Source: an uncultured Candidatus Saccharibacteria bacterium (GTDB taxonomy: Bacteria; Patescibacteriota; Minisyncoccia; UBA6257; WO2-44-18). Taken from it: a stretch of 64,000 nucleotides of DNA. The DNA lies in the NCBI GenBank assembly GCA_964637575.1, contig CAZWVU010000003.1:65586-129585 (forward strand). The letters run 5' to 3'. How positions within the stretch are numbered: position 1 is the first letter of the stretch; each line of letters begins with the position of its first letter. The notes beneath the pieces were generated by a model. The model did no database searches and had not been told where the DNA came from. It worked only from the letters and a program-made list of their open reading frames with translations. The position numbers were made by a program, and so were the translations under genes. Shown one piece after another: positions 1-64,000 of the stretch.

Positions 1-102
1 ATTCACGCCCTTCATCAGTCGAAGGGATGCTCACTGGCGGAGGCGGCGCATACGCTGGCGCTTCAGCGCATCGCCAAGCATCTTCAGACCAAGCACAAAT
101 AA
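1..102 (+). CDS. Partial C-terminus of an unknown protein; the gene starts upstream of the window.
   Basis: Open frame from position 1 to a TAA stop at 100-102. A hairpin plus T-run terminator follows directly. Confidence 0.3.
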   Translation: MHALHQSKGCSLAEAAHTLALQRIAKHLQTKHK

Positions 103-106
103 CGCA

Positions 107-134
107 CCCGCCTGTTGACCAGGCGGGTTTTTTA
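107..134 (+). terminator. Rho-independent terminator
   Basis: cccgcctg ... caggcggg stem followed by a T-run (tttttta). Confidence 0.5.
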
Positions 135-173
135 TTGCTAGGATACTCATCAGTTTCTTGCGGAGACAGACCG

Positions 174-410
174 ATGAAAACGTTTTCGGTAGTACTGGAA
201 CTGGAAAGCGAATCGCACAGCGCAGTCGCCATGAAATTTACCAGCAAGTCGGAAATCGGAATTTTCGCCGCGGATGAATCCAGGGCGCGCACACTGATCA
301 GGGAGAATTTCGGCCACCGGATTGTCGCGGGCCACTCGTATGAAATCAAATGCGAGGGCGATGCCCCCGTCAATGCCAAAGAAGGCTTCGCAATCCGGCC
401 AATCGAGTGA
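174..410 (+). CDS. Small hypothetical protein (78 aa)
   Basis: ATG at 174 inside the longer annotated ORF, after the upstream terminator. Flanked by terminator hairpins on both sides. No recognisable domain. Confidence 0.4.
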   Translation: MKTFSVVLELESESHSAVAMKFTSKSEIGIFAADESRARTLIRENFGHRIVAGHSYEIKCEGDAPVNAKEGFAIRPIE

Positions 411-414
411 CCAA

Positions 415-442
415 ATCCCACCTTACTTAGGTGGGATTTTTA
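415..442 (+). terminator. Rho-independent terminator
   Basis: atcccacct / aggtgggat stem with a 5-nt loop, followed by ttttt. Confidence 0.6.
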
Positions 443-460
443 TTGTAGGATAAGGGAATT

Positions 461-2611
461 ATGGAAATGGAAAAGGAGTTGGCTCCGGCATATGAACCAA
501 AAGGGGTTGAGGAGAAAATCTACCGACAGTGGGAGGAGTCCGGTTATTTCAACCCCGATAATCTTAAGGGTGCGAAAAAACCTTACGCGATTCATTTACC
601 GCCGCCCAACGTGACCGGTTCGCTGCATATGGGACACGCGCTCAATGCGACGATTACCGATATCCTGATCCGCTATCACCGGATGCGTGGTTACAAGGCA
701 GTGTGGTTTCCCGGTACCGATCATGCCGGCATCGCGACGCAAAGCGTGGTGGAGAAACAGCTGAAAAAAGAAGGAATCAGCCGCTGGGATCTTGGCCGGG
801 AAAAATTCGTGGAAAAAGTCTGGGAGTGGCGGCAGAAATACGGCGACATCATCATCGGCCAACTGAAAAAGATCGGCGCCTCGGCTGACTGGTCGCGTCT
901 GCGCTTTACGATGGACCCGGCCTACGCCACCTGGGTGAAAAAAGCCTTCATCCATTATTACGAAAAGGGCTGGATCTACCGCGGCAAGCGGCTGGTGAGC
1001 TGGTGCACTGCCTGTCAGACGTCGCTTTCCGATCTGGAGATCGAATACAAAGAAGAGAAGGGGAAGTTGTGGCACCTGAAATATCCGCTTGCCGATAAGA
1101 GCGGATTTGTCGTGGTCGCGACAACCCGTCCGGAGACAATGCTGGGCGACGCCGCGGTGGCGGTGAATCCCAAAGACAAGCGTTACGAAAAGCTCGTCGG
1201 CAAAAAAGTTTTGTTGCCCCTGGTGAACCGGGAAATTCCGATTATCGCCGACGACGCGATCGATATGACGTTTGGTACCGGTGCGGTGAAGGTGACGCCG
1301 GCGCACGACCAGACTGACAACGAGATCGGCCAGCGGCATAACCTGCCGATGTACGAGCTCATCAATGAGCGGGGAAAGATGGCTGATCTCGCCGGAAAGG
1401 ATTTCGCGGGGTTGAAAGTCGCAGAGGCGCGCGCAAAGGTGGTGGCGGAAATGGAAAAGTCCGGGCTTTTGGAAAAGACCGAGGATTTCACTCACAACGT
1501 GGCAGTCTGTTACCGGTCGGGAACCGTACTGGAGCCGCTTTTGAGCAACCAGTGGTTTTTGAAAATGGAAAAATTAACCGCGGCGACGCTGAAGACGTTG
1601 AAGTCCGGCCAGACCAACATCCTTCCGGAAAATTTCGGGAAGACGGCAATGGCCTGGCTGGAGAACATCCGCGACTGGTGCATCTCGCGCCAGATCTGGT
1701 GGGGACACCAACTTCCTGTTTACTTTTGTAAGCAAGAGGCAATTTCAAATTCGCCGGAAGAAAAATTTTTAGTAGCTGCAGAAATGCCGAAGCAATGCCC
1801 ATTTTGCAAGAATTGCCAGATGGTTCAGTCGGCCGATGTCTTAGACACCTGGTTTTCATCGGCGCTCTGGCCGTTTGCCGGTTTTGAACCGAAGGAAGAA
1901 AAAGAAATACTCAAGCAGTTTTATCCTTCCAGCGTGCTGATCACCGCCCGCGACATCATCAATCTCTGGGTGACGCGCATGATTTTTTCAGGATTGGAAT
2001 TCATGAAAGAGACGCCGTTTCCGGACGTGCTGATCCACGGCACGATTCTTACGAAAGAAGGGAAGCGCATGTCCAAGAGTCTGGGAACCGGCATCGATCC
2101 GCTCGGCCTGATCGAGAAATACGGCGCTGACGCAACGCGTTTTGGCATTATCTGGCAGGCGATGGGTAATCAGGATATCCACTGGGATGAGGCAGCGGTG
2201 ATGGCAGGCAAGAAGTTCGCGAACAAGCTCTGGAATATCGCCCGATTTTCTCAGGCAAAAATCGGGAAGTTCAAAGTTCAACGCTCAACGTTAACATTGG
2301 AACACGCGGAAGATAAGGAAATTATGGAGAAGCTGGAAGTTTTGAAGACAGAACTGGATAAGGATATCAAGGCGTACGACCTCGGGCCGGCGCTCCATAC
2401 AATCTATGATTTTGTCTGGCACGAAGTGGCCGACAAATATATCGAAGCGGTGAAAAAGCGGGAGGATGAAAATGCTAAAATAGTATTACAGGAGTTGCTG
2501 CGGCATTCGCTGACTATTCTCCACCCGTTTATGCCGTTCATCACGGAGGAGATCTATCAGCGGTTGTTTGCCCATGACGGCAGCATGCTTCTTGTGATTG
2601 GTGATGCCTAA
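461..2611 (+). CDS. valS: Valyl-tRNA synthetase (short form)
   Basis: Class I HIGH motif (PPPNVTGSLHMGHA) and KMSKS motif (GKRMSKSLG). The N-terminal region (YRMRGYKAVWFPGTDHAGIATQ) is typical of ValRS. Confidence 0.9.
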   Translation: MEMEKELAPAYEPKGVEEKIYRQWEESGYFNPDNLKGAKKPYAIHLPPPNVTGSLHMGHALNATITDILIRYHRMRGYKAVWFPGTDHAGIATQSVVEKQLKKEGISRWDLGREKFVEKVWEWRQKYGDIIIGQLKKIGASADWSRLRFTMDPAYATWVKKAFIHYYEKGWIYRGKRLVSWCTACQTSLSDLEIEYKEEKGKLWHLKYPLADKSGFVVVATTRPETMLGDAAVAVNPKDKRYEKLVGKKVLLPLVNREIPIIADDAIDMTFGTGAVKVTPAHDQTDNEIGQRHNLPMYELINERGKMADLAGKDFAGLKVAEARAKVVAEMEKSGLLEKTEDFTHNVAVCYRSGTVLEPLLSNQWFLKMEKLTAATLKTLKSGQTNILPENFGKTAMAWLENIRDWCISRQIWWGHQLPVYFCKQEAISNSPEEKFLVAAEMPKQCPFCKNCQMVQSADVLDTWFSSALWPFAGFEPKEEKEILKQFYPSSVLITARDIINLWVTRMIFSGLEFMKETPFPDVLIHGTILTKEGKRMSKSLGTGIDPLGLIEKYGADATRFGIIWQAMGNQDIHWDEAAVMAGKKFANKLWNIARFSQAKIGKFKVQRSTLTLEHAEDKEIMEKLEVLKTELDKDIKAYDLGPALHTIYDFVWHEVADKYIEAVKKREDENAKIVLQELLRHSLTILHPFMPFITEEIYQRLFAHDGSMLLVIGDA

Positions 2612-2864
2612 TACAATATCTTCTCAAATTGATAATCAAAATTTTGCCTCAATGCCGAGGCGCGAATCCGCAGGTGTAGACTCTATTCCCAGGATGAGCA
2701 ACGAAGGCAGTGAGCAAAATTTCATTACCGAAGGAGCCGCGACCTTGGCTGATTTCGTCGTTGCGCTCGCTCGGAATGGAGTCCATACCTTCACTCGCGC
2801 GCCTAGAAATCAGACACAAGGTCGCAGGCTTCAATTGATCAAGATATTGTATTAGGCATCACTT

Positions 2865-3545
2865 ATGCTAACCCTTTTTATGATCCTGCTCGGCATGCTT
2901 CCCAGTCTCGCCTGGCTGGTCTTTTATTTGCATGAGGACATCGAACATCCCGAGCCGAAGTCCCTCATTTTCTACACGTTCATTGCCGGCGCCCTGGTAA
3001 CCTTCCTCGTGCTCGGGTTTCAATACACCGCGCACGAATGGCTGAGCGCCAACGGATTTCCTATTTACAGCTTCCCTTCGTTTCTTGTGCTGGCGGCGAT
3101 CGAGGAGTTTTTCAAATATTTCGCCGTGTGGATCACGGTGAGCCGGCGCAGAGAATTCGACGAGCCGATCGACGCGATGGTCTACATGATCGTGTCGGCG
3201 CTCGGATTCGCCACCGTGGAAAATATCGGCTCGATTTTTCAGGCCAGCGCCGCCGCCTATCCGAGCCCCGGGCCGCTTGAAACCACCGCGCTCCGTTTTG
3301 TCGGGGCGACCCTCCTTCATACGCTGACTTCCGGCATTGTCGGCTATTATTGGGGCAAGGCGCTGGCCAAACACGGCCACTTTGGCTGGCTGGTGTTCAG
3401 GGGCTTATTCACCGCGACTTTATTGCACGCAATATTCAACTCTCTTATAATTAAATCAGAACCTCTCGCCCTGCCACTTATCTTTCTTATGTTCATCGGA
3501 ATGTTCGTGCTGAGTGATTTCGAGAAACTTAAACACCCGCAATAA
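2865..3545 (+). CDS. PrsW-family intramembrane protease-like membrane protein
   Basis: Multi-TM protein with EEFFKYF and FATVEN motifs plus conserved His residues, as in the PrsW/CPBP-like family. Confidence 0.55.
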   Translation: MLTLFMILLGMLPSLAWLVFYLHEDIEHPEPKSLIFYTFIAGALVTFLVLGFQYTAHEWLSANGFPIYSFPSFLVLAAIEEFFKYFAVWITVSRRREFDEPIDAMVYMIVSALGFATVENIGSIFQASAAAYPSPGPLETTALRFVGATLLHTLTSGIVGYYWGKALAKHGHFGWLVFRGLFTATLLHAIFNSLIIKSEPLALPLIFLMFIGMFVLSDFEKLKHPQ

Positions 3546-3549
3546 CAAT

Positions 3550-4026
3550 ATGGAAAACGAGGACCTCCAAAACGCAGACGAAGAACTTCAGCCCCAGGAG
3601 GGCGCGGTTCCGGAAGTTGACGCCGAGCTTGCTCGCGCGGGTAGTTCCGCATTGGCGGAGAGAAGTAAAACCGAAGAAGAGCTCTACGGGGGAGAGGAGG
3701 GTCAGTTAACCATCGATCTTTATCAGACGCCGGACGAAATCATTCTTGAGGCTCCCATTGCGGGAGTGAAGCCGGAAGATCTGGATATTTCCATCACCAA
3801 CGAATCCGTCACCATCTCCGGGAAGCGGGAGAAAGATCGCAAGATAAAAGAGGAAGATTATTTTTATCAGGAAACCTATTGGGGGAAATTTTCCCGTTCC
3901 ATTATTCTGCCGCAGGAAGTGGACGCGGAAAAAGCCGAGGCCTCGGTAAAGAACAGCGTGCTGATCATAAAGCTTCCCAAACTGAACCGGCAGCGTTCCA
4001 AGAAACTGAAAGTCCAGCCGGAGTAA
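3550..4026 (+). CDS. Hsp20/alpha-crystallin small heat-shock protein
   Basis: Alpha-crystallin domain (LTIDLYQTPDEIILEAPIAGVKPEDLDISI..VTISGKRE). Start taken at the ATG at 3550, just after the upstream stop, in the same frame as the longer ORF. Confidence 0.75.
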   Translation: MENEDLQNADEELQPQEGAVPEVDAELARAGSSALAERSKTEEELYGGEEGQLTIDLYQTPDEIILEAPIAGVKPEDLDISITNESVTISGKREKDRKIKEEDYFYQETYWGKFSRSIILPQEVDAEKAEASVKNSVLIIKLPKLNRQRSKKLKVQPE

Positions 4027-4106
4027 AAATTCCGCGCGCATTCGGTTTACTTTTTTACAAAAATATAGTACTTTATAGGTAGAATTTTGATTTACGAGGA
4101 GGCTTC

Positions 4107-5030
4107 GTGGACCTCGGAAGAGTCGGTGCGATTATTCCCGGCGGGGGATTGAAGTGCGCCTTCCAGGTAGGCTTCTTCGAGGCAATCGATGAAGTCGGCA
4201 TCAAGCTGGAAAAAGTGCAGGGCGTGTCCGGCGGCGCGCTCAATTCCGCGAAATACGTGGAGGGAGGATCCCGGGAACTGAAGGCGGTCTGGCTGACCGT
4301 GGAACGGAACGGTTCCAGCTGGGTATTCAGCAACGCGGAAAAGTGGAAGCATCTCGCCTTCGGAGGACCGGCGCTTTACGGCGAAGAGGGACTCTGGCGG
4401 CTGCTCGGTACGATTGATCTTCTGAAGATCATGAATTCGCCGATCCATCTCGAGATTGTGGTGTTCAACGAACTGACCGAGAAGCTGGAAGTGATCCGGA
4501 ACCATGAATACAATCCGGCGAATCTCGAGCACAAAGATCTGTTGCGGCGTTTTATCAAGGCTTCGGCAAGCTACCCGGGATTTTTTCTTCCGGAAGAGAT
4601 CAACGGCCAGATCTATTCGGACGGGTGCGGCATTGTTTCCGAGTCGCTGGCCGATCTGGATACGGTCTTTCTGGTCGAGAGCAGCCAGCCGCGGATCACC
4701 GTGAACCCGGCCAAGCTCCCCTGGAAGGAAAGGATACTCCGGAAGATCTCTTCCCTTATCGATGAAGGATACAAAGAAGATATCCGCGCCAGCCTCAGCA
4801 AATTCCAGCTGTTTCCCGATGACGAAGAGGATAAGGAATGGCCCGTCTGGAGAAAGCTCAAGGAGTTTCTCAAAGGCGGACCGGTCTCGAAGCGTCTTAT
4901 CCTCATTCAGCCGTCGATGAATATCGACACCCTGCGCATCAACTCCTGCGAAAAAGGCGACATCAGCAAGTCGATGAAGCATGGCTATGAAAGCACCAAA
5001 GGAATGCTGGCGCGACTGGCCACCATCTAA
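4107..5030 (+). CDS. Patatin-like phospholipase
   Basis: GGGxK/oxyanion motif (IIPGGGLKCAF) and GxSxG nucleophile motif (GVSGGALN). GTG start preceded by a GAGGAGG Shine-Dalgarno. Confidence 0.7.
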   Translation: MDLGRVGAIIPGGGLKCAFQVGFFEAIDEVGIKLEKVQGVSGGALNSAKYVEGGSRELKAVWLTVERNGSSWVFSNAEKWKHLAFGGPALYGEEGLWRLLGTIDLLKIMNSPIHLEIVVFNELTEKLEVIRNHEYNPANLEHKDLLRRFIKASASYPGFFLPEEINGQIYSDGCGIVSESLADLDTVFLVESSQPRITVNPAKLPWKERILRKISSLIDEGYKEDIRASLSKFQLFPDDEEDKEWPVWRKLKEFLKGGPVSKRLILIQPSMNIDTLRINSCEKGDISKSMKHGYESTKGMLARLATI

Positions 5031-5069
5031 CCCCTCACATCAGAGGGGTTTTTCATATAGAATCAAGGC

Positions 5070-5576
5070 ATGACCAACGAGTATTTTACCGAGGCCATCG
5101 TGCTGGATAAGGAGCCGGCGGGGGAAGCGGATCTTCAGGTATTTTTATACACCAAAGACTTCGGAAGGATTACTGCGAAAGCAGTAAGCGCCCGGAAAAT
5201 TGTCTCCAAGCTTGCCGGCCATCTTGAACCGTTCAATATCATCCAGGCCCGGCTGGTGCAGAAAAACCGCTTTCAGGTAGTGGATGCGCTTGCGACCGGT
5301 GCCCTGCCGAAACACCCGGAAACGCACCGGGTGCTGAAGCTGGTAAAGGAACTTACCGGCGAAGGACAGCACGATCCGGAACTGTGGGAGCTCCTAAGAG
5401 GCGGAAGTATCAGCGGATTGAGCGTGCTGGGAGCGCTCGGATTCGACAGCCAGTATGCCGTCTGCGAAAACTGCGGCAATGAAAAACCAAGCCATTTCAT
5501 TTTTCAGCGGCTGGAGTATTACTGCGCTTCTTGTTTTTCCCAATCTGGTGCGCCGCCCGCCTTCGCGCTAAACTAA
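5070..5576 (+). CDS. recO: DNA repair protein RecO-like (short)
   Basis: N-terminal OB-fold-like region (AIVLDKEPAGEADLQVFLYTKDFGRITAKA) and a C-terminal CxxC...CxxC zinc finger. Confidence 0.45.
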   Translation: MTNEYFTEAIVLDKEPAGEADLQVFLYTKDFGRITAKAVSARKIVSKLAGHLEPFNIIQARLVQKNRFQVVDALATGALPKHPETHRVLKLVKELTGEGQHDPELWELLRGGSISGLSVLGALGFDSQYAVCENCGNEKPSHFIFQRLEYYCASCFSQSGAPPAFALN

Positions 5577-5591
5577 GAGCTATACATCTAT

Positions 5592-7316
5592 ATGAGTTTG
5601 CGCGCGAAAGCTATTCTTATTTTTACCGCCGTCATTATATTGGGCGGCGGCGTGATTGCCTATGTTGCCTATCAGGCCAAAGTTTCCAAAGGATTGGACA
5701 TCCAAATTTCCGGTCCGGAAAAGGTGCTCGTCGGCGTGCCCTTTGACGTAAAAGTGAATGTCGTCAACAGTTCGGATAATCTTCTTGATCAGGTCCGTTT
5801 GAATATCAATCTTCCCGACGGGCTGGCCTTTCTCGGTTCTCCCGCGGCGAAAAATGTTGATTTCCGGGATCTCGGAAGCGTGCAGCCCGGCGAGGTGAGC
5901 CAGCAAACCATCAGTCTGATCGCGCTTAACGGGCAGAATACGTATAAGCAGATTACCGCGAGCGTTTCCTATCTTTCCGGTTCGCTCAGTTCGCGTTTTC
6001 AAAAGGAATCAAGTTTCCAGCTCGCGGTAGGTGATTATGGAATCACGCTGGATATCGCGACGCCCCAAAAAGTATTCAGCGGCGAATCGTTCGACACGGG
6101 CATTACCTACAAAAATTCTTCCACGATTGATTTTGACAGCCTGAAGCTGGCACTGGAATACCCGCCTACTTTTACCCTTTCCCGTTCCACGCTCAAGCCG
6201 GACGTCGGCAACAACACCTGGCTGCTCGGCGGTCTTCATAAGAATTCTGAAAATACGTTTACCATTACCGGGAATATTATCGGTCCCGACGACGCGACCT
6301 TCGACCTGAAGGCGACCGTGTACGCGACGTTTCTCGGCCAGGAGTACCCCATCAATATCAATGCCGCCACCCTTTCCATCGCCGCCTCGCCGCTTTCCAT
6401 AAAAATTGCGCTCAACGGAGGCACTGATTACATCGCGAAGGCGGACGACGCCCTTCATTACACGCTTACCTACACCAACAATACCGATATTGGGCTCCGG
6501 GATGTGATCATCACGGCGCAGCTGGTGGGGGAGATGTTCGATTTCAGCCAGCTTTCCAGCAATGGATCGTTCAATTCGGTCAACAATACGCTGACCTGGA
6601 ATGCCTCGAACATCCCATCGCTCAGTTCGCTGTCGCCCGGCGAGTCCGGTGAAATCGATTTCGCCCTGAAAACGAAAAGCGCCTATCCGATCCGGCGTTT
6701 GAGCGACAAGAATTTCATGCTCAAGGTGCGGACCACCATCGAATCGCCGACGGTACCCAACTTTGTCCAGGCCAACAAGACATTCAGCCTCAGTTCGCTG
6801 GAAACAAAAGTGGCTGACCAGATCAGGCTGGCCACCAAAGTGCTTTTCCGCGACCCGAATTCCGGCATTTTGAACAAAGGGCCGTTTCCGCCGCGCGTGG
6901 GCCAGGCCACCCAATTCACCGTCCACTGGCAAATCACCAATTATTCCAATGACGCGAAGGACATTACCGTCAGCGCGTTTCTCGGCGGCAACGTCAAATT
7001 CACCGGCCTTGCCAAGGCGAGCGCGGGCGCCGCGGTGCCGACCTATAATGACCGCACCCAGCAGGTAACCTGGACGATCGGCCGCATTCCGGCGACCGTG
7101 GGCGTGATTTCGGCACCCCTGGAAGCGACATTCCAGATTTCAGCGACGCCCTCCTCTTCCGACGTGGGCACGTTCATGCAGGTGATCCAGGAATCGCTGA
7201 TCAAAGCCACCGATGATTTTACCAACCAGGGGATGGACGGCGCCACTCCTCCGGTGACCACCCAGCTGCCGGACGATCCGACCGTTATCAATACGCCCGG
7301 AATAGTGAGTAAATAA
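5592..7316 (+). CDS. Membrane-anchored surface protein with repeated Ig-like (DUF11/CARDB-like) domains
   Basis: N-terminal TM helix followed by several repeated beta-rich segments of about 100 aa (TxTYTN.. motifs recur). Confidence 0.45.
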   Translation: MSLRAKAILIFTAVIILGGGVIAYVAYQAKVSKGLDIQISGPEKVLVGVPFDVKVNVVNSSDNLLDQVRLNINLPDGLAFLGSPAAKNVDFRDLGSVQPGEVSQQTISLIALNGQNTYKQITASVSYLSGSLSSRFQKESSFQLAVGDYGITLDIATPQKVFSGESFDTGITYKNSSTIDFDSLKLALEYPPTFTLSRSTLKPDVGNNTWLLGGLHKNSENTFTITGNIIGPDDATFDLKATVYATFLGQEYPININAATLSIAASPLSIKIALNGGTDYIAKADDALHYTLTYTNNTDIGLRDVIITAQLVGEMFDFSQLSSNGSFNSVNNTLTWNASNIPSLSSLSPGESGEIDFALKTKSAYPIRRLSDKNFMLKVRTTIESPTVPNFVQANKTFSLSSLETKVADQIRLATKVLFRDPNSGILNKGPFPPRVGQATQFTVHWQITNYSNDAKDITVSAFLGGNVKFTGLAKASAGAAVPTYNDRTQQVTWTIGRIPATVGVISAPLEATFQISATPSSSDVGTFMQVIQESLIKATDDFTNQGMDGATPPVTTQLPDDPTVINTPGIVSK

Positions 7317-7390
7317 TTTTTAATTTACAATTTTAAATTTTCCAATCAATTTTCAATGACTCAATGTTTAAAATATGTAAGAATTCAATC

Positions 7391-7425
7391 ATTCATTTTA
7401 AATTTCAAATTTAAACTTTAAAATT
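7391..7425 (+). repeat. 35-bp AT-rich element (attcattttaaatttcaaatttaaactttaaaatt), copy 1 of 2
   Basis: Identical to the reverse complement of 37023-37057. It lies 6 bp upstream of the glyQS start. Confidence 0.7.
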
Positions 7426-7431
7426 ATTGCA

Positions 7432-8757
7432 ATGGACCTATTAGAAAAAATAGTTAATCTCTCAAAACGCCGGGGTTTCATATTTCCTGGCTCCGAGATC
7501 TATGGCGGTCTTGCCAACTCTTGGGACTACGGCCCGCTTGGCGCCGAGCTTAAAAAGAATATTAAAGATGAGTGGTGGAACCGCTTTGTCCGCCGCCGCA
7601 CCGACATCGTCGGCCTGGACGCGGCACTAATGATGAATCCCAAGGTGTGGGAAGCGAGCGGCCACGTCGCCGGCTTTTCCGATCCGCTGGTGGAATGCAA
7701 GAAATGCCACACCCGCTACCGCGCTGATCAGATTAATATCAACACCGCCTGCCCGAACTGCGGCAGCAAAGGAACATTTACGGAGTCCAAGCAGTTTAAT
7801 CTGATGTTCAAGACGTTTATGGGGCCTTCCGAAGAAAAGGCGAATACGGTTTACTTGCGGCCGGAGACGGCGCAGGCGATGTTTGTGGATTTCAAAAATA
7901 TACTGGAGACGACCCGGAAGCGTCTGCCGTTTGGCATCGCCCAAATGGGCAAGGCCTTCCGCAATGAAATTACTCCCGGCAATTTTATCTTCCGCACGCG
8001 CGAATTTGAGCAGATGGAGATTGAGTATTTCGTCCGGCCGGAGGAGTGGGAGAAGCATTTTGAAAAGTGGCTGAAGGAAATGAAGCGGTGGCTGAAAGAT
8101 CTCGGCGTCTCCGAAAAGAAACTGCACTACGCGGAGATCCCGCCGGAAGAGCGGGCGCATTATTCTAAGCGCACGGTGGATGTTGAGTATGAATATCCGT
8201 TTGGCCGTAAAGAACTGTACGGCCTCGCGTACCGCGGCGACTTTGATCTCGCCAGCCACGAGAAGGCGAGCGGGCAGGATCTGAAATATGTTGATCCTGA
8301 AGAGCCGGGCAAAAAATTCCTGCCGCACGTCATTGAGCCGACCTGGGGCGTGGACCGCTCCGTATTGGTGGCGATGCTGGAGGCCTATCACGAAGAAGAG
8401 GCGCCGACCGCCGAGAAAGGGGAGAAGGAGACCCGGATCGTGATGAAATTCCCGGCTTGGCTCGCGCCGGTTAAGGTGGCGATCCTGCCGCTTTCCAAAA
8501 AGCCGGAGCTTTCCAAGATTGCGAAGCCGCTTTATGAAGAGCTCGCGGAGCAATTCGTCTGCGAATACGACGAGACGCAAAGCATCGGCAAGCGCTACCG
8601 CCGGCAGGACGAGATCGGCACGCCGCTCTGCGTGACGGTGGATTTTGACAGTATCAAAGACAAAGCCGTTACCGTCCGCGACCGCGACACAATGAAACAG
8701 AAGCGTGTGAAAATTACCAAACTTGCGGAATATCTGAGCGAGCAGTTAGGAAAATAA
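7432..8757 (+). CDS. glyQS: Glycyl-tRNA synthetase (class II, dimeric type)
   Basis: N-terminus (RRGFIFPGSEIYGGLANSWDYGPLG) and class II motifs are characteristic of alpha2 GlyRS. Confidence 0.9.
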   Translation: MDLLEKIVNLSKRRGFIFPGSEIYGGLANSWDYGPLGAELKKNIKDEWWNRFVRRRTDIVGLDAALMMNPKVWEASGHVAGFSDPLVECKKCHTRYRADQININTACPNCGSKGTFTESKQFNLMFKTFMGPSEEKANTVYLRPETAQAMFVDFKNILETTRKRLPFGIAQMGKAFRNEITPGNFIFRTREFEQMEIEYFVRPEEWEKHFEKWLKEMKRWLKDLGVSEKKLHYAEIPPEERAHYSKRTVDVEYEYPFGRKELYGLAYRGDFDLASHEKASGQDLKYVDPEEPGKKFLPHVIEPTWGVDRSVLVAMLEAYHEEEAPTAEKGEKETRIVMKFPAWLAPVKVAILPLSKKPELSKIAKPLYEELAEQFVCEYDETQSIGKRYRRQDEIGTPLCVTVDFDSIKDKAVTVRDRDTMKQKRVKITKLAEYLSEQLGK

Positions 8758-8789
8758 AAAATCCCCAACCGAAGTTGGGGATTTTGGTC

Positions 8790-9065
8790 CTAGCGATCGA
8801 AGTGGCCGGAGGCATCGATCTTCTCAGCTTTTCCCTTACAACGTGCCCGATTAAACCACGCAAGGGCGCACACCAGAAAGATCAGAGACCCGACCACATA
8901 TGCCCACCAATGGCCATTTGAGAAAAACAGGCCATCCAGCAGCAAGAGCAGAGATATTGCACTGTCAATCCAGCCCAAAATCTTGCACCGGCCCGCCGTT
9001 TTTCCATCCATAAAGGCGGCCACGACTATAAGTGTCGCCGAGATCCAGAACAGCGGAGAATACAT
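8790..9065 (-). CDS. Small membrane protein (91 aa)
   Basis: Three predicted TM helices. Start at 9065 chosen because of an AGGAGG Shine-Dalgarno 6 nt upstream. Confidence 0.45.
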   Translation of the reverse strand: MYSPLFWISATLIVVAAFMDGKTAGRCKILGWIDSAISLLLLLDGLFFSNGHWWAYVVGSLIFLVCALAWFNRARCKGKAEKIDASGHFDR

Positions 9066-9137
9066 CGCGTGCCTCCTACTAAATAACTTTGCGTATTCTA
9101 CCAAATATTTTAAATTTGTCAAATATGATTTTGAGAG

Positions 9138-9200
9138 CGAACCCTCCTTCCCGCAGACAGGATTGTAGCCCGACGTCCTGGCGAGGAGAAGGAGGGTTCG
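9138..9200. repeat. 63-nt structured intergenic repeat, copy 1 (12-bp outer stem gaaccctccttc/gaaggagggttc)
   Basis: About 95% identical to 57384-57444. Forms an extended hairpin. Lies in the divergent region between the 8790-9065 gene and the M16 peptidase gene. Confidence 0.6.
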
Positions 9201-9258
9201 CTGGAGATTGCCATGCAAGCTCGCAATGACGCAGGTGAAGTGTTAAAATAATTTCATC

Positions 9259-10533
9259 ATGCCGAAAGAATTTATCAAGAAAACTCTGAAGAATGGATTG
9301 CGGGTCATGATGATTCCGCGGCCGGACAGTCTCGCGACGACGGTGCTGGTGCTCGTGGAAGCCGGTTCCAAATACGAAACCAAGGACATCAACGGCATTT
9401 CCCATTTTCTGGAGCACATGTGTTTCAAGGGAACCACCAAGCGGAAGCGGGCGATCGACATTGCCGGGGAACTCGACAGCATCGGTTCGGAATACAACGC
9501 CTTCACCTCGCAGGAGTGGACGGGCTATTACGCGAAGGCGCAATCCAAGCACAATGACACGATCGTGGACGTGGTGACCGATCTCTATCTGAACCCGACG
9601 CTCGAGCCGGAGGAAATCGAAAAAGAGAAGGGCGTGGTGATTGAAGAGTTGAATATGTATGAAGACACGCCGCAGCGGAAAGTCCAGGATCTGTTTCTGG
9701 AATTACTGTATGGCGATCAGCCGGCCGGCTGGGATGTGGGCGGCACCAAGGAAGTCGTCCAAAGCCTGACCCGGGAGAAGATTATCAATTACCGCGCGAA
9801 GCATTACGTGGCGAAAGCGACGGTGGTGGTCATTTCCGGTAATTTTGACCAGAAGGAAATGCTACAGCGGCTTGAAGGCCATTTCCGCAATATCAGCACG
9901 GACAAGAAATTCGGAAAATTGAAAACGGTGGAATCGCAGGCCAAACCGAATATTCTTCTCCGGTACAAGGAATCTGACCAGACCCACATCGTACTGGGAA
10001 CGCGGGCGTTCGACGTCTTCGACAAGCGGAAATACGCTTTGGAAATTCTTGCTGATGTTCTGGGCGGGGGGATGAGCTCCCGGCTTTTCCAGCGGGTGCG
10101 GGAGCGGCTCGGCGCCGCCTATTATGTCCGCGCCGGCGCCGATCTTTTTACCGATCACGGCGTATTCTCGGTGTCTGCCGGCGTTGACCATAGAAAACTC
10201 GAGCAGGTGCTCAAGGCAATCCTTGAAGAGTTGCAGCATGTCGCCGAAGGCGAGCTTACTGAAAAGGAGCTGACCAGCGCCAAAGATCATCTGAGCGGCC
10301 GGATGCTACTCGGTCTCGAGACGTCCGACGCGCTGGCGATGTTTTACGGCGGACAGGAAATTCTGGAACGGACGATGCATGAGCCCAAAGATGTCGCCAA
10401 AGCGATCGCGAAGGTCAAAAAGAGCGAAGTGATCGCCGTGGCCAGGGACATTTTCAGGAATAATAAGCTCAATCTGGCGCTCATCGGACCGTTTAAGGAC
10501 AAGTCGGTGTTTGAGAAGATTTTACATTTTTAA
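9259..10533 (+). CDS. Peptidase M16 (pitrilysin/insulinase-like zinc protease)
   Basis: Inverted zinc-binding motif HxxEH (HFLEHMCFKG) near the N-terminus. Typical length. Confidence 0.8.
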   Translation: MPKEFIKKTLKNGLRVMMIPRPDSLATTVLVLVEAGSKYETKDINGISHFLEHMCFKGTTKRKRAIDIAGELDSIGSEYNAFTSQEWTGYYAKAQSKHNDTIVDVVTDLYLNPTLEPEEIEKEKGVVIEELNMYEDTPQRKVQDLFLELLYGDQPAGWDVGGTKEVVQSLTREKIINYRAKHYVAKATVVVISGNFDQKEMLQRLEGHFRNISTDKKFGKLKTVESQAKPNILLRYKESDQTHIVLGTRAFDVFDKRKYALEILADVLGGGMSSRLFQRVRERLGAAYYVRAGADLFTDHGVFSVSAGVDHRKLEQVLKAILEELQHVAEGELTEKELTSAKDHLSGRMLLGLETSDALAMFYGGQEILERTMHEPKDVAKAIAKVKKSEVIAVARDIFRNNKLNLALIGPFKDKSVFEKILHF

Positions 10534-10562
10534 TAAAATATAGTTATATATAGGATATAGGA

Positions 10563-11582
10563 ATGGAATCGAAGGGGCTGACAATAAGCTGGGCAAGCCT
10601 GTGGCGGGTGTTGTTGATGCTCGTGCTGGCTTCAATTTTATTTATCGCGCGGGATATCCTGATCTCGCTGTTTTTGGCACTGGTCATTTCTTCGGCGCTT
10701 GATCCGATCGTCAGCTGGCTTGAGAAAAAGAAGATTCCCCGTCTGTTGAGTACGTTGGTGCTGTATATTGCGATGATCTTCTTTTTGGCGCTGGTCGCCT
10801 ACGCAGTCATTCCGATCGCGCTTTCCGAATTCAACAACTTTTTGACGAACATCGGAAAATATTCCGGCACGCTGTTCAACGTAATTAACGCTTCCGGGTT
10901 GATCGAATCGATCAACCAGACGCTCGCGAAGTTCACCAATCTGCTGTTGAGCGGGAGTACGTCGCTTCTGGATGTGGGGGTGAAGTTCCTCGGCGGTCTT
11001 TCGACGGTCATTTCGGTATTCATGCTTTCGTTTTACCTGACGGTCGGCAAGGACGGCGTGGAGCGCTTCTTCGTCACCATTCTTCCTGCGGTGTATGAAT
11101 CAAAAGCGCTCGGCCTCTATGGCCGGATCAAAAAGAAACTCGGCAGCTGGCTCGCCGGGCAGCTGGTCTTGAGCGGCATTTTCAGTCTGCTGGTATTCAT
11201 CGGACTCTCCATTCTTGGAGTGAAGTACAGTCTGTTGCTCGGCCTGCTTGCGGGCATCATGGAGCTCGTGCCGTTCGTCGGCCCGATCTTCAGCGGCAGC
11301 ATAGCGGTGCTGGTCGCGTTTACCACCTCGGTCCAGCTTGCGTTTTACGTGCTGATCCTGTTCGTTATCCTCCAGCAGCTTGAAGGAAACGTGCTGGTGG
11401 CGGCGGTCAGCAAATTCTCCACCGACATGGATCCGGTGGTGGTGATCGTCTCGATCCTGATCGGGGCCAAGGTATTCGGCATTGTGGGTTTGATTCTGGC
11501 GGTGCCGGCGGCGGTGCTTCTTCAGGAGGTGGTGTCCGACTGGTCGCAGATCAAAGCGCGCCGGCGTGGACTTGGTCTCTAA
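10563..11582 (+). CDS. AI-2E family transporter (PerM/UPF0118)
   Basis: Eight-TM architecture with an IMELVPFVGPIFSG motif typical of the family. Confidence 0.7.
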   Translation: MESKGLTISWASLWRVLLMLVLASILFIARDILISLFLALVISSALDPIVSWLEKKKIPRLLSTLVLYIAMIFFLALVAYAVIPIALSEFNNFLTNIGKYSGTLFNVINASGLIESINQTLAKFTNLLLSGSTSLLDVGVKFLGGLSTVISVFMLSFYLTVGKDGVERFFVTILPAVYESKALGLYGRIKKKLGSWLAGQLVLSGIFSLLVFIGLSILGVKYSLLLGLLAGIMELVPFVGPIFSGSIAVLVAFTTSVQLAFYVLILFVILQQLEGNVLVAAVSKFSTDMDPVVVIVSILIGAKVFGIVGLILAVPAAVLLQEVVSDWSQIKARRRGLGL

Positions 11583-11609
11583 AACCGCTATAATGAATAG
11601 CGGTTTTTA
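11583..11609 (+). terminator. Rho-independent terminator
   Basis: aaccgcta / tagcggtt stem followed by ttttt. Confidence 0.5.
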
Positions 11610-11614
11610 ATTTT

Positions 11615-13078
11615 ATGAAAAAAACGTTTTATGTCACCACTTCCATACCGTACGTGAATTCGGCGCCCCATCTCGGGAATGTCCTGGATTCCGTATATGC
11701 CGACGTGCTGGCTCGCGACAGGCGGCAGCGTGGTTTTGACGTCCGGTTTCTGACGGGAAGCGATGAGCACGGCTCAAAAATCGCGCGAAGCGCGGCTGCC
11801 GCGGGTATCACGCCGCAGGAATTTGTCGACAAAAATTCGGAAAAATTCCGGGAGCTGAAGAAGATTTTGAATTTGTCATGGGATGATTTCATCCGCACCA
11901 GCGACCGGACGCGCCATTGGCCCGGCGCCCAGAAATTGTGGGACACGCTCGCGGCGGCGAGGGATTTGTATAAAAAAACCTACCGCGGACTGTACTGCGT
12001 CGGGCATGAGGCGTTTGTTACGGAAAAGGACCTGGAAAACGGCATCTGCAAAGATCACCAGAAGGCCCCAGAAGTTATCGAAGAGGAAAACTGGTTTTTC
12101 AAACTCTCGAAATATTCAAAGGAAATAGAGAAAAGAATTAACGATCAGGAATTAAAAATCATTCCGGAAAGCCGCGCGCATGAGATTCTGGCACTGCTCA
12201 AAGAAAGGTTGGAAGACATCAGTTTTTCCCGTCCCGCGAAGGATTTGAGCTGGGGCGTCCCGGTCCCCGGCGATCCGGGGCAGACAATGTATGTTTGGGC
12301 GGAGGCGCTGGTCAACTATATTTCGGCGCTGGGGTATGGAAGCGCCGACGAATCATTGTTCAGGAAATACTGGCGCGGCGCGGACGAGATCGTGCAGGTG
12401 ATCGGAAAAGACAACCTCCGGTTTCATGCGGCGATCTGGCCCGGCATGCTGCTCGCGGCCGGCCTGCCGCTTCCCAAAACAGTGTTTGTCCATGGATTTT
12501 TAACGGTAGACGGGAAAAAAATTTCCAAAACCGTCGGTAACGTGATCGATCCGGTGGCGCTGGTAAACAAATACGGGACCGATGCCGTCCGTTATTATCT
12601 GCTGAAAGAAATTTCCCCGTTTGAGGATGGTGATTTCAGCTATGAAAAGTTTGAAGCGCTCTACAATGGAGACCTTGCCAACGGACTCGGCAATTTCGCG
12701 GCGCGCGTGCTCACACTCGGAGAAAAGTTGGGCAACGTGAGCGTGGATTCCAAAAAGGAAACCAGGAAAGAGGTAGCCGCGAAAATAGAATCGGTGAAAA
12801 AAGAATCTGAAGAAAAGCTGGCCGCATGTAAGTTCAACGAAGCGCTGGCGGCGGTCTGGCAACTGATTCATTTTGGAGACGCCTATGTGAACGCGGAGAA
12901 GCCCTGGGAGGGTAACAAGAAGGACGTGATTTTGAACGCGATCGTGCTTTTGGACAATGTCGCGGCCCTGCTCACACCATTCCTGCCGGCGGCCTCCGAA
13001 AAGATCACCGGCGCGATCCGCTGGTCCGGCACTACTTTGGAAATAAAAAGACCCGGGGTGTTATTCCCGCGGGTCTAA
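11615..13078 (+). CDS. metG: Methionyl-tRNA synthetase (short, lacking the C-terminal extension)
   Basis: HIGH-type motif (PYVNSAPHLGNVLD), KMSKS-type motif (KISKTVGN), and a 'connective peptide' region. Confidence 0.9.
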   Translation: MKKTFYVTTSIPYVNSAPHLGNVLDSVYADVLARDRRQRGFDVRFLTGSDEHGSKIARSAAAAGITPQEFVDKNSEKFRELKKILNLSWDDFIRTSDRTRHWPGAQKLWDTLAAARDLYKKTYRGLYCVGHEAFVTEKDLENGICKDHQKAPEVIEEENWFFKLSKYSKEIEKRINDQELKIIPESRAHEILALLKERLEDISFSRPAKDLSWGVPVPGDPGQTMYVWAEALVNYISALGYGSADESLFRKYWRGADEIVQVIGKDNLRFHAAIWPGMLLAAGLPLPKTVFVHGFLTVDGKKISKTVGNVIDPVALVNKYGTDAVRYYLLKEISPFEDGDFSYEKFEALYNGDLANGLGNFAARVLTLGEKLGNVSVDSKKETRKEVAAKIESVKKESEEKLAACKFNEALAAVWQLIHFGDAYVNAEKPWEGNKKDVILNAIVLLDNVAALLTPFLPAASEKITGAIRWSGTTLEIKRPGVLFPRV

Positions 13079-13314
13079 GATTTTGGGGTGGCTAAAGAAC
13101 AGGGCCGTCCTCTTCCAGGATTAGAAATGGGAACGGAGGGGAGGGGGAGCAGCACCACATTCGTTGAACCAGCCGATGACCGGTCAGATCATCTATCCGC
13201 CGCGCGCATCCGATTCCTTCGCGCATCGCTGCGCTCAGAACGTGGAGCGCGCACGGAACCTAATTCGCCACCCCAAGTTTTACTATTCAAAAGAGCGAGT
13301 GTAATATAGCACAT

Positions 13315-14145
13315 ATGCTTTTTGATGTACACACCCACGTCCATTTCCCGATTTACGATAAGGACCGGTCCGACGTTATGAAGCGGGCGCGGGAAGCAGG
13401 AGTAAAAATGATCCTGGTCGGCACACAGGCTTCCACTTCGGCATCAGCCATCGCGCTGGCCGAGAAAAACCCCAAAGACGCCTGGGCAACGGCCGGTTTC
13501 CATCCGAATCACCTCGCGGAAGAGTGGTATCACGACAAAAAAGAACAATCCGCCGGCGAGCCTGAGCAATTTGATATTGACCGACTTCGGGAACTGGCCG
13601 AGCACCCGAAGGTGGTTGCGATCGGCGAATGCGGGCTGGATTATTACCGGCTGGAAAATAACCGCGAGGCGCAGATCAAAAAACAAAAAGCCGCCCTTGA
13701 AGCCCAGATTGAACTCGCGGCGTCGCTGGGCAAGCCGCTGATGATGCACAATCGCCCGTCCAAAGGAAACGATGATGCTTACGAGGACGCGCTGGCGATC
13801 CTGAAGTCCTCTAAGACAGGCGTGGATAAGATCTGCCATTTTTACGTCGGCTCGCTTGCGATCACCCGCCAGTTGGCGGAGGCGGGATTTTATTTTACCT
13901 TTGGCGGGGTTATTACCTTTTCCCGCGACTATGATGAGGTTATAAAATACATTCCGCTGGACCGGATTCTCCTGGAAACCGACGCGCCGTATGTCGCGCC
14001 CGAGCCGTACCGCGGCCGCCGCAACGAGCCCGCATATATTATTGAAACTGCGAAAGTGCTTGCCCAGATCAAAGAAACAGATTTCGAAAAAGTTTCCGAG
14101 CAGACGACTGCCAACGTCTTGAAAGTTTTCCGGATTAAGGTATGA
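13315..14145 (+). CDS. tatD: TatD-family metal-dependent hydrolase/DNase
   Basis: N-terminal FDVHTHV metal-binding motif and a conserved ETDAPY motif near the C-terminus. Confidence 0.8.
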   Translation: MLFDVHTHVHFPIYDKDRSDVMKRAREAGVKMILVGTQASTSASAIALAEKNPKDAWATAGFHPNHLAEEWYHDKKEQSAGEPEQFDIDRLRELAEHPKVVAIGECGLDYYRLENNREAQIKKQKAALEAQIELAASLGKPLMMHNRPSKGNDDAYEDALAILKSSKTGVDKICHFYVGSLAITRQLAEAGFYFTFGGVITFSRDYDEVIKYIPLDRILLETDAPYVAPEPYRGRRNEPAYIIETAKVLAQIKETDFEKVSEQTTANVLKVFRIKV

Positions 14146-14171
14146 TCTTGGCAGTTCTATAAGGAGGCTTC

Positions 14172-14516
14172 ATGATCAACGGGGAAAGACTCGTTGCCGC
14201 GATTGCGGAACTCGTCCAACTGACGAATGCACGCGCGGTGCATTGGACCGGCGGAGATATGACCGTCTGGAAGTGTCAACATCGAGATATGGAAATTCTT
14301 GTTTGGTGGTACCAGGACGACAAGCCTTCGATTCACATCGGCGGCGGTCATATCCAAGGCTATGAATTCGGGATCCAGGAATTGCTTAATACTATCCGTG
14401 CCCAGCAATCGGCGATCGAGGACGCACCGGCTTTCGAAGCGCGGCGCGCTGTCGAGCAGGAAACCAATGCCGCCAAACTGAACAGGGCGGTCGAGCAGCT
14501 TCTCAAGAAGGCTTGA
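14172..14516 (+). CDS. Hypothetical protein (114 aa)
   Basis: Strong AAGGAGG Shine-Dalgarno 7 nt upstream. No recognisable domain. Preferred over the overlapping 205-aa antisense ORF. Confidence 0.45.
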   Translation: MINGERLVAAIAELVQLTNARAVHWTGGDMTVWKCQHRDMEILVWWYQDDKPSIHIGGGHIQGYEFGIQELLNTIRAQQSAIEDAPAFEARRAVEQETNAAKLNRAVEQLLKKA

Positions 14517-14531
14517 AGGAGGAATAAGTTC

Positions 14532-14948
14532 ATGACCGGTAAGAAGTACAGCATCGTATCCTGCGATCTTATGTTCGATAATGCCGAGGTGGAGAGAGCG
14601 TTGCTTGATCATCCCGATATTGCAGAGGCGGCGCTGCGTACCATGCCGGATAGCCGATACAAGGAACGCGGCCAAGTCCTGGTCCTCTACCTTCGTTTGA
14701 AGGGCGAGCTCGCAGACAAGCAATGGTATATTCTCGCCGAGCTGGATGCGTTCCGCAACCACATAAAGGACCATCTGAAGTCACGCTTGGGGATTCCGGC
14801 CAATACGCTCGTGCTCGTGCCCCTCCCCATCATTGTCCAGATCGTGAAGCTGCACGAGGGAAACCTTTCGGAGGCGGCCGACAGGAAGATCAAGGAACTG
14901 GAAAAGAGGTTCGCCGAAGACAAGACCTTGCGCTATCACCAGGTGTAG
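14532..14948 (+). CDS. Hypothetical protein (138 aa)
   Basis: AGGAGG Shine-Dalgarno upstream. Followed by a perfect terminator. Confidence 0.45.
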   Translation: MTGKKYSIVSCDLMFDNAEVERALLDHPDIAEAALRTMPDSRYKERGQVLVLYLRLKGELADKQWYILAELDAFRNHIKDHLKSRLGIPANTLVLVPLPIIVQIVKLHEGNLSEAADRKIKELEKRFAEDKTLRYHQV

Positions 14949-14972
14949 CCGACTTACAAAGTCGGCTTTTTT
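14947..14972 (+). terminator. Rho-independent terminator
   Basis: agccgact / agtcggct stem with loop tacaaa, followed by tttttt. Confidence 0.7.
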
Positions 14973-15004
14973 AATTCACAGAAATCCCTTAAAATAGAGG
15001 AAAC

Positions 15005-17344
<2,340 letters not shown>

Positions 17345-17380
17345 GGCATAGTAAAGCCAGAAATTTGAAGGGGTTGCTGG

Positions 17381-17614
17381 ATGGCCAGGAAGACGACGGA
17401 ACTGAAGACCTGTCCGATCTGCGAAGGCGTGTCAGTGAACGCTCCGAAGTCCGTCCGCACAGAATGGCGGGAACGGTTCTTCGATGCCGAACAGAAGGGC
17501 GAAAAGATTTTTAAGCAGGTTCGTAAAGCGATCCTTAAGGAAATGGACGCATTCCGGCCCTGCGCGTTTTGCAATGAAGGCCGGGTTCCAGTGACCGGTC
17601 GGGACCGGAGGTAA
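17381..17614 (+). CDS. Small zinc-ribbon protein (CxxC...CxxC), paralogue A
   Basis: CPICEGVSV and CAFCNEGRV motifs. Paralogous to the next gene. Confidence 0.45.
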   Translation: MARKTTELKTCPICEGVSVNAPKSVRTEWRERFFDAEQKGEKIFKQVRKAILKEMDAFRPCAFCNEGRVPVTGRDRR

Positions 17615-17616
17615 AT

Positions 17617-17877
17617 ATGGAAATCTGGCTGGTGCGAATCTGCAAATTCTGCCAGGGAGTCGGCGTACAGGCAGTGCGCCCCGAATATGAAAAATGGCGG
17701 AACGCAATGCTCACCTTTATCAAAAAAACCTGCGCCAGGGAAAAGCTGGATGACCGTACGCTTGCCGCAATGGTAGTCCGCTTCTCCAACCAGTTCACGA
17801 AAAACAGAAAGAAGTGTTCCTGGTGCGAAGGGAAGGGAATTTTCAAACCCGAACTTTTTTCCGATGAAAAAATCTGA
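17617..17877 (+). CDS. Small zinc-ribbon protein (CxxC...CxxC), paralogue B
   Basis: GGAGG Shine-Dalgarno upstream. CKFCQGVGV and CSWCEGKGI motifs. Confidence 0.45.
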   Translation: MEIWLVRICKFCQGVGVQAVRPEYEKWRNAMLTFIKKTCAREKLDDRTLAAMVVRFSNQFTKNRKKCSWCEGKGIFKPELFSDEKI

Positions 17878-17928
17878 AATCATCCGCGATTGACGGATGA
17901 TTTTTGTTATATACTGAAAATATACCTT

Positions 17929-19722
17929 ATGTGTGGAATCGCCGGATATATAGGAAAGAAAGAAGCCCTGCCGATTGTCTTCGCGAATTTGCGGAAACTG
18001 GAATACCGGGGCTACGATTCGGCGGGCGTGGCTTTTTTTGTGAACCGGGGGAAAAACCTCGATGTCCGGGTCATTAAAAAAGCGGGGAAGATAGACGTGC
18101 TGGAGGGCGCCATCAAAGACGAAACTTCCTGGCCGGCTACCGCGGCGATCGCGCATTCCCGGTGGGCGACCCACGGGGTTCCCAATGAACCGAACGCGCA
18201 TCCTCATTTTGACTGCAAAAAAGAAATTTTCCTTGTCCACAACGGCATTATCGAAAATTACCGGGAACTGAAGGAGGGGCTTGCGCAAAAGGGACACCGC
18301 TTCCGTTCCCAGACCGATACCGAAGTCATTGCTCATTGCATAGAAGAGTACGGTTTTCAGGCGGCGCTGAAAAAGATAAAAGGCGCATACGCCCTGGCGG
18401 TAATTTTCAAAAAACAGCCGGGCACTCTTTATTGCGCCCGTCTCGGCAGTCCGCTGGTGGTGGGAGTCGGGGACGGCGAATATTATCTCGCTTCAGACCC
18501 GACTGCGCTTGCGGGAATCGTAAAAAAAGTAATCTATCTCAAGGACCATCAGCATGGAACCCTTTCGCTCGACGGCTTGGTGATCGGTCCGGATAAGCCG
18601 AAAATAGAAAAGCTGGAAATCAGCGCCGAGGAAGCCAAAAAAGGAAACTTCCCGCACTTTATGCTCAAGGAGATATTCGAGGGTCCGGAAGTGATCGCGG
18701 CCACGCTCCGCGGGCGTCTTGACCCAGCAAAGGGAGGGGTGCGGCTTGGCGGACTGGAAGAAGTGGCGTCCAGGCTTCGGAAGCTTACCCAAATGGAAAT
18801 TCTGGCCTGCGGCACTTCGTATTATGCCGGACTTGTCGGAGAGCTTCTTTTGGAAGAACTTTCCGATCTTCCTGTGGAAACCATCCTGGCTTCGGAATAC
18901 CGGTACCGGAAGAACCCTGTCCGTCCGGGAACCGGCGCGCTCTTCATATCCCAATCCGGCGAAACGGCCGACACGCTGGCGGCGCTCCGCAAAGCGGGCG
19001 CAAACAAATTCCTGACCCTTGGCATTGTGAACGTGGTCGGGTCGAGCATTGCCCGGGAAACCGATGCGGGTGTTTATAACCAGATCGGTCCGGAAATCGG
19101 CGTCGCCTCCACGAAGGCGTTTTTGTCCCAGCTGGGCGTCCTCACCCTCATCGCGCTCTATCTTAGTAAGAATCATGCCTTGCGGCGCGAGCTGGTTCGC
19201 GAACTGGCGGGGATACCGGCGAAAATCGGCGCGGTACTCAAACAGGGGCCGCGCATACAGAAACTTGCCGCGCGTTACGCGGAGCATAATAACTTTCTCT
19301 ATCTGGGACGGGGGTATAATTATCCCACGGCGCTGGAGGGAGCACTTAAAATAAAAGAAATTGCCTATGTGCACGCCGAAGGTTACGCGGGAGGGGAAAT
19401 GAAGCACGGGCCGATCGCGATGGTTGATGCCCGGTTTCCGACCATCGCCCTGGCGACGCGGAACAGCGTCTATGACAAAATGATCTCAAACCTTCAGGAA
19501 ATCAAAGCCCGTTCAGGGCCGGTGATCGCGATCGCCACCGAGGGTGATGACAGTATCAGAAAAATCGCGGACGACGTATTGTATGTCCCGAAAACCCACG
19601 AAATGCTGGAGCCGCTTATCAATATCGTGCCGCTTCAATTATTCGCCTATTACTTCGGGGTATCCAGGGGTTACGATGTAGATAAGCCGAGAAATCTTGC
19701 CAAGTCGGTCACAGTCGAGTAA
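17929..19722 (+). CDS. glmS: Glutamine--fructose-6-phosphate aminotransferase
   Basis: N-terminal MCGIAGY (Cys1 Ntn amidotransferase). Two SIS domains. Ends with the conserved ...KSVTVE. Confidence 0.9.
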   Translation: MCGIAGYIGKKEALPIVFANLRKLEYRGYDSAGVAFFVNRGKNLDVRVIKKAGKIDVLEGAIKDETSWPATAAIAHSRWATHGVPNEPNAHPHFDCKKEIFLVHNGIIENYRELKEGLAQKGHRFRSQTDTEVIAHCIEEYGFQAALKKIKGAYALAVIFKKQPGTLYCARLGSPLVVGVGDGEYYLASDPTALAGIVKKVIYLKDHQHGTLSLDGLVIGPDKPKIEKLEISAEEAKKGNFPHFMLKEIFEGPEVIAATLRGRLDPAKGGVRLGGLEEVASRLRKLTQMEILACGTSYYAGLVGELLLEELSDLPVETILASEYRYRKNPVRPGTGALFISQSGETADTLAALRKAGANKFLTLGIVNVVGSSIARETDAGVYNQIGPEIGVASTKAFLSQLGVLTLIALYLSKNHALRRELVRELAGIPAKIGAVLKQGPRIQKLAARYAEHNNFLYLGRGYNYPTALEGALKIKEIAYVHAEGYAGGEMKHGPIAMVDARFPTIALATRNSVYDKMISNLQEIKARSGPVIAIATEGDDSIRKIADDVLYVPKTHEMLEPLINIVPLQLFAYYFGVSRGYDVDKPRNLAKSVTVE

Positions 19723-19886
19723 TATAGTTCACGTTATGAAATATCTCGGTTTAATTTTAGGGCTGTGCTTCGTGGTCTACGCGGCGTTCGCGATGTACAC
19801 CTACACACCCGCGATGATCAAGGGGGCAAAGCTTGCCGCCGTGGACATTTTTAATCTTCTCCAATCCACCACCAACAAAACCGCCG

Positions 19887-20924
19887 TTACTTCCTCTCGG
19901 TAAGCTTTACCTTCGCGTTCATTGTCTTTTTTCCGCGCATCACCTTGAATTCCAGCACGTCACCCACATTTTTGTCCTCCAGGATATCCTGAATCGTATT
20001 TTTTTCCGTGATTTTTTGGCCGTTGCATTCAAGAATGATATCCCGTTCTTTTAATTTGGCTTTGTCGGCAGGACTTCCCGGAATGATTGCTTCCGCGTGG
20101 GGTTTTTGCCCGACGATCATCGCCCCGTAACTTACCGGAAGCTTGAGCCGCGCCTGCATGTCTTCGTTGATATTCATATACCGGAGGCCAAGCAGCGGCC
20201 GCTTGATCCGGCCGAACTCTTTCACGTCCGCGAGATCGCGTTTGGCGTAATTTACCGGGATGGCGAATCCGAGATTCTGCGCGCCGAAGACGATTGCCGC
20301 GTTGATGCCGATTGCTTCACCGTTGAGATTTACCAGCGGGCCGCCGGAATTTCCCGGATTGATCGCCGCGTCGGTCTGGATCAAGCCGCGCAGTTCCTGG
20401 GGAGCGACCATCGGCGCGGTGGCGGCGCGGATAGAGCGGGAAAGACCGGAGATGATGCCGAGGGACACGGTATTTTTGAAAATACCGAGTGCGTTGCCGA
20501 TGGCCAGGACGGTTTCGCCCAGCTCCAGTCCGGTGGATTCGCCGAGCTTCACCGTCGGCAAATCCTTGCCCTCAATTTTCAAAATTGCCACATCGTCAAC
20601 CGGGTCGCGGGCAAGCACCTTTGCCGTGTATTTATGATCGTCATGAGTCATCACCGTGTATTCGGCATTAGGATCGACGACCACATGTTTATTCGTAAGA
20701 ATGATGCCGGATGGGTCAACGATAAAGCCGGAGCCGCCGCCGATCTTGATCATGCCGTGGGCGTCAATTTCTTCTTCCGGAATATCAAGATGAGGATGTC
20801 CGAAAGGCAGGAAGGGGAGGATTTCCGGCGGAATCTCTTTTTCAAGGTTTTCCAGACTTTTGGAAATGACAATGGACACTACCGACGGCATAACTTTTTT
20901 AATTGTTTCTTTAATAGTCATCAT
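19887..20924 (-). CDS. HtrA/DegP-family trypsin-like serine protease with a PDZ domain
   Basis: Catalytic His (TNKHVV), Asp (DVAILK) and Ser (GNSGGPL), followed by a PDZ-like C-terminus. Start at MMTIKE (20924). The longer Arg-rich N-terminal extension in the ORF track is rejected. Confidence 0.8.
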   Translation of the reverse strand: MMTIKETIKKVMPSVVSIVISKSLENLEKEIPPEILPFLPFGHPHLDIPEEEIDAHGMIKIGGGSGFIVDPSGIILTNKHVVVDPNAEYTVMTHDDHKYTAKVLARDPVDDVAILKIEGKDLPTVKLGESTGLELGETVLAIGNALGIFKNTVSLGIISGLSRSIRAATAPMVAPQELRGLIQTDAAINPGNSGGPLVNLNGEAIGINAAIVFGAQNLGFAIPVNYAKRDLADVKEFGRIKRPLLGLRYMNINEDMQARLKLPVSYGAMIVGQKPHAEAIIPGSPADKAKLKERDIILECNGQKITEKNTIQDILEDKNVGDVLEFKVMRGKKTMNAKVKLTERK

Positions 20925-20985
20925 GTATTTATTATAGAGAATTTTCGGGAAAATGAAAAAGACGGACACGTGTCCGTCTTGATGG

Positions 20986-21411
20986 TTACTTCTTCTGATC
21001 CCGCGATTCTTTATCGAGAGGCAGGGGACCTCCCGGCAGATTGTGCAATCCGGGCGTCGGCGTTTTCGCCTTCGGGGTTTCTTTCGCGGTGCCGCGGTAC
21101 CAGATCGTGATAACCGTGTCCATTCCGCAGTTGCCCTGGGTCTGATTGACGACCTCGATCGTCTTTTCATTGAGCGCCAGCCAGTCAGCGATTTTCTGCT
21201 CGAGTTTGGGGGCCTGGTTGCCGTCGGTCGGCCCGCTGAAGATCTTCGGCTTCAGGGTGCCGCTCCCGTTTTCGGCCGCGAAGCCGACTTTGATTTCCGC
21301 CGGATGCGTATCGACCGCATCGAGCAGCTGGTGCGCGCCGAATGCCAGAAGCATGACAACGCCAAACACTATCGTCACGGCCGAGGCAGCGCGAAGCGTA
21401 GCAGTAATCAT
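20986..21411 (-). CDS. Membrane-anchored hypothetical protein (141 aa)
   Basis: GGAGG Shine-Dalgarno 5 nt upstream of the ATG at 21411. One N-terminal TM helix. Confidence 0.4.
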   Translation of the reverse strand: MITATLRAASAVTIVFGVVMLLAFGAHQLLDAVDTHPAEIKVGFAAENGSGTLKPKIFSGPTDGNQAPKLEQKIADWLALNEKTIEVVNQTQGNCGMDTVITIWYRGTAKETPKAKTPTPGLHNLPGGPLPLDKESRDQKK

Positions 21412-21506
21412 ACGACCTCCGAGAAGAACTACTCGTAGTTTACCAAACCAGGATTGCGCACACAACAAAGACAGCGTGAGTACATTTCGCGCGGGAACAT
21501 GAAGGG

Positions 21507-21588
21507 TGCCCAGGACTGGATTTGAACCAGCACGCCTTTCGGCGCTACCACCTCAAGGTAGTGCGTCTGCCAATTTCGCCACCTGGGC
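21507..21588 (-). tRNA. tRNA-Leu (anticodon GAG)
   Basis: Cloverleaf read on the minus strand: 7-bp acceptor stem GCCCAGG/CCTGGGC, anticodon loop TTGAGGT, long variable arm, T-loop GGTTCAAATCC. Confidence 0.8.
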
Positions 21589-21607
21589 TTATCCTTTCTT
21601 ATAACAG

Positions 21608-21640
21608 AAAAAAACCGCCTTGTTAAGCGGCGGTTTTTTC
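21608..21640. terminator. Bidirectional terminator
   Basis: aaccgcc / ggcggtt stem flanked by an A-run and a T-run. Overlaps the rplS stop codon. Confidence 0.5.
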
Positions 21641-22009
21641 TTCCTTCTTGGATTTCGCAGCGGCAACGGGGGCAGTCTTTTCTACCGCCTGGACACCCAG
21701 CTTCTGCCGGGTCTGTTTTTTGGACAAATCCCGGATATAATAGAGCTTCGCGCGCGAAACTTTCTTAGGCGAATTCAATATCTCCACCTTATCAATGCGG
21801 GGAGACCAGATCGGGTAGACTTTTTCCACGCCGACACCTTCCACGGTCGCGCGCACGGTAAACGTCGCGCCTTTTTCGCTTCCATGCTTGCGGGCAAGTA
21901 CCAACCCCTCAAAACGGGCCAAGCGTTCCTTGTCGCCTTCCTTTATTTTTTCCCAGACGCGGACGTTGGCGCCCGGCGCAATCCTCCCTAAAACTTCAGC
22001 GGAAATCAT
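21623..22009 (-). CDS. rplS: 50S ribosomal protein L19
   Basis: Characteristic L19 sequence (GANVRVWEKIKEGDKERLARFEGLVLARK...VEKVYPIWSPRIDKVEIL). Confidence 0.9.
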   Translation of the reverse strand: MISAEVLGRIAPGANVRVWEKIKEGDKERLARFEGLVLARKHGSEKGATFTVRATVEGVGVEKVYPIWSPRIDKVEILNSPKKVSRAKLYYIRDLSKKQTRQKLGVQAVEKTAPVAAAKSKKEEKTAA

Positions 22010-22069
22010 GTGGAATATAGTAAGCTATTCCTCTTAAAATTGCAAATAACGGGGTATACTAAGCTCATT

Positions 22070-23167
22070 ATGCGGATTCTCGCCGATGTGCGGCTGTTAA
22101 GCAGAGGGGGATCTTCCGGGATCGAAGAGTACACCAGGAATATTATGGCATCTTTGCGCGCGATCGATCGGGAAAATCAATACGACTTCTTTTATAACGG
22201 CCTGCGTTCCACGCCGCTTAATTTTCCGGGAAGTCCTTCTGTTATAAACTGGAACATTCCGAACAAATTGCTCGATGCCTCATTCCATTTTTTGAATTGG
22301 CCGCCGGTCGACAGGTTTATAAAAACCGACTTGGTGTTCAGTCCGCATTTCAATATTTTGAAAACCAGCCGGGCGCCCCGGGTGATCACGTTCCATGATC
22401 TTTCTTTTCTCCATCACCCGTACTTTTTTTCCCTGAAGCAGCGTTTTTGGCACTGGCTGCAGGATGCGGCGGGGCAGGCGAGAGAGGCGCGGCAGATTAT
22501 TGCGGTTTCAGAATTTACGAAGGCTGACCTGGTGCATCTGCTGGGAATTGCCCCGGAAAAAATAACCACGGTCTATTCGGGGATTTCCGAAGAATTCAGG
22601 AGGGTGCCGGTGGCGGATCAGGATGTCCGGCCATTCTTCCTTTCTTTGGGAACGCTTGAACCAAGGAAAAATGTGCCGGCAATTATTCAGGCGTTCAATA
22701 TCCTTAAGCAGGAAGCGCAGTTCGCCGACTGGCAGCTGGTGATTGCCGGCCGGCCCGGCTGGATTCATCAGCGTATCGACAAAGAAGCCGCCCGGTCTCC
22801 ATTCCGTTCTGATATTATTTTTACCGGATCAGTGCCGGCCCGTGAACGGGTGCTGTTATATAATGTAGCTAAGGTCTTTGTATACCCTTCATTTTTCGAA
22901 GGATTCGGCTTCCCGCCACTGGAGGCGCAGGCCTGCGGGTGTCCGGTGGTCGCGTCGGACCGCACGTCGCTTCCGGAGGTTCTCGGAAAGAGCGCCCTCC
23001 TGGTGAATCCCTGGAAATCCGAAGAACTGGCGATGGCGATGCGCGAGGCTGCTCTCAACGGGCGCGTGCGGGACCGGCTTGTCGCGGCCGGACTGGAAAA
23101 TGCGGCCCGATTTACCTGGAACGCCGCGGCCCGTCAAACATTGGAGGTATTTCAACGCTGTGTCTAA
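22070..23167 (+). CDS. Glycosyltransferase family 4 (GT-B fold)
   Basis: C-terminal EGFGFPPLEAQACGCPVVAS motif. Start at MRILAD (22070), divergent from rplS. Confidence 0.75.
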   Translation: MRILADVRLLSRGGSSGIEEYTRNIMASLRAIDRENQYDFFYNGLRSTPLNFPGSPSVINWNIPNKLLDASFHFLNWPPVDRFIKTDLVFSPHFNILKTSRAPRVITFHDLSFLHHPYFFSLKQRFWHWLQDAAGQAREARQIIAVSEFTKADLVHLLGIAPEKITTVYSGISEEFRRVPVADQDVRPFFLSLGTLEPRKNVPAIIQAFNILKQEAQFADWQLVIAGRPGWIHQRIDKEAARSPFRSDIIFTGSVPARERVLLYNVAKVFVYPSFFEGFGFPPLEAQACGCPVVASDRTSLPEVLGKSALLVNPWKSEELAMAMREAALNGRVRDRLVAAGLENAARFTWNAAARQTLEVFQRCV

Positions 23168-25103
23168 AAAATTTTTTGATATCAAACACCCCGAGCACAA
23201 AACTGCCACGCCGCGCGTGGTGCAGGTGATCCAGTTTCTGCCGTCCCTGCCGATTTTGAACAATACGAAACTCCGCCGGAGGATCGGCGCGGTGCTGGTG
23301 GCTGCCGCGGCCGGGATCATTCTCGTGTCCTTGTTCGGCGCGCATGTCTTTCAATTCAAGGAAGACGCGACGAACGCCGCGCCGAAAATCTACACGGATT
23401 TCAAGACGGGCGCCAAAGCCTTGTTCGGGTTTGACGTCGATAAAGCGCGGACCGCATTCGAATCGGCGCATCAGCAGGTGGCGGCGTTGAATGAACAGGA
23501 ACCGTTGAGCGCGGTATCCACAATTTTGAGCGATCTTTTCCGGGTGAGCCAGGGTGCCGTGAATATCAGCACATCACTTGCCGATCTCCAGCAGAACGGC
23601 CTGTCATTAATGCTTGGCAAGCGTGGCAAGGAACTGATGGCGATACTCCATGCCATTCAGGATAATCTGGCCGACGTGCACGCGGTGAGCGGGGATCTCA
23701 TCAGCCGCGCGGCCGTTTCCGGGTATGATCTTGGCCCGGGGTTCAGCGATATGGGAGATAAACTGGGCAAGGCGGACGAGTTTCTTTCCGCATTCCTGTC
23801 CTGGATGGGGTCGGCCAACCGGCAGCGGATGCTCGTCTTTTTCCAGAATCCTTCGGAGATGCGTCCCACGGGAGGATTTATCGGCAGCTATGGAATCGCC
23901 ACCCTCTTTCAGGGAAATTTTCTGGATCTTGCCGTGCGGGATATTTACGATCCGGATGGTCAGCTGGACGTGAAGGTGGTGCCGCCAAAACCCCTGCAGG
24001 GAGTAACCGGCTGGTGGGGGGCGCGGGACGCGAACTGGTTCTTCGATTTCCCGACTTCGGCGAAGAAGGTCACGCAATTTCTGGAGGCATCAAAGCTGTA
24101 TAAGGAGCAGGGAGTGACGTTCAGCGGTGCGGTTGCGGTAAATGTCGAAGTGCTCGGTGACGTGCTCGACGTGCTCGGTCCCATCGATCTTCCCGAATAT
24201 CAACTCACTATTACCAAAGACAATTTTCTTAAAGAGTTGCAGGAAGAAGTGGAGGCCGGGAAGGACAAGTTCCAGGGACAGCCCAAGCGGATTTTGAAAG
24301 TGCTCGCGCCGGCGATTTTTGAAAAACTCGGGCAGCTTTCCGGAGACCAGAAGCAATTGCTGGCGCAGAAATTCGCGAAGCGCATCGCGTCAAAAGATAT
24401 TATGGTGTATTTCAAGGATCCGGTTATCGAATCCTACGCGCAGTCACTGGGGGTGGCGGGGGAGGTCGCGGCCTTGCCGGAGAATTTCTTCGGGGATTAT
24501 CTCGCGGTGGTGAATGCGAGCGTGGCGGGCGGCAAGAGCGACGCCATGATCGAGCAGCGTATGAAACTGGTGAGCGCCGTTGAAATTGACGGGCGGATCC
24601 ACGATCAGCTGACCATTACCAAAACGCACCAGGGTGCCAATGAGCAGGAGTGGTGGTACCGGGCGACGAATCACGATTATCTCCAGGTCTATGTGCCGAA
24701 CGGCAGCCGGCTGCTGCGCGTGAAGGGTAATACGGAAAAAGCCCTCACACCGCTTGTTGCCTATGCCGGCAGAGCATTCTCCACGGATAAGGATGTAACG
24801 GATCTGGAAGCCGGATCATTTATGGGAAAGGATATTTTTACCGCCTGGCTGGATACCAAAGCCGGCGCGCACACTACGATCGGGTTTGATTACTACGGTC
24901 CTTACCGGTTTTCATTCCGGCCCGGCGAGTACCAGTTCATATTCGACAAACAATCCGGATATCACGGCGGGCTTGATCTGGAGCTTCATGCCCCCGATGG
25001 TTTTCAATGGCAGGAAACCAGCTCCCCGGTTTTTACCGCTTCGTATGACGATCTTCCGGCGCGGCTAGCATTGCAGCTACATCTCGCGGCGGTTCCGCGG
25101 TAA
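23160..25103 (+). CDS. DUF4012-like membrane-anchored extracellular protein
   Basis: N-terminal TM helix. Conserved FFQNPSEMRPTGGFIGSYG core, as in DUF4012 proteins found next to envelope glycosyltransferases. Probable GTG start at 23160 overlapping the GT stop by 8 nt. 3' end overlaps the convergent rluA-family gene by 71 nt. Confidence 0.45.
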   Translation: MSKKFFDIKHPEHKTATPRVVQVIQFLPSLPILNNTKLRRRIGAVLVAAAAGIILVSLFGAHVFQFKEDATNAAPKIYTDFKTGAKALFGFDVDKARTAFESAHQQVAALNEQEPLSAVSTILSDLFRVSQGAVNISTSLADLQQNGLSLMLGKRGKELMAILHAIQDNLADVHAVSGDLISRAAVSGYDLGPGFSDMGDKLGKADEFLSAFLSWMGSANRQRMLVFFQNPSEMRPTGGFIGSYGIATLFQGNFLDLAVRDIYDPDGQLDVKVVPPKPLQGVTGWWGARDANWFFDFPTSAKKVTQFLEASKLYKEQGVTFSGAVAVNVEVLGDVLDVLGPIDLPEYQLTITKDNFLKELQEEVEAGKDKFQGQPKRILKVLAPAIFEKLGQLSGDQKQLLAQKFAKRIASKDIMVYFKDPVIESYAQSLGVAGEVAALPENFFGDYLAVVNASVAGGKSDAMIEQRMKLVSAVEIDGRIHDQLTITKTHQGANEQEWWYRATNHDYLQVYVPNGSRLLRVKGNTEKALTPLVAYAGRAFSTDKDVTDLEAGSFMGKDIFTAWLDTKAGAHTTIGFDYYGPYRFSFRPGEYQFIFDKQSGYHGGLDLELHAPDGFQWQETSSPVFTASYDDLPARLALQLHLAAVPR

Positions 25104-25752
25104 AACGTGCCGTCTTCCCGTTGGGGAGGGTGAGTTCCAGCGACTGCGCGTGAAGCATTAACCGGGAAACTCCCTTCGGCAGTTCCCGCTGGCTGTAAAG
25201 CCGGTCACCTACGACCGGATGTTTGATGGCGGCGAGATGCACCCTGATCTGATGGGTGCGGCCGGTCAGCGGCTCCGCCTCCACGACGCTGTACGGTCCG
25301 ATTTCCCGCATGACCCGGTAAATGGTCTTCGCTTCTTTTACGAGCTTCGTGTCCAGATCTATTTTTATCGTGCGCTTGAGCGTTCCGGGTTTGATCCCAA
25401 TCGGTTTTTCGATGATTCCGGAGTGCATCTCAAATGTTCCCCAGACGATTGCCAGATAGACCTTCCGGATGTTTCTGGATTGGAATTGTTTTTTTAAAAA
25501 TTCGAATGCCGCCTGTGTTTTGGCGACAATCATCACGCCCGAAGTTTCTTTGTCGAGACGATGGACGATGCCCGGGCGGAGCTCCGGATCGTCTCCGACT
25601 TTTTTGATGGACGGATACCGTTTGATAAGCCACGCGACCAGCGTGCGGCCGCCCGGATGGGCTTTGATTCCGTGTACCAAAAGTCCGGCGGGTTTGTTGA
25701 TGACCAGCACGTCTTTATCCTCGTAAAGAACTTTCGGTAATAAGGAAGTCAT
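25033..25752 (-). CDS. RluA-family pseudouridine synthase
   Basis: Catalytic HRLDKETSGVMIVAKT motif. Confidence 0.75.
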   Translation of the reverse strand: MTSLLPKVLYEDKDVLVINKPAGLLVHGIKAHPGGRTLVAWLIKRYPSIKKVGDDPELRPGIVHRLDKETSGVMIVAKTQAAFEFLKKQFQSRNIRKVYLAIVWGTFEMHSGIIEKPIGIKPGTLKRTIKIDLDTKLVKEAKTIYRVMREIGPYSVVEAEPLTGRTHQIRVHLAAIKHPVVGDRLYSQRELPKGVSRLMLHAQSLELTLPNGKTARFTAEPPRDVAAMLAAPEDRHTKR

Positions 25753-25753
25753 G

Positions 25754-25825
25754 TGCGCCCTGCTGGGATCGAACCAGCGACCTTTTCAATGTCAATGAAA
25801 CGCTCTACCACTGAGCTAAGGGCGC
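25754..25825 (-). tRNA. tRNA-Val (anticodon GAC)
   Basis: Acceptor stem GCGCCCT/AGGGCGC, anticodon loop TTGACAT, T-loop GGTTCGATCC. No CCA encoded. Confidence 0.8.
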
Positions 25826-25847
25826 ATTTATGCAAAAACCAGAGGTT

Positions 25848-25932
25848 TGGTGCCCGGGGCGAGAGTCGAACTCGCATGCCGTAAGGCGCACGATTTTGAG
25901 TCGTGTGCGTCTGCCAGTTCCGCCACCCGGGC
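25848..25932 (-). tRNA. tRNA-Leu (anticodon CAA)
   Basis: Acceptor stem GCCCGGG/CCCGGGC, anticodon loop CTCAAAA, long variable arm. CCA encoded. Confidence 0.8.
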
Positions 25933-25988
25933 ATTTTTGTGATGAACTATTAATAATTTACGGGATTTTGTAGTAAAATGGAAGGGTT

Positions 25989-26864
25989 ATGCAAGAAACC
26001 AATCCGCCGGTCCAGGGACCGGTGTTCCTTATCGAAGTAGATAAAATTACTCCCAATCCGCAACAGCCACGGCGGGATTTTGATGAAACCGCGCTTCAGG
26101 AGTTGGCGAGCTCCATCCGCGAGTTCGGGATCCTGCAGCCGATCGTAGTGACGAAGATTGAGGAGATGAAAGACAGCGGCACCGATGTCCGTTACATTCT
26201 CATCGCGGGAGAGCGGCGCTGGCGGGCCGCCCAGATTGCCGGGCTCGAGCGCATTCCGGCGGTGATCAAGAGTGTGAATCTGGCGAAGGACCGGCTGGAA
26301 CTCGCGATTATTGAAAACGTCCAGCGCGAGAATCTGAATCCGATCGAATCGGCGCGCGCCTACGCGCGTTTGTCGGATGAATTCGGACTGACCCAGCGGG
26401 AAGTAGCGGCTCGGCTCGGCAAAAGCCGCGAAGTGATCGCCAATACGATCCGGTTATTGAGCCTCCCGACCGCCATTCAGGACGCGATTTCCAAAAACCA
26501 GATCAGCGAAAGCCAAGGGCGGCTGCTGTTAACGGTGACTGAACAGGCCCAGCAGCAGGCGTTATTCGAAGATCTTTTGCGGAACAGCATCAGTGTCCGC
26601 GAGCTGCGCTCCCGGATTCAGACTTTGCAAAAACCGGCTCCCATTCCGGAGCAGGTTCCCGTAATTCACGCGATTGACCCGGAAACCGTTTCGCTTCAGC
26701 GAGAGTTGGAAGGTGCGCTTGGGGCGCCGGTAAAAGTGGAGCGCTCCGGCGAAACCGGTAAGCTGATCATCACGTTCTATTCTCCCGAAGAATTGCGCGG
26801 GATCATTGAGCGGTTAAAAGGCGGAACTACACAAGACGGTACGTTGCCTCCTTTATCTCTTTAA
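25989..26864 (+). CDS. parB: ParB/Spo0J-family partition protein (no adjacent parA)
   Basis: ParB box motifs (ILQPIVV; LIAGERRWRAAQIAGL) and an HTH. Confidence 0.8.
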   Translation: MQETNPPVQGPVFLIEVDKITPNPQQPRRDFDETALQELASSIREFGILQPIVVTKIEEMKDSGTDVRYILIAGERRWRAAQIAGLERIPAVIKSVNLAKDRLELAIIENVQRENLNPIESARAYARLSDEFGLTQREVAARLGKSREVIANTIRLLSLPTAIQDAISKNQISESQGRLLLTVTEQAQQQALFEDLLRNSISVRELRSRIQTLQKPAPIPEQVPVIHAIDPETVSLQRELEGALGAPVKVERSGETGKLIITFYSPEELRGIIERLKGGTTQDGTLPPLSL

Positions 26865-28500
26865 TCTTTTTCAGTTTTTCCAGAAGTTTTTCCGCTTTTT
26901 CTTTCGGCAATACGCCGCACTGAATTTTTACCAGCGGCAGTTTGGTGTTGATGGACTGAATGTTCACGTGCGACCGGCTGATGATGCCGGTAATTTCGCT
27001 GAGCAGGCCGATGCGGTCCGCGACGGAAAATCTGAATTCGGCCGTTTTCGGCTCGCGGCGCTTCAGGGACGGGCTGCCGTGGCGGAGCGCCGCGCGGATA
27101 TGGTTGCGGGCGTTGCCGGTATGCACGAATTCCAGCCAGGCCTCGGACGGTCCCTTATTTTTCTGCGTCATAATTTCCACCACGTCGCCGGATTTCAGCG
27201 GATGTTCCAGCGGCATGATCTTTCCGTTTACCTTTGCGCCGGCGCAGTGATTCCCGACATCGGTGTGGATCTGATAGGCAAAATCCACCGGCGTGGCTCC
27301 GACCGGCAGATCGATGACCTCGCCTTTCGGGGTGAGGGTGAGGATGCGGTCTTTGAAAAAATCGATTTTCAGCGACTGGACGAACTCTTCCGTGTTGGTG
27401 AAGTTTTTCTGCCAGTTGCGGAGCTGCTGGATCCAGGACAATTCTTTTTTATTGGCGAAGGCGGTCGAGCGTTCCAGATAATCCCGGGTATTTTTAATCT
27501 GCTGATAGGCGAAGTGGGCGGCGATGCCGTTTTCCGCCTCCTCGTGCATCTGTTCGGTCTTGATCTGCACTTCGGTGATTTTATTTTCCGGACCGAAGAC
27601 GGTGGTGTGAAGCGAACGGTAGCCGTTCGGCTTGGGAAGGGCGATGTAATCCTTAAAACGGTGGGGAACCGGCGGCCAGATTTTATGCACCGTGCCCAGC
27701 GCGGCATAGCAGTCTTCCAGAGACTTCACCATCACCCGCATGGCCACCAGGTCGTAAATACTGTCCACATTCATATCGTAGCGGAGCATTTTTTTGTAGA
27801 GGCTGGTGTACCGCTTCGCCCGCGATTCCATCCGGACGATTTTCACGCCGTCTTTTTTAAGCTCGTGTTCGAGGATCGGCTGAATGCGTTTGGAATACCG
27901 CTCGCGTTCTTCGAAGCGTTCTTTCACGTTGGCGATGATCCATTTGTATTCCTGCGGATAAAGGTAAGGGAAGGCGAGATCTTCCAGTTCGCCGCTTAAC
28001 TTTTGCATCCCGAGGCGGTAGGCGAGCGGCGCGTAGATTTCCATTGTTTCGAGCGCGATCCGCTTCTGTTTGGCCGGAGGAAGCGCGTACAGCGTCTTCA
28101 TATTATTAAGGCGGTCGGCGAGTTTCACGAGAATGACGCGGATATCCTGGCTCAAGTACAAAATAAATTTGCGGAGGTTTTCCACTTTGGCTTCCACGCC
28201 GCGGTAGCGGACTTTGCCGATTTTCGTCACGCCGTCCACGAGAAACGCCACCTCTTCGCCGAATTCATTCCGGACATCCTGAAGCGTGAAACTGGTGTCT
28301 TCCACGGTGTCATGAAGGAGTGCTGCGGCCACCGTCGCCTCGTCCAGCCCCCACTCCACGATCTCCTCCGCCGCCGCGATCGGATGATTGAAATACGGCT
28401 CGCCATTTTTTCGCTTCTGGCCCGCGTGAGCTTTTTTGGCGAAGTCGTAAGCGTTCCTCACGAGATCGCTTTTGCGAAGGATGTCGTTCAGAGTTGCCAT
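26827..28500 (-). CDS. rel: Bifunctional (p)ppGpp synthetase/hydrolase Rel/SpoT homologue (short)
   Basis: HD hydrolase motif (HDTVEDT), RelA/SpoT synthetase domain, then TGS and C-terminal regulatory region. Confidence 0.85.
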   Translation of the reverse strand: MATLNDILRKSDLVRNAYDFAKKAHAGQKRKNGEPYFNHPIAAAEEIVEWGLDEATVAAALLHDTVEDTSFTLQDVRNEFGEEVAFLVDGVTKIGKVRYRGVEAKVENLRKFILYLSQDIRVILVKLADRLNNMKTLYALPPAKQKRIALETMEIYAPLAYRLGMQKLSGELEDLAFPYLYPQEYKWIIANVKERFEERERYSKRIQPILEHELKKDGVKIVRMESRAKRYTSLYKKMLRYDMNVDSIYDLVAMRVMVKSLEDCYAALGTVHKIWPPVPHRFKDYIALPKPNGYRSLHTTVFGPENKITEVQIKTEQMHEEAENGIAAHFAYQQIKNTRDYLERSTAFANKKELSWIQQLRNWQKNFTNTEEFVQSLKIDFFKDRILTLTPKGEVIDLPVGATPVDFAYQIHTDVGNHCAGAKVNGKIMPLEHPLKSGDVVEIMTQKNKGPSEAWLEFVHTGNARNHIRAALRHGSPSLKRREPKTAEFRFSVADRIGLLSEITGIISRSHVNIQSINTKLPLVKIQCGVLPKEKAEKLLEKLKKIKEIKEATYRLV

Positions 28501-28815
28501 TTTCTTACCTTCACGCTATCGTACTATCAGTTTTTTTGAAAGGAGGTAGGCCTCTTCTTTCACACAAGCTCTGTGCGCGATGCCGGCTATTTTCTGCAGG
28601 CACTAGGCGCGACGACGAAGGCGTAGACTCTACGCCGAGGAGGAGCAACGCCGTGGCGGTCGGAAAATAGCCACATCCCTTCGGGTTGGTGCTAAAATCA
28701 TCTATCGCGGCGTCGCTCATCCTTGAAATAGAGTCTATATCTGCGTCCTCGCTCCTGGCGCTGGCTGATTTTAGCTACCAACGCGCAGGAGATTTGTGTG
28801 GAAAGGAGAGGTCTA

Positions 28816-29832
28816 ATGAGGGCATTCCAGTCGTTGTGCGACTTCGCGCACGATCCTTCGACCGGCCTGAAGCACATCCGGATCAATCACGACGCGATCG
28901 TCGCGCTGGCGAAAACATTTGCCGGCAAAGAACCGTCCGCGCCGAACTGGCGCCAACCGGCGGAGATTTTTCCGGAAAACGATTTCGTCTATGCGAATCA
29001 TGAATTTTACCGGAACGCGATCAACGCCTGCTACGCGGACCCGGCGAATCCCGACGCGAAGTTCGGCATCGCGGCCAAGAAACTTTCCGGCTCGATGGCG
29101 ATGGGTCACTGCTTCTGGCGGAAGTTCGGCGAGCGGCCGGTCAGCCCCGACGATATTCTGGAACTGACCGACACGCCGGGTGTCTTGGAAGAGTTCTTCC
29201 GCGCCGACGTGCCTATCCCTCTTCTGGAAAAACGGCGGCAGAATCTCCGTCAATGCGCCGTGGTTCTGGAAAAATACTTTGACGGAGATCCGCTGAATAT
29301 TCTGGAGCAGTCGCGCTACCGCGTGCTTCTCGATCCCCAGGAAGGAAATGCCGGGATTGTGGATCACCTTTTTGAGTATTTCCCGGATGCGTTCGGCCAG
29401 GATTACGCGGTCTGGAAGGATCACGTTCTTACGTTCGCGAAGCGCGCCCAGCTCTGGCCGTGTCTCTATCAGGGACGGGCGCTGGAGCCGGGGAGCAAAC
29501 TCCAACCGCTCGCGGATCCGGAGAACATCGGTCCGATTCTGGATTACCACGTGGTCAACGTGCTCCGGTATCACGGCTGCCTGGAATATTCTCCAGAACT
29601 CGCGGCGAAAGTGGACAGCCGGACCCCGATCGCGCGCCACAGCCCGGAAGAGATTGAGATGCGGGCGAAGGCGGGCGCCGTGATCGTCAAGCTGGTGGAG
29701 CTCATCAATGCGATGCGTCCCGCCGGCGTCCGTCAGTGGACCGGCGTGGAGATCGACGCGGCGCTCTGGCTCTTCGGCCGGGAAGCCGCGAAGAAACATC
29801 CCTACCACCTCTGCCTGACGATGGATTACTAA
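28816..29832 (+). CDS. Hypothetical protein; possibly Q_salvage/DUF2419-like, unverified
   Basis: AAGGAGAGG Shine-Dalgarno 5 nt before the ATG at 28816. GC-rich. The family assignment is tentative and from recollection only. Confidence 0.45.
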   Translation: MRAFQSLCDFAHDPSTGLKHIRINHDAIVALAKTFAGKEPSAPNWRQPAEIFPENDFVYANHEFYRNAINACYADPANPDAKFGIAAKKLSGSMAMGHCFWRKFGERPVSPDDILELTDTPGVLEEFFRADVPIPLLEKRRQNLRQCAVVLEKYFDGDPLNILEQSRYRVLLDPQEGNAGIVDHLFEYFPDAFGQDYAVWKDHVLTFAKRAQLWPCLYQGRALEPGSKLQPLADPENIGPILDYHVVNVLRYHGCLEYSPELAAKVDSRTPIARHSPEEIEMRAKAGAVIVKLVELINAMRPAGVRQWTGVEIDAALWLFGREAAKKHPYHLCLTMDY

Positions 29833-29861
29833 CATCTTCAATACCAAAACTAAACCACCGA

Positions 29862-31952
29862 CTATTCGTCGGTGGTTTTTTCTTCGGGGTTCAATTCTTC
29901 CTCTTCCGGCTTATCGTCTTCCTCCTGTTCCTTGCCGGCGGTCTCCAGTTTTGCGGGAGCATTCGGGTTGCCGGTTTCGGCGGAGGCCTGTCCTTCCGCG
30001 GCGGGCGGATTAAGCGGGTTCGTCCAGGACGCATAATCGCATTTCGGATACCGGTTGCAGCCCCAGAAGATTTTGCCGCGGGCGCGGCCGCGCGTCACTT
30101 TGCGCTCGATGACATCGCCTTCGCCGCACTTCGGGCACTTCATGCCGATGCTCTTCGGCGGTTCTTTCGGCAAGGCTTTCGTGGTCTTGCAGTCCGGAAA
30201 GCCGGAGCAGGCGAGAAACTTTCCAAAGCGGCCGTATTTGATCATCATCGGCTTCCCGCACTTCGGGCATTTTTCATCCGTCATCTCATCTTTGATCTCT
30301 TTCTTTACGTCGATATATTTCTCCTCCAGATTCTTGGCGAACGGCACATAAAAATCGCCGATGAGCTGCTGCCATTTTTCCTTGCCGTGCGCGACGTTGT
30401 CCAGCTGTTCCTCCATTTTCGCCGTGAAGTTGATGTCGACGATCTGCGGGAAGTTTTCAGTGAGTACTTTGTTTACCAGCTCGCCGATTTCGGTCGGTTT
30501 GAACTTGCCCTGTTCTTTCTGGACGTAATTGCGCGTCTGGATAACTGAAAGCGTCGGCGCATAGGTAGAAGGGCGGCCGATGCCGTGTTCTTCCAGCGCT
30601 TTGATGAGGGTAGCTTCGGAATACCGCGGCGGCGGTTCGGTGAAATGCTGGAACGGCGTGATCGCGTTCGCGCGCAGACGGTCGCCCTTGGCAAGATCGG
30701 GAAGATTTTTTTCCGAAAACTTCTGCGGCCAGACCTTAAGGTAGCCGTCGAAAATGATCTGCTGGCCGTTCGCCCGCAGGGTGTATTTGCCGGCAGTGGC
30801 GTCAGCGGCGGTCAGCGCAATTTTTGCGGCAGGCATCTGGGAGCCGACAGAACGCTGCCAGATCATCTTATACAGTTTTTTCTCTCCGGCATCAGTCAGG
30901 CCGATTGTGTCCGGGTGGTCGAAGACGTGCGTCGGGCGGATGGCTTCATGCGCCTCCTGTACCAGCTTTGATTTCGCTTTGAAGAGACGGGGAGCAGCGA
31001 GCGCGTATTCCTTGCCCAGTTCTTTTTCGAGCCATTCTTTCGCCGCGCCGACGAATTCCCCGGAAAGATTGACCGAGTCCGTACGCATGTAGGTGATGTG
31101 GCCGTTCTCATACAGATGCTGGGCGATGACCATCGTTTTTTTCGCGGAAAAGCCGAGACGGCGGGCGGCCTCCTGCTGCATTGTGCTGGTGGTGAAAGGG
31201 GAGGGGGGATTTTTCGTTGCTTCTTTGCGATGGATATCGGAAATGACAAAATCGGATTTCTGAAGTTCTGCGACAATTGATTCGGCCTGAGCTTTCGATT
31301 TGATATCAAACTTCTCAATCGCGGTATCATCAATCTTGGTCAGATTGAATTCGATCGAATCCGATCCCTTGAGCAGCTCCGCCACGATCGTCCAGTACTC
31401 CTCCGGCGTGAAGGCGCGGATTTCGTTCTCGCGTTCCACGATCAGGCGGACGGCCACCGATTGCACGCGTCCGGCGGAAAGTCCCCGCACCACTTTTTTC
31501 CAGAGAAACGGGGAAAGTTTGTAGCCGACCAGGCGATCCAGTACGCGACGCGCCTGCTGGGCGTCCACCAGGTTGGTGTCGAGCGCCCGCGGGTGTTTAA
31601 GGGCGTTTTCAATGGCGCTTTTGGTGATTTCATGGAACACAATGCGGCGCGGTTTTTTGATGCCGAGCGTTTCCGCCAGATGCCAGGCGATCGCCTCTCC
31701 CTCGCGGTCTTCGTCAGTCGCGAGAATAATCTCATCGCTTTTCTTTGCGTCCTCTTTGAGCTGTTTCACCACCTTCTTCGCTTTGACGGGAATCAGGTAT
31801 TTCGGTTCGTAGTTGTGCTCGAGGTCGATACCCAGCGTACTTTTAGGAAGGTCGCGAATATGGCCGTATGAGGATTCGACTTTATAATCGGGTCCGAGGA
31901 ATTTTGAAATTGTCTTTGCCTTGGTAGGGCTTTCTACTATTACTAAATTCAT
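29862..31952 (-). CDS. topA: DNA topoisomerase I
   Basis: Toprim N-terminus (LVIVESPTKAKTI..GHIRDL), active-site Tyr region, C-terminal zinc ribbons (CPKCG), acidic tail. Confidence 0.9.
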   Translation of the reverse strand: MNLVIVESPTKAKTISKFLGPDYKVESSYGHIRDLPKSTLGIDLEHNYEPKYLIPVKAKKVVKQLKEDAKKSDEIILATDEDREGEAIAWHLAETLGIKKPRRIVFHEITKSAIENALKHPRALDTNLVDAQQARRVLDRLVGYKLSPFLWKKVVRGLSAGRVQSVAVRLIVERENEIRAFTPEEYWTIVAELLKGSDSIEFNLTKIDDTAIEKFDIKSKAQAESIVAELQKSDFVISDIHRKEATKNPPSPFTTSTMQQEAARRLGFSAKKTMVIAQHLYENGHITYMRTDSVNLSGEFVGAAKEWLEKELGKEYALAAPRLFKAKSKLVQEAHEAIRPTHVFDHPDTIGLTDAGEKKLYKMIWQRSVGSQMPAAKIALTAADATAGKYTLRANGQQIIFDGYLKVWPQKFSEKNLPDLAKGDRLRANAITPFQHFTEPPPRYSEATLIKALEEHGIGRPSTYAPTLSVIQTRNYVQKEQGKFKPTEIGELVNKVLTENFPQIVDINFTAKMEEQLDNVAHGKEKWQQLIGDFYVPFAKNLEEKYIDVKKEIKDEMTDEKCPKCGKPMMIKYGRFGKFLACSGFPDCKTTKALPKEPPKSIGMKCPKCGEGDVIERKVTRGRARGKIFWGCNRYPKCDYASWTNPLNPPAAEGQASAETGNPNAPAKLETAGKEQEEDDKPEEEELNPEEKTTDE

Positions 31953-31954
31953 AG

Positions 31955-32830
31955 TTACAAGTAATATCTGCCGCCGGATTCCTTAACAATACCCTGAATT
32001 ATGAGTAACGTCAGGTTTCGGGTGACGACAGAAACATCCATTTTCGTTAAATCCCCGATTTTGTCAACCGGAACGGCTTCGCCCGCGGAACGGATCGCGG
32101 AGACAATTGCCTTCGGCGTTTCTCCCAGCATGGCTTCCTGAAAGGGAAGGGTTGCCGGCGCCATCGGGGCCAGATTGAGATCATCCAATACCTCCGCGGC
32201 CGTAGTCACCAGCCGGGCGCCCGCGCGGATCAAGGCATGCGATCCTTTATAATTTTCGTGATTCGCCGGGCCGGGCACCACAAATATCTCCCGGTTCTGT
32301 TCGAGGGCGTGAGTGGCCGTCGCGAGCGCCCCTGACTTTTCCGGCGCTTCGATCACAATAATCCCGAGCGATAGTCCGCTCACAATCCGGTTGCGCTCCA
32401 GGAAGTGATTCTTAATGCTCGGCATTCCCGGATCATATTCGCTGATGAGCGCGCCGCTATTGCGGAGCATGCGTGCGGCAAGATTTTCATGGTGTACCGG
32501 ATAGATTCTGTCGATTCCGACGGGGAGGACGGCAATCGTCCGGCCTTTGGCGTCCAGCGCGCCTTCATGCGCGGCGCCGTCAATGCCGAGCGCCAGACCG
32601 CTGACAATCACCGCTCCCGCGGCCGACAGTTCTTTCGCGAATGACCGGGCGATCGTCAATCCCTGCGCGGTGGCCTTCCGCGTTCCGACGATCGCGATGT
32701 GCGGCCGGCTGTCCAGATCAAAACCGCCTCGGGCGTACAGCTTAAGCGGGGGATTGGGAATCTCTTTCAGCGCCGCCGGGTAATTGGCGTCGCCGGAGCG
32801 GATTATTGCGAAGTCGGGGCGGTCGGGCAT
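31955..32830 (-). CDS. dprA: DNA processing protein DprA (Smf)
   Basis: Rossmann-like DprA core (IVSGLALGIDGAAH...GALISEY...RNRIVSGLS). Sits immediately upstream of topA, a conserved dprA-topA pairing. Start at 32830. Confidence 0.8.
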   Translation of the reverse strand: MPDRPDFAIIRSGDANYPAALKEIPNPPLKLYARGGFDLDSRPHIAIVGTRKATAQGLTIARSFAKELSAAGAVIVSGLALGIDGAAHEGALDAKGRTIAVLPVGIDRIYPVHHENLAARMLRNSGALISEYDPGMPSIKNHFLERNRIVSGLSLGIIVIEAPEKSGALATATHALEQNREIFVVPGPANHENYKGSHALIRAGARLVTTAAEVLDDLNLAPMAPATLPFQEAMLGETPKAIVSAIRSAGEAVPVDKIGDLTKMDVSVVTRNLTLLIIQGIVKESGGRYYL

Positions 32831-32848
32831 TGTGATATAATAATAGTA

Positions 32849-33373
32849 ATGATGAGTTTCAAAAAGCAACTCGGGGTCCAGCTTCTGATCGCGTTCGCGG
32901 CAATCGCCGCCGCATTGATCGCCACCCAGCTCATTGCCAGCCACCTGGATGCAAGCGCCAATGCCATTCTTGAGCAAAAACGGAATCTGGCGCTCAGAAT
33001 TCATGCCACCGACCAGCTTGCCTCGCTCAAAGCCGCGTCCGACAAAGCCCAGCCTCTGGTCGCTTTTTTAAACAGCACGCTTCCTCCCAAAGACGACCTG
33101 ATCAATTTCGGGCAGTCGCTCCGCCAGCTCGCGAAAAACGAGGGGATCGATCTCGGTTTTTCATTCGGCGGCGAGGCGCCGCCGAAAGGAAATCTTCCGG
33201 GCTATATTCCTTTCTCGATCACCGGAAGCGGAACGTACGAAAATTTTCAGAAGTTTCTAAAGGACGTGGAAAGCAGCCGTTATTTCGTGAAATTTAATTC
33301 GTTCGATCTCGTGCGGGAAGGCGACACCAACTCTTTCAACCTCCGCGCCGACGGCCAGGTGTTTTACCAATAA
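32849..33373 (+). CDS. PilO-like type IV pilus assembly membrane protein (tentative)
   Basis: N-terminal TM helix, then a coiled-coil, then a C-terminal alpha/beta domain. Size and architecture fit PilO/PilN. Starts only 18 bp from the divergent dprA start. Confidence 0.35.
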   Translation: MMSFKKQLGVQLLIAFAAIAAALIATQLIASHLDASANAILEQKRNLALRIHATDQLASLKAASDKAQPLVAFLNSTLPPKDDLINFGQSLRQLAKNEGIDLGFSFGGEAPPKGNLPGYIPFSITGSGTYENFQKFLKDVESSRYFVKFNSFDLVREGDTNSFNLRADGQVFYQ

Positions 33374-33374
33374 T

Positions 33375-33569
33375 ATGCAAAAATCCCTGTTATTCTATAT
33401 CGCGGGCGGCCTTCTCGGCCTTTTCCTCCTTATCTACGTGATCTATCTGGTCAATTTCTTAGTGAGCAGGATTTCGGTCGTCTCGGGAACGAATCTTTTG
33501 CAGACGCCGCAGATTACCACCTATAACTTTGATAAGTTCAGGCAAATTAAGGGGGCGCCGCAGCAATAG
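33375..33569 (+). CDS. Small membrane protein (64 aa)
   Basis: Single TM helix. Begins 2 nt after the PilO-like stop codon. Confidence 0.35.
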   Translation: MQKSLLFYIAGGLLGLFLLIYVIYLVNFLVSRISVVSGTNLLQTPQITTYNFDKFRQIKGAPQQ

Positions 33570-33597
33570 TTGCGACGAAGGCAAAAATACGTATACT
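33570..33597 (+). promoter_or_regulatory. Sigma70-like promoter for tRNA-Ile (TTGCGA-N16-TATACT)
   Basis: Hexamers with a 16-nt spacer, about 25 nt upstream of the tRNA 5' end. Confidence 0.4.
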
Positions 33598-33622
33598 AGC
33601 TAATATTGGCTTAGAGTTTTTC

Positions 33623-33694
33623 GCGTGTGTAGTTCAGTGGTAGAACGCTGTCCTGATAAGACAGAGGTCGAAGGTTCGATTCCTTCCACACGCA
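33623..33694 (+). tRNA. tRNA-Ile (anticodon GAT)
   Basis: Acceptor stem GCGTGTG/CACACGC, D-arm TAGTTCAGTGGTAGAAC, anticodon loop CTGATAA, T-loop GGTTCGATTCC. Confidence 0.85.
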
Positions 33695-33796
33695 CTTCTA
33701 AAATAGAATCGAAGCCCGCAGCTCAATTTCTAGCAGGAAATTGAGTGAGGGGCGGCCTGCGACCGAGGCGAGCGACGGCGAGCCGAGAGTTGTAGG

Positions 33797-33815
33797 CGAT
33801 TCCTTCCACACGCAC
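33797..33815 (+). repeat. 19-bp direct repeat of the tRNA-Ile 3' end (cgattccttccacacgcac)
   Basis: Exact copy of 33677-33695, located 120 bp downstream. Resembles an att scar. Confidence 0.6.
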
Positions 33816-33857
33816 CCTACCCCAAATTTATCTGTTTTTAAGCTCAAAAGCGGCCTA

Positions 33858-33885
33858 TTGACATTTTTTAATAGCATGGTAAGAT
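33858..33885 (+). promoter_or_regulatory. Sigma70-like promoter (TTGACA-N16-TAAGAT) for the 3D-domain gene
   Basis: Consensus -35 hexamer, 16-nt spacer, then a -10-like hexamer. Confidence 0.4.
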
Positions 33886-33933
33886 GTTGGCACATAAAAG
33901 ATCCCCAGATGCGGGGTTTTTTTATTACCCAAT

Positions 33934-34392
33934 ATGAATACATTATTGCAGACTCTGATCAACGGTGCCTTGTCGCTTTCCATCATCGCAAATATCGGAG
34001 CGATTGCCCCGATTGCGAAAGTGGACGCGCAGGCCGCGCCGGTAGCAATCGAGCAGGTGGCCGACACGTCGCTTACTGCGACCGCGCCGATGGACGAGGA
34101 GGTAACGCGTATGTCCGCGAAGATCACCGCCTATTCGTCCACGGAAGACCAGACCGACGATTCGCCGTTCATTACAGCGTCCGGCGCCCATGTGGCGGAT
34201 GGAATCGTGGCCTCGAATTTCCTGCCGCTCCATACCCACATCAAGATCCCGGCTTTGTTCGGGGAAAAAATCTTCGTGGTGGAGGATCGGATGGCCAAGC
34301 GGTTTTCCGACCGGGTGGATATCTGGATGCCGGACCGCACCAGCGCCTGGAAATTCGGTCTCCAGCACGCGGAAATCGTGGTGCTGAAGTAA
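33934..34392 (+). CDS. 3D-domain (MltA-like / YocH-like) cell-wall-associated protein
   Basis: C-terminal 3D domain with conserved Asp residues (ITAYSSTEDQTDDSPFITASGAHVADGIVA...FVVEDRM). N-terminal signal/anchor. Confidence 0.7.
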   Translation: MNTLLQTLINGALSLSIIANIGAIAPIAKVDAQAAPVAIEQVADTSLTATAPMDEEVTRMSAKITAYSSTEDQTDDSPFITASGAHVADGIVASNFLPLHTHIKIPALFGEKIFVVEDRMAKRFSDRVDIWMPDRTSAWKFGLQHAEIVVLK

Positions 34393-34407
34393 AAGTCCCA
34401 GTCAAAA

Positions 34408-34434
34408 AACTCCCGTCTTGAGCGGGAGTTTTGT
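34408..34434 (+). terminator. Rho-independent terminator
   Basis: aactcccg / cgggagtt stem followed by a T-run. Confidence 0.65.
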
Positions 34435-34446
34435 TATACTGGGAGG

Positions 34447-34803
34447 ATGGTCGGCCATATTGTCAAAGTTCGTTTCGCGATCCTTCTGTTGAGCATCGGT
34501 TTGGCGATCACGTATTTTTACGCGGCGATCTCCGGTCTCCAGCATCCGAGCGACTGGATCGGATTTTTTCCGCCTTTTCTGCGCGACAATCCTTTGGCGG
34601 GCACGATGCTCACCGGATTTTCCATTTTTGAGATTATTCTGGGCGTGTGGCTGATATCCGGAATCAGGACAGTGCTCGCGGCGGTGATTTCTACCCTCCT
34701 TATGATCGGTATTATGGTGGCAACGCCCGATTCTCTGGTAATTACGTTCCGCGATATCGGGCTGGCGTTCGCTTCAATGGCGCTGGCGGTGTTGGCCAGG
34801 TAG
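34447..34803 (+). CDS. Small multi-TM membrane protein (DoxX-like?)
   Basis: Four predicted TM helices. No other motif. Confidence 0.45.
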   Translation: MVGHIVKVRFAILLLSIGLAITYFYAAISGLQHPSDWIGFFPPFLRDNPLAGTMLTGFSIFEIILGVWLISGIRTVLAAVISTLLMIGIMVATPDSLVITFRDIGLAFASMALAVLAR

Positions 34804-34839
34804 CGCTACACTTACAGAAGTTTTTTATGGAGGCCGGCT

Positions 34840-35016
34840 ATGGCTCCCGATGATTTTCTCGTGCGTCACGGTTGGTGGGTCTTTCTTGTTGCCGCGATAA
34901 TTATATTCGGCCTGCGCGCGATGATTATACTCCGCCCCGGGAAATGCGCCGGCTGTCCCTGCTGTACCTGCAAATGCCGGCAGTGCGTTCCAATCAAAAC
35001 CAAAAATCCCCAATGA
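34840..35016 (+). CDS. Cys-rich membrane micropeptide (58 aa)
   Basis: Not in the supplied ORF track (under 60 aa). GGAGG Shine-Dalgarno 6 nt upstream. One TM helix, then KCAGCPCCTCKCRQC. The stop codon sits in the loop of a terminator hairpin. Confidence 0.4.
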   Translation: MAPDDFLVRHGWWVFLVAAIIIFGLRAMIILRPGKCAGCPCCTCKCRQCVPIKTKNPQ

Positions 35017-35036
35017 AAGGGGATTTTATTTTTTAG
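35006..35036 (+). terminator. Rho-independent terminator
   Basis: atcccc / ggggat stem followed by a long T-run. Confidence 0.6.
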
Positions 35037-35051
35037 CTGCTTTTTATTTTG

Positions 35052-35135
35052 TGCTCGGGGTGGGAGTCGAACCCACATAACCTTGCGGTTGGAGGATCTT
35101 AAGTCCTCTGCGTCTGCCAGTTCCGCCACCCGAGC
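35052..35135 (-). tRNA. tRNA-Leu (anticodon TAA)
   Basis: Acceptor stem GCTCGGG/CCCGAGC, anticodon loop CTTAAGA, long variable arm. Confidence 0.8.
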
Positions 35136-35148
35136 ATAATCGGCTTTG

Positions 35149-35220
35149 AGGCGCCGGTGGGAATCGAACCCGCGTATAGCTGTTTTGCAGACAGCTGCCT
35201 TACCACTTGGCTACGGCGCC
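35149..35220 (-). tRNA. tRNA-Cys (anticodon GCA)
   Basis: Acceptor stem GGCGCCG/CGGCGCC, anticodon loop CTGCAAA, discriminator U. One T-stem mismatch. Confidence 0.7.
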
Positions 35221-35224
35221 ATTA

Positions 35225-35566
35225 TTATTCTCTAGTATCCTCTTCCAGCAGCGCTTTTTCAACCCCGGCGGCTTTTTCGGGGCCGAGGTCAAGTTTGAAA
35301 TCAATGCGCGGCGTCGGCTTGATATTCATCATGCGGACCAGTTTATATTGAAGTCCGCGTTTGGCTTTTTGGAGAATCTCCAGCACTTCCTCACCCTTTT
35401 CCGAGGGAATCACGCTTATTTTAATCATCGCTTCAGTCACATCCTTGCTGACACGGACTTCGGTGATCGTGATAAGCGCGCCCGGGATGTCAATTTCCCG
35501 GAGCAGCAGCTGATTCAACTGGTCCTGGAGGAGTGAACTGACACGGTCGGGGCGGTGGAATTTCAT
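35225..35566 (-). CDS. rbfA: Ribosome-binding factor A
   Basis: RbfA KH-like fold sequence (RVSSLLQDQLNQLL...ITEVRVSKD). Located downstream of infB, a conserved order. Confidence 0.8.
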   Translation of the reverse strand: MKFHRPDRVSSLLQDQLNQLLLREIDIPGALITITEVRVSKDVTEAMIKISVIPSEKGEEVLEILQKAKRGLQYKLVRMMNIKPTPRIDFKLDLGPEKAAGVEKALLEEDTRE

Positions 35567-36976
35567 TTATCGCTGAATGAGAATGTCGCCGACGGCTATT
35601 TCGGTCTGGGAATCAAATATCAGGCCGCACTGATTTCCCGCGGCCACGGACTTCACGTCGCGCTTCATGCTCTGGAGATTGATTATTTTCCCGCTGCCCG
35701 TTACCGTGCCTTTGCGTTCCACTTCCAGCACCGCGTTGTTGGAAATTACCCCTTCCTTCACCTCGCCGCCGATAACCTGTTTGGTTCCTTTTTTGCTGAA
35801 CGCCGCGAGAATTTCCAGCGTGCCAAGCGCTACCGCTTTGCCGAGCGATGCCAGCGTTTCTTCCACGGTTTTTACCAGATCATAAATAATTTCCGACTGG
35901 ACGATTTTGATATTCTGGGCGCGGGCCAGCGTTTCCGCCGCCTTGCCGGCCTCCGTGCGGAATCCGATAATAAACGACTTGGTGGACGCCGCGAGCTTCA
36001 CGTCGCCGTCGGTAATATCGCCCACGCTCTCTTCGACAATTTCAATATGCTGATCCTTTTTCAAGGGGAGCGTCTTTACTACCTGGTGCAGGGCTTCCAG
36101 CGAACCGCTGACATCCGCCTTTAAGATTAAATTCACCGTTCCTTCCCGGGCTTCCTTTGAAATGATTTTGCGCGGAGCTTTGGTAATCGTGGCGATTTCT
36201 GCGTGCGGCCCGACGTGAAATTCGTCGCCCGCTTTCGGTACGGAATCGAATCCCATCACAATTGCCGGAGACGAGGGGAGAAGCTGGTCAACTTTTTTAC
36301 CGAGAAAATTTTCGAGAATTTTCACTTTTCCGGAAACGGCGCCGGCCGCGATCTCGTCGCCCTGCTTCAGGGTGCCGTCAGTGACAATCAGCGTCGCCAT
36401 GACGCCGCGCCGGCGGTCCATCTTGGACTCAAGCACAATGCCGCTCGCGTGATGCGCCGGATCATAATCGAGGTGTTCCAGTTCGGCGGCGAGCAGGATC
36501 AGGTCCAGGAGATCGTTCACGCCGTCGCCGGTAAGTGCTGAGACCGGCTGGTTGCTGACGTTGCCGCCGTAGCCTTCAAGAAATACGCCGGCCTGCATCA
36601 GCTCGTTTTTTACTTTGGAGGTATCGGGAACCTTATCAATCTTATTGATGGCGACGATGAACGGTGTCTTGGTTTCCTGGATAATCCGGAGCGCTTCTTT
36701 GGTCTGCGGCTGGACGCCATCGTCAGCGGCGACGATCAGGATGGCGATGTCGGCGATGCCGGCGCCGCGCTCTTTGATTTTGGAAAACGCCTCATGGCCG
36801 GGAGTGTCTATAAAAGTAACGCGCTGGCCATTATGTTCTATTTCATATGCTCCGACGGATTGGGTAATCCCGCCGGCTTCTTTGGCGGCGACATTGGCTT
36901 TGCGGATGTAGTCGAGAAGGGTAGTTTTCCCGTGGTCCACACTGCCCATTATTACTACAATTGGAGAGCGCTTCAT
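35567..36976 (-). CDS. infB: Translation initiation factor IF-2 (short, G-domain to C-terminus only)
   Basis: GTPase G1 motif ([12 protein letters not shown]), G3 motif (DTPGHEAF) and G4 motif (NKID). Start at MKRSPIVV with a GGAG Shine-Dalgarno. The TTG at 37012 is an alternative start. Confidence 0.85.
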
Positions 36977-37022
36977 GCTCCAAATTGTGCCAGAAAATTG
37001 AGATTTGGGCAAATAAATCTTA

Positions 37023-37057
37023 AATTTTAAAGTTTAAATTTGAAATTTAAAATGAAT
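37023..37057 (-). repeat. 35-bp AT-rich element, copy 2 of 2 (reverse orientation)
   Basis: Reverse complement is identical to 7391-7425. Lies in the infB leader. Confidence 0.7.
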
Positions 37058-37138
37058 GTTTAATGCTTAAATTTTTTAAACATTACGTCATTTAAAATTG
37101 ATTAAAAATTAAAAATTTTAAATTGGTATAATGAACCT

Positions 37139-38023
37139 ATGCCCGATATCAACAAGCTTCTTAAGGACTACCTGGACTATCTGGAAATCGACAAAAACCG
37201 TTCGCCGAAGACGCGGCAGAATTACGAACGTTACCTCAACGCATTCCTTTCTCATCAAAAGATCAAACAATTGAAGGATTTGACGCTGGACACAATCAAT
37301 AATTTCCGGCTGGCCATGGCGCGCGAGAAAGATATCAAGAAAGTTACCCAGTCGTATTACGTGATCGCCATCCGCAACTTTCTGAAGTACCTCATCAAAA
37401 AAGATTATGACGTGGTGGCGCCGGATAAAATCGAATTGCCGAAGATCGCCCAGCGGCAGATTGAACTTGTGGAATTCAGCGATCTGGACCGGCTCCTTGC
37501 CGCGCCTGATTTGGGCACGCTCCGCGGAATGCGCGACAAAGCTATTCTGGAACTATTCTTTTCCACCGGACTCCGCCTCTCCGAACTCTGCTCGCTCAAT
37601 CGTTATCTGAATTTTGATAAAGGCGAGCTGACTGTCCGGGGAAAAGGGGAAAAACTGCGGCTGGTGTTCATTTCCGACGGCGCCAAAAAAGCGCTCAAAC
37701 AATATCTCGACAAGCGTCCCGACACCCACGAGCACCTTTTTATCAGCCTGGATAAAAGCGACAAGGTGATAGGCAAGATCACGCCGCGCGCCGTCCAGCG
37801 CCTGGTTTCCTACTACGCGCAAAAAGCCGGCATTACGCGGCGGCTGACGCCGCACGGCCTGCGCCATCTTTTCGCGACCGACTTACTGATGAACGGCGCC
37901 GACTTGCGTTCGGTCCAGGAACTGCTTGGCCACGCCAACGTCGCGACCACGCAGGTCTACACGCACCTCACTAACAAGCACCTCAAAGAAGTCCACGACG
38001 CTTTTCACGCCAAGCGCCGTTAG
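37139..38023 (+). CDS. Tyrosine site-specific recombinase, XerC/XerD family
   Basis: Catalytic R..HxxR..Y region (LRHLFATDLL...LLGHANVATTQVYTHL). Confidence 0.8.
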   Translation: MPDINKLLKDYLDYLEIDKNRSPKTRQNYERYLNAFLSHQKIKQLKDLTLDTINNFRLAMAREKDIKKVTQSYYVIAIRNFLKYLIKKDYDVVAPDKIELPKIAQRQIELVEFSDLDRLLAAPDLGTLRGMRDKAILELFFSTGLRLSELCSLNRYLNFDKGELTVRGKGEKLRLVFISDGAKKALKQYLDKRPDTHEHLFISLDKSDKVIGKITPRAVQRLVSYYAQKAGITRRLTPHGLRHLFATDLLMNGADLRSVQELLGHANVATTQVYTHLTNKHLKEVHDAFHAKRR

Positions 38024-39552
38024 AGAATTTCAACCCGGCCGATGGAGTGGAGGAGGGATTGCCCGGTCATTTCGCGGGGTTTTTTGATGCCCATGATATC
38101 CAGGATTGTCGGCGCCACGTCGGCGAGAATGCCGCTCGGTTCACCGGAAATTACCGGCGTCCCATCAGCCTGAGATTCTTTGCTGATGATCAGAAGCATC
38201 ACCGGGTTGGTAGAATGTTCGGTATCGATTTCGCCGGTTCCGGCGTTGATCATCTCTTCGCAGTTGCCATGGTCGTCAGTGATCACCAGGGCCCCGCCCA
38301 TTTCCAGGACTTTCTTTGATATCTTCCCGAGGCATTCATCCACGGTTTCAATCGCTTTGGCGGCGGCTTTGAGATTGCCGGTATGGCCGACCATGTCACC
38401 ATTCGCAAAGTTGATCGCGATGAAGTCGTATTTGTCCTGGTTCAGCCTCTTGAGCACCTCGTCAGTTATCTCATAGGCCGCCATCTCCGGTTTTTTGTCA
38501 TAGCTCGTTACTTTGGGGGAGGGGACGGTTTCGCGGTCTTCGCCGGGAAAAGGCGCTTCGCGTCCGCCGTTGAGAAAATAAGTAACGTGGGCGTACTTTT
38601 CTGTTTCCGCGATATGAAATTGTTTTTTGCCCGCATCGGACACGACTTTCGCAAGCGGTTCGGTGATAAATTGGGGCGGGAACGCGACTTTGGCCTTCTG
38701 GCCTTCGGTATATTGCGTCATGGTAATGACCAGGAGGCCGTCGATTTTTTCCAGCATTTCCGTCAGCTGGCGGGCGCGATCGGGCCGGATATTGAAAAAG
38801 ATGGCGCAGTCGGCGGGCTTCATTGTCGCGACCGGTGCGCCTTTTTTGTCCACCATCACGGTCGGCTCGATCACTTCATCTTCAATGTTATGGGCGTAGG
38901 CGTCGTTCAAAAGCTGCTCGGCGTTTTTCGCGGTCGGTCCTTTGCCGGCGGTAAGCGCGTCCATGAATTTCTGGACGCGATCCCAGTTTTTACTGCGGTC
39001 CATCGGCCAGTAACGGCCGCTTACGCTCGCGATCTCGCCGACGCCATACTGCTTCATCGCCGCTTCAATCTGCCGGAGGAAGGTGGGCGCAGAGCGGTGC
39101 GGCGCGTCTTCGCCGTCGGTGAAAAGATGAAGATACACGCCACCTTTATATTTTTTCAGCGAAAGCATTTTCAGCAGTCCGATGAGATGGTCGAGGTGGG
39201 CGTGGATGCCGGAGTTGGTAAGCAGCCCCATGATATGGATATTCGGCCGTTTCACCGCTTCGTCCCACACGGGAATTTTGAAAAACTCGCCGCTCTGGAT
39301 CGCCAGGCTGACGCGGGGGTAATTCTGGTAGAGGACGGTGCCGGCGCCGATGTTGGTATGGCCGACTTCCGAACTGCCGACTTCGCCCCACGGCACGCCG
39401 ACGTCAATACCCGACGCGCGGAGTTTCGTGCCGAGATAATGCTCGCTGAAATATTTCAGATTTGGTTTTTTCGCGAGCGCCACGGCGTTGCCGTTCGCGT
39501 CATCGGAAAGTCCGGTGCCGTCCAGGATCGCTAAAACAACAGGTTTGGGCAT
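38020..39552 (-). CDS. gpmI: 2,3-bisphosphoglycerate-independent phosphoglycerate mutase
   Basis: N-terminal MPKPVVLAILDGTGL and metalloenzyme-domain motifs. Start at 39552 because the longer ORF overlaps the tRNA. Confidence 0.85.
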   Translation of the reverse strand: MPKPVVLAILDGTGLSDDANGNAVALAKKPNLKYFSEHYLGTKLRASGIDVGVPWGEVGSSEVGHTNIGAGTVLYQNYPRVSLAIQSGEFFKIPVWDEAVKRPNIHIMGLLTNSGIHAHLDHLIGLLKMLSLKKYKGGVYLHLFTDGEDAPHRSAPTFLRQIEAAMKQYGVGEIASVSGRYWPMDRSKNWDRVQKFMDALTAGKGPTAKNAEQLLNDAYAHNIEDEVIEPTVMVDKKGAPVATMKPADCAIFFNIRPDRARQLTEMLEKIDGLLVITMTQYTEGQKAKVAFPPQFITEPLAKVVSDAGKKQFHIAETEKYAHVTYFLNGGREAPFPGEDRETVPSPKVTSYDKKPEMAAYEITDEVLKRLNQDKYDFIAINFANGDMVGHTGNLKAAAKAIETVDECLGKISKKVLEMGGALVITDDHGNCEEMINAGTGEIDTEHSTNPVMLLIISKESQADGTPVISGEPSGILADVAPTILDIMGIKKPREMTGQSLLHSIGRVEIL

Positions 39553-39567
39553 TCCACTATTATACTG

Positions 39568-39649
39568 TGCCGAGGGTGGGATTTGAACCCACACGCCTTG
39601 CGGCGCCAGCTCCTAAAGCTGGTGCGTCTGCCAATTCCGCCACCTCGGC
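39568..39649 (-). tRNA. tRNA-Leu (anticodon TAG)
   Basis: Acceptor stem GCCGAGG/CCTCGGC, anticodon loop TTTAGGA, long variable arm, T-loop GGTTCAAATCC. Confidence 0.8.
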
Positions 39650-39894
39650 ATTTTAAACAGCTCGGCTTCGCCTCGATCAAAAAACTGTCGAGGTGTCGGC
39701 CCTGGGCGCTTTTGCGCCCGCTTTCGTTTCGCTCAAGCCCACGAGAGCATACCATCAAGCCCGCTCGAGCGGGCTATCCAGAGGATATCCACAAGTCATT
39801 CACAAAATCGGGAAGCTCCTGAATGACCGGATGATACTATTATACGTAGCTCTTCGCAATAATTCGACAGGCTCATTACGAGAGGAGGAAGAAC

Positions 39895-40395
39895 GTGAAA
39901 TCGAATATTTCAGAAATAATCGAAGGCCAGCGGAGCCGGGAGACGCGACTGGCAGGTATAGTGTTCAAGTATTGCCCGGACCTGGTGCTTCATTCGCGGG
40001 TCGGGAGGGGACAGGCGCGAACCTTCGTGCCGCGGTTGAGATTCGATCGTTCGCGGCGGTTCGGCTGGTTTTTCCGGCTTTTCACCGGGCGCATCTCCAG
40101 TCCCGCCCTCGCGATTACGGGAAACATCCGTTCAGCGTTGGACATGAGCCGGGAATGGATTCCCATCGAAATTCACTGCTACGACATGGGATTTCTGAAT
40201 TCCGTGCTGTGCGTTGTGGTTGCCTATCGGAATGAAACCGGCTGTCCCGCGCGCGTAATCGAGGAACCGCTGGCGGATGATTCGCGCTGGAAGCCGGCGA
40301 TCCGCGTCCTGCTCGCCATCGCCGCGATGAGCGCGATCCTGATCGGCGTGAGACTCCTTTCCATGTCGTTCTTCAAAAATCTTTTCAGCTTCTGA
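39895..40395 (+). CDS. Hypothetical protein (166 aa), C-terminal TM helix
   Basis: GTG start with an AGGAGG Shine-Dalgarno 7 nt upstream. Followed by a terminator. Confidence 0.4.
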   Translation: MKSNISEIIEGQRSRETRLAGIVFKYCPDLVLHSRVGRGQARTFVPRLRFDRSRRFGWFFRLFTGRISSPALAITGNIRSALDMSREWIPIEIHCYDMGFLNSVLCVVVAYRNETGCPARVIEEPLADDSRWKPAIRVLLAIAAMSAILIGVRLLSMSFFKNLFSF

Positions 40396-40424
40396 TCCCG
40401 CTCCTTGACGAGCGGGATTTTTTG
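40395..40424 (+). terminator. Rho-independent terminator
   Basis: atcccgctc / gagcgggat stem followed by a T-run. Confidence 0.65.
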
Positions 40425-40468
40425 TGTTAATTTATTCACAGTTTTTTGAAGAGAAATGGAGGAGGCGA

Positions 40469-41467
40469 ATGAGAAGATTTGCGCGAAGAGCGTTGACCGG
40501 GTTCGCGCGGCTGTTGGCGGCAGGAGTGGTGTGCGGAGGAAGCAGTGCGCTCGTGTGGGCGACATGGCGCTGTTCCGGCATTCCCGGCCTGGCGGGTGCC
40601 GCGATTCTGATCGCGGTGCTTGTCCTGAAGCCGGCGTACCGGAATATTCCGACGCTGCAGATCGGCATGACGACGTTTCTCGGCATGAGGACCGGGCGCG
40701 TTCTGCCCGAAGGGCCGGCGCTGGTGATTCCCTGGCTTGAGAAAGTCTGGCTGTTTGATTACGAGGTGCACGTCGCGCGGGCGGAGGCGAAGGTCTACTG
40801 CAAAGACGGCATCGCGCTGGTCGCAGGCGGGCTTCTGAGCTGGCAGATCGATCCGGATCTGCTGTCCACGAGCTTCGTACTCAACAGGGAAAAAATCGAG
40901 AGCGAACTCGTGAACGCGGCGCGGAGCGAGCTCGGCATGATCGCCAGCGTGTACGGCGCCCTGGAACTGAAAGATTCCTGGGAGGCGGTGGCCAATCTCA
41001 TCAACTGTTCGTTGCGGATGGGAACGCCGCCGCACATCGCGGAGAGCATCCCGCCGGCGCGCCGGCTCGACTTCTACGGCAGCATTCCGTTCCGGAACCG
41101 GCTGGAGCGCGAGCCGCGGCTGGACGAGGAGCGGTCGGAAATCGAGAACCGTTGCGGCGTGCGCATCATCTGTTTCACGCCGGAGCCGCCGGAATTTACC
41201 GAGGGCACGGGCGAGGCGCTGGAGAGCGAGGGCCGGGCGATTCTCAAATCGAAAGCGGATCGCGTCGCGGCGGCGACCAAACTTGAGATCACCAGAAAGG
41301 CGAAGGAGGAAGGGTTGCCGCCGAAAGAGGCGAGCGTCTCCGCCGAGCTGACGATGGGCCAGCGGGTGGAGCGGAAGATCCATGACCTCGGCGGACTGGA
41401 GCGGCTGCGGCCGTTCCTGCCGCCGGAATCGCGTACCTATGGAGGAGCCATATGTCTAAGAAACTGA
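40469..41467 (+). CDS. SPFH/band-7 (stomatin/flotillin-like) domain membrane protein, paralogue 1
   Basis: N-terminal TM helix. SPFH-like core (RVLPEGPALVIPWLEKVWLFDYEVHV...KDGIALVAGGLLSWQIDP...). GGAGGAGG Shine-Dalgarno before the ATG at 40469. Confidence 0.6.
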   Translation: MRRFARRALTGFARLLAAGVVCGGSSALVWATWRCSGIPGLAGAAILIAVLVLKPAYRNIPTLQIGMTTFLGMRTGRVLPEGPALVIPWLEKVWLFDYEVHVARAEAKVYCKDGIALVAGGLLSWQIDPDLLSTSFVLNREKIESELVNAARSELGMIASVYGALELKDSWEAVANLINCSLRMGTPPHIAESIPPARRLDFYGSIPFRNRLEREPRLDEERSEIENRCGVRIICFTPEPPEFTEGTGEALESEGRAILKSKADRVAAATKLEITRKAKEEGLPPKEASVSAELTMGQRVERKIHDLGGLERLRPFLPPESRTYGGAICLRN

Positions 41468-41973
41468 CGGCGGTACTGATGATTGTCGCGTCACTTCTGA
41501 TCACCGGCGGATTTCTCTGGAAGTCCGGCACACTGCAGGCGACCGCGAAATCGATGGCCGAACGCCATCGGGAGGATCAGGCGCGTCAGCGAGCGGCGGC
41601 GGATGCCGAGTGTGCGCGCAAGAATCAGGCGGAAGCCTGGCAGAAGCGATGCGAACAGCTGCGGCATCTGCCGGTGGACGGCCGGGCCGCGATCTCGTTC
41701 CACGGTCTGCAGAAGACACTGGAGTGCGAGCTCCGGCCCGACCGGTGGTCGCGGGAGATCCGGCTTCCGGAGAAGTATGTCAGCTGGACGATCAACGTTT
41801 CTCCCGAAGACGGCCATCTGCTCTGGTTTGACGGCGAGGCCGAACCAGTGGAGCTGAACAAGGACGATCCACCGAGGAATCTCGGCCCGCGTCCCGGAAG
41901 CTTCCGGATTCTCGGAAAGACGGCCGGTCAGAAAGCCAAGATTACGTTTGAAGCGCAAAAGCCCCCTTTTTAG
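41452..41973 (+). CDS. Signal-anchored partner protein (novel family), paralogue 1
   Basis: Overlaps the SPFH gene by 16 nt. N-terminal TM helix. C-terminal domain ends in GSFRILGKTAGQKAKITF and is homologous to 43372-43914. Confidence 0.5.
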   Translation: MSKKLTAVLMIVASLLITGGFLWKSGTLQATAKSMAERHREDQARQRAAADAECARKNQAEAWQKRCEQLRHLPVDGRAAISFHGLQKTLECELRPDRWSREIRLPEKYVSWTINVSPEDGHLLWFDGEAEPVELNKDDPPRNLGPRPGSFRILGKTAGQKAKITFEAQKPPF

Positions 41974-41985
41974 GGGGCTTTTCTT
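41958..41985 (+). terminator. Rho-independent terminator
   Basis: gccccc / gggggc stem followed by ttttctt. Confidence 0.6.
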
Positions 41986-41999
41986 ATACACGGCCATAC

Positions 42000-42029
42000 T
42001 TGACAAAATGAGCTTATTTGTTCTATTAT
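42000..42029 (+). promoter_or_regulatory. Sigma70-like promoter (TTGACA-N18-TATTAT)
   Basis: Consensus -35 hexamer and a near-consensus -10 hexamer upstream of the second SPFH module. Confidence 0.35.
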
Positions 42030-42078
42030 ATTGGCAGTCGTTTGATAGTCTTTTTTAAAGAAAAAATAGGAGGAATGT

Positions 42079-43362
42079 GTGAGTCTGATGGCGATGATTG
42101 GCGCGGGCGCAGGAGTTCTGCTGCTCGCAGCGCTGTTGTTCCAGTTCCGGCGGAAGATTGTCCGGCTTTGGAAGCTGACGCTTTCGCTGGTGATGGTTCC
42201 CGTGGTGTTTACCGCGGTGGTGCTCATTGCGAAGTTCCGCGAACCGCTCAGCGCGTTCGCGGGCAGGGTGCTCGGCCGGATTGCCGGCGCCTGGTCCCTT
42301 TCGTGGGCGTTCGCGGCGGTTGTGCTCGCGCTTGCCTCGGTGGCGACGGCGGTGGCGATCTCGTCCAGTGACGAGAAGGAAGATATGCCGCCTCCAAAGT
42401 TTTCCCGGGTGCCGGCGCTTTGCTGGATCGGCGCGATTCTCTGCGCGATGGTGGCCTACCTGCCGAAGTTCGGCGAAGCGCCGTGGTTGATTTCCGCCAT
42501 GATGGCGCTCGCAGTGCTCTGGCTGATCGCCAGCTGTGTCATGATCGTTCCGCGGTATCACGCGGGCGTCGTGGCGATGGGCGACCGGCCGGTGCGGTCG
42601 GTCAGTTCCGGATGGACGCTGGTCTACCGTCCCCTCGGACTCACGGTCGAAGAGGTGGTCGAAGTGCACGAAGTGCGCACGACTTCCATCAACGACGTGA
42701 TAATCCAGGTGGAGGTGGGCGGTGTCGCGACGCCGGGAACCGAAAAAGAGCCCCTGAATCTCGAGATGACGCTGGAGTACAAGCCCAACGCGGTGAAGTA
42801 CATCCAGTTTCAGAGCGTGAAGCAGGAGAAGCTCGAGCAGATTCTCATCGATCACCTGGAAGGGTTCGCCACCGACGAGTTCAAAAGAGTGGTGAGCATC
42901 CAGGAGGCGTACGACAAGCTGGAAGAGATCGAGACCAAAATTCTTGATCTGTTCCACGGGATCCAGGATACCTACGGAGTGCTGGTGCGGAGCATCACGA
43001 TTGATGACGCGGCGCCGGATCCGAAGGTCATCCAGGCCAAGATCGAACGCCAGAAGAAGCTGAACGATGCGAAGCTGGATGTGGAAATCCAGGCCGAGAT
43101 CAACAAGAAGCGTCAGAAGGAGATGGCCAAGATCCATCAACTGGCGCTCAAGATGATCAAGGAGTGCGAAGCCGCCGGCCAGAAGCTTTCATATAAGGAA
43201 GCGGTGGCCCGCGTCCAGGTGCAGTTCGGGATCGTCAAAGAGTCCAAGAACACGATCGATTTCGGTCCCGGCATCCAGGGCGCCATCGGCGAAGTGATTC
43301 CGTTGTTCTCCCGTGATCGCGGTCCTGAAAAGGATCCGATGGGTTTCGGAAAGAAATCGTAA
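42079..43362 (+). CDS. SPFH/band-7-like domain membrane protein with a coiled-coil C-terminus, paralogue 2
   Basis: Several N-terminal TM helices. SPFH-like region (VVAMGDRPVRSVSSGWTLVYRPLGLTVEEV...). Lys/Glu-rich coiled coil. AGGAGG Shine-Dalgarno. Confidence 0.55.
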   Translation: MSLMAMIGAGAGVLLLAALLFQFRRKIVRLWKLTLSLVMVPVVFTAVVLIAKFREPLSAFAGRVLGRIAGAWSLSWAFAAVVLALASVATAVAISSSDEKEDMPPPKFSRVPALCWIGAILCAMVAYLPKFGEAPWLISAMMALAVLWLIASCVMIVPRYHAGVVAMGDRPVRSVSSGWTLVYRPLGLTVEEVVEVHEVRTTSINDVIIQVEVGGVATPGTEKEPLNLEMTLEYKPNAVKYIQFQSVKQEKLEQILIDHLEGFATDEFKRVVSIQEAYDKLEEIETKILDLFHGIQDTYGVLVRSITIDDAAPDPKVIQAKIERQKKLNDAKLDVEIQAEINKKRQKEMAKIHQLALKMIKECEAAGQKLSYKEAVARVQVQFGIVKESKNTIDFGPGIQGAIGEVIPLFSRDRGPEKDPMGFGKKS

Positions 43363-43371
43363 GGAGGAACT

Positions 43372-43914
43372 ATGGCAGATGCGAAAGGCGGAAAGGCCAC
43401 CGCCAAGAAGTTGGCCGGCAAGAACAAGTTCGTCACGTTCATCGCGCTCGCGTTCCTGCTGATCGGGGTCATGTACTTCAACTTCGGCAAGACTCCCGCC
43501 GATATTCTCGGCGGGAGTTCGAAGCCGGGTTCGGGAAGCTTCACGACGCCGAACAGCCGCTCGAGCCAGCAGGTGGGTGACCGCACGGATTTCGTGCGGT
43601 CCCTGCCCGACAGCGGCAAGCCCGTCGTTCGTTTCAGCGGCGAGAAGCAGGTGGTGGTGGATCTGAAGACCGATGAATGGTCGCAACAGGTCATCATCCC
43701 CGTTTCTCCAACAAAATACGTCGATTGTAGAATCGACGTAGATCCTCCGACTGGCTATTTCGTGAAGTTTCAGGATGGCCAAGTCGATCTGGTAACTGCA
43801 GACCAAAGAGAGTTCGTTGATCATGGAATGAAGAGGGGAATTTTCCGAATTCTCGGAACCTCTTCAGGACAAAAGGCAACGATCACTGTTTTTTTTCGAT
43901 CTGTGGCCAAGTAA
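43372..43914 (+). CDS. Signal-anchored partner protein (novel family), paralogue 2
   Basis: AAGGAGG Shine-Dalgarno. N-terminal TM helix. C-terminus ends in GIFRILGTSSGQKATITVF and aligns with paralogue 1 over about 90 aa. Confidence 0.5.
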   Translation: MADAKGGKATAKKLAGKNKFVTFIALAFLLIGVMYFNFGKTPADILGGSSKPGSGSFTTPNSRSSQQVGDRTDFVRSLPDSGKPVVRFSGEKQVVVDLKTDEWSQQVIIPVSPTKYVDCRIDVDPPTGYFVKFQDGQVDLVTADQREFVDHGMKRGIFRILGTSSGQKATITVFFRSVAK

Positions 43915-43916
43915 CC

Positions 43917-43958
43917 AAAACCCCCAGAAGCAATGCTTCTGGGGGTTTATTATTTTAC
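43917..43958. terminator. Bidirectional terminator
   Basis: 11-bp stem cccccagaagc / gcttctggggg, with an A-run before and a T-run after. Confidence 0.6.
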
Positions 43959-44020
43959 GTTAGCGCGAAGGTAAGATTGCCGCGTCACTTCGTTCCTCGC
44001 AATGATAGCACTATTGCGTC

Positions 44021-44365
44021 CTACCGTGCTCCGACAATCGCGCCGGCAACGGCCACGATCAACTGCGCGAGAAGCGCCACGCCTACGCCGATCACGGCAT
44101 AGATAATGGTATTTTTCGCGGTCTGGACTTTGTCTTCGTTGCCTGCCGCAGTCATATAGTTCCACCCGGCATAGATCACCATTACCGCGGCGATCACGAT
44201 GATCGCGGTCAGGAAGTAGTTGGCAATCGTCCGGATAATGCCGAACAGCTGGTCAATCGGGTTGCCACGCACCGCTACCGGGGCCGGGACTGTCTGGGCG
44301 CCCGCGAGGAGCGGCAGCAGCGCCACTGTCACTACTCCCGCGATTCCGAAAATCTTTTTTGTCAT
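44021..44365 (-). CDS. Secreted two-helix hairpin small protein, paralogue 1 (VirB2/TrbC-pilin-like architecture)
   Basis: Signal peptide ending LLAGA|QT. Two hydrophobic helices separated by AGNEDK. Start uncertain. Confidence 0.45.
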   Translation of the reverse strand: MTKKIFGIAGVVTVALLPLLAGAQTVPAPVAVRGNPIDQLFGIIRTIANYFLTAIIVIAAVMVIYAGWNYMTAAGNEDKVQTAKNTIIYAVIGVGVALLAQLIVAVAGAIVGAR

Positions 44366-44481
44366 ATTAGTAAAGCTGGTTTCATCTCGACCTTGAACAC
44401 TTTCCATTATAGCATCCCGCACATAAAAGCAACTCTTTCGCTTTTCCACACGGCTTTAACCAGGTATGTACGGGACAAGAA

Positions 44482-44838
44482 TTAAAGCTGGACTCCCACA
44501 ATTTGTCCCACAATCGCGATGATCACCTTGAAAAGAAGCATCACGCCGAGACCGATGACTACATAGAGGATGATCCGCTTGCCCTGCGAGACCTTATCCT
44601 CGCTTCCCGCGGAGGTAATGATGAGAAACGCCGCGTAGATAATCATCACCGTGCCGATGAGAATGGACGCCTCCAAGAGAAATCCCGCGATGGCGTTGAT
44701 AACCTGAATAAGCGTTTTATTGGTTTTGAGAGGATTAGGGAGAGTTGTATTTGGAGGTTGAGTAAAGCCACTGCTTTGAGCATGTGCCAAGAACGGCAGT
44801 AAAGTGGTTAAATAAATCGCTGAAATTATTTTTTTCAT
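44482..44838 (-). CDS. Secreted two-helix hairpin small protein, paralogue 2
   Basis: Signal peptide FLAHA|QS. Conserved IYAAFLIITSAGSEDK core. Confidence 0.5.
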   Translation of the reverse strand: MKKIISAIYLTTLLPFLAHAQSSGFTQPPNTTLPNPLKTNKTLIQVINAIAGFLLEASILIGTVMIIYAAFLIITSAGSEDKVSQGKRIILYVVIGLGVMLLFKVIIAIVGQIVGVQL

Positions 44839-44839
44839 A

Positions 44840-45235
44840 TTAGAAAATTGATCCTTTGGTGAAGAAGTTGAGGACGGTGTTGACGATCAGGTAGGAGCCG
44901 AAGGCGATGGCGACGCCGATGACGACGGCGGTGATGATCTGCTTGCCTTTCGCGAATTTATCTTCGTTTCCGGCTGCTGTCAGTATAACAAATCCGCCGT
45001 AGGCGATGAAAAGCGCCGCCAGCGGGACGACGATGTACACCATAAAGTTGATGATCTGCTTGATGAACTCCACGGCGGCGTTGAGATTGCACGATCCCGG
45101 CTGTCCCGGCGGCAGGGAGGGATTACATTTCGGGGCGAGATTCTGAGCCATGGCCGGAACGGCCAAACTAAAAAGTAAAAATGAAAAAGTAAAAACGATA
45201 GTTTCAATTTTTAAATTTAATTTATAATTTTTCAT
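44840..45235 (-). CDS. Secreted two-helix hairpin small protein, paralogue 3
   Basis: Signal peptide VPAMA|QN. Conserved IAYGGFVILTAAGNEDK core. Start abuts the stop of the solute-binding protein gene. Confidence 0.5.
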   Translation of the reverse strand: MKNYKLNLKIETIVFTFSFLLFSLAVPAMAQNLAPKCNPSLPPGQPGSCNLNAAVEFIKQIINFMVYIVVPLAALFIAYGGFVILTAAGNEDKFAKGKQIITAVVIGVAIAFGSYLIVNTVLNFFTKGSIF

Positions 45236-46522
45236 TTAACGGCTTCGCCGCTGCATCAGGTCGGTGACCTTGCTGGCGGCTTCGGAGAGCGCGCGGTCAA
45301 TCTGCAGGCGGCCGCCGTTCACATCGGCGATCATCTGGGAGAAGATGCTGTCCACCGCGGCGTTATCAATTTCCGGCCAGGAGCGGGCGGTGAGCGCCTG
45401 TTTGGCGAAGATGCCGAGATCCGGCTGGGTGGAAATATATTCATCAATCAGCGCGCGGAGCGCCGGCGGGCGGCCGGAAAGCTGAAGATATTTACGCGAA
45501 GCGTCCGGGTTGGCGCCGAGGAACGTCACGAAATCCTGGGCGAGCGGCTGATTCTGGGTCTTATTGGAGACGGCGATACCCCAGTAGTTGGCGAAATTCA
45601 CCGGCGAGGTCGCCTCTACCGGCTGGAGCATCGGCGCCACGCGGAATTTCAGGAACGGGCTCTTGTCTTTCAGGAACTGGATCTTGTCCGAATAGTTGAA
45701 CATGATCGCGTCCTGGCCGGCGGCGAAATCATCCAGCGAGAAGGGAAGCGAGTCGTTCCAGGTATACGAAGAGTCGCGGCCGGAGGCGAACTTCGTGTAG
45801 TAGGCGAGCGCCTGCTGGCCTTCCGCCGAGGCGAAGGTGGCGTTTTTGAAATCACTGTCGGTCATCTGCGTGCCGGCCTGCAGCATCACCAGACTCAAAA
45901 GATCGGTCGCGTGATCAATGCTCTTGTCGGAGCCGCCGACCGCCGCCGCGGCCTTGGTGATCCGCCCAGCTTTGTCAATTTCGCGGATGCGGGGGATGAT
46001 CTTTTCCAGATCGGCCCAGGTTTTTGGCGGCAGGGAGATGCCTTTCGCGTCAAAGATATCCTGGTTGTAGTACAACGCGAGCGTATCAAGATAGAGCGGA
46101 TAGGTCCAGACGGCGTTGTCCGGCGCGAAATCCTGCTGGACGATGGTGGGGAAGAGCGACTTGAAATTGGCGAGTGCCGAGGCGTCGGTGCCGAGCGGCA
46201 GGATCTTATTGGAGTGCTTCGGCAGCCAGGTGTTGTGGAACATCAGCACGTCCGGGCCGGTATTGCCGGCAAGCGCGTCCACCAGCTGCTGTTCGTACGT
46301 ACCCGGGTCCATCTGGACGTAGGAGATATCAATTTTGGACTTCGGATACTGCGCTTTGTACATATCTATGAGCGGCTGGATGACGGCGCTGTCGTCCACG
46401 CCCCAGAACTTGATCTCGCCCGACACCTGCGTGGATGACTTCTGCGTGCCAAACAAAAATACGGCGATAATTCCGCCGATGACGAGCAGTGCGAGGATGA
46501 TGATAACAACCCGGGGTTTCAT
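45236..46522 (-). CDS. Extracellular solute-binding protein (ABC-type, family 1, sugar-like), membrane-anchored
   Basis: N-terminal anchor. Size and sequence resemble MalE-like substrate-binding proteins. No permease or ATPase genes nearby. Confidence 0.65.
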   Translation of the reverse strand: MKPRVVIIILALLVIGGIIAVFLFGTQKSSTQVSGEIKFWGVDDSAVIQPLIDMYKAQYPKSKIDISYVQMDPGTYEQQLVDALAGNTGPDVLMFHNTWLPKHSNKILPLGTDASALANFKSLFPTIVQQDFAPDNAVWTYPLYLDTLALYYNQDIFDAKGISLPPKTWADLEKIIPRIREIDKAGRITKAAAAVGGSDKSIDHATDLLSLVMLQAGTQMTDSDFKNATFASAEGQQALAYYTKFASGRDSSYTWNDSLPFSLDDFAAGQDAIMFNYSDKIQFLKDKSPFLKFRVAPMLQPVEATSPVNFANYWGIAVSNKTQNQPLAQDFVTFLGANPDASRKYLQLSGRPPALRALIDEYISTQPDLGIFAKQALTARSWPEIDNAAVDSIFSQMIADVNGGRLQIDRALSEAASKVTDLMQRRSR

Positions 46523-46581
46523 TACTAATTATTTTAGCATATCGGTATTTGTGATCGTTGATCTGGTATACTTTATCCAAG

Positions 46582-47100
46582 ATGTCAAAATCACACTCCT
46601 TCAAAGTAATTCTGGGCGGGGCGGTCGTGGTGCTGCTGGCCGGGTATCTCCTATTTTCCGGCAAGGAGGTCAGCGGCGCCGCTACCTATACGAATCTGGA
46701 ACAGAGATACGCCATACAGTATCCGAAGTCCTGGTCCGTGGACGCGTCCAAAAATCTGGAATCGCCGAGCCAGGTCTACTTCATTTCTCCCGAGAAAAAG
46801 TCCGCGCTGAACAGCAACCTCGCGGGCGACCTATTTCCCTACGATGTCGCGGTGATCGCCTGGAGCACTAAGCAATCGCTTCAGGAGTTTCTCAAGCCTC
46901 AAACGGAGAGTCCTGACGCGGCGGATGTGCGCACAATTTCCATCAACGGCCTGGACGGCTACGAAAGCACGAGCGGCGCCAATCACGCTTTTTATTTCAA
47001 GCGCGGCAATATGATCTTCCAGATTGATATGGCCTCTGACAATTTTACCTTCCCCGAGCAGCGTCTTCAGATCGCCCAGAGTTTCACGTTTACAAAGTAA
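46582..47100 (+). CDS. Membrane-anchored hypothetical protein
   Basis: N-terminal TM helix followed by a beta-rich extracellular domain. Start uncertain (TTG at 46558 or ATG at 46582). Confidence 0.4.
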
Positions 47101-49573
47101 CAATTCCGGCGACTTTGTCGCCGGGTTCCAGCGTCATGACGCGCACGCCCTGGGTGGCGCGGCTGGCGAGGCGGATCGTGGCGAGCTTGGTGCGGATGAT
47201 CTGTCCTTTCGCGGAGAGGGCGAGCACTTCCTCCTCGGCATCCACCACCGACGCGGCGACGAGTATGCCGGTCTTGGAGGTGATCGCGGCCGTCTTGATG
47301 CCGGATCCGCCGCGGCCCTGGACTTTATATTGCGTGAGCGGCGTCTGCTTGCCGTAGCCATTGGCCATCACGACGAGAAGCCGGGCATTTTTCAATCCTT
47401 TCGGGATCAGATCCATTGACGCCACCTGGTCCTTACCCTTGAGACGGATGGCGCGGACACCCGCGGCGGTGCGGCCCATGGTGCGGACTTTGCCTTCCTG
47501 AAAACGGATGGACTGGCCCTGCTCAGTGGTCACGATGATGTCGTCGCCGCCGGATGAGAGCCGCACCCAGTTCAACTGGTCGCCCTTCTTGAGGCCGATG
47601 GCGATGATGCCGTTGCGGCGGACGTTGCCGAAATCTTTGAGCGAGGTCTTTTTCACAAGGCCGTTTCTGGTGACCATCGTCAGATTGCCGTCGCTCGCTT
47701 TTTCATAGGTGATCATGGCGCTGATCTTTTCCTCAGTCGGGACTTCCAGGAAATTATGGATCGGCTTGCCTTTGGATGTGCGGGTGCCGGCGGGAATTTC
47801 GTAGACCTTCGTCTGGAAAACCCGGCCGCGGTCGGTGAAGAAGAGGACGTTGTCGTGCGTGTTGGCCGCCATGAAGTGCATCAGGAAATCATCCTCGTTG
47901 ACGTCGGAACCGATCAGGCCTTTGCCGCCGCGGCCCTGGGTCTTGAACGACGCCGGCGGGACGCGCTTGATGTAGCCGCCCTGCGACAACGTAATAATTG
48001 TTTCTTCCTGCGGGATCAGGTCTTCTTCCCTGAACTCACCGAGGCCGCTGGCCACGACTTTCGTGCGCCGTTCGCTCTTGAACTTCTCTTTCAGACCGGC
48101 AACCTCGTCCTTGATCACTTTCAAAATCTTGGCCGGGCTTTTGAGAAGCGCCGTCAACTCGGCGATAATCTGCTGTTTTTCCTTCAGTTCGTTTTCTATC
48201 TTTTCTCTCTCTAAATTCGCGAGCGTTTGAAGCTTCATTTCCAGAATCGCCTCGGTCTGGCGTTCGGAGAACTTGAAGTTCTTGATCAAATTCTGCTTGG
48301 CGTCGTCTCGGTCCTTGGACTTCTTAATCGTCGCGATCACCTTGTCTATAATGGAAAGCGCCTTGGAGAGGCCCATCAGGATGTGGGCGCGCTCTTCGGC
48401 TTTCTTGAGATCATACTGGGCGCGGCGGCGGACGATCTCGTTGCGGTGTTCCAGATACGCTTCCAGCACGTCCTTGATGGACATGACCTCCGGCTGGAGG
48501 CCGTTCCGGAGCGCGATCATATTCATGTTGAAATTCTTCTGGAGATCCGTGTATTGATAGAGCTGGTTGAGTACTTTCTGAGGCGTGGCAGTGGATTTGA
48601 GTTCGATGATGATGCTGATGCCGTTTTTGTCGGATTCATCTCGGACGTCGCGGATGCCTTCGATTTTCTTGTCAGTCACGAGTTCCGCGATTTTGATGAT
48701 CAGTTCGGACTTGTTGACCTGGTAGGGGATTTCGCTGATTTCAATATAATACTCCTCCTTGGAAGCGCCTTTTTTCTCCTTGATCTCGGCAAGGCCGCGG
48801 GTGGTGATGGTGCCATGGCCGGAGACGTAGGCCTCCACGATGGCTTTCTTGTCATAAATGATGCCGCCGGTCGGGAAATCCGGGCCTTTCACGAATTCCA
48901 TGAGGTCGTGCGTGGTGGCCTTCGGATTGTCGGCGAGATGAAGGATCGCGTCGGCGACTTCGCCGAGGTTGTGCGGCGGGATGCTGGTGGCCATGCCGAC
49001 GGCGATGCCGACAGCGCCGTTCAAAAGCAGGTTGGGGAGTTTGGCCGGCATGACGCGCGGCTCCTGGCGGGTGCCGTCGTAGTTGGGGATCCAGTTTACT
49101 GTTTCCTTATCAATATCTTCCAGCAGTTCCTCGGCGATCTTGGCGAGGCGGGCTTCGGTGTAGCGGTAGGCGGCGGCGGAGTCGCCGTCAATGGAGCCGA
49201 AGTTTCCCTGGCCTTCCACGAGGGGATAGCGGAGCGAAAAATCCTGCGCCATGCGGACGAGGGCGTCATAGACGGCCATGTCGCCGTGCGGATGGTATTT
49301 GCCGAGCACGTCGCCGATGACGGTGGCGGCTTTGCGGAATTTGGCGCCGTGGGTGAGCCCGGCTTCCCACATCGTCCAGAGGATGCGGCGGTGCACCGGC
49401 TTCATGCCGTCGCGCACGTCCGGCAGGGCGCGGCTGACGATGACCGACATCGCGTAATCCAGATACGACTCCTGAAGTTCCGTGCCGATCTCGCGGTCTT
49501 CAACATTCGCCCGCGGTATTACCGCCTTTTCTTCGCCCTCGTTCTTCTTATTTTCTTCTTTCTTTTTTGCCAT
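47090..49573 (-). CDS. gyrA: DNA gyrase subunit A
   Basis: N-terminal catalytic region ([25 protein letters not shown]) and C-terminal beta-pinwheel repeats. Full length, 827 aa. Confidence 0.95.
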
Positions 49574-49575
49574 GG

Positions 49576-49938
49576 TTACCTTAATTTCGTCGGGGGAATT
49601 GCCGGCAATCCCTCCAGTGTAAAGTTCTGGTCCTGATTCTCAATCACGATGTCGTTATGTTCGGCGACTTTGCTCGCGACCACCCCCTGCACTTTGTCGG
49701 CGATGATTTTCAAACCGGCGGCGAAGACCGAGAAAAATCCCGGCGTCTGGGGCTGGGCGTTGGCGGCCACTTCTCCCGTATCCGCCTGCGCCGTCTGGGC
49801 AAGCGAGGGGATAGTAACGCGCACGTAGACCGTCCAGAGTCCGACGACGACGATCATGGAAACCGCGCTGAAAGCCGCCAGCCAGAGTTTTTTGGTGCGC
49901 TCGTCGGAGTTTTGAATTTTGGCGATAAAGGTTCTCAT
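49576..49938 (-). CDS. Membrane-anchored hypothetical protein (120 aa), co-oriented with gyrA
   Basis: Single TM helix. Stop lies 2 nt from the gyrA start. Confidence 0.45.
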
Positions 49939-50193
49939 TTACCCCGTTAGATAGTTTTTTAACCGATTCTTTATATATCGTTTACCCCAAGCAGTTTTCA
50001 GATATTTTTCGCGATGGGTAGCGTCCTGCTGATGGCCAGACGCTTCATAATATACCAGTTTGACGGGTAAACGATCTTTCGTTGAAGCGACCTTACCTTC
50101 GTTATGAAGTTTTAATCTGTTGTTAAGGTCGCTGGTATAACCAGTGTAGAATTGACCATCTTTCTTACTTTGCAAGATATACGTGTAATACAT
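49939..50193 (-). CDS. GIY-YIG nuclease-superfamily small protein (UPF0213/YhbQ-like)
   Basis: N-terminal YYTYILQS...GQFYTGYTSDLNNRLKLHN is the GIY-YIG motif. AT-rich (about 38% GC) compared with its neighbours. Confidence 0.7.
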   Translation of the reverse strand: MYYTYILQSKKDGQFYTGYTSDLNNRLKLHNEGKVASTKDRLPVKLVYYEASGHQQDATHREKYLKTAWGKRYIKNRLKNYLTG

Positions 50194-50212
50194 TGTATCT
50201 AACGGGGTGAAC

Positions 50213-50758
50213 TTATGCTTTTAATACCACCACTTTCATTCCCGGTGTAATATCTTTTTTCTTGATGACCAGTTTTTCCTCCGGTTCGGCTTTCTTCTCT
50301 ACTTCCTTCAAAAACGCCGCCACCTCCGCCGGCTTTATATATGAAGGGATGACGATCTTGGGCTGGATCTGCTTGATCACTTTGGCGCTGATGCCCGCCG
50401 GCGCGAAGAGAATGTCCACTTCGCCGAGCTTGTCCAAAAGCCCCGGCTCCATCTCCTGCATCGCCTCGCCCATAAACACCAGCCGCATCTCCTCGGTTTT
50501 TACCAAGTAAGTTGTGGCCAGCCCGCCTGAGGCGGGAAATCCCCCCATTTCCACTTCGGAAATTTCATATTCGCCCGGTCCGTAAATATGCCCCGCTTCC
50601 GGCGGCCACGTCTTTAGTACGGAGTTCTTAGTTCCAAGTTCTAAGTTCTGCGTATGCAGGGTTATGTCGCCTTTGAAACGCGGCAGGGGATCAGTGATGA
50701 TACTCACTTTTCCTGATTGGATCTTAAAGCACCGCTCTCCTGCGTAGGTGATTACCAT
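50213..50758 (-). CDS. Metallo-beta-lactamase-fold hydrolase-like protein (tentative)
   Basis: Size and sequence pattern resemble short MBL-fold proteins. No clear HxHxDH motif, so confidence is low. Confidence 0.4.
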   Translation of the reverse strand: MVITYAGERCFKIQSGKVSIITDPLPRFKGDITLHTQNLELGTKNSVLKTWPPEAGHIYGPGEYEISEVEMGGFPASGGLATTYLVKTEEMRLVFMGEAMQEMEPGLLDKLGEVDILFAPAGISAKVIKQIQPKIVIPSYIKPAEVAAFLKEVEKKAEPEEKLVIKKKDITPGMKVVVLKA

Positions 50759-50840
50759 AAGAATACTTTCTATTTTACACTACTTTCTGACCAAAACAAA
50801 GTATTTATGCTACTTGAAAAACATCTGCTTAAGAGTGATA

Positions 50841-51551
50841 ATGAGCGAGAAATCAATGAATTTTACTTGCCCGTACTGTAATAGGCCAACGACAATAACC
50901 GGCCCCAATTCTTTTTCTGATTGGCGACATATCGTTATAGCAAAATCAACGCTTGGGAATGCCGGGTTATTTTCTCGAGCTATTACTTGCCCCAATAAAG
51001 AATGTAATAAGCTTTGGCTTCATATTGGGCTTTATGAGGCAGATTATGCAGGACGCCGAGTTGAATATAACCGCCTGAATCAGTGGCAGCTTTTGCCAGA
51101 ATCGGAAGCGAGGGTTTTACCAGAGTATATACCCGCACCAATACAGGAGGACTATTATGAAGCATGCAGAATCCGTGATTTAAGCCCGAAGGCATCCGCC
51201 ACACTCGCGAGACGTTGCCTACAGGGCATGATCCGTGATTTTTGGAAGATTAAAAAGGCGCGACTTAAGGAAGAAGTTGATGCGCTGGAAGAAAAAGTGG
51301 ATGCGGATACTTGGTCGAGTATAGATGCAGTCAGAAGTGTCGGTAACATTGGCGCGCACATGGAAAGAGACATTGATGTCATCGTTGCGGTTGAGCCACA
51401 AGAGGCGCAGCTACTAATTGGTCTTATCGAGCAATTGATTGACGATTGGTATGTCGCCCGAGATTCTAGGCACAAGCGCACAGAAGAATTAAAAAAGTTG
51501 GCAATGGATAAGCAAGAACAAAGAAGTGGAGCTGAAAAAAAGGAAGAATAA
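50841..51551 (+). CDS. Zinc-ribbon + DUF4145-like helical domain protein
   Basis: N-terminal CPYCN...CPNKEC zinc ribbon. C-terminal segment (ACRIRDLSPKASATLARRCLQGMIRDF...RSVGNIGAHMERD) resembles DUF4145. TATAAT overlaps the start codon, so the mRNA is probably leaderless. Confidence 0.5.
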   Translation: MSEKSMNFTCPYCNRPTTITGPNSFSDWRHIVIAKSTLGNAGLFSRAITCPNKECNKLWLHIGLYEADYAGRRVEYNRLNQWQLLPESEARVLPEYIPAPIQEDYYEACRIRDLSPKASATLARRCLQGMIRDFWKIKKARLKEEVDALEEKVDADTWSSIDAVRSVGNIGAHMERDIDVIVAVEPQEAQLLIGLIEQLIDDWYVARDSRHKRTEELKKLAMDKQEQRSGAEKKEE

Positions 51552-51555
51552 AATT

Positions 51556-51822
51556 ATGCGCACAAGTACAAAAATATTAATCGGAGTAGTTGCTTTTCTT
51601 GCAGTATTATTTGTATTTACCCGGTATGCCCCTAACTCTCCAAAAACTGATCCAGAAGCAATAAAGAAAACGCTCCAAATATTAATCAACGGCAACGACG
51701 CCAAAATACAAGAACTCCAGGATGAGATCAAGAAAACCAGAGCTTCAAGTGACTGCCTGAAGTCAGCGATTGTGTCATATAAGGACCAAGGCTTTCAGGA
51801 AATTTTAAGCAGTTGCCAATAA
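51556..51822 (+). CDS. Small signal-anchored protein (88 aa)
   Basis: AAGGAAG Shine-Dalgarno. One TM helix followed by a coiled-coil-like tail. Confidence 0.4.
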   Translation: MRTSTKILIGVVAFLAVLFVFTRYAPNSPKTDPEAIKKTLQILINGNDAKIQELQDEIKKTRASSDCLKSAIVSYKDQGFQEILSSCQ

Positions 51823-51915
51823 CTTACTCAAAGAATAAGGCATTGCACTGGTTTGGCATTAATTAAATAAAAAATCCCCCTTGCGGGTATTTTTATTTTC
51901 GGCGAAGATGGCTGG

Positions 51916-53070
51916 ATGGCCGATGAATTACCAGAGGGGCTGAAGGGAATGAAAAAAGTTAAATCATCTGACGGTGATTTTGTCGCCAAGAAAAAGCCCG
52001 GAAAAATATATGTTTCTGACTTCTCTGCAAAAGAGGGGAAGTATTTTAGCGTGATTGCGGATGAAGGAGGTGGCAAGGTTCTGCATGATAGCGCCCGACT
52101 TCAGATCCGAGCTTGTTTTATCACGAAGCTCGGACAGGTGAACGAATTGAAGATTCAACGATTTGAAAAAAAGAAAGGAGAAGTCGTTCCGGGCAGTGTA
52201 GTCGAAATACGTATTGACACCGCTAATTTAGCCGTGCTCCGCGAGTTTGTCGACTTTATCCAGCGAGCCGACCTAGCATCGGTTGCTGCCGGGCGGCTTA
52301 GTTTTGACGCCGACCTGAAGCTAGAAAAAGGATTACAGGCCAAGCTGGTGGCTCTTGCGCAGGACGAGGGCGGGAGGGCAATGCTCCTTAAACTTTTCGA
52401 AGATGGATATCTCACATCTGGCCTCGATGTTTCCGATCTTATCAAAAAAGGATTATCGCATGAGAAGCTTGAGCAAAAATTTGCCATCCTTACAAAATTT
52501 GAAAAACTAATTAAAACCCCCGATATCAGCGAGTTAAAGATTCAGGAATTTCTCACTTCGGCGCCATGGATTTTTGGTCCTGAATATACTGCTGTTGATA
52601 TTCGCGATGCCGGTTCATCCGGAGTACCGGATCGGCGCTTGAAAAGAATCGACGGGCTGAGCGATATCTTAGAGTTCAAGCTTCCGTCCGCTGAAGTTCT
52701 GAGAGCTGATAAAATGGGCAGGCAATACATTGCGCCCGCGGCGGCTGAGGCGCTCGGTCAATTAATGGCCTATCTTGAATACTATACGAGCGAATACCAG
52801 GAGCTAAAAAAAGACGTGGATGGGAAGGAGGTGCTAGAAGAGTTTCGTGGTCGTTACTACAAGCCAAAGGGAATCCTTTTAATTGGTCGGAGAAGCGCCG
52901 CTTCAGGAGTTGATGGCGTGAAGGCGACGACCGACGTTCAACCGAAGCACCTGCGGCGCATGATGTCATTCTTTCACGGCATCGAGGTTCTCACATATGA
53001 CGATTTAATTGAGCGCGCTCGGAATGGATTGGTTGCAATATCGGGCGATGGCGCATCTACGTGGGTGTAG
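51916..53070 (+). CDS. Predicted PD-(D/E)xK-superfamily nuclease; Shedu/DUF4263-like, tentative
   Basis: C-terminal region ...FGPEYTAVDIRD...RIDGLSDILEFKLP fits a D...(hydrophobic)3-E-x-K restriction-endonuclease-fold motif. N-terminal region is not assignable. Confidence 0.45.
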   Translation: MADELPEGLKGMKKVKSSDGDFVAKKKPGKIYVSDFSAKEGKYFSVIADEGGGKVLHDSARLQIRACFITKLGQVNELKIQRFEKKKGEVVPGSVVEIRIDTANLAVLREFVDFIQRADLASVAAGRLSFDADLKLEKGLQAKLVALAQDEGGRAMLLKLFEDGYLTSGLDVSDLIKKGLSHEKLEQKFAILTKFEKLIKTPDISELKIQEFLTSAPWIFGPEYTAVDIRDAGSSGVPDRRLKRIDGLSDILEFKLPSAEVLRADKMGRQYIAPAAAEALGQLMAYLEYYTSEYQELKKDVDGKEVLEEFRGRYYKPKGILLIGRRSAASGVDGVKATTDVQPKHLRRMMSFFHGIEVLTYDDLIERARNGLVAISGDGASTWV

Positions 53071-53192
53071 TTTTGACTTCCTATTCACCTTTTGCTACTA
53101 TTGAACGCAAGTTGTTTCTCGCGGGAGAACTCCAATTATAAACCAATCGGCTTCGCGCGCTGCGCGGGCCAACAAATAAATTACTTATCCGG

Positions 53193-54284
53193 ATGACGAC
53201 TCCAGTTAATAAGACGAATTCACAGCTTGGGAATATTTTAAAAGCCGGCACCAATCTGGTTACGATCCTCAAGCAGGGTGACCTGGTGGAAGCGAAATTA
53301 ATGAAGCGCGCGCAGAAAGCGGTGTATTTTGATCTCGGCGCGCTCGGCACCGGCGTGGTCTACGGCTACGAACTGATGAACGCGCAGGACGCGCTCAAAG
53401 ATCTCAAGATCGGCGACAGCACGACGGTCAAAGTCGTGGATCCGGAAAATGCCGACGGCTACGTGGAACTTTCGCTCCGCGAAGTGGGCAAGCAGAAGGC
53501 CTGGCAGGAGGTGAAAGAGCTGAAGGAAAAAGGCGAGGTCATTTCCATTAAAGTGGGCGGCGCCAACAGCGGCGGCCTGATGACCGAGGTGAATAATCTG
53601 AAAGCGTTCCTGCCGATCTCCCAGCTTTCCAGCTCGCATTTCCCGAAAGTGGATGACGGCAACAAGGACAAGATCACCGAAGAACTCAAGAAGCTCATCG
53701 GCACGGAATTGAAAGTGAAGATCATTGACGTCAATCCGCGCAACTACAAGCTGATCCTCTCCGAGCGCGAGAGCGTGAGCGAGAACGTCAAGGAATTGCT
53801 CACCAAATACAAGGCGGGCGACGTCGTGGACGGCACGATCTCCGGCGTGGCTGATTTCGGCGCCTTCTTCCAGTTTGCCGACAACCCGGCGATTGAAGGC
53901 CTCATCCACATTTCCGAGTTGAGCCACAAGCTTATTGAGAATCCGAAGGATGTGGTGAAAGTCGGCGACGCGGTGAAGGCGAAGATCACCGAGATCAAGG
54001 ACGGCCGCGTGTCGCTTTCGTTGAAAGCGCTCCAGCCGAACCCGTGGGATACGGTGGAATCGCGCTACAAGGCGGGCGAGACCTACAAGGGAACCGTGCT
54101 CCGCTACAATCCGTTCGGCGCCTTCATCGGCCTTGATTCCGAGATCCAGGGATTGATCCACGTTTCCGAATTTGGCGGCATTGAAGAGATGAAAAAGGCG
54201 ATAGAAGTCGGCAAGCAGTACAACTTCACGATTGACTCCATCAAACCGGCGGAGAAGCGCATCATTCTCAAAATGAAGAAATAA
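53193..54284 (+). CDS. rpsA: 30S ribosomal protein S1 (four S1 domains, short form)
   Basis: Four repeated S1/OB motifs (G.V.G.V..I..FGAFV...). Confidence 0.75.
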
Positions 54285-54300
54285 AGGTATACTCAAAACC

Positions 54301-54567
54301 ATGCTAACTTCCAGAAAGAAAAAAACAGTTATCAAAGAACACGGCGTACATGAAACCGATACCGGCTCGGCGGCGGTTCAGATCGGTTTGCTGTCCAAGC
54401 AGATCGAGGAACTGACTGGCCATCTCAAGAAGCACCAGAAGGATAACCACTCCCGCCGCGGATTGCTTAAGATGGTCGGCAAGCGCCGCCGCCTGCTGGT
54501 CTATCTCGAGAAGACCGACAACAAGACCTACAACTCGCTCGTCAAGAAACTCGGGCTGAAAAAGTAG
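54301..54567 (+). CDS. rpsO: 30S ribosomal protein S15
   Basis: Characteristic S15 sequence ([36 protein letters not shown]). Confidence 0.9.
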
Positions 54568-54617
54568 CCCCGCCGGTACAATATAGGGTTATTGTGACGC
54601 TTAATAACTAACACATC

Positions 54618-55178
54618 ATGATAAAAAACAAAGAACAGAGAGTCGGAATCTTCATTGATGTCCAGAATCTCTATCACTCCGCCAAAAATTTATACAAGGC
54701 CAGGGTGAATTTTAAGGAACTCGTAAAATCACTGACCGGCGGGCGCAAGCTCATCCGCGCCATCGCCTACGTCGTGAAGACCGAAGCCACCGAAGGAGAG
54801 TCGGCTTTTTTTGACGCGCTCAAACAGGCGGGCATCGAACTCCGGATCAAGGACATCCAGATCTATCCGGGCGGCGCAAAAAAAGCGGACTGGGACGTCG
54901 GCATGGCGGTGGACGCCATCCGCATGTCTGGGTTTCTCGATGTGATTGTGCTGGTGACGGGGGACGGCGACTTCCTGCCGCTGGTGGATTATCTGAAGTG
55001 GGGCGCCGGCCGGGTGGTAGAAGTGGCGGCCTTCAGCCGGACAACCAAGACCGAGATGAAATCGCAGGGTGATGAATTCATCCCGATAGAAGATATCCGC
55101 GGCGCCCTCATCCGGGGAGCGATCGGCCGGATGAACAGCCGCCGGGCGGGTAATCAGGAAAGCGCCGACAACGAATAA
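54618..55178 (+). CDS. NYN-domain (LabA/DUF88-like, PIN-like) protein
   Basis: VGIFIDVQNLYHSAK...LVTGDGDFLPLV matches the acidic NYN catalytic core. Confidence 0.6.
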   Translation: MIKNKEQRVGIFIDVQNLYHSAKNLYKARVNFKELVKSLTGGRKLIRAIAYVVKTEATEGESAFFDALKQAGIELRIKDIQIYPGGAKKADWDVGMAVDAIRMSGFLDVIVLVTGDGDFLPLVDYLKWGAGRVVEVAAFSRTTKTEMKSQGDEFIPIEDIRGALIRGAIGRMNSRRAGNQESADNE

Positions 55179-55185
55179 CACAAAT

Positions 55186-57309
55186 ATGGAACTCAACAAA
55201 AAACAATTTAAAATGGATTTTCACGGCCGGCCGCTGACGCTGGAAGTGTCGCGCCTTGCCGAGCAGGCCAATGCCGCGGTGATCGGCCGCTACGGCGACA
55301 CGGTGGTGATGACGACGGTGGTGATGGGCGACACGGAGCGCGACATCGATTATTTCCCGCTCACCGTGGATTACGAGGAGCGTTTTTATTCCGTCGGCAA
55401 AATTCTCGGCAGCCGGTTCCTGCGCCGCGAGGGCCGGCCGGCGACGGAGGCGATTCTCGCGGGTCGCGTTATCGACCGCTCCATCCGTCCGCTGTTTGAC
55501 CACCGCCTGCGCCGCGACGTGCAGGTGATCGTTACCGTGCTCCAGCTCGATGATGAAAATACCCAGGATTTCATCACGCTTCTGACGACCTCGGCGGCGC
55601 TCGCCATTTCCAATATTCCGTGGAACGGCCCGGTGGCCGGGATGTCGCTGTCGCACGACGGCAAGGCGCTCATGCTAAACCCGACCAACTCCCAGCTCGC
55701 GAAGGCCGAAGCCGCGGAGGGCGGTTTCAGGAGTTTTGTCGCCGGGACGAAAGACCGGATCAACATGATCGAACTCGAAGGCGTGGACACGCAGGAAGGC
55801 GAAGTGGCCAAGGCCTACGACCTGGCCCAGAAAGAAATCGCCAAGCTGGTGGAATGGCAGCAGGAGATCGTCAAAGAAGCAGGCAAGCCGAAAGCCACCG
55901 TGCACCTCGCGGAGATGGATCAGACGCTCGTGAAAATGGTGCGCGATTTTCTCAAGGACAAGCTTGAAGGCGCGATGTTCGTGAAACAGAAACAGGAAAT
56001 GGAGAAGAAGATGGCGGAACTGCGCGGGGCGCTCCAGGGGCATCTTGTCACCGCCGGCCTCGGCGACGCGAAGCAGATCGCGGAAGCGATGCATATTTTG
56101 GACGAGGAAACCAATGAACTGGTGCACGAAAAAGTCCTGCGTGAGCAGAAGCGGCCGGACGGCCGCAAGCTCGACGAGATCCGCGATCTCCACGCCGAAG
56201 TGGGCGTACTCAACCGCGCGCACGGTTCAGCGGTGTTCATCCGCGGCAACACGCAGGCGCTTGCGGTGACGACCATCGCCCCGCCGGGATCGGAACAACT
56301 GGTGGAAGGCGTGACCTTCTCCGGCAAAAAGCGTTTCATGCTCCATTATAATTTCCATCCGTACTCCACCGGTGAGACGGGGAGAGTGGGAAGCCCGGGA
56401 CGGCGCGAGATCGGCCATGGCGCGCTTGCCGAAAAAGCGGTGCAGAGTCTGATCCCGCCGCAGTCTGAATTTCCCTATACAATCCGCGTGGTCTCCGAAA
56501 TCCTTTCGTCCAACGGTTCATCTTCCATGGCCACCGTGTGCGGTTCGTGCCTTTCGTTGATGGACGCCGGCGTGCCGATCAAAAAACTCGCCGCGGGCAT
56601 CGCGATGGGCCTGATGACGGGAAAGAACGGCGAGTATAAAGTGCTCACCGATATCCAGGGTCCGGAGGATCACCACGGCGACATGGATTTCAAAGTGGCG
56701 GGAACGCATGACGGCATCCGCGCGATCCAGATGGACGTGAAAATTGACGGCCTCACCAACGCGATGCTCAAGGACGCGCTCGCCCAGGCGAAGAAGGCGC
56801 GCCAGGAAATTCTGAAAGTGATGGAGAAAACCATTTCCAAACCGCGCGCCGAGCTGTCTCCGTTCGCGCCGCGGGTGCTGACAATGAAAGTGAATCCGGA
56901 AAAGATCGGCGAGATTATCGGTCCCGGCGGCAAGACGATCAACGGCATCATCGAGCGGACCGGTGCGCTTACTATAGATATAGAACAGACCGGTGAAGTC
57001 TTTATTGCCGGCGCCACCAAAGAAACCGCCGAAGCCGCGTACAAAGAAGTGGAGAGCATCGTCAAGGAGTATCACATCGGGGATATTGTGGAAGGGCCGA
57101 TCGTGAAAATTCTGGAATTCGGCGCGATTGTGCAATTCGCTCCGGGGCGCGACGGGATGATCCACGTTTCCGAGCTTAAGCAGGGATTCGTGAAAAAGGT
57201 GGAGGATGTGGTGAAGCTGGGCGATGTTGTCCGCGTCAAGATTATCAAAGCCGATCCCGACGGCCGTATCGGCCTTTCCCTGAAGGCCATGAACGAGGGG
57301 AGCAAATAG
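55186..57309 (+). CDS. pnp: Polyribonucleotide nucleotidyltransferase (PNPase)
   Basis: Two RNase PH domains, then a KH domain (GPGGKTINGI) and an S1 domain at the C-terminus. Confidence 0.9.
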   Translation: MELNKKQFKMDFHGRPLTLEVSRLAEQANAAVIGRYGDTVVMTTVVMGDTERDIDYFPLTVDYEERFYSVGKILGSRFLRREGRPATEAILAGRVIDRSIRPLFDHRLRRDVQVIVTVLQLDDENTQDFITLLTTSAALAISNIPWNGPVAGMSLSHDGKALMLNPTNSQLAKAEAAEGGFRSFVAGTKDRINMIELEGVDTQEGEVAKAYDLAQKEIAKLVEWQQEIVKEAGKPKATVHLAEMDQTLVKMVRDFLKDKLEGAMFVKQKQEMEKKMAELRGALQGHLVTAGLGDAKQIAEAMHILDEETNELVHEKVLREQKRPDGRKLDEIRDLHAEVGVLNRAHGSAVFIRGNTQALAVTTIAPPGSEQLVEGVTFSGKKRFMLHYNFHPYSTGETGRVGSPGRREIGHGALAEKAVQSLIPPQSEFPYTIRVVSEILSSNGSSSMATVCGSCLSLMDAGVPIKKLAAGIAMGLMTGKNGEYKVLTDIQGPEDHHGDMDFKVAGTHDGIRAIQMDVKIDGLTNAMLKDALAQAKKARQEILKVMEKTISKPRAELSPFAPRVLTMKVNPEKIGEIIGPGGKTINGIIERTGALTIDIEQTGEVFIAGATKETAEAAYKEVESIVKEYHIGDIVEGPIVKILEFGAIVQFAPGRDGMIHVSELKQGFVKKVEDVVKLGDVVRVKIIKADPDGRIGLSLKAMNEGSK

Positions 57310-57383
57310 CCAATCCCAGCGAGGTTATCCATGCGGAAGCCGGATTGCTTCTCGGGAACGTCCCGCAGATATATATAAAAAAA

Positions 57384-57444
57384 CGAACCCTCCTTCCCGC
57401 AGACAGGATTGAAGCCCGACGTCCTGTCGAGGAGAAGGAGGGTT
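57384..57444. repeat. 63-nt structured intergenic repeat, copy 2
   Basis: 60 of 63 positions identical to 9138-9200. On the minus strand the hairpin is followed by a T-run. Confidence 0.6.
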
Positions 57445-57500
57445 TGTAAAAAGTTATTCTGTTTCCCAAAAGCAGTCTGGCTGACCGAGTGCCAAGTTAT

Positions 57501-57541
57501 GCACAGAACCGCCGATCAACGGCGGTTCTGTGCGTTATAAT
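57501..57541 (+). promoter_or_regulatory. 14-bp perfect palindrome (gcacagaaccgccg ATCAA cggcggttctgtgc) abutting a TATAAT -10 box
   Basis: Palindrome at 57501-57533. TATAAT at 57536-57541, 8 nt before the ATG at 57550, so the transcript is near-leaderless. Confidence 0.4.
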
Positions 57542-57549
57542 GAACCTAG

Positions 57550-60500
57550 ATGTTTAAGCCAAAGAGAATACTCTTTTTGGTGCTTATTGGACTGGCACTG
57601 TCAGGCTTTCTTTTTGCATGTGAAAGGACGGCCAATGCGGAACTCACCGTCGTTGCCGGGCCGTACACGAATGCCGCGTTGCAGCAGGTGTCTGACAGCC
57701 CCGTCCAAACACTGGAAGGTTGGTTCCGCAATCTTGGCAGTTTAATTATCAGCAACGTGCGCCATACCGCGGTGAGCGTGGCGGATATATTCCGGCCCGG
57801 CGCCGCCCAGCCGCTGGCCCAGCTTCTTCCGCAGAACCAGCTTGCGCAAACAGTAGAAGTGACTCCGTTGCCCGGCACGGAAACGGTCAACAAGACCACC
57901 TCCACGTCCGGCTCGGTCACCACTCAGGTCATCGAACGTCAGATCACCCCGATCCAGATCAGTGTCAGCGTGAGCCAGAACGCTTCCAATAGTAATCTCC
58001 AGACGGAGATCAACGCGCTCCAGTCCCAATTCACCGCCTTCCAGCAATCCCAATCCCAGGTCACCCAATCTATTTTCCAGGTGGTCGGGCAAAGCAGTAT
58101 CTCCAGCAAATTTGTCACTGATCTTCTCACTGATGCCAACATTCCCAACAACATCACCGTTTCCGGATATCTTCCGGTGGCCGGAGGCAGCTTGAGCGGC
58201 GATTTGGGTGTGGGTGGCGTATTGAGCGTCACCGGCACTGCTACTTCTTCGGTAAGCGGTCCGCTCACTATCACCACGACGACCGCGACCTCTTCCTTCA
58301 GCGGGGGATTGACGGTGGCGGCGACGAGCGGCGTCTTCGGCATCGGCACGACTACTCCAGGCGCTGCGCTCGCCGTTGCGGGCAACGCGGTAGTCGGCGG
58401 GAACACGACCATCGTCGGCAATCTGGACATTCAGGGTTCCTGCACCGGCTGCGGCGGTTCTTCGATCGTGAATCTTAGCGAAGCCGGATCGCTCGATGGC
58501 TTTGCCTCCACTGCTCCCTGGGGCGTCTTATCGGTTGAGCAGATATCTTCCAACAATACCAACCTTCCCGCCTTTATCGTTTCCGATCAGGGCACCTCGA
58601 CCGCCTCACTCATCGTGATGAACAACAACGGGTATGTCGGCATCGGCACCAACACTCCTTCGGAGCGGTTTACCGTGGGAAAAGGGAATTTCCTGAATCC
58701 GATCGCGAGCACGACGCCGCTTGCCGGTGTGGATTTCGGCAGCGATGCCGTTGAGGGCATGGCCATTGTCGGCCGCTACGCGTATGTAGTAACGACCGGC
58801 GATACGGGAACCTGCACGACCTCAACGTTTACCGGCTGCGAATTCAAGATTATCGATCTCCACAATATCAAAAAACCGGCTATCGTCGGCGGGTACGATC
58901 TGGAATCCACCAGTTCCTTTACCGATGGTGGCGAGTCCATCGCGGTTTACGGCCGCTACGCGTATGTCGGGAAGTACCAGAGTGCGAAAACCTGCAGCCA
59001 GCCGAACAATGTCAAAGGCTGCGAGCTGGTGATCTTTGATATTTCCAATCCGGCTTCCACGACGGTGGTGAGCGGCACCAATTTTGACACTGTGGGCATC
59101 CGGGCGATTCAGACGAACGGCCGCTATGCATATATCGGGACCAGCCGGGACAGCGTGACGTGCTCCGTTCCGGGCGAGCCGGAAGGTTGCGATTTTCAGG
59201 TGTACGACGTATCCAACGTTGCCTCCACCACCTTTATCGGCGGCACAGATCTTAAAGACGGAGTCAGCAACATCGGAGTTACCATCAACGGGGTCCAGAT
59301 CCGCGGTAAATATGCCTATGTCGCCAAGTCGGAATCGGGCGGCGAAACGTGCGACACTACATATGTTACCTGCGAATTTGTGATCTATGATATTTCCGAT
59401 CCGACCAACCCGACGGCGATCGGCGGCGCCGATCTTGGTCCGGCCGCCAACAGCCAGGTGGCGTATGGACTCGCCATCCAGGGACGGTACGCTTACATTA
59501 CTACTGACGACCAGGCTGCCGCGTGCACCCCGTCTACCGGCAATGGCTGCGGACTGCTCGTGTTTGATATATCCAATCCCGCCTCTCCCTCGCTGGTAAA
59601 CGGTTTTGATATCGCCAACAACAGCGGCTCCGGCGTCATCGCCTTCGGACATTATCTGGTAGTGACCAACTCCGTTAATTCCGGGAATTGCACCGGCCAA
59701 AGCGATTGCACCACGAGTATATTCGATATCAGCAACCCGAACTCTCCTTCGTTTCTTGCCGGCGTTGATACCGGCGAGAAGGGCGTCGTGAGCGATGGTT
59801 TTCTCAACGCGGACGGCCGTTATCTGTTCATGTATGGCGGCGAAAACAGCACTGTCTGCAGTGGCACGGATGTGAGCGGCTGCGAACTTCGCGTCTACGA
59901 CCTCGGCGGCTCCGAGATCGGTTCCGCCAACATCGGATCCCTGGAAGCGGGCATTGTTTCCACGCAAGGCGATCTGACCGTCGGCGGCAATGCCAGGATC
60001 GCCTCCGGCCTCAACGTCGGCTTCGCCGGCATTGGCACTGAAGGCACCCTGATGGTAGCTTCCTCATCTTCATTCTTCGGACCGATCGGCGTCGGCACCA
60101 CTTCACCGCAAGGCATGGTGGCTATCGATAACTCCGTCGCCGGCACCAAAATGCCCGCACTTCTCATCAAAGCCGGCGGCACGGGCAACGGCAATATCGC
60201 CATCGCGGTTAGTTCAACCGAAGTTTGCAAAGATACCGTGAACGTCGCCACCTGCGTGCTCAACGACCTTGCGGAGCTTTACCCTGCTTCCGGTCAGCTG
60301 GAAGGCGGGGACATCGTTGCCTTTGATTCTGGCGCGCCGATTAATGTGAAAAAAGCCGGCTATGACAATCGTGAACAGCTGGCGGGTGTTCTCTCTACAA
60401 ACCCGGCGATCGTTTTTGAAGGTTCCAAGATCAAGATTATGGGCGGCTCTTATCAGTGGGAAGGCAGCAGCGTACCGGTAGCGCTCTCCGGAAGAATTCC

Positions 60501-61053
60501 GGTCAAGGTCTCTCTGGACAACGGTCCGATTCATATCGGTGATCCGATCACGATCTCTACTTCCACGCCCGGCGTCGGCGTGAAGGCCACCGAATCCGGC
60601 AAGATCATCGGCTACGCGCTGGAAAATCTCGATACGGCAACGACCGCCCCGGGAGTATTTGAAAAAGTAATGATCTTCGCCAACCTGACTTACTGGCAGA
60701 ATCCGAAACAGGACAGCCAGAGTTGGCTCGCCGCCGTCGCTGACTGGCTGAAGGGAGCGGTAGTAACAATACAGGAATTATTCGTCGGGAAACTTACGGT
60801 GGGAACGCCGGATCAGCCGGCGGGAATTACCATGTATGACCAGGCGACCGGACAGCCGTACTGCTTCGGTCTCCGGAATGGCGCCGCGGAATATGTGCCG
60901 GGGGCGTGCGGATCCGCCGCGTCTGTTACCACGCCTTCTTCACCGTCCGATCCTTCGCCATCTTCTTCCGATTCTGCAACTTCAACGACCACTCCGGATA
61001 CTGCTACTCCCGATACCGTGGTTCCTGATGCCTCTGGCACGCCGTCGCAGTAG
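57550..61053 (+). CDS. Giant cell-surface protein with seven LVIVD-type beta-propeller repeats and a Ser/Thr/Pro-rich tail
   Basis: N-terminal signal/anchor. Seven repeats of G(R/K)YAY(V/I)...C....C(E/D)(F/L).(I/V)(F/Y)D(I/V)SNP..P...G. C-terminus is PSSPSDPSPSSSDSATSTTTP. Confidence 0.6.
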   Translation: MFKPKRILFLVLIGLALSGFLFACERTANAELTVVAGPYTNAALQQVSDSPVQTLEGWFRNLGSLIISNVRHTAVSVADIFRPGAAQPLAQLLPQNQLAQTVEVTPLPGTETVNKTTSTSGSVTTQVIERQITPIQISVSVSQNASNSNLQTEINALQSQFTAFQQSQSQVTQSIFQVVGQSSISSKFVTDLLTDANIPNNITVSGYLPVAGGSLSGDLGVGGVLSVTGTATSSVSGPLTITTTTATSSFSGGLTVAATSGVFGIGTTTPGAALAVAGNAVVGGNTTIVGNLDIQGSCTGCGGSSIVNLSEAGSLDGFASTAPWGVLSVEQISSNNTNLPAFIVSDQGTSTASLIVMNNNGYVGIGTNTPSERFTVGKGNFLNPIASTTPLAGVDFGSDAVEGMAIVGRYAYVVTTGDTGTCTTSTFTGCEFKIIDLHNIKKPAIVGGYDLESTSSFTDGGESIAVYGRYAYVGKYQSAKTCSQPNNVKGCELVIFDISNPASTTVVSGTNFDTVGIRAIQTNGRYAYIGTSRDSVTCSVPGEPEGCDFQVYDVSNVASTTFIGGTDLKDGVSNIGVTINGVQIRGKYAYVAKSESGGETCDTTYVTCEFVIYDISDPTNPTAIGGADLGPAANSQVAYGLAIQGRYAYITTDDQAAACTPSTGNGCGLLVFDISNPASPSLVNGFDIANNSGSGVIAFGHYLVVTNSVNSGNCTGQSDCTTSIFDISNPNSPSFLAGVDTGEKGVVSDGFLNADGRYLFMYGGENSTVCSGTDVSGCELRVYDLGGSEIGSANIGSLEAGIVSTQGDLTVGGNARIASGLNVGFAGIGTEGTLMVASSSSFFGPIGVGTTSPQGMVAIDNSVAGTKMPALLIKAGGTGNGNIAIAVSSTEVCKDTVNVATCVLNDLAELYPASGQLEGGDIVAFDSGAPINVKKAGYDNREQLAGVLSTNPAIVFEGSKIKIMGGSYQWEGSSVPVALSGRIPVKVSLDNGPIHIGDPITISTSTPGVGVKATESGKIIGYALENLDTATTAPGVFEKVMIFANLTYWQNPKQDSQSWLAAVADWLKGAVVTIQELFVGKLTVGTPDQPAGITMYDQATGQPYCFGLRNGAAEYVPGACGSAASVTTPSSPSDPSPSSSDSATSTTTPDTATPDTVVPDASGTPSQ

Positions 61054-61062
61054 TAGAATGTC

Positions 61063-62547
61063 ATGTCCAAGAAAATCTTTTTCGTCATTGGAGCAGGGTT
61101 AGCACTGCTGGCCGCGACCGCGTTCGCGCAGACGACTTTCACGCTCACGCTCCATCTTACCAATCCCGGACCGGATGCGGTGAATGTTGTCGGCAAATTC
61201 ACCCTGCCCGATTGCCTTATCCCGCAGAATTTGCCGGCGGGCCAGTCTTGGGATCCCATCTCGCGCGTACTCCGGGCGCCGCTTGGCCCGCTCGCGAGCG
61301 GAGAGACTGCGTCAATTCCGATTGAAGTGGAAGTGACAACTCCGCAGTGCTCCGGCAACGCCACGGTGGAAGGGGAATACACCTACAGCTATGTTACTTC
61401 CGGCGCGGGCGGCGGCAGCCAGCCGGCGCAACATGTTCCTCCCACGCCCGAAACCATTACTCCCGCTCCCGCCGAGCAGTCGGCCGCGCCCGGCGGCGCC
61501 AGCGCCGGCGGACCGCTCCAGACTTTGAATTTCCTGCCTTCGCCGGTCGCGAACGCGGTGCGGTCGCTGCGGGAAAATCCCCAGGCGGTGGCGATCGTGA
61601 ACCAGGCGGTGGCGCCGGCGGCGCTGCTCGCAAGCGCCCTTTCCACCATCGTCGTTACCGGCAACGCCGTAGCCGCCGGGTCGCATATCGTCCTCGGCTG
61701 GTGGCAGACGCTCCGGTTTATTTTTCTTGGATTTTTAAAACGGAAGCCGAGATATCCCTGGGGGCGTGTGATCAACCAGTGGACGCAACAGCCGATTGCC
61801 GGCGCCCGGGTAAACGTGGTGGAGCCGGTGTTCAAGCGGGTAAAAGAAACGCAGCTTACCGACCGCGAGGGACGTTTCGGATTTCTGGTAACGCCCGGCG
61901 CCTATTACCTGACGGTGTCCCGGGCGGGGTTTGCGCCGGCGCACACCGAGGAGTTTTCCGTGGGGGAGAACGTGGCGGCGCTGAATCTGACGGTGGAAAT
62001 GGTGGAAACGCGGAGAATTCTTTCCGACGTGCGGACCTGGTGGGTGAAATTCATCCATGCCGTCAACGACTTTTTGTACCAGATCAATCCGCTGGTGCTG
62101 GTGGTGGGCACGGGAATCAGCGCGTTTGCACTTCTCGTGGTGCCCAGTACGCTGAATGTGATCGTGCTGATTTCCTACGCCGTAATTGACGCCGCCAAAG
62201 CCTGGCTTTCACTCTATTCCGCGAAGTCCTATGGCCTGGTTATCGATCAACAGACCCGTCTGCCGCTCGCGTTGAGTGTCATCAGAATTTTTAACGTCGA
62301 CAACAACTGGCTGATCGGCACGCGCGTCGCCGATGACCGCGGCCGCTTCACTTTCCTTACGCTCCCGGGGCGCTACTATCTAAGCTGCGACAAAGCCGGT
62401 TATCAGGAGTTGAAAACCGCCCCGATCGCGATCAGCCACGCCAATATTTTCAGGCAGACGCTGGCGCTTGCGCCGGCTTCGCAGGATATTCCGCCCAGTT
62501 ATCCACAAAGTCTTCCGCCCGATGAAAGTCGTGGTATTATGAAATAG
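61063..62547 (+). CDS. Secreted/membrane protein with two carboxypeptidase-regulatory-like beta-sandwich domains
   Basis: Signal peptide. Ala/Pro-rich linker. Two repeats (GARVNVVE...DREGRFGFLVTPGAYYLTV and TRVADDRGRFTFLTLPGRYYLSC) flank two TM helices. Confidence 0.45.
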   Translation: MSKKIFFVIGAGLALLAATAFAQTTFTLTLHLTNPGPDAVNVVGKFTLPDCLIPQNLPAGQSWDPISRVLRAPLGPLASGETASIPIEVEVTTPQCSGNATVEGEYTYSYVTSGAGGGSQPAQHVPPTPETITPAPAEQSAAPGGASAGGPLQTLNFLPSPVANAVRSLRENPQAVAIVNQAVAPAALLASALSTIVVTGNAVAAGSHIVLGWWQTLRFIFLGFLKRKPRYPWGRVINQWTQQPIAGARVNVVEPVFKRVKETQLTDREGRFGFLVTPGAYYLTVSRAGFAPAHTEEFSVGENVAALNLTVEMVETRRILSDVRTWWVKFIHAVNDFLYQINPLVLVVGTGISAFALLVVPSTLNVIVLISYAVIDAAKAWLSLYSAKSYGLVIDQQTRLPLALSVIRIFNVDNNWLIGTRVADDRGRFTFLTLPGRYYLSCDKAGYQELKTAPIAISHANIFRQTLALAPASQDIPPSYPQSLPPDESRGIMK

Positions 62548-62556
62548 TAAAAAACT

Positions 62557-63432
62557 ATGGACGGCGACGATGTAAAAATAACCACCGGTGAAGGCAGGGG
62601 TCCGGAAACCCCGCCTGTTTCCCCGTCCCCGATGACTCCTCCCGCAAGCCAGCCGGATTTTCTTTCTTCCGATAATCTTGCTCCGTCTCCGGTCCCCGCA
62701 GGGGTGGAAGCAGGCCCGCGGCCGCTTCGCGTCATCGTCTTTGTGCTGGTCGGGCTGATCTTTGTCGTCGGCATCGGCGCGCTCGGTTATTTCGTTATCT
62801 ACCCGATTATTTTTCCGGCAAAGGCTCCGGCGGAAAATCCCGCGGTCAACACCCTGCCTCCGGTAACGCAGGCGTCTCATGCTTCCTATCTTAAGGCTTC
62901 ACCGTCGGGAACCGCCGAAATCAAGCTTGGCGATACCAACTATCCGACCATTGCCAGCGCCCTGCAAAATGAATCCCTCAATCAGCTGGCGGACGGCCAG
63001 TATAAAGAAGTAAGAATTTCCAGCAACAGCGGGCAGGTTCCCTTCGCCGCGTATCTCGGCGGCGTGAGCCCGGCGACAAAAGCGCTGGCTCTCGGCGACT
63101 GGTTTGAAAATGATTTTACGGCCCTGTTGTACTATGATCCCGCCGGTGTGTGGCCGGTGTATGTCGCCAAATTGAAACAGGGCGTGGCGCCGAGCGCGGT
63201 CATGTCGGGTTTTAAAGGCGCTGAAGGCGTCCTGGATCTTTCCAACTTCTATCTGAACTCGCCGGGAACGTTCAGCGCGTTCAAGGATGGAAAAGTGGCC
63301 ACCTACGCGACGCGGTATACCATCGCAAGCACCCCTGGCGCTGCGTTCAACTATGGCGTTGCCGGAGATTACTTTATCATCAGCACCAACTACAACGCGC
63401 TGAAGGGCGTGTTGCCGAAGCTGGGACTCTAA
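62557..63432 (+). CDS. Membrane-anchored hypothetical protein with a Pro-rich N-terminus
   Basis: TM helix after a Pro/Ser-rich N-terminal region. Beta-rich ectodomain. Confidence 0.4.
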   Translation: MDGDDVKITTGEGRGPETPPVSPSPMTPPASQPDFLSSDNLAPSPVPAGVEAGPRPLRVIVFVLVGLIFVVGIGALGYFVIYPIIFPAKAPAENPAVNTLPPVTQASHASYLKASPSGTAEIKLGDTNYPTIASALQNESLNQLADGQYKEVRISSNSGQVPFAAYLGGVSPATKALALGDWFENDFTALLYYDPAGVWPVYVAKLKQGVAPSAVMSGFKGAEGVLDLSNFYLNSPGTFSAFKDGKVATYATRYTIASTPGAAFNYGVAGDYFIISTNYNALKGVLPKLGL

Positions 63433-63440
63433 CACCTACT

Positions 63441-63680
63441 ATGGCGAACAAAGACTTTGAAGATCTGAAGACGAGACTTCTTAAGGAACAAAAAGAAATT
63501 GCCGAAACGCTCGCGAAAATGCCGGAGGTGCCGGATTCGGGCAGCGACGTGGAAGGGGAGGAGGCGGAAGAGGAAACTGATGAAGCGGAGGACTATTTCA
63601 ACCAGATCAGCCAGAAGCAGGCGCTCAAAACCCGTCTCGTGGAGATCAAGGATCAGTTAGACAAACTTTCCAGGGGTTAG
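63441..63680 (+). CDS. Small acidic coiled-coil protein (DksA/TraR-N-terminal-like, no zinc finger)
   Basis: Coiled-coil heptads and an acidic tract. No CxxC motif. Confidence 0.35.
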   Translation: MANKDFEDLKTRLLKEQKEIAETLAKMPEVPDSGSDVEGEEAEEETDEAEDYFNQISQKQALKTRLVEIKDQLDKLSRG

Positions 63681-63851
63681 ACGGTTATCGGAAAATTCTC
63701 TCGGGAACCGGGTGTCCGTCGCGCTCCGGCGGCGCGCCGGCACCGCTTAGCTCTCGCCGATTCGCAAGGCACCAAGCCGAATCGTCTCCGAGATATTCCC
63801 TCAAGAACTTTCCGATACCCGTCTTTTTATTTATTTTTTTGAATAATGAAA

Positions 63852-63885
63852 AACCGCCCTCGAAAGGGCGGCTTAGTTTTATTTG
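63852..63885. terminator. Bidirectional terminator
   Basis: ccgccct / agggcgg stem with a cgaa loop. An A-run precedes it and a T-run follows. Confidence 0.55.
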
Positions 63886-64000
63886 AATCGCTTGGAGCAA
63901 AAGCCGGCTTTGCGGGCGTAGATCGCGGGTCGCGGCGGGACATATTTCCGGGCGTTTTCCCACCAGGTTTCCCAGACTTTCCTGGTCAGGTCCCAAGTGG

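Follow-up and report, generated by a model that had tools for sequence, protein, structure and literature searches.

The 63-nt repeat found twice in the window (the whole 64 kb stretch of DNA analysed here) is, in the reading that we tentatively favour, the apical part of a family of long hairpins (~65-156 nt) that is specific to one lineage and acts as folded RNA of fixed polarity. The family is previously undescribed, belongs to one lineage of groundwater Patescibacteria and probably acts as RNA near genes such as pnp. Full-length members have a closing helix of ~20-27 bp under compensatory substitution and a variable apex, and the 63-nt module is present twice in this genome stretch, nested as the tip of a composite hairpin and alone upstream of an M16 peptidase gene. 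Patescibacteria (CPR) have tiny genomes and, to our knowledge, very few described non-coding RNAs or repeats; a covariation-backed hairpin family would be among the few structured elements specific to them. Members in the pnp 3' UTR and behind a decaying dksA-like gene would offer a handle on mRNA-end control or, alternatively, on the spread of palindromic elements in streamlined genomes.

Two copies of a 63-nt hairpin

Copy 1 (9138-9200, plus strand) and copy 2 (57384-57446, plus strand) have the same orientation and are identical at 60 of 63 positions, the three differences being T/A (9166/57412), G/T (9181/57427) and C/T (9199/57445). The first-pass annotation had described two near-identical intergenic sites of 63 nt with three mismatches, which is confirmed; its limits for copy 1 stand, but the end that it gave for copy 2 (57444) takes in 61 of the 63 nt, the true end being 57446. 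A repeat search of the window returned the pair at 97% over 61 nt, and a 27-mer out of the core occurs exactly twice in the window and in none of 100 dinucleotide shuffles. Homology between the copies breaks off sharply at the base of the hairpin, beyond which their sequences are unrelated. Copy 1 lies in a divergent region upstream of the M16 peptidase gene and copy 2 between pnp and the LVIVD gene, neighbours that had been named correctly.

The core folds into the long hairpin with outer and inner stems that had been proposed. The outer stem is 13 bp long and perfect (its second pair is G.U in copy 2) and is followed by a bulged A, two pairs, a 3x2 internal loop (GCA/GA) and, at the tip, an inner stem of 7-8 bp (with an A.G mismatch in copy 1) and a loop of 11-13 nt. 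Copy 1 is solitary, without an outer helix, and its pairing reaches 9136-9202. The minimum free energy (MFE) is -42.0 kcal/mol for copy 1 (z -5.3) and -40.1 kcal/mol for copy 2 (z -7.5). A covariance model of the core, run over the 64 kb with filters off, finds the two copies only (98 and 97 bits), the best unrelated match being at 16 bits.

The core is non-coding, each reading frame being broken in one copy or another, in agreement with the earlier view that no coding feature accounts for it; a small ORF over the 5' arm (MRKPDCFSGTSRR) was rejected, as it is not preserved in the third copy described below. At the gathering threshold, Rfam 15 identifies seven tRNAs in the whole window and nothing else, and neither copy is matched by a family. 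Three further readings were rejected: a tRNA fragment (there is no tRNA-like match), a K-turn at the internal loop (the pairing register is wrong) and the TR/VR pair of a DGR (both copies form intergenic hairpins, and the substitutions between them are not confined to adenine). The apical loop is no more complementary to other parts of the window than chance predicts.

Copy 1 is placed between the -35 regions of two divergent promoters and, given this site, may be untranscribed. The sequence TATGAT at 9124-9129 (plus strand), 7 nt ahead of the point where copy 1 begins to pair, could be a -10 box; the promoter scan of this region did not call it and returned only a minus-strand promoter (9122-9095). 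As to the window at large, a strong Shine-Dalgarno motif precedes only 3 of 44 long genes, and in many a TATAAT-like box stands 7-9 nt ahead of the ATG (e.g. 9245-9250, 37125-37130 and 57536-57541), which suggests that the mRNAs are mostly leaderless. A 39-nt AT-rich repeat (36 nt exact) occurs in inverted orientation at 7387-7425 and 37023-37061, 7-11 nt upstream of the starts of the glycyl-tRNA synthetase and IF-2 genes, and would thus be a shared promoter or leader sequence.

The composite hairpin after pnp and further members

Copy 2 is merely the tip of a composite hairpin of ~145 nt (57338-57482, plus strand), which the first-pass annotation had missed. The closing helix pairs ~57338-57350 with 57470-57482, and inward of it lie inner helices, an A-rich internal loop and the 63-nt core as the tip. 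The MFE of the composite is -70.2 kcal/mol (z -7.6), compared with -55.9 for the antisense strand. Its site is between the pnp stop codon and an ancestral terminator and promoter, a 16-bp hairpin (57499-57535) with a TATAAT box (57536-57541), both on the plus strand, which serves the leaderless LVIVD gene and whose layout is kept in relatives. In all six relatives examined the composite is absent after pnp; the order there is stop codon, spacer, an AGTTATSCACA motif, a hairpin of terminator type and the TATAAT box of the gene that follows, with ~12-15 nt from stop codon to motif at loci L048-L051 and ~65 nt at L040. The composite is an insertion relative to these relatives: the window retains the ancestral module at 57492-57541, preceded by ~180 additional nt. 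PNPase homologs put the window within Patescibacteria/Parcubacteria, close to Candidatus Harrisonbacteria. The nearest other PNPases are 77-80% identical to that of the window, the closest relative (L038) at 80%.

Other features of this region vary among the relatives. L038 (2927-3004) and L039 have a different palindrome of 78 nt at the same post-pnp site, with a perfect stem of 17 bp and a canonical terminator after it. The LVIVD-repeat gene (1167 aa; 57550-61053), which now stands behind the ancestral TATAAT box, is absent from the relatives; the post-pnp gene of L038 and L048-L051 is a CarboxypepD_reg gene, and L040 and L042 carry other genes. An NYN-domain gene (a predicted RNase) is located between rpsO and pnp in the window (54301-57309) and in all examined relatives (loci L038-L051).

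A third copy of the core is present on a 762-nt contig from Hainich groundwater (L046) that is independent of the window, in line with the earlier claim of a dispersed family of non-coding structured repeats. The contig was found by six-frame translation against a protein database, through a spurious ORF (P0121). Its core is identical to copy 1 at 60 of 60 positions, it shares homologous flanks with copy 2 (84% identity to the copy-2 region over 129 nt) and its architecture is that of the composite, with an MFE of -57.1 kcal/mol compared with -44.1 for the opposite strand. Between copy 2 and L046, the core is identical at 59 of 63 positions and the outer part at 56 of 83 (p = 9e-5). L046 is a low-coverage contig and possibly a chimera, because its first 143 nt resemble a GC-rich organism; the only return from a search for its neighbouring genes was a partial 5-formyl-THF cyclo-ligase gene of a GC-rich organism. 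Short N-terminal 5-formyltetrahydrofolate cyclo-ligase-like fragments that end in a GC-rich hairpin are found both at 1-150 of L046 and at 87-329 of L047; they are 86% identical over 143 nt, and the contigs are unrelated.

The relative L040/L041 (GCA_023244815.1) carries a hairpin of 156 nt directly after a dksA-like gene (L040el). Its arms match those of the window composite at 92% (26 nt) and 87% (31 nt), its apex differs, and its inverted repeat is perfect over 27-29 bp (MFE -79.8 kcal/mol; opposite strand -76.4). Among the copy-2 composite, L046 and L040, the arms are better conserved than the centres. A multi-branched hairpin of 144 nt in the window itself (63681-63824, minus strand), termed S, begins 1 nt past the stop codon of a truncated dksA-like gene and has an MFE of -77.0 kcal/mol (z -5.9), compared with -61.5 for the plus strand. 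By sequence comparison, S is a diverged paralog that the first-pass annotation had not noticed and the syntenic ortholog of L040el: the local alignment (23/29, same offset) has a score found in 0 of 500 shuffles, S can be aligned over the full length of L040el with the strands the same, and the two neighbouring dksA-like genes are 75% identical. The dksA/TraR-like gene of the window (63441-63680) has lost its C-terminal zinc-finger part and encodes 79 aa, compared with 111 in L040 and 108 in L042. Downstream of its dksA-like gene, L042 has a palindrome of 86 nt with a stem of 19 bp (~12735-12820), flanked by two terminators. This could be an ortholog of S and L040el that has diverged; as a family member it was rejected, the similarity not being significant (p ~0.15-0.24).

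A covariance model of the four long members (R2) scores these members at 119-149 bits (composite 148.9, S 119) and matches copy 1 in part (44.7 bits, model positions 39-128); over 166 kb, including the related loci, it finds no additional copies. The tally is three family members in the 64 kb of the window and one locus only in the relatives (~100 kb). Under permissive settings, Rfam returned only sub-threshold noise of miRNA-like or terminator type for both copies, L046, L040el and S, and 6S RNA models gave no match at E <= 10 (copy 2, L040el and S) or E <= 1 (L046). The negative results from large collections rest on narrow patterns (the outer stem, a 20-mer): the outer-stem pattern had 29 matches among GTDB species representatives, all unrelated; one 20-mer had two chance matches, within coding region, in JGI metagenomes; and four patterns gave nothing, or chance matches lacking the partner arm, in IMG/VR. 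BLAST of phage and plasmid collections gave no match, and a window-wide scan of raw MFE for more hairpins was swamped by GC-rich coding DNA. The 29 GTDB matches (L007-L035) are divergent gene pairs of Oscillospiraceae and Tannerellaceae with facing Shine-Dalgarno sites; many members of these families have a divergent spacer of 52-54 nt bounded by perfectly inverted Shine-Dalgarno regions (AACCCTCCTTC / GAAGGAGGGTT).

All members have in common a central motif, TCYCGSAGRC-hairpin-GSCGAGRR, with the same C-rich/G-rich helix and an internal loop GCA/GA (GGA/GA in S). In copy 1 it reads TCCCGCAGAC-hairpin-GGCGAGGA (9149-9187, plus strand) and in copy 2 TCCCGCAGAC...GTCGAGGA (57395-57433, plus strand); it is also found in L046, L040el and S, and the outer element of the composite holds a second TCCCGCAGA at 57361-57369. 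The motif was defined post hoc and is therefore a lead, not a test.

Covariation and strand polarity

Pairing was compared in MAFFT alignments, with one structure derived from a compared sequence; the five known members come from three or four genomes, so that the covariation is based on few sequences. In the closing helix of the window composite, L046 and L040 (21 pairs), 94.6% of the cells are paired and there are three both-side and four one-side changes. Slid controls of this helix are 25-54% paired with no compensatory changes, and the observed count is reached in 46 of 500 shuffles. The comparison of S with L040el gives 15 pairs with both sides changed (shuffled 7.3 +/- 1.9, with 0 of 500 reaching 15; slid controls 3-7), and 12 of the 27 pairs of the outer helix are compensatory. 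RNAalifold on four sequences finds, as a raw count, 13 of 38 pairs changed on both sides, and in this consensus one column pair is UA, AU, CG and GC. Going by these alignments, the closing helix is maintained by compensatory changes, as a structured RNA requires. The 63-nt core is nearly invariant, has no compensatory change and is therefore uninformative on covariation; its near-invariance fits recent copying and constraint equally well.

The sense strand, as defined by homology, has the more stable fold in all five members, by 15.5 kcal/mol in S, 14.3 in the composite, 13.0 in L046, 3.5 in copy 1 (-42.0, opposite strand -38.5) and 3.4 in L040el. The two composite MFE structures contain five and four G.U pairs, and their single-base mismatches are never A.C. 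The greater stability of the sense strand and the G.U pattern would be expected of a transcribed RNA of fixed polarity and not of a strand-neutral DNA palindrome. The conserved RNA structure that the first-pass annotation had considered is thus supported by the covarying closing helix and the better-folding homologous strand.

Possible function, alternative explanations and related systems

As a structured RNA element, copy 2 would be co-transcribed with rpsO-NYN-pnp and would form a long near-perfect helix with an asymmetric internal loop (5'-GCA/GA-3'). In the pnp 3' UTR such a helix would stop 3'-to-5' exonucleases, PNPase included, and a double-strand-specific RNase, or some other protein that binds helices, would find a natural substrate in it; by blocking exonucleases and offering a dsRNase site, the helix would determine how stable the flanking mRNA is and how its 3' end is processed. 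Copy 1, if driven by TATGAT, would form a 5'-terminal hairpin on the M16 transcript. We infer the transcription of the element and the origin of its copies, and a role in cis as stabiliser or processing site is proposed by analogy with REP, ERIC and Correia elements and with the E. coli pnp leader. Against this reading, relatives with 77-80% PNPase identity have no element after pnp, and L040el with its perfect arms and slight strand asymmetry resembles a young inverted-repeat element. Nor is the orientation to neighbouring genes uniform: copy 2, S and L040el are downstream of a co-oriented gene, and copy 1 and L046 are in divergent regions.

A bolder version, which we regard as unlikely, is that the family represents a novel class of structured non-coding RNAs confined to one lineage of Parcubacteria, with the invariant 63-nt module as a dedicated protein-binding domain. 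The SD/anti-SD-like helix and the GCA/GA loop would then bind, for example, an RNase, a PNPase partner or RNA polymerase. If this were true, the paralogs at the pnp, dksA-like and M16 genes would constitute a small regulatory RNA system, and one that sits in an organism largely without Shine-Dalgarno-led translation.

Chief among the rivals is a selfish DNA repeat, palindromic and of the MITE/REP/ERIC/Correia type, with the RNA hairpin as a by-product; this is possible, if doubtful. The arms would be terminal inverted repeats for a transposase or Y1 (RAYT-like) enzyme encoded elsewhere, and copies would enter AT-rich intergenic sites just past stop codons. Such an origin would suit the sharp homology boundary at the hairpin base, the occurrence of the core both alone and nested, the insertion of the composite relative to six relatives (where another palindrome, of 78 nt, occupies this site in L038/L039), the perfect inverted arms of L040el and the better conservation of arms than centres. 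The terminal inverted repeats (13 bp in the core, 27-29 bp in L040el) without coding capacity are as in a MITE. The 65-nt unit has candidate direct repeats of 6 bp on either side (TTGAGA/TGGAGA for copy 1, AAAAAA/AAAAAG for copy 2), but they match at just 5 of 6 positions and one pair is an A-run; L046 and L040el show none. The ~55 ORFs of the window, scanned with Pfam, include no transposase, RAYT or reverse transcriptase, and copy number is low, with three members in 64 kb and one locus in ~100 kb of relatives; two core copies in 64 kb with a unit of 63-65 nt do not amount to a REP/BIME population. The REP/MITE-like reading offered by the first-pass annotation is conjectural in view of these same points: no transposase or RAYT in the window, imperfect direct repeats and few copies. 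The synteny of S and L040el across genus-level divergence, with 12 compensatory pairs in the closing helix, would be unexpected for transposase-bound ends, and the uniform polarity of strand stability suggests RNA.

Assembly behaviour also bears on mobility. Logan contigs from three or four samples end at fixed points in or beside the element, at 57400 (three samples), 57445 (two or three) and 9171. Such contigs extend k-1 = 30 nt into an exact repeat (k=31), as validated by contig L004, whose start at 7396 falls within the exact repeat 7390-7425; the fixed stops would therefore point to other sequences in the samples that share 57371-57474 and the stretch from 9142 onward. The element reproducibly breaks short-read assemblies, which is relevant to MAG curation. 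A second, unrelated palindromic family in the window has likewise been counted in favour of mobile repeats. It consists of intergenic palindromes at 2598-2866 and 28574-28789 that are unrelated to the 63-nt repeat, one of 269 nt with perfect ends of 23 bp (MFE -116.9 kcal/mol, z -10.7) and one a rod of ~215 nt (z -6.6); they have 46 nt in common at 80% identity (GTAGACTCTA...GAGCAACG) and no Rfam match at gathering level. The two 63-nt copies as att sites of a 48-kb island were rejected, the interval being packed with housekeeping genes. At 50748-53070, a DUF4145 gene and a Shedu-type (SduA_C) defence gene separate the Lactamase_B_3 gene from the S1-domain gene; in the relatives L040 and L049 this site is empty.

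The second rival, a family of trans-acting sRNA genes, would make each member a rod-like protein-binding RNA with its own promoter and the 63-nt module as the binding domain; we consider this distinctly unlikely. It shares with the structured RNA element the covariation and fixed polarity that indicate RNA, and the internal loop GCA/GA (GGA/GA in S) is conserved family-wide. S and L040el are located past the terminator of the upstream gene and so would require a promoter of their own, and the L042 palindrome sits between two terminators. Promoter-like sequences are found 7 nt before the hairpin in L046 (TTAACA-16-TATTTT) and copy 1 (TATGAT), but these weak motifs were picked out by eye from an AT-rich background, and copy 2 lacks a plausible promoter (13-nt spacer). 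The apical domains of L040el and S are wholly unlike those of the copy-2 composite and L046, and no Rfam family (6S, Y RNA, SRP and others) matches even at E <= 10.

A DNA-level site, that is, a cruciform or hairpin for a recombinase or DNA-binding protein (attC-like or Xer-like), is highly improbable. The sequence is a long inverted repeat and a Xer-type tyrosine recombinase is encoded at 37139-38023, but the arms are 37 nt apart and not dif-like, the ends (A/G)CGAAC ... GTT(C/T)G(C/T) do not fit attC (R'' RYYYAAC ... R' GTTRRRY), there is no integron or cassette context and no integron integrase in the window, and the G.U-based strand asymmetry favours RNA. An intrinsic terminator on the minus strand of copy 2, for which the first-pass annotation had noted the geometry, deserves hardly any weight: the U-run stands (U7 directly after copy 2, and UCUUUUAU on the same strand of L046, between two co-oriented genes), but the terminator does not, because no minus-strand gene enters copy 2 and ends there and neither strand of copy 1 carries a U-run; moreover the terminator scan called neither copy, the usual terminators here are hairpins of ~28 nt with flanking A and T runs, and the minus strand has the weaker fold.

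Among known systems, 6S and Y RNAs have in common with the long members a size of ~145-156 nt, a closing helix formed from the 5' and 3' ends, internal loops and covariation; here there is no Rfam match, no recognisable central bubble or Ro-binding helix, and the apices are not conserved. Bacterial MITEs are likewise non-coding, with terminal inverted repeats, sharp boundaries, AT-rich sites and nesting. Unlike them, the present elements have direct repeats (5/6) that are merely suggestive and no parent IS in the window, 63 bp is unusually small, and orthologous retention with covariation is atypical. REPs stabilise mRNA 3' ends against PNPase and RNase II; they are 20-40 nt long, with a conserved 5' tetranucleotide, hundreds of copies and a RAYT gene. 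The likeness of the family to REP/BIME elements is that of short extragenic palindromes in mosaic arrangement, whereas the tetranucleotide, the hundreds of copies and a RAYT gene in the window are all lacking.

In E. coli, the rpsO-pnp spacer is the pnp leader, a hairpin cleaved by RNase III through which PNPase regulates its own synthesis. The predicted long helix on the pnp transcript resembles this leader, and the order rpsO...pnp is kept; by analogy, the helix could couple dsRNase cleavage and PNPase attack to the stability of pnp mRNA. In contrast to E. coli, the hairpin is here 3' of pnp, the rpsO-pnp spacer holds the NYN-domain gene, and the hairpin is absent from close relatives. The ERIC/IRU elements of enterobacteria and the Correia/NEMIS elements of Neisseria are imperfect intergenic palindromes of 100-150 bp, often just past stop codons, that are co-transcribed with their neighbours as long RNA hairpins altering mRNA stability or cut by RNase III, and that form size variants through internal deletions or insertions. 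The family shares with them the intergenic position, palindromic structure and similar size, and no sequence similarity. Its copies are very few, compared with tens to hundreds of theirs, its host is a Patescibacterium, and its closing helix covaries between syntenic orthologs with the polarity of the fold fixed.

Follow-up and report, generated by a model that had tools for sequence, protein, structure and literature searches.

The gene cluster described here belongs to an uncultured groundwater bacterium of a Patescibacteria (CPR) lineage and lies within a stretch of 64,000 nucleotides, hereafter the window. Its left border is a tRNA-Leu(TAG) gene on the minus strand (39567..39649), detected by ARAGORN and Rfam, whose 5' end points toward the cluster. 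An earlier note on this DNA had placed this tRNA end beside the segment and had described five open reading frames, strong Shine-Dalgarno sequences and a strong bidirectional terminator, all of which were recovered. The five genes are encoded on the plus strand, each with an AGGAGG-type motif 4-7 nt 5' of its start codon. The product of the first one, hyp (39895..40395), is 166 aa long and tail-anchored by a C-terminal TM helix at residues 138-156. This gene is followed by module 1, composed of SPFH-1 (S1-type, 332 aa, 40469..41467) and partner-1 (P1-type, 173 aa, 41452..41973), and by module 2, composed of SPFH-2 (S2-type, 427 aa, 42079..43362) and partner-2 (P2-type, 180 aa, 43372..43914). 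The bidirectional terminator (43918..43948, assigned to neither strand) is a perfect inverted repeat with 15-nt arms, 100% complementary, a 1-nt loop and A/T runs on either side. It is common to the cluster and to a convergent array of three VirB2-like T4SS pilin genes (44021..45235, minus strand; PF18895 scores of 39.9, 27.9 and 33.8 bits against a GA of 26.6), which is headed by an orphan solute-binding protein gene (SBP_bac_1/8, 45236..46522, minus strand).

Sequence signals indicate that the two modules are separate transcription units, with a terminator-like hairpin 3' of module 1 (41963..41977, plus strand) and a sigma-70-like promoter for module 2 (42000..42029, plus strand; TTGACA, 18 nt, TATTAT, 11/12 matches) between them. 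Similarly, hyp constitutes a transcription unit by itself, with a terminator-like hairpin between it and module 1 downstream (40394..40419, plus strand; a 10-bp stem with 6 GC pairs, then TTTTGTGTT). As had been claimed, the two genes of each module are coupled, tightly or at the level of translation: the 16-nt overlap between SPFH-1 and partner-1 suggests translational coupling, and the spacer of module 2 is 9 nt, the Shine-Dalgarno sequence of partner-2 lying 9 nt past the SPFH-2 stop codon. Pfam and PDB searches with the hyp protein returned no match. Its orthologs in the related loci L002, L004, L006 and L010 (29-45% identity) share an invariant LHSRxGxG...PRLRFD motif; the gene is lineage-specific and missing from the single-module loci L012, L014 and L016.

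Both large proteins belong to the SPFH/Band_7 family, as initially proposed. Against Pfam Band_7 (PF01145, gathering cut-off of 23.6 bits), SPFH-2 scores 33.2 bits and SPFH-1 24.8 bits, the latter clearing the threshold narrowly, by 1.2 bits. SPFH-1 contains an Arg-rich N-tail, a two-helix hairpin anchor, the SPFH domain and a helical tail; in SPFH-2, the SPFH domain stands between a multi-TM N-terminal region and a C-terminal region that its sequence shows to be helical and rich in Lys/Glu. According to hydropathy, the anchors are N-terminal to the SPFH domain, with a two-helix hairpin in S1 and two to five helices in S2 orthologs. The N-terminal region of SPFH-2 differs in length among orthologs, and its TM count varies in a crude hydropathy scan. 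While SPFH-1 orthologs are 48-55% identical, those of SPFH-2 are merely 22-32% identical. The strong divergence claimed between the two proteins was borne out, as no BLASTP alignment was obtained between them, yet their ortholog profiles match each other with an hhalign probability of 97.8%. Searched against the PDB, the S1 ortholog profile has HflC as its best match (E=2e-10), followed by prohibitin and stomatin, and the S2 profile matches stomatin (3e-5), HflK (1e-4) and QmcA (4e-4). S1 and S2 are two old SPFH subfamilies, S1 being nearest HflC/prohibitin and S2 nearest stomatin/HflK. The AF2 model of SPFH-1, built from a single sequence, is poor (pLDDT 35), so that a cage-type architecture is assumed from family membership.

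The homology claimed for the two small partners is clear (BLASTP E=7e-18, 36% identity across 104 aa). In members of this family, a variable stalk connects a single N-terminal TM helix with a C-terminal beta-sandwich, and nearly all members are 145-270 aa long. Partner-1 has a single conserved TM helix, a charged helical stalk and a sandwich of ~100 aa; in partner-2, a Lys-rich N-tail precedes the one TM helix, and a disordered Ser/Gly/Pro stalk leads to a jelly-roll sandwich. In AF2 models, the ~100-aa C-terminal domain is confidently predicted as a jelly-roll beta-sandwich (pLDDT ~90). One family member, P0028, carries a PKD domain in its stalk. In P1-type proteins, the TM helix is as conserved as the domain itself (0.53, versus 0.36 for the linker). 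Searches with partner-1 and partner-2 against Pfam, NCBIfam, PADLOC, PHROGs and PDB sequences returned no match. An exhaustive profile search of 1.84 billion representative proteins retrieved 46 clusters; a word-index search had retrieved 5-7 clusters only. The partner family, which the earlier note had suspected of being unrecognised, is genuinely so, the theme of an SPFH protein with an operon partner being itself already known. The family is hypervariable and confined to one Patescibacteria clade.

The co-occurrence of this family with SPFH genes, also raised previously, proved to be conserved across lineages. An S1- or S2-type SPFH gene lies directly upstream of the partner gene in nine partner-anchored lineages (the window, L002, L004/L010, L005/L006, L012, L014, L015, L016 and L020). 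At L018, the upstream gene has a sub-threshold Band_7 match (E=0.023) and an hhalign probability of 48.6% covering the helical tail only; at L011, it is S2-type by BLAST bit score alone and has no Pfam match. A broadened partner profile, applied to 80 SBP-anchored loci, the window and four seed loci, identified 26 partner ORFs among 6,934 ORFs, all of them in the module region beside the pilin array. Gene order and coupling support an association between the SPFH and partner proteins, and in many lineages the partners of both SPFH subfamilies come from this one family. Many lineages possess only one module (e.g., L012, L014 and L016), and a module is detectable in 14 of the 27 unique SBP-pilin loci with enough flank. 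With roughly half of the related SBP-pilin loci devoid of a detectable module, the module is dispensable in the wider clade.

Two diverged SPFH paralogs side by side are reminiscent of HflK/HflC, PHB1/PHB2 and flotillin-1/2. HflK/HflC-type complexes are made of co-transcribed SPFH paralogs which face the periplasm and associate with FtsH. In contrast, the two SPFH genes of the cluster belong to distinct transcription units and each is accompanied by a partner gene of its own, the SPFH proteins are predicted to face the cytoplasm, and many lineages have one module only. A precedent for a non-NfeD membrane partner is provided by PspA-YdjG/YdjH-YdjI (SamGHI) from B. subtilis, in which operon-encoded integral membrane proteins unrelated to NfeD bind and localise the SPFH protein (PMC8581546). 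Unlike the SPFH proteins of the cluster, YdjI has no membrane anchor of its own and is recruited by its partners, which are encoded upstream; SamGHI is also tied to PspA and sigma-W stress, and no sequence relationship was found between SamGHI proteins and the partner family.

The earlier note had interpreted the segment as a horizontally acquired genomic island at tRNA-Leu, carrying a foreign membrane-scaffold or stress system. The segment abuts the tRNA and is the GC-richest 4.3-kb stretch in the window (0.584 versus 0.542 +/- 0.024 across 4.3-kb windows), and SPFH genes are known to undergo lateral transfer (PMC2636767). The GC shift is real but modest, about 1.8 sd, and single 1-kb windows elsewhere in the window reach 0.594-0.627. 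The excess lies mostly in codon position 2 of SPFH-1 and partner-1, and to call the segment compositionally foreign seems to have been an overstatement, as GC3 of the four module genes (0.66-0.80) falls inside the housekeeping range (GyrA 0.78, SBP 0.80, rpsA 0.76). Moreover, a GC excess of 4-7 points is found in every relative and scales with host GC. An island is further at odds with gene order: IF-2, Xer, iPGM, tRNA-Leu(tag), hyp, SPFH, partner, SPFH, partner, three pilin genes, SBP and GyrA recur in this order in four or more diverged relatives, where the cluster proteins share only 22-55% identity. The cluster genes diverge far faster than their flanks, with 22-54% identity compared to 69-93% for flanking genes; the pilin genes evolve fast as well (39-79% identity). 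This synteny was noted in L001-L006 and L010; L002, L004/L010 and L005/L006 carry the cluster at the same site, and the tRNA is at the same position in L002, L004, L006 and L010. Among close relatives, no empty site was found, and the module is missing only from far more distant loci. The cluster is on the 5' side of the tRNA, without flanking att-like or tRNA-derived direct repeats and without an adjacent integrase; the nearest tyrosine recombinase is a conserved, housekeeping-like Xer (81-90% identical in relatives), with iPGM between it and the cluster. The tRNA is a conserved syntenic neighbour, not an integration site. Recombination does occur within the locus at the strain level: the identity between L004 and L010 is 100% in the first 2.5 kb and 91% in SPFH-2, no alignment is possible over the C-domain of partner-2, and the identity is again 100% thereafter, including the bidirectional terminator, so that these near-identical strains have exchanged the outer domain of partner-2 by allelic recombination. 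Finally, the real insertion in the window, a low-GC Shedu islet, looks different. An island is very unlikely, and the cluster is probably a vertically inherited, unusually fast-evolving locus composed of two paralogous modules, each an SPFH scaffold with a bitopic partner, and a lineage-specific tail-anchored protein.

The modules of the cluster resemble SPFH-NfeD operons (PH1511/PH1510 stomatin, FloA-NfeD, QmcA-YbbJ, YqiK-YqiJ), in which an SPFH scaffold gene is tightly coupled to that of a small membrane-anchored partner with a C-terminal beta-domain, and the partner might be a highly diverged NfeD. The C-terminal domain of NfeD is a five-stranded OB-fold beta-barrel. In line with the earlier note, neither partner matches PF01957. 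Their modelled fold is a jelly-roll beta-sandwich; nine family members gave no match to PF01957 or any other Pfam family at E<=1, and no PDB sequence was matched even though NfeD C-domains have been solved. NfeD combines TM segments with a cytoplasmic domain, whereas the partner has a single N-terminal TM helix and a predicted external domain, is encoded downstream of the SPFH gene, and is hypervariable and clade-restricted. With the signature missing and a jelly-roll modelled, an ordinary SPFH-NfeD operon is scarcely credible. In favour of an anti-phage or abortive-infection membrane system, the fast evolution and cassette swapping resemble those of arms-race loci; a Shedu/PD-T7-4 islet is found 7 kb away, and SPFH-2 weakly matches the phage "lipoprotein" family phrog_200 (2.9e-7). 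However, PADLOC matches none of the five cluster proteins, no enzymatic effector domain is present among them, the locus is fixed among housekeeping genes and not part of a variable defence island, and the Shedu islet is a separate insertion, which makes a defence function highly improbable. The modules might also serve the pilin array as a functional accessory: the SPFH nanodomain would organise the assembly of pili or the contact with the host, with the partner as a surface factor associated with the pilus. The pilin array adjoins the module in every informative context and is convergent with it in all nine partner-anchored lineages whose sequence extends far enough downstream, while upstream neighbours vary (iPGM/tRNA, Xer, a giant DUF6259 protein, He_PIG, MurA with a DGR, a PaaX-like gene, Ham1). 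In a cultivated relative, VirB2 arrays have been described and are essential, and T4SS components have been found in detergent-resistant membranes of Agrobacterium (PMC8656257). The three-gene array fits the VirB2-like arrays described in Patescibacteria, which contain 2-11 variable genes and are abundant in Saccharimonadia and Microgenomatia (PMC12102498), and its fast-evolving, cell-surface character is common to the cluster. Nevertheless, the SPFH-partner modules are not pilins, SPFH proteins are unmentioned in this T4SS literature on VirB2 arrays (PMC12102498), and the link is positional only. The convergent orientation and shared terminator imply that module and array are not co-transcribed, just about half of the SBP-pilin loci have a detectable module, and synteny extends in equal measure to SBP, GyrA and, in many cases, Xer (an SBP gene followed by the pilin array is found at 65 of 69 unique related loci), so that the adjacency may reflect plain conserved gene order. 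A pilin accessory is unlikely.

For the two SPFH-partner modules, topology was predicted from hydropathy and charge, the sequences of single-TM S1 forms, the PKD domain of P0028 and the conservation of the P1-type TM helix. The SPFH domains are likely oriented toward the cytoplasm, like those of QmcA and stomatin, given the existence of two-helix-hairpin forms with a basic N-tail and of single-N-terminal-TM forms without it. The partner is predicted to be N-in/C-out, which would place the beta-sandwich outside the cell, where it is probably displayed at the surface. By analogy with the solved SPFH cages (HflK/C-FtsH, QmcA, flotillin, stomatin and prohibitin), the SPFH proteins may oligomerise as a ring on the cytoplasmic side of the membrane, and, S1 being nearest HflC and S2 near HflK/stomatin, a hetero-oligomeric ring is conceivable. 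Such a ring could corral or stabilise the TM helices of the partner, which would cluster the variable extracellular binding domain in a membrane patch. The displayed domain might serve in host-cell or ligand contact, or be a target of phage or host pressure. In this predicted topology the membrane would separate the two folded domains, and only TM helices and short tails could make contact. The TM helix of P2-type partners is poorly conserved (0.33), which counts against a contact of this kind.

A far-reaching and rather improbable extension is that the modules are a membrane-organising accessory of the episymbiont host-contact apparatus, in which a cytoplasmic SPFH ring would cluster an extracellular jelly-roll partner, hypervariable and cassette-swappable, near the assembly site of the VirB2-like T4SS pili. 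The partner would then determine host specificity or adhesion, or else phage or host pressure directed at it would drive its diversification. To our knowledge, SPFH scaffolds are universal and their bacterial clients or partners are known for a few systems, namely FtsH, NfeD and YdjG/H. The cluster would add a third kind of dedicated SPFH partner, bitopic, hypervariable and predicted to be externally displayed. The cell surface of Patescibacteria underlies their obligate epibiotic lifestyle and its biology is almost wholly uncharacterised. Should an SPFH nanodomain organise the partner as a factor in host contact or specificity, membrane-microdomain biology would be linked to episymbiosis. Saccharibacteria are now genetically tractable, which makes this defined gene pair testable. 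The locus also calls for caution, since a GC bump beside a tRNA is insufficient to call an island: in the source genome, GC-rich, fast-evolving surface-protein genes are native and the real insertion is GC-poor. The Shedu islet, at 50.7-53.1 kb, has no counterpart in L002.

The five ORFs delineated in the earlier note are all present with unchanged boundaries: hyp (39895-40395), SPFH-1 (40469-41467), partner-1 (41452-41973), SPFH-2 (42079-43362) and partner-2 (43372-43914). The minus-strand tRNA-Leu(tag) gene (39567-39649) has its 5' end towards the cluster. The strong Shine-Dalgarno sequences claimed for every gene were recovered as AGGAGG-type motifs read from the sequence 4-7 nt 5' of all five starts, and the strong bidirectional terminator described at the end of the segment is a perfect 15-bp repeat (43918-43948), which closes module 2. 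A hairpin with a T-run follows hyp (40394-40419), another hairpin closes module 1 (41963-41977), and a near-consensus promoter (TTGACA-18-TATTAT, 42000-42029) precedes module 2. The cluster is thereby predicted to form three transcription units, namely hyp, module 1 and module 2. Rfam matches across the window are limited to tRNAs, and PADLOC, PHROGs and NCBIfam returned nothing informative for any of the five cluster proteins. SPFH-1 and partner-1 overlap by 16 nt (41452-41467), the last five codons of the former (C-L-R-N-stop) covering the first codons of the latter (M-S-K-K-L). The Cys-x-x-N end of SPFH-1 is kept in the orthologs of the related loci L002, L004 and L006. A CaaX-like signal at this 'CLRN' end was considered and rejected, since the same nucleotides encode the start of partner-1; its conservation probably reflects this dual-coding constraint.

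Assignment of both large proteins to the SPFH/band-7 family was borne out by HMM comparison with Pfam, in which both exceed the Band_7 gathering score of 23.6, SPFH-1 narrowly (24.8 bits) and SPFH-2 with 33.2 bits. This assignment is made firm by profiles built from orthologs, which match known SPFH proteins. The profile of the S1 subfamily, to which SPFH-1 belongs, has HflC as its best match (E=2e-10), followed by prohibitins and stomatin, and that of the S2 subfamily, which includes SPFH-2, matches stomatin (3e-5), HflK (1e-4) and QmcA (4e-4). The two proteins are, as previously stated, highly diverged: BLASTP gave no alignment between them, yet their profiles are homologous with an hhalign probability of 97.8%. 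A word-index homolog search with SPFH-2 returned SPFH-2 itself and no other match, and the single-sequence AF2 model of SPFH-1 had a pLDDT of only 35, too low to be of use.

The homology noticed between the two small partners was substantiated, the two being unambiguous paralogs that are 36% identical over 104 aa (E=7e-18). Neither has a match in Pfam, NCBIfam, PADLOC, PHROGs or PDB sequences, in agreement with the view that this family was unrecognised. A word-index search of 5.8 billion proteins gave 5 clusters from one sequence and 7 from a profile, and an exhaustive HMM search with the partner C-domain profile gave 46 matches at E<=1e-3 among 1.84 billion representatives, so that the family is small. 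In a pattern-limited scan, 2/185,579 species representative genomes matched. Four giant proteins (P0024, P0039, P0040 and P0049) were rejected as family members; they are repeat proteins (Cna_B, Ig-like, Flg_new) and their partial matches were judged spurious or merely β-sandwich-like. Nearly all members are 145-270 aa long and built alike, with a single TM helix after a short, basic N-tail, then a variable stalk and, at the C-terminus, the domain itself. Two members carry a second, shorter variant domain, and one (P0028) has a PKD domain within its stalk.

AlphaFold2 modeling from a seven-sequence partner alignment predicted a TM helix (residues 18-38), a disordered stalk and an all-β domain (71-180, pLDDT ~90). 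Since a Foldseek search with this domain gave no match at E<=1e-3 and the nearest shapes were the furin/Kex2 P-domain, PPC domains and cupins, the modeled C-domain is best described as a generic jelly-roll β-sandwich. The NfeD domain is a five-stranded OB-fold (PMC4208085). The partner, without any Pfam match and with a modeled jelly-roll, is therefore not a canonical NfeD, as had been suspected. At the N-terminal border of the β-domain, a '[LIM]-P-x-[SDN]-x-x-P' motif is conserved across the family (columns ~90-100 of the family alignment A1) and is found in the window partners at 43582-43620 and 41647-41690 (e.g. LPDSGKP, LPVDGRA). It superficially resembles the LPxTG sortase signal, a role that was dismissed because this 'LPxS/DxxP' motif is N-terminal to the domain and lacks a trailing hydrophobic tail; a role in processing or docking is conceivable.

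Partner-anchored look-ups, in which loci are picked by partner homology and are thus unbiased as to neighbors, showed in every locus that the partner directly follows another gene, often with an overlap of 1-16 nt. This upstream gene is an SPFH gene in most lineages, so that the co-occurrence of the two families holds in large part. In L011 it is S2-type by BLAST bit score only, without Pfam match, and in L018/L019 it is no more than a sub-threshold SPFH candidate, coding for a 448-aa protein with a Band_7 match at E=0.023 and an hhalign probability of 48.6% over its helical tail only. By BLAST bit scores, the SPFH genes divide cleanly into S1 and S2 types. A single S1-type module is found in L012/L013, L014, L016/L017 and L020/L021, and two S2-type modules occur in L015. 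One partner family pairs with both SPFH types; the SPFH-partner association is hence older than the two-module arrangement.

The earlier note had proposed that the cluster is a clearly GC-rich, foreign segment, horizontally acquired at the tRNA. The cluster region is indeed the richest 4.3-kb stretch, with a GC of 0.584 against 0.542 ± 0.024 for all 4.3-kb windows, but this is only ~1.8 sd above the mean, and 1-kb windows elsewhere reach 0.594-0.627. At 0.66-0.80, GC3 of the four SPFH/partner genes falls in the range of GyrA (0.78), SBP (0.80) and rpsA (0.76). The excess comes mostly from the second codon position of SPFH-1 and partner-1, two proteins with a high content of Ala, Gly, Arg and Pro. 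Three consecutive large genes at 57550-63432 (LVIVD repeats, CarboxypepD_reg, DUF11), which probably encode surface proteins, exhibit the same GC2-rich pattern (GC 0.57-0.60, GC2 0.48-0.51). GC-rich composition in this genome thus goes with non-housekeeping surface proteins and not with the SPFH cluster alone.

Acquisition at the tRNA was further weighed against the syntenic relatives found via partner-homolog contexts, namely L001-L003 (GCA_023244815.1), L004/L010 and L005/L006. The window and these relatives share the gene order IF-2, Xer, iPGM, tRNA-Leu(tag), hyp, Band_7, partner, Band_7, partner, followed on the opposite strand by three T4SS-pilin genes, SBP and GyrA, with the tRNA at the identical position in all of them. 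No tRNA-derived direct repeats were found flanking the cluster, and the only recombinase in the vicinity, which iPGM separates from the cluster, is a conserved Xer (81-90% identical). The cluster exceeds its flanks by 4-7 GC points in every relative, at a level that follows host GC; the excess therefore belongs to the genes themselves and is not the residue of a recent import. On these grounds the proposal of a horizontally acquired island fails. The GCA_023244815.1 lineage has an extra 135-aa ORF in the gap between iPGM and tRNA-Leu (L001/L002:3756-4163), without Pfam match or window counterpart.

The best candidate for horizontal transfer within the window is instead a 2.4-kb insert at 50748-53070, between a metallo-β-lactamase-fold gene (Lactamase_B_3) and rpsA. 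It is GC-poor (GC 0.38-0.48, GC3 0.39-0.49), in contrast to the GC-rich SPFH cluster, and contains a PD-T7-4-like DUF4145 gene, a 98-aa ORF and Shedu SduA (PADLOC 73.7 bits). As its two flanking genes are adjacent in L002, which lacks the islet, it is a genuine small defense insertion.

Sequence identity between the window and the syntenic relatives varies strongly with gene class. The flanking gene products are 76-80% (IF-2), 81-90% (Xer), 77-87% (iPGM), 69-75% (SBP) and 89-93% (GyrA) identical. The corresponding values are 29-44% for hyp, 48-54% for SPFH-1, 31-38% for partner-1, 22-32% for SPFH-2, 33-51% for partner-2 and 39-79% for the pilins. At the DNA level, the two strains L004 and L010 are 100% identical over 2,470 nt (tRNA, hyp, SPFH-1 and partner-1), after which identity drops to 91% across SPFH-2 and the initial ~180 nt of partner-2. 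The partner-2 C-domains are then unalignable (L004:8180-8522, long type, versus L010:11035-11281, short variant type), and the terminator is again identical. In this mosaic, recombination has exchanged the predicted external domain as a cassette, which is the hallmark of a locus exposed at the cell surface and subject to diversifying pressure.

Orthologs of SPFH-1 occur in two forms, one in which a basic N-tail precedes a two-helix hairpin and the other with a single TM at the extreme N-terminus and without tail. A cytoplasmic SPFH domain is the sole orientation consistent with both, and it also suits those S2 forms that have two helices and a basic N-tail; the SPFH domains are thus likely to face the cytoplasm. 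The SPFH domain is cytoplasmic in QmcA and stomatin, and HflK/C have the opposite orientation. Owing to their Lys/Arg-rich N-tails, their Ser/Thr/Pro or helical stalks and the one PKD domain, the partners are predicted to be N-in/C-out. Based on these orientations, we propose that the SPFH proteins would form cytoplasm-facing rings, possibly S1/S2 hetero-oligomers, which would corral the partner TM helices and so cluster the external jelly-roll domains. TM conservation in P1-type partners (those resembling partner-1) is 0.53, versus 0.57 for the domain and 0.36 for the linker, as would fit helix-helix packing. It was not retained as a general demonstration of TM-mediated contact, the value being 0.33 in the P2-type.

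The nearest known systems are SPFH-NfeD operons, HflK/C-like paired SPFH paralogs and YdjG/H-YdjI, a precedent for membrane partners other than NfeD. By family the cluster is SPFH, and its partner departs from NfeD in signature, modeled fold and predicted topology. It was classified as an SPFH scaffold with a novel, hypervariable and, by prediction, externally displayed partner, confined to a groundwater Patescibacteria clade. While no categorical surprise, it offers a concrete starting point, open to testing, for work on SPFH clients and on the surface biology of CPR bacteria.

Wherever a lineage is informative, the module converges on an array of 3-8 VirB2-like pilin genes, and its upstream neighbors vary by lineage. 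The window pilins (44021-45235) all exceed the PF18895 threshold (3/3). Such arrays are a described Patescibacteria feature, with 441 reported (PMC12102498), and one is essential in Ca. Southlakia epibionticum (PMC12102498; PMC10633639); neither paper mentions SPFH. An SBP-anchored metagenome scan yielded 80 loci (L022-L101), 69 of them unique, and SBP is followed by a pilin array in 65/69, with 1-7 detected pilin genes, most often 3. Among the 27 unique loci extending at least 2.5 kb past the array, a convergent SPFH gene was found in 13, a partner in 9 and either in 14. In several further SBP loci, the profiles miss a small TM-plus-β ORF that shows similar motifs and comes after an SPFH gene, and the most distant loci have VanW-like, Hsp20, CPBP or ValRS genes in the module's place. 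Because synteny extends equally to GyrA, SBP and often Xer, pilin adjacency is suggestive of a functional link and not proof of it.

Also convergent on a pilin array, in a more distant SBP-pilin locus, is the gene of a 575-aa protein (L089:7053-8780) that looks flotillin-like, its N-terminus carrying a TM and its C-terminal helix being long and Lys/Glu-rich. As it matches neither the S1 nor the S2 profile, the counts may understate how widespread SPFH-type genes are at this position. In the window (SBP and array, 44021-46522) as in the 65/69 unique related loci, the SBP_bac_1/8 gene directly upstream of the array and downstream of GyrA is an orphan that has neither an ABC permease nor an ATPase as neighbor, and it may be part of the pilin operon. 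In L016 (50-1427) and L017, a diversity-generating retroelement signature (a bAvd accessory protein and an RVT_1 reverse transcriptase) is present, lying in L016 ~1.5 kb upstream of the SPFH-partner module with a MurA-like gene in between.

Follow-up and report, generated by a model that had tools for sequence, protein, structure and literature searches.

Why should the gene for a solute-binding protein (SBP) that has no transporter genes beside it stand directly in front of a series of small secreted two-helix proteins? We address this question for a locus in a 64-kb stretch of DNA, the whole of which was analysed and is called the window below. An earlier note, made from the letters of this DNA, had described an SBP gene followed by three paralogous hairpin proteins and had offered VirB2/TrbC conjugative pilins, holin-like or bacteriocin-like peptides, or an unusual uptake apparatus as readings. 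Here we assign the proteins to families, follow the gene pair through related genomes and weigh what its association may mean.

Organisation of the operon

All four open reading frames are present on the minus strand, at the positions at which the earlier note had placed them. We refer to the three small genes as pilA, pilB and pilC, in their order after the SBP gene:

45236-46522, minus strand: SBP gene, 428 aa, heading the operon
44840-45235, minus strand: pilA, 131 aa, with its start codon abutting the SBP stop
44482-44838, minus strand: pilB, 118 aa, 1 nt after pilA
44366-44481, minus strand: spacer of 116 nt before pilC, GC 42%
44432-44427 (TTGCTT), 15-nt spacer, 44414-44406 (extended -10, TGcTATAAT), minus strand: promoter-like sequence
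44021-44365, minus strand: pilC, 114 aa, final gene of the array
46528-46555, minus strand: ATCACA-16-AATAAT, a weak candidate for a sigma-70-like promoter ahead of the SBP gene, 9/12 consensus positions
43918-43948: hairpin whose 14-bp stem includes 8 G-C pairs, with T-runs on either strand

The first stop/start junction had been described as overlapping, but the sequence reads TAA directly followed by ATG, so that the SBP gene and pilA abut with a gap of zero; the gap between pilA and pilB is 1 nt. The reported size range of 118-142 aa is likewise corrected to 114-131 aa. The GTG open reading frame of 142 aa over-extends pilC, its extension falling inside the spacer, and the true start is the ATG at 44365 (MTKKIFG...), which agrees with the public gene call P0121 and is consistent with orthologue lengths of 115-120 aa. 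The public gene call for pilA (P0288, 103 aa) begins at Met29 and is thus without the signal peptide, and orthologues back the longer 131-aa form over this call. It is pilA that carries the AT-rich N-terminal stretch: its first 86 nt have 23% GC, against 54% across the window, and encode a signal peptide rich in Lys, Phe and Leu. The supposed resemblance of this stretch to the intergenic AT-rich repeats is not borne out, as it has no other match in the window and is not a repeat copy.

The promoter-like sequence in the spacer suggests that pilC may have a promoter of its own, and a longer gap before the last pilin is also found in related arrays (median 70 nt vs 11 nt after the SBP gene). The promoter candidate upstream of the SBP gene is only a suggestion: four sigma-70-like matches of such quality were found against 2.3 expected from shuffling, which is barely above chance. 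The hairpin lies between pilC and the convergent gene (43372-43914) and is a terminator for both directions.

Properties of the three small proteins

The products of pilA, pilB and pilC are true paralogues with global identities of 32% (A/B), 32% (A/C) and 48% (B/C), and they score E = 7e-32, 3e-28 and 2e-25 against a profile HMM built from the three proteins and their relatives. As the earlier note had read them, all three begin with a signal peptide that is predicted to be cleavable, a call that rests on hydropathy and the -3/-1 rule. Each N-terminus is basic, with a hydrophobic core (Kyte-Doolittle 11-residue maxima 2.1-2.65), and leads to an Ala-x-Ala/Gln site (AMA/QN in pilA, AHA/QS in pilB and AGA/QT in pilC, the slash marking the predicted cut). 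The two helices joined by an AG(N/S)EDK turn are also found in every one of them: hydropathy gives two hydrophobic helices per protein, with the loop TAAGNEDK in pilA and pilC and TSAGSEDK in pilB, and the AlphaFold2 model of pilC (pLDDT 78) places the signal-peptide helix at residues 3-24 and the hairpin helices at 36-71 and 77-113. In pilA, the signal peptide (1-30) is followed by an exposed segment with Cys37 and Cys49, helix 1, the loop and helix 2. The same plan of signal peptide and hairpin recurs in a 48-sequence alignment of relatives.

Many A-type orthologues carry N- and C-terminal cysteines, and a speculative reading is that these could tie the ends of the protein together.

Family assignment of the small proteins

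All three proteins exceed the Pfam gathering threshold of PF18895, T4SS_pilin (26.6 bits), in a profile search: pilC reaches 38.8, pilA 33.8 and pilB 27.9 bits. The precomputed Pfam labels of P0121, P0288 and their homologues agree with this family. On the other hand, pilA (25.5 bits) and pilC (21.3 bits) stay just under the threshold of PF04956, TrbC/VirB2 (27.9 bits), and pilB is unmatched there; among close orthologues, some are labelled PF04956. The VirB2/TrbC-like pilin idea therefore stands as far as PF18895 is concerned and falls short for PF04956 itself. By these profile matches, the small proteins next to the SBP are PF18895 members, that is, they belong to the VirB2-like pilin family of Patescibacteria.

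This family has 92,790 cluster representatives at E <= 0.001. The best NCBIfam match for all three proteins is NF045849 (Mbov_0395), at 37.3, 20.7 and 17.6 bits, where the curated cutoff is 40. The pilin profile found no pilin and no significant match among PDB sequences, Foldseek against the PDB did not match solved pilins, and hhalign against genuine VirB2 sequences gave a probability of 6.7%. Homology to experimentally proven pilins is weak, and direct homology to bona fide VirB2 is statistically unproven.

In their architecture, the proteins resemble VirB2/TrbC (the Agrobacterium T-pilin and TrbC of RP4), in that a long signal peptide precedes two hydrophobic helices, the loop is short and polar or basic, and processing leaves about 70-90 residues; unlike the pil genes, however, real virB2 is flanked by virB1 and virB3. 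The Mbov_0395 family of Mycoplasma ICEs, a pilin-like conjugal transfer protein, is comparable as a two-helix protein from a monoderm conjugation system, but the ICE context is absent here and the scores lie under the cutoff.

The solute-binding protein

The SBP matches the Pfam families SBP_bac_8 (E = 1.7e-25, 90.8 bits) and SBP_bac_1 (E = 6.4e-24, 85.9 bits). Its only transmembrane helix lies at the N-terminus (residues 2-25), and a lipobox Cys is lacking; in its AlphaFold2 model (pLDDT 90.6) this helix is followed by a disordered tether at residues 24-30 and then by a two-lobe fold. A Foldseek search with the model retrieves oligosaccharide-binding proteins, with TM scores of 0.70-0.76, 16-21% identity and E-values down to 8e-25. 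As modelled, the SBP is a membrane-anchored protein of the CUT1 type (MalE-like), with a predicted fold of the oligosaccharide-binding type. Conservation within the class is considerable, with 59% mean column identity and many invariant aromatics (Trp, Tyr and Phe), which would suit a sugar cleft. Homologues number 628, and the named ones among the 120 matches listed are Patescibacteria/Parcubacteria or unclassified 'bacterium' MAGs.

The protein shares its Pfam families and two-lobe fold with the CUT1 binding proteins MalE, GacH, CbpB, a beta-glycoside-binding protein and Lmo0181. Whereas these are lipid-anchored or free in the periplasm, the SBP described here is held by an uncleaved transmembrane helix, and its gene has no permease or ATPase gene nearby and is followed by pilin genes instead. 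The sole over-long homologue (P0101, 532 aa), considered as a possible SBP-pilin fusion, proved to be a mis-called N-terminal extension.

Linkage of SBP and pilin genes in related genomes

To quantify the association, we counted linkage in those species-representative Paceibacteria genomes that have enough downstream DNA (n = 67). A pilin open reading frame on the same strand lies within 300 bp of the SBP stop in 66 of the 67, with a median gap of 11 nt, and the same loci gave no pilin match ahead of the SBP gene or on the other strand. Directly after the SBP gene comes a pilA-type pilin, with 0-7 more behind it; related loci have 1-8 pilin genes. Independent metagenome contigs present the same arrangement. 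The gene upstream of the SBP varies, being gyrA in 30 loci, a methyltransferase in 27, a ComM-like gene in 5 and an NTP-transferase in 3, and the SBP-pilin adjacency thus holds in four or more upstream settings. Falkowbacteria-type loci keep it as well: there the SBP and an A-type pilin are adjacent and the remaining array lies 1.4-8 kb off.

The position of each paralogue within the array is conserved as well. Of 70 related arrays, 63 have a first pilin whose best match is pilA, and 54 of 63 have a last one whose best match is pilC, while pilB is the best match of 42 pilins in middle positions. This order argues for fixed, distinct roles of the paralogues. The pilin in first position occurs, in some lineages, as a fusion with a VirB1-like SLT lytic transglycosylase and with He_PIG or fn3 domains.

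Gene order is generally well conserved in these small genomes, and adjacency alone proves no physical or functional link; gyrA and a gene with the MBL fold are also conserved neighbours in related loci. One locus (L085) has a nine-gene array of the same pilin family without any SBP. Pairs of SPFH/Band-7 genes downstream are kept in close relatives only (about 6 loci each), and we do not count them in the system.

Both the PF18895 family and its tandem arrays have already been published for Patescibacteria (PMC10633639; PMC12102498), so that the array does not have the possible novelty given to it before. Published arrays contain 2-11 divergent VirB2-like genes (PMC12102498, Quinonero-Coronel et al. 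2025), and in Southlakia epibionticum the pilins lie within an essential T4SS cluster (PMC10633639, Wang et al. 2023), a system whose possible ability to form pili has been pointed out (PMC12857230). The locus shares with these arrays the phylum, the Pfam family, the signal peptide and hairpin, and the divergent tandem paralogues, whose identities of 32-48% compare with a mean of 25% and a maximum of 54% in the published arrays. In contrast to them, it lies neither within nor next to a virB4 cluster, an SBP gene stands at its head, and its paralogue order (A first, C last) is kept across the class. Since only 1135 of 1948 assemblies have the pilin close to virB4 (PMC12102498), proximity to virB4 is not strictly defining for PF18895. 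What appears to be undescribed is the pairing with the SBP: we found no published report of such a link, and the accounts of Patescibacteria pilin arrays that we consulted make no mention of an SBP.

Neighbouring genes

About 33 of the open reading frames of the window were scanned against Pfam, and the others were judged housekeeping-like from N-terminal sequences or cluster membership. Among the open reading frames of the 64-kb window we found no ABC permease or ATPase, VirB4, VirB6, VirD4 or relaxase, and VirB3 and VirB8 did not turn up in it either, in concordance with the earlier observation that VirB4, VirD4 and relaxase are absent. The description of the SBP as an orphan is true for the window and also for the related loci examined: within 10 kb, we found no CUT1 permease in about 80 loci and no conserved neighbour of the polytopic-membrane permease type. 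The ABC parts that do occur near related loci are an ABC-2 exporter (three loci), FtsEX and one tandem ATPase, a single ABC-ATPase gene with two ATP-binding domains beside the outlying SBP of L084. A 6-TM neighbour in three loci, taken as a candidate sugar permease, is this ABC-2 exporter.

In the related loci, VirB4, VirB6, VirB3, VirB8 and VirD4 were not found among the conserved or large neighbours scanned up to 10 kb from the SBP. The gaps of the split arrays (L073-L079) yielded no T4SS machinery; they contain genes for a P-type ATPase, SMC, ComM-like and RodZ-like proteins, a methyltransferase, YraN and glycosyltransferases. Other large neighbours are FtsH, VanW, TsaD and ArgRS, and a type IV pilus (PilB-type) ATPase is found in one locus only. 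With T4SS genes absent from the window and from the neighbours scanned, the assembly machine of the model below is assumed rather than seen.

Discussion

The explanation we lean towards, and which we consider somewhat probable, is that the pilins are subunits of a Patescibacteria type IV secretion apparatus and are co-expressed with an accessory SBP for oligosaccharides. In this model, the locus is a chromosomal operon of a Patescibacterium of the Paceibacteria class (Parcubacteria), with three non-redundant VirB2-like PF18895 pilins and a membrane-tethered SBP at its head. The SBP, pilA and pilB would be read from a single transcript, with translation tightly coupled across the observed gaps of 0 and 1 nt, and pilC would be boosted by its own promoter. 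To judge from their N-termini, the pilins would pass through Sec, with signal peptidase I cleaving them behind A-x-A, to rest in the membrane as two-helix hairpins with both termini outside and the AG(N/S)EDK loop inside. A VirB4/VirB6-type machine encoded elsewhere in the genome would then extract them into a short pilus or conduit, a step suggested by family membership and by data from Saccharibacteria. We propose pilA as a specialised minor subunit, in line with its constant place beside the SBP gene, its cysteines and its fusions to lytic transglycosylase and Ig domains in sister lineages, and pilC as the likely major subunit.

The SBP would be kept close to the membrane of its own cell, about 10 residues away at most, at the base of the apparatus; a position at the tip of a fibre is ruled out because the tether is short. 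There it may bind a host-derived or wall-derived oligosaccharide, either as a cue of host contact or as the capture step for an incoming sugar. We know of no pilus of the PF18895 type that has been imaged in Paceibacteria, and polymerisation of a PF18895 member into an extracellular pilus is not reported in PMC11665869, PMC12857230 or PMC10633639.

Proteins with a binding fold are tied to type IV secretion in other bacteria. PrgZ/TraC of enterococcal plasmids and ChvE-VirA of Agrobacterium sense small molecules of the partner or host; PrgZ/TraC is a peptide-binding SBP_bac_5 protein and ChvE a monosaccharide-binding Peripla_BP protein, each working through a permease or sensor kinase that is known. 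The SBP described here belongs to other SBP families, and no such permease or sensor-kinase partner is seen for it.

A simpler alternative, which we regard as unlikely but still credible, is passive synteny: the SBP would be the receptor of an ordinary CUT1 importer, with its permease and ATPase elsewhere, and would share a highly expressed envelope operon with the pilins without interacting with them. The canonical MalE-like fold and family motifs of the SBP speak for it. Scattered ABC components are common in reduced genomes, and the class-wide synteny of the MBL-fold gene, gyrA and the methyltransferase indicates that unrelated genes keep their order here. However, the adjacency outlasts at least four upstream contexts and the break-up of the array in Falkowbacteria-type genomes, the gaps of 0-11 nt suggest translational coupling, and a CUT1 permease within 10 kb is missing from all of the roughly 80 loci.

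The most far-reaching form of our preferred reading is that the SBP and the A-type pilin constitute an unrecognised unit of the type IV apparatus, in which the SBP docks on the pilins at the base of a host-directed tube, so that a machine of the secretion type would come to recognise or import oligosaccharides from the host or the wall without an ABC permease. We hold this to be improbable as it stands. The imported oligosaccharides could be products of the lytic transglycosylase that is fused to pilA in sister lineages.

Slightly more doubtful still is an SBP-dependent conduit, in which the hairpins oligomerise in the membrane or in a short tube and serve as a sugar channel in place of an ABC permease. 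The lack of a permease partner near the SBP would fit, as would the capacity of two-helix hairpins to form rings (among compact structures, ATP-synthase c subunits come nearest, with TM scores of 0.72-0.73 that are not significant), and the field speculates that the essential T4SS of Patescibacteria serves uptake (PMC11665869). Nevertheless, an energy-coupling component is absent, and the same pilin family occurs in the SBP-less array of L085 and in bona fide T4SS clusters (PMC10633639). The matches to small subunits of TRAP/TTT transporters, DctQ (18.2 bits, threshold 28.3; E = 0.0025) and TctB (11.1 bits, threshold 29.1; E = 0.45), are far under threshold and typical hydrophobic noise.

Holin-like or bacteriocin-like secreted peptides, with the SBP acting in immunity or sensing, are hardly credible: small size, two hydrophobic helices and the muramidase-type (SLT) fusion of some relatives recall them, but holin and bacteriocin families are unmatched, the signal peptides are of the classical Sec type and not double-glycine leaders, and the surrounding part of the chromosome is of housekeeping type and conserved across 66 species, with phage genes, a lysis cassette and an adjacent peptide-export ABC transporter all absent.

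Returning to the pilins as apparatus subunits, it has been suggested that the arrays provide variation, to evade hosts or to suit different host strains. The conserved A-to-C order argues against arrays that exist mainly for variation, and points to a fibre of several fixed subunits, with minor and major pilins.

How ultra-small and biosynthetically poor Patescibacteria draw on their hosts is an open question, and their T4SS, essential in the one species tested, has a role described as completely unknown (PMC11665869). If the link between SBP and pilins is mere synteny, the locus is simply another copy of a known pilin array. The class-wide operon, with its close coupling of an SBP to a specific pilin, offers a testable handle, with one ligand and one protein pair, and the linkage may bear on host sensing or feeding by Patescibacteria.

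Operon structure and gene boundaries

The unit consists of four consecutive minus-strand ORFs and a downstream hairpin:

45236-46522, minus strand: SBP, the membrane-anchored solute-binding protein, 428-aa ORF, first of the four
44840-45235, minus strand: pilA, 131-aa ORF
44482-44838, minus strand: pilB, 118-aa ORF
44021-44449, minus strand: third paralogue, pilC, as a 142-aa GTG ORF; likely start ATG 44365 (114 aa)
43918-43948: hairpin with a 14-bp stem at the end of the pilin unit, a terminator for the convergent gene too

This layout bears out the four-gene operon described in the earlier note, with small corrections only. Read directly in the DNA, SBP and pilA abut (TAA then ATG) with zero overlap, and not in the overlapping junction first described, while pilA and pilB are separated by 1 nt. 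The size range of 118–142 aa given for the paralogues becomes 114–131 aa, as the 142-aa GTG ORF is too long: judged from sequence, pilC most likely begins with the ATG at 44365 (MTKKIFG...), in agreement with a public call for this protein (P0121) and with orthologues of 115–120 aa. With this start, pilC is preceded by a 116-nt spacer containing promoter-like elements, TTGCTT and an extended -10 (TGcTATAAT) 15 nt apart. The public pilA call (P0288, 103 aa) begins at Met29 and is missing the signal peptide; the 131-aa form is backed by orthologues, and its exact sequence is not present in the protein collection searched. The AT-rich DNA that had been assigned to the N-terminus of the third paralogue and likened to repeats is in fact the first 86 nt of pilA (23% GC), which codes for a Lys/Phe/Leu-rich signal peptide and has no second copy anywhere in the window.

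Family assignment of the pilin-like proteins

The three small proteins share 32–48% pairwise identity. All of them open with a basic N-terminus and a hydrophobic core leading to an A-x-A|Q site, and have two hydrophobic helices with a T(A/S)AG(N/S)EDK loop, so the signal peptide and two-helix hairpin noticed earlier are seen in all of them. The pilC model shows a signal-peptide helix and then a long helical hairpin (pLDDT 78). All three exceed the gathering score (26.6 bits) of PF18895, the T4SS_pilin family of Patescibacteria (pilA 33.8, pilB 27.9, pilC 38.8), while pilA (25.5) and pilC (21.3) fall just below the threshold of 27.9 for PF04956 (TrbC/VirB2). The top NCBIfam match, a Mycoplasma ICE pilin-like protein, is below its cutoff. 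No significant match to experimentally proven pilins was obtained with a 48-sequence pilin profile against PDB sequences or with Foldseek of the hairpin against the PDB. Aligned by hhalign to genuine VirB2/TrbC sequences from Ti-type plasmids, helix 1 is in register at a non-significant probability of 6.7%. Profile scores thus establish PF18895 membership and support the proposed VirB2/TrbC-like character at family level; homology to VirB2 proper is plausible but unproven here.

Quinonero-Coronel et al. 2025 searched 1,948 Patescibacteria assemblies for VirB2-like pilins with PF18895 and PF04956, reported 441 arrays in which 2–11 strongly divergent pilin genes stand in tandem, and proposed a role in adaptation to different hosts (PMC12102498). 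In Southlakia epibionticum, Wang et al. 2023 place the pilins within a T4SS gene cluster that is essential (PMC10633639). The three-gene array is therefore of an already published kind. Many of the public proteins P0138–P0162 carry 4–17 consecutive T4SS_pilin domains in one polypeptide (P0147: 1775 aa, 17 matched stretches); these are either genuine poly-pilin precursors or gene calls fused across tandem arrays.

The solute-binding protein and its linkage to pilA

SBP is of the CUT1/MalE type (Pfam SBP_bac_8 and SBP_bac_1, E about 1e-25). Its model (pLDDT 90.6) begins with a single transmembrane helix at the N-terminus, joined by a ~10-residue tether to a two-lobe fold, in line with the membrane-anchored ABC-type protein first recognized. 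The nearest solved structures are oligosaccharide-binding proteins (TM 0.70–0.76, 16–21% identity). Homologues number 628, and among the best 120 those named by source come from Patescibacteria, Parcubacteria-group (Harrison-, Liptonbacteria) or unclassified "bacterium" MAGs, which places the source organism in the class Paceibacteria.

We aligned 25 SBP homologues and scanned one genome per species, giving 80 loci, most of which bear Patescibacteria, Paceibacteria or Parcubacteria-group MAG titles and some a generic "bacterium" title; a few automatic Saccharibacteria or Gammaproteobacteria labels are apparently wrong. Starting from the three window proteins, an iteratively built pilin HMM finds 282 pilin ORFs in these loci, all downstream of SBP and on its strand. 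Where 500 bp or more lie beyond SBP (67 loci), 65 have a pilin starting within 300 bp of it. In one seeming exception (L039) the A-type pilin, the orthologue type of pilA, is broken by masked bases; the sole real one (L084) has the most distant SBP, at 28% identity. The arrangement recurs on independent metagenome contigs. In the related loci the SBP-to-pilin gap has a median of 11 nt. Ahead of the last pilin the typical gap is 70 nt, in keeping with the promoter-like element that pilC has of its own in the window.

Upstream of SBP the neighbour varies: gyrA (30 loci), a small methyltransferase (27), a ComM-like ATPase (5) or an NTP-transferase (3). In Falkowbacteria-type genomes one pilin stays beside SBP, while the other 3–7 lie 1.4–8 kb off behind unrelated genes; the retained pilin is of the pilA type (60–68 bits vs ~42 for pilB or pilC). 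The persistence of the pairing through several rearrangements suggests selection for co-production of SBP and pilA.

Pilin order and domain fusions

pilA is the best match of the first-position pilin in 63 of 70 arrays, and pilC that of the last-position pilin in 54 of 63, indicating that the paralogues are old and position-bound, not recent copies. A-type pilins usually carry 2–4 conserved cysteines (GLVPCG...C..C near the N-terminus, W..I.C at the C-terminus), as opposed to none in the C-type. In many of them (L007, L012, L018, L020, L022, L072 and others) cysteines sit just past the signal-peptide site and at the extreme C-terminus; the window's clade retains the N-terminal pair only (Cys37 and Cys49 in pilA). 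Disulfides could tie together both exposed ends of A-type pilins, an arrangement that, if formed, would be reminiscent of T-pilin and RP4 TrbC with their head-to-tail cyclisation.

In Yanofskybacteria-type genomes the first gene after SBP encodes a 500–1200-aa fusion of the T4SS_pilin domain to an SLT lytic transglycosylase and He_PIG, fn3 or purple-acid-phosphatase-N domains. Pilin-SLT fusion genes at three related loci are:

L041, 11209-14223
L042, 9223-12831
L028, 10135-11721

VirB1 supplies lytic transglycosylase activity in the classical T4SS; here the SLT domain is fused to the first-position pilin, whose hairpin anchors a wall-cutting enzyme of the VirB1 kind. In ~10 loci a conserved ~227-aa protein without family match comes after the fusion.

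Genomic surroundings

The window is chromosomal and of housekeeping character (aminoacyl-tRNA synthetases, gyrA, topA, dprA, IF-2, PNPase, seven tRNAs). None of its ORFs was recognised as VirB4, VirD4, a relaxase, a sugar permease or an ABC ATPase, in agreement with the earlier note, or as VirB6; a Pfam scan covered ~33 of ~60, and the others were judged by eye and cluster membership.

Convergent with the pilin operon, two tandem pairs (40424-43914, plus strand) each encode a membrane protein of the SPFH/Band-7 type (347 aa in one, 427 aa in the other) and then a ~175-aa signal-anchored protein with no family match. Their GC is unusually high (0.59–0.63), and one or both pairs also come after the pilin array in close relatives (L001, L003–L005, L010, L019, L091), not class-wide. 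The ~775 bp (39650-40423) separating tRNA-Leu from the first SPFH gene hold low-GC3 frames only; they contain no convincing ORF and match no Rfam family at gathering threshold.

Between gyrA and SBP, a 180-aa membrane-anchored ORF (46558-47100, plus strand) shares 11 nt with the 3' end of gyrA and has a weak PsbP_2-like match (E = 0.04). The closest relative (L005) has only ~30 nt in this slot, and 27 other loci have the small methyltransferase there; the ORF has the appearance of either an insertion specific to this lineage or a spurious call. Beside gyrA lies a low-GC stretch (49939-53070; 0.43–0.48 vs 0.54 for the window), probably a small island of anti-phage defence genes:

49939-50193: GIY-YIG nuclease-like small ORF
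50748-51551: DUF4145 protein
51916-53070: Shedu SduA_C-domain protein

Three consecutive secreted or surface proteins (57550-63432, plus strand), of 1167 aa (LVIVD repeats), 494 aa (CarboxypepD_reg and DUF11) and 291 aa (no family), may form a surface-adhesin cluster; another DUF11 protein lies at 5592-7316.

Interpretation

A role as T4SS pilins is best supported, given the family assignment, published Saccharibacteria genetics and the SLT fusions. A 2025 review of T4SS considers those of Patescibacteria unique among monoderms in their potential for conjugative-type pili (PMC12857230), and a 2024 perspective calls their role completely unknown, raising uptake as a possibility (PMC11665869). 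The chief rival is that SBP is an ordinary ABC receptor sharing the operon by history alone, since no assembly ATPase or channel is seen in the window or among the scanned neighbours of related loci, and synteny in the region is generally strong, gyrA and an MBL-fold gene being likewise conserved neighbours. A bolder proposal, that the hairpin proteins themselves are a conduit for the SBP-bound sugar, is conceivable but lacks an energy source, and PF18895-family pilins are also found in arrays without SBP.

If the proteins act as T4SS pilins, SBP, tethered ~10 residues from its own membrane, cannot occupy the fibre tip and would belong at the base of the apparatus, where it might bind an oligosaccharide from the host or the wall, either to signal contact or to capture the sugar. 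Neither the papers cited here nor any found by full-text search mention a solute-binding partner of these pilins. No earlier description seems to exist of the SBP/A-type-pilin operon across the class, or of the fixed order from A to C. Together they offer a modest but real lead toward the function of the Patescibacteria T4SS.

Follow-up and report, generated by a model that had tools for sequence, protein, structure and literature searches.

A probable horizontally acquired insert with RAZR-like and Shedu genes upstream of rpsA in an uncultured, ultra-small bacterium

The gap between an MBL-fold gene and rpsA (ribosomal protein S1) in the window, by which we mean the whole stretch of 64,000 nucleotides that was analysed, is very probably an insertion hotspot, occupied here by a horizontally acquired insert of 2.3 kb that codes for two independent single-gene anti-phage systems. 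The locus upstream of rpsA is a genuine but ordinary defence islet. Its gene combination, which a sequence-only reading had matched to no named system and proposed as a possible new defence system, resolves into two assignable and separately named single-gene systems, RAZR (PD-T7-4) and Shedu. The host is an uncultured, ultra-small bacterium with a Parcubacteria-type (CPR/Patescibacteria) genome. All of the ORFs named in that reading were found where it had placed them (49939-50193 on the minus strand; 50841-51551, 51556-51822 and 51916-53070 on the plus strand), and the features of the region are as follows.

49937-50212, minus strand: mobile cassette of about 275 bp with the 84-aa GIY-YIG gene (49939-50193) and terminal inverted repeats at 49938-49953 and 50196-50211
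50213-50758, minus strand: MBL-fold (Lactamase_B_3) gene, 181 aa, left neighbour of the insert (Pfam PF13483, 8e-12)
50759-53072, no strand assigned: acquired insert (RAZR-like gene, orphan ORF and SduA), from composition and alignment with empty sites
50814-50842, plus strand: promoter-like site, TTGAAA-17-GATAAT, overlapping ATG 50841 of the RAZR-like ORF
50841-51551, plus strand: RAZR-like (PD-T7-4 family) gene, 236 aa, with a Cys4 zinc ribbon and DUF4145/HEPN, from Pfam, PADLOC and PDB matches
51556-51822, plus strand: orphan ORF of 88 aa, 4 nt downstream of the stop codon of the RAZR-like gene, with a single hydrophobic helix at the N-terminus
51916-53070, plus strand: putative Shedu nuclease SduA, type 1, 384 aa (DUF4263 PD-(D/E)xK)
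53073-53101, plus strand: rpsA promoter-like site, TTGACT-17-TACTAT with upstream TG, right boundary of the insert

In windows of 500 bp, the GC content of the segment falls to 0.39-0.45, against 0.55-0.64 in the flanks, so that its description as AT-rich holds beyond the local background; the insert (50759-53072) has a GC content of 0.449, compared with 0.542 for the whole window. The four AT-rich genes (GIY-YIG, RAZR-like, the 88-aa ORF and SduA) have GC3 values of 0.38-0.49, with 0.40 for the GIY-YIG gene and 0.38 for the 88-aa ORF, whereas core genes have 0.63-0.80, and the GC3 of SduA is the minimum among the 31 long ORFs of the window (mean 0.682, s.d. 0.067). The 181-aa MBL-fold gene, which the sequence-only reading had skipped, shows a host-like GC3 of 0.63 and lies between TM120/gyrA and rpsA in about 30 relatives. 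It is a core gene and not an accessory one, and the segment is therefore not one uniform accessory block, as had been supposed. The DUF4145 (RAZR-like) gene is indeed divergently transcribed, but the neighbour concerned is this MBL gene (50213-50758) and not the GIY-YIG gene.

The gene order gyrA–TM120–MBL–rpsA is kept in about 30 related genomes, and the MBL–rpsA gap of these relatives is mostly 60-150 bp in length: in L011, whose S1 protein is 85% identical, 68 bp lie between the MBL and rpsA start codons, and about 25 others have gaps of 60-300 bp. The block is absent from this site in most relatives, and the proposal of a defence locus within acquired, AT-rich DNA that is flanked by core genes is borne out. 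By alignment with the empty sites, the insert begins on the left immediately beyond the MBL start codon and ends on the right at the rpsA promoter; the promoter-like site there aligns with the equivalent sequence, directly 5' of rpsA, in L011, L028 and L037, where the gap is empty. Neither flanking direct repeats nor an integrase were found at the insert, and no mobility gene or repeat accounts for its arrival. A few relatives hold different cargo in the same gap, namely a MerR-HTH protein and DUF4325 in L013, and a LexA-like protein, a type II methyltransferase and an SduA 70% identical to that of the window in L005, and the gap is thus regarded as an insertion hotspot and a recurrent cargo site in this lineage. 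The block is 100% identical at the protein level in four independent assemblies from four sequencing runs.

From its sequence, the 384-aa protein is assigned to the Shedu nucleases (SduA), none of the four active-site motifs being absent, and the earlier guess of a PD-(D/E)xK/Shedu protein holds. The Pfam profile PF14082 (DUF4263 / SduA_C) matches residues 205-365 (E-value = 7.1e-13; 49.5 bits against a cut-off of 27), and 17 SduA profiles of PADLOC match the protein, the best of them (3.7e-21) over residues 16-369. Motifs I-IV are represented by E206, D239, E253/K255 and Q282, all invariant in 58 aligned homologues (the equivalents in B. cereus Shedu being E204, D249, E264/K266 and Q295), and the D250-I-L-E253-F-K255 signature is present in the ORF. 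The protein has the Shedu nuclease fold, and is laid out as a beta-rich N-terminal domain (about residues 30-117), a helical linker (about 138-200) and the DUF4263 PD-(D/E)xK nuclease (205-375). The N-terminal region forms a domain of about 135 aa (five strands and a helix) ahead of the linker, and no Pfam family matched this domain. In its nuclease domain and motifs I-IV the protein resembles the Shedu of B. cereus B4264 (PDB 8ti8, 8ti9), the three parts have the same proportions as in that protein, and, as with Shedu, the system consists of one gene placed in a variable island; no conserved partner gene was recognized in the SduA homologue contexts sampled. However, it is only 15-20% identical to the solved Shedu proteins (B. 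cereus 8ti8/8ti9; E. coli 8ps4), and differs from known Shedu in belonging to a CPR-centred subfamily of about 115 clusters. By homology, the SduA tetramer would be kept inactive by its N-terminal domains until an infection cue sensed by them (free DNA ends in the case of E. coli SduA) frees it, and the released enzyme would then nick or cut the invading DNA.

The 70%-identical SduA of L005 lies at the same site and has diverged to an extent like that of the flanking core proteins (63-93%), which could suggest long residence and would fit an insert of inert cargo, with decaying or silent genes, or an SduA that serves as a housekeeping DNA repair protein beside rpsA. Such an explanation seems very improbable, however, as every catalytic and zinc-binding residue is preserved without variation, the four samples carry the same untruncated ORFs, and no other long ORF has so low a GC3 as SduA. 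SduA is, moreover, missing in L011 and L013, which are closer relatives (85-86% identity in S1), as well as in about 25 further ones, and is thus not a housekeeping protein; an acquired anti-phage function is preferred.

Judged by its profile matches, the 236-aa protein is homologous to RAZR, a HEPN RNase that is activated by phage and was earlier named PD-T7-4. The DUF4145 domain guessed earlier for 50841-51551 was recovered by Pfam (PF13643, E-value = 3.4e-11); the PADLOC PD-T7-4 profile PDLC04109 (E-value = 2.8e-12) covers nearly the full length of the protein (residues 5-203, aligned to positions 11-181 of the 211 in the profile); and PDB entry 9y9c (E. coli RAZR, 24 chains) was matched with E-values of 7.9e-5 by the single sequence and 8.7e-8 by a profile. 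RAZR, the ring-activated zinc-finger RNase of E. coli UMB1727, assembles as a 24-mer ring around ring-shaped phage proteins and cleaves ssRNA non-specifically, leading to abortive infection (Zhang et al., Nature 2026, PMC13017515; PDB 9y9c). The R-x7-H catalytic pair aligns residue for residue between the two proteins, R165 and H173 of the window protein corresponding to the catalytic R146 and H154 in 9y9c, and is kept in 115 (R165) and 116 (H173) of 116 homologues. The zinc-ribbon cysteines lie in CPYC (residues 10-13) and CPNKEC (residues 50-55); C10, C13, C50 and C55 are invariant in 50 homologues, and each is found in 112-116 of the 116. In the alignment, FNCPHCG of E. coli RAZR is the counterpart of the first CxxC, and beyond this motif no significant alignment of the zinc-ribbon region with that protein was found.

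Conservation over the 116 homologues is 0.49 in the zinc-ribbon domain, 0.76 in the linker and 0.80 in the HEPN domain, and variation in the zinc ribbon together with conservation of the linker and HEPN is the pattern reported for trigger-specific RAZR (PMC13017515). In an AF2 model, the beta-rich N-terminal domain is confident (pLDDT above 90); the HEPN half has a pLDDT of about 40-55, and a fold search with it gave no match. By homology, the variable zinc-ribbon domain would bind a ring-shaped phage protein, for example portal, upon which the RAZR-like protein would form a large ring and complete its HEPN active sites; the assembled protein would then cut cellular RNA non-specifically, so that translation stops and the infection is aborted. 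The description of a nuclease with sensor-like accessory genes is thus superseded, the DUF4145 protein being, by the same homology, apparently both sensor and effector (HEPN RNase) itself.

The promoter-like site TTGAAA-17-GATAAT is the best consensus match of the region (10/12), and its -10 box does overlap ATG 50841, as had been pointed out. Eight such sites occur in the region, against 4.8 +/- 2.5 in shuffles, and the site is therefore a lead only. Because of the overlap, a transcript from it would begin downstream of that ATG. The closest homologues begin with 'MN-FTCPYC', corresponding to the second ATG at 50856, which is probably the true start of the gene and gives a protein of 231 aa; a leaderless transcript is plausible only with translation from this second ATG.

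The window protein is like E. coli RAZR in that a linker and DUF4145/HEPN follow an N-terminal Cys4 zinc ribbon, in which the position of the first CxxC is the same, and is of similar size (231-236 aa versus 219 aa). It differs in that significant similarity extends over the HEPN domain only (E-value = 8.7e-8; about 30% identity, as estimated by eye), in an N-terminal domain about 18 residues longer, in an extra charged C-terminal helix (residues 206-236), in its host, a CPR bacterium instead of E. coli, and in that its close relatives often lie within type I or type III restriction-modification (R-M) operons. As no such arrangement with type I R-M genes is described for E. coli RAZR, the clade may be triggered differently.

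The gene is enclosed by hsdS and hsdR in seven of the 23 closest homologue loci, the spacing ranging from -26 to +6 nt, and an eighth (L084) has the same type I R-M order with a gap of 1.3 kb; one homologue adjoins a type III R-M pair, and many others are solo genes. The PrrC anticodon nuclease is a latent RNase within the EcoprrI type Ic R-M locus, and the relatives of the window protein likewise present a putative latent RNase gene between hsdS and hsdR, apparently co-translated, although the N-domain of PrrC is ABC-ATPase-like and its nuclease domain is organised differently, and the window copy is outside any R-M operon. These arrangements, and an earlier cataloguing of DUF4145 as 'in operon with R-M', would fit a clade that is mainly an R-M partner, with a latent HEPN RNase checked by, or guarding, type I R-M in a PrrC-like manner; in that case the solo window copy would represent either a remnant or a derivative that stands alone, with a trigger other than a phage ring protein. 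We consider this rather unlikely: there are no R-M genes near the window copy, which has a promoter-like site of its own, many homologues are solo, and the contrast between the zinc ribbon and the linker and HEPN is the signature already described for trigger-specific RAZR. A RAZR-like response to phage is preferred for the window copy. Partnership with R-M and a phage-ring trigger are not mutually exclusive. Restriction and RNase-based abortive infection could be linked through this compact form of RAZR, the relatives of which are built into type I R-M operons.

By analogy with RAZR and Shedu, each of which is experimentally sufficient as a single gene, the RAZR-like protein (acting on RNA) and SduA (acting on DNA) would work in parallel and not as one machine. 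No SduA was detected at any of 80 other RAZR-like loci (422 kb; tblastn and profile HMM), which speaks against the DUF4145 protein as an accessory of SduA, and the sampled contexts of SduA homologues were without a RAZR gene. The genes of the segment lie side by side and have their AT-rich composition in common, and the 88-aa ORF begins 4 nt past the RAZR-like stop, so that co-translation of the two is possible. On these grounds the GIY-YIG, DUF4145, small membrane and PD-(D/E)xK genes could be taken together as one new multi-component system, the smaller ones being sensors or accessories. This is hardly credible in view of the 0/80 linkage and of the sufficiency of either gene alone; the closest SduA (70%, in L005 at the same site) has no RAZR, small ORF or GIY-YIG gene beside it, the core MBL gene lies between the GIY-YIG gene and the rest, the GIY-YIG cassette occupies another slot in L011, and the 88-aa ORF has no homologue. 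Two parallel systems are thus retained.

The strongest hydrophobic stretch of the 88-aa ORF is residues 7-25 (mean Kyte-Doolittle 2.3). The ORF matched itself alone among 1.84 billion cluster representatives, gave no match in Pfam, NCBIfam or PADLOC, and was not seen beside RAZR or SduA homologues in the other genomes examined. Being without relatives, this predicted ORF is linked by nothing to either system, and its inclusion as a small membrane component is withdrawn. Current concepts are unchanged by these findings; both RAZR, for which a mechanism has been available only since 2026, and Shedu are represented by large and well-conserved subfamilies in the CPR/Patescibacteria, organisms about whose phages and defence repertoires little is known.

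The GIY-YIG gene forms a selfish and independently mobile cassette of its own outside the insert, and its inclusion in the same block, across a core gene, falls away. The protein consists of a single domain (Pfam GIY-YIG, E-value = 2.3e-15, residues 1-68 of 84), and the terminal inverted repeat of the cassette is 16-17 nt long and 94% complementary. In L011, a copy with 80% identity lies in another slot, between the arms of the same repeat, and the similarity between the two cassettes stops exactly at the repeat ends; the repeat also brackets the GIY-YIG ORF in L063-L070, L151 and L152, and is conserved at AbiEi|AbiEii and other junctions. The junctions between same-strand genes that the cassette occupies differ from genome to genome. 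Within the 64-kb window, there is no amplification of the motif at other places. Single-domain GIY-YIG proteins that act as site-specific ssDNA nucleases are known as the Ssn family (CDD cd10448; Nat Commun 2025, PMC11893778). The cassette protein is like Ssn in its size (84-94 aa, under 150 aa) and in having a GIY-YIG domain only, and its gene is likewise flanked on both sides by a conserved inverted-repeat motif in an IS-like repeat-gene-repeat order; a second copy in L064 carries the motif as a complete hairpin. Whereas Ssn genes have a hairpin element on each side, the window cassette has two half-sites that are the arms of one inverted repeat, and, unlike in Ssn, one arm lies inside the coding sequence.

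It is possible, though doubtful, that this cassette of about 275 bp is an autonomous minimal mobile element, the sole gene of which encodes an 84-aa GIY-YIG nuclease as mobility enzyme. The nuclease would recognize its own terminal inverted-repeat motif, probably as ssDNA in an Ssn-like manner, and would drive insertion into short spacers of co-oriented genes, its stop abutting the next start (TAAATG). If so, a bacterial element more compact than all known insertion sequences would owe its mobility to a GIY-YIG nuclease. Tiny cassettes of this kind, with their conserved terminal repeats, could yield new site-specific ssDNA nucleases. An ssDNA fold closes the cassette (z = -4.5), and the nearest PDB relatives of its protein are UPF0213 proteins (1zg2, E-value = 2.7e-8).

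The AT-rich interval between gyrA and rpsA contains two known single-gene defence systems, a RAZR-like gene (zinc-ribbon/DUF4145) and a Shedu nuclease gene (SduA), placed next to each other in a lineage-specific hotspot. All of the ORFs that a sequence-only reading had placed in this interval were recovered at the same positions, and its label of a defence locus holds. The AT-richness that it had pointed out is also real: G+C in 500-bp windows falls to 0.39–0.45 within 50500-52250, versus 0.55–0.64 in gyrA and pnp. One gene had been missed, a 181-aa MBL-fold hydrolase (Pfam PF13483, 8e-12; hereafter MBL) lying between the GIY-YIG and DUF4145 genes.

Features of the interval, with G+C at third codon positions (GC3)
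49937-50212, minus strand: GIY-YIG cassette, gene of 84 aa; GC3 0.40
50213-50758, minus strand: MBL, 181 aa; GC3 0.63
50759-53072: insert, made up of the next three genes
50841-51551, plus strand: RAZR-like gene, 236 aa; GC3 0.41
51556-51822, plus strand: 88-aa ORF; GC3 0.38
51916-53070, plus strand: SduA, 384 aa; GC3 0.49
53073-53101: rpsA promoter, TTGACT-17-TACTAT
Other core genes: gyrA, GC3 0.78; TM120, 0.72; rpsA, 0.76; rpsO, 0.73; NYN, 0.72; pnp, 0.75

GC3 divides these genes into two clean classes, core and outliers; MBL belongs to the former, and the GIY-YIG gene and the three genes of the insert, which is foreign in composition, belong to the latter. Among the window's 31 long ORFs, whose GC3 averages 0.68 (sd 0.07), SduA has the lowest value. 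The whole block was found in independent assemblies of four sequencing runs (SRR8931202, SRR8931230, SRR8931233 and SRR8931234), with proteins 100% identical. No known RNA family was detected in 49000-54500 at E ≤ 1, and an NCBIfam search gave no match for the GIY-YIG, RAZR-like or SduA proteins. A PADLOC census of all 55 ORFs in the window found SduA and PD-T7-4. Matches to ShosA/PsyrA, QatD, DpdF, NYN, LmuA and RT-protease profiles were single and without partner genes, and were not counted as defence systems; housekeeping proteins related to these families, DprA or TatD for example, may account for them.

The DUF4145 domain proposed for the 236-aa protein was confirmed by Pfam (E = 3.4e-11), and the PADLOC profile PD-T7-4 covers nearly all of it (E = 2.8e-12). 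A 2026 Nature paper (PMC13017515) gave PD-T7-4 the new name RAZR, for ring-activated zinc-finger RNase. According to that paper, an N-terminal Cys4 zinc ribbon is followed by a C-terminal DUF4145 domain, a divergent HEPN RNase whose catalytic residues are R146 and H154; a 24-mer ring forms around phage proteins that are themselves ring-shaped, either a portal or a putative recombinase, and the assembled enzyme cleaves RNA non-specifically, resulting in abortive infection. E. coli RAZR (PDB 9y9c) was the sole significant PDB match (a single-sequence search gave E = 7.9e-5 and a family-profile search 8.7e-8). The first CxxC is at the same place in both proteins, and RSVGNIGAH of the window protein aligns with RIVGNQAVH of E. 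coli RAZR, which makes R165 the counterpart of R146 and H173 that of H154; R165, H173 and the four cysteines are essentially invariant in 116 homologues. Conservation in the same set is 0.80 in the HEPN domain, 0.76 in the linker and only 0.49 in the variable zinc-ribbon domain, a pattern that the RAZR authors also observed and linked to trigger specificity (PMC13017515). An impression that the zinc ribbon is unusually conserved in this clade was overturned once the more divergent homologues had been added. Because the AF2 model is confident in the zinc-ribbon half only and gave no Foldseek match in the PDB at E ≤ 0.001, the identity of this protein rests on sequence and profile evidence. By homology, its variable zinc-ribbon domain would serve as the sensor for a ring-shaped phage protein, and the RAZR-like protein would then oligomerise, whereupon the paired HEPN domains would cut cellular RNA and cause abortive infection.

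Since the closest homologues begin with MN-FTCPYC, the second ATG (50856) is probably the start of the RAZR-like protein. A promoter-like TTGAAA-17-GATAAT lies at 50814-50842, and with the start at 50856 the leader would be only about 6–8 nt; the earlier suggestion that this gene is leaderless thus seems reasonable in spirit but attached to the wrong ATG.

The 384-aa protein, previously predicted to be a PD-(D/E)xK nuclease reminiscent of Shedu, is indeed Shedu (Pfam SduA_C, 7.1e-13). Seventeen PADLOC SduA profiles match it, the best with E = 3.7e-21 over residues 16-369. The PD-(D/E)xK motifs of B. cereus Shedu are E204 (I), D249 (II), E264/K266 (III) and Q295 (IV) (Gu et al.), and the equivalents here, E206, D239, E253/K255 and Q282, are all invariant in 58 homologues. 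In the structural model, five strands and then a helix make up the beta-rich N-terminal domain (about residues 30-117), the linker at about 138-200 is helical, and the nuclease domain occupies 205-375; this is the type 1 layout, its proportions resemble those of B. cereus Shedu, and the fold is that of a Shedu nuclease. The N-terminal domain had no Pfam match. In published Shedu systems, the N-terminal domains hold the tetramer inactive and sense an infection cue, which for E. coli SduA is free DNA ends. By homology with these, SduA would be a tetrameric nuclease switched off by its N-terminal domains, which would detect an infection signal and release the enzyme to cut invading DNA.

The 88-aa ORF between the two genes has a single hydrophobic helix at its N-terminus. 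A search of 1.84 billion cluster representatives gave no homologue, and the ORF belongs to no Pfam, NCBIfam or PADLOC family, so it is an orphan. A putative intrinsic terminator in the spacer between this ORF and SduA (51865-51898) was rejected, as its fold energy is no better than that of shuffled sequences (z = +0.96) and the scan did not pick it up.

Neighbourhoods of rpsA were collected from one genome per species and the proteins of the window were mapped onto them (L numbers denote comparison loci from related genomes and metagenomes). The order ABC-binding protein, gyrA, TM120, MBL, rpsA is kept in about 30 MAGs of the Parcubacteria type, with labels of Harrison-, Colwell-, Lipton- or Jorgensenbacteria and relatives, and rpsO, NYN and pnp follow wherever the locus reaches that far. 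The spacing between MBL and rpsA is 60–150 bp in most relatives (68 bp in L011, which has an 85%-identical S1 protein), whereas it is 2.43 kb in the window; as the view of an accessory segment wedged between core genes would have it, the block is absent from this gap in most relatives. Alignment with empty sites puts the left edge of the insert just past the MBL start codon and the right edge exactly at the conserved rpsA promoter. No convincing direct repeats, integrase or tRNA were found at the boundaries, and a likeness of the left edge to the rpsA promoter region (alignment A1) is weak and, by eye, at chance level.

A few relatives carry other cargo in the same gap. In L013 (5782-6848), a 252-aa protein with a MerR-type HTH precedes a 96-aa DUF4325 (STAS-like) protein, and four others have unannotated ORFs of 0.75–0.9 kb. 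The 7.5-kb island of L005 (488-8001) encodes a LexA-like S24 peptidase, a type II N6/N4 methyltransferase (a 237-aa ORF overlapping it is possibly a restriction enzyme), several orphans and, directly upstream of rpsA, an SduA that is 70% identical to that of the window; DNA similarity between L005 and the window is limited to the SduA gene. Because the gene order is conserved in about 30 MAGs, the gap is short in most of them and other cargo occurs in a few, the MBL–rpsA gap is an insertion hotspot, and MBL itself is a core gene.

The sequence-only reading had suggested that the segment might be a new, unnamed multi-gene system. This was not supported by a metagenomic set of 80 RAZR-like loci (422 kb in total, with more than 2 kb downstream in 36 and more than 2 kb upstream in 28): none contains SduA (tblastn and profile HMM), and none has a gene related to the 88-aa ORF or to the GIY-YIG gene. 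SduA homologues, for their part, occupy other contexts, namely the L005 island and, in L006, a site beside an OLD-type TOPRIM ATPase and recombinases. The RAZR-like gene and SduA are thus two independent single-gene systems, not one. In L006 (5797-9152; likewise L007), a 54%-identical SduA comes directly after a 692-aa AAA/OLD-like TOPRIM protein resembling Gabija GajA or PARIS AriA, and the pair is flanked by two serine recombinases and a ParB-methyltransferase, surroundings that suggest a mobile defence island.

The commonest neighbours of RAZR-like genes are subunits of type I restriction-modification (R-M) systems. In seven loci (L073, 3160-9829; L082, 2568-9731; L088, 1979-9734; and L074, L080, L086 and L093), the RAZR-like gene follows hsdS and precedes hsdR, separated from its neighbours by only -26 to +6 nt, and hsdM is upstream in all three that were scanned (L073, L082 and L088); L084 has the same order, but with a 1.3-kb gap before hsdR. 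The homologues between hsdS and hsdR are 64–72% identical to the window protein. Their position recalls that of PrrC in the EcoprrI locus. The S10 ribosomal-protein operon of L008 (8001-13554; likewise L009, L010 and L076) has a defence islet inserted between rpsJ and rplC. It comprises a RAZR-like gene, one for a T5orf172/MUG113 protein, and a type III R-M pair (N6_N4 methyltransferase and ResIII). The association of DUF4145 with R-M systems and its fusion to zinc ribbons were already catalogued by Anantharaman et al. (2013), and the hsdS–RAZR-like–hsdR arrangement is not discussed in the RAZR paper (PMC13017515).

The GIY-YIG cassette is separate from the RAZR-like/SduA pair and is the most unusual item in the interval. 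Its single-domain gene (84–88 aa) is exactly enclosed by a 16–17-nt inverted repeat, (A)TTTACCCCGTTAGATA ... TATCTAACGGGGTGAA(T), with the core CCCGTTAGATA / TATCTAACGGG; one arm codes for the final Y-L-T-G-stop, and the other lies 0–2 nt ahead of the ATG. The window and L011 copies are similar in DNA sequence up to the outer boundaries of the repeat and no farther. Three more same-strand junctions with the same repeat were found in other family members, giving five different junctions in all.

Junctions of the GIY-YIG cassette (copies of about 275 bp in the first four lines)
Window 49937-50212: TM120/MBL
L011 8731-9006: gyrA/TM120; 80% identical, same repeat
L063-L070 and L151 (~900-1190): AbiEi/AbiEii; two GIY gene variants, with 83% and 81% identity to the window copy
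L152 (~2480-2760): upstream of a glyoxalase-like gene
L153-L157: Lactamase_B gene/trmO; 5' arm decayed

In the window, L011 and L152, the stop of the cassette touches the start of the next gene (TAAATG). No target-site duplication is consistent across the five contexts. When the cassette is folded as ssDNA, the two arms close it entirely (z = -4.5). L064, L068 and L070 have a second, 58%-identical copy about 750 bp downstream, and in that of L064 the motif is a full hairpin. The family gave 3,227 matches, of which the best 120 are all 75–87% identical and 84–98 aa long, mostly from Patescibacteria and many on very short contigs. The nearest solved relatives are UPF0213 proteins. The Ssn family consists of single-domain GIY-YIG site-specific ssDNA nucleases whose cognate hairpin repeats flank the genes in an IS-like layout (PMC11893778); it is the closest described analogue of the cassette, whose repeat-gene-repeat layout is similar. 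Single- or double-stranded DNA carrying TATCTAACGGGG is a candidate substrate of the 84-aa protein.

Elsewhere in the window, two low-GC3 ORFs without Pfam matches (33741-34421, 0.45; 39693-40235, 0.49) lie directly downstream of tRNA-Ile (33623-33695) and tRNA-Leu (39567-39649), respectively, and are possibly small genes acquired at tRNA sites. G+C in 1-kb windows dips to 0.45–0.46 near 36500-37750. A 294-aa tyrosine recombinase adjoining infB (37139-38023; Phage_integrase and SAM-like N-terminal domains) has a host-like GC3 of 0.69 and is probably of the XerC/D type, not an island integrase. In L028 (968-4471; Parcubacteria GW2011_GWA2_47_8b), gyrA matches as two separate segments with about 1 kb between them, which suggests an intein or other insertion within gyrA, or an assembly problem.
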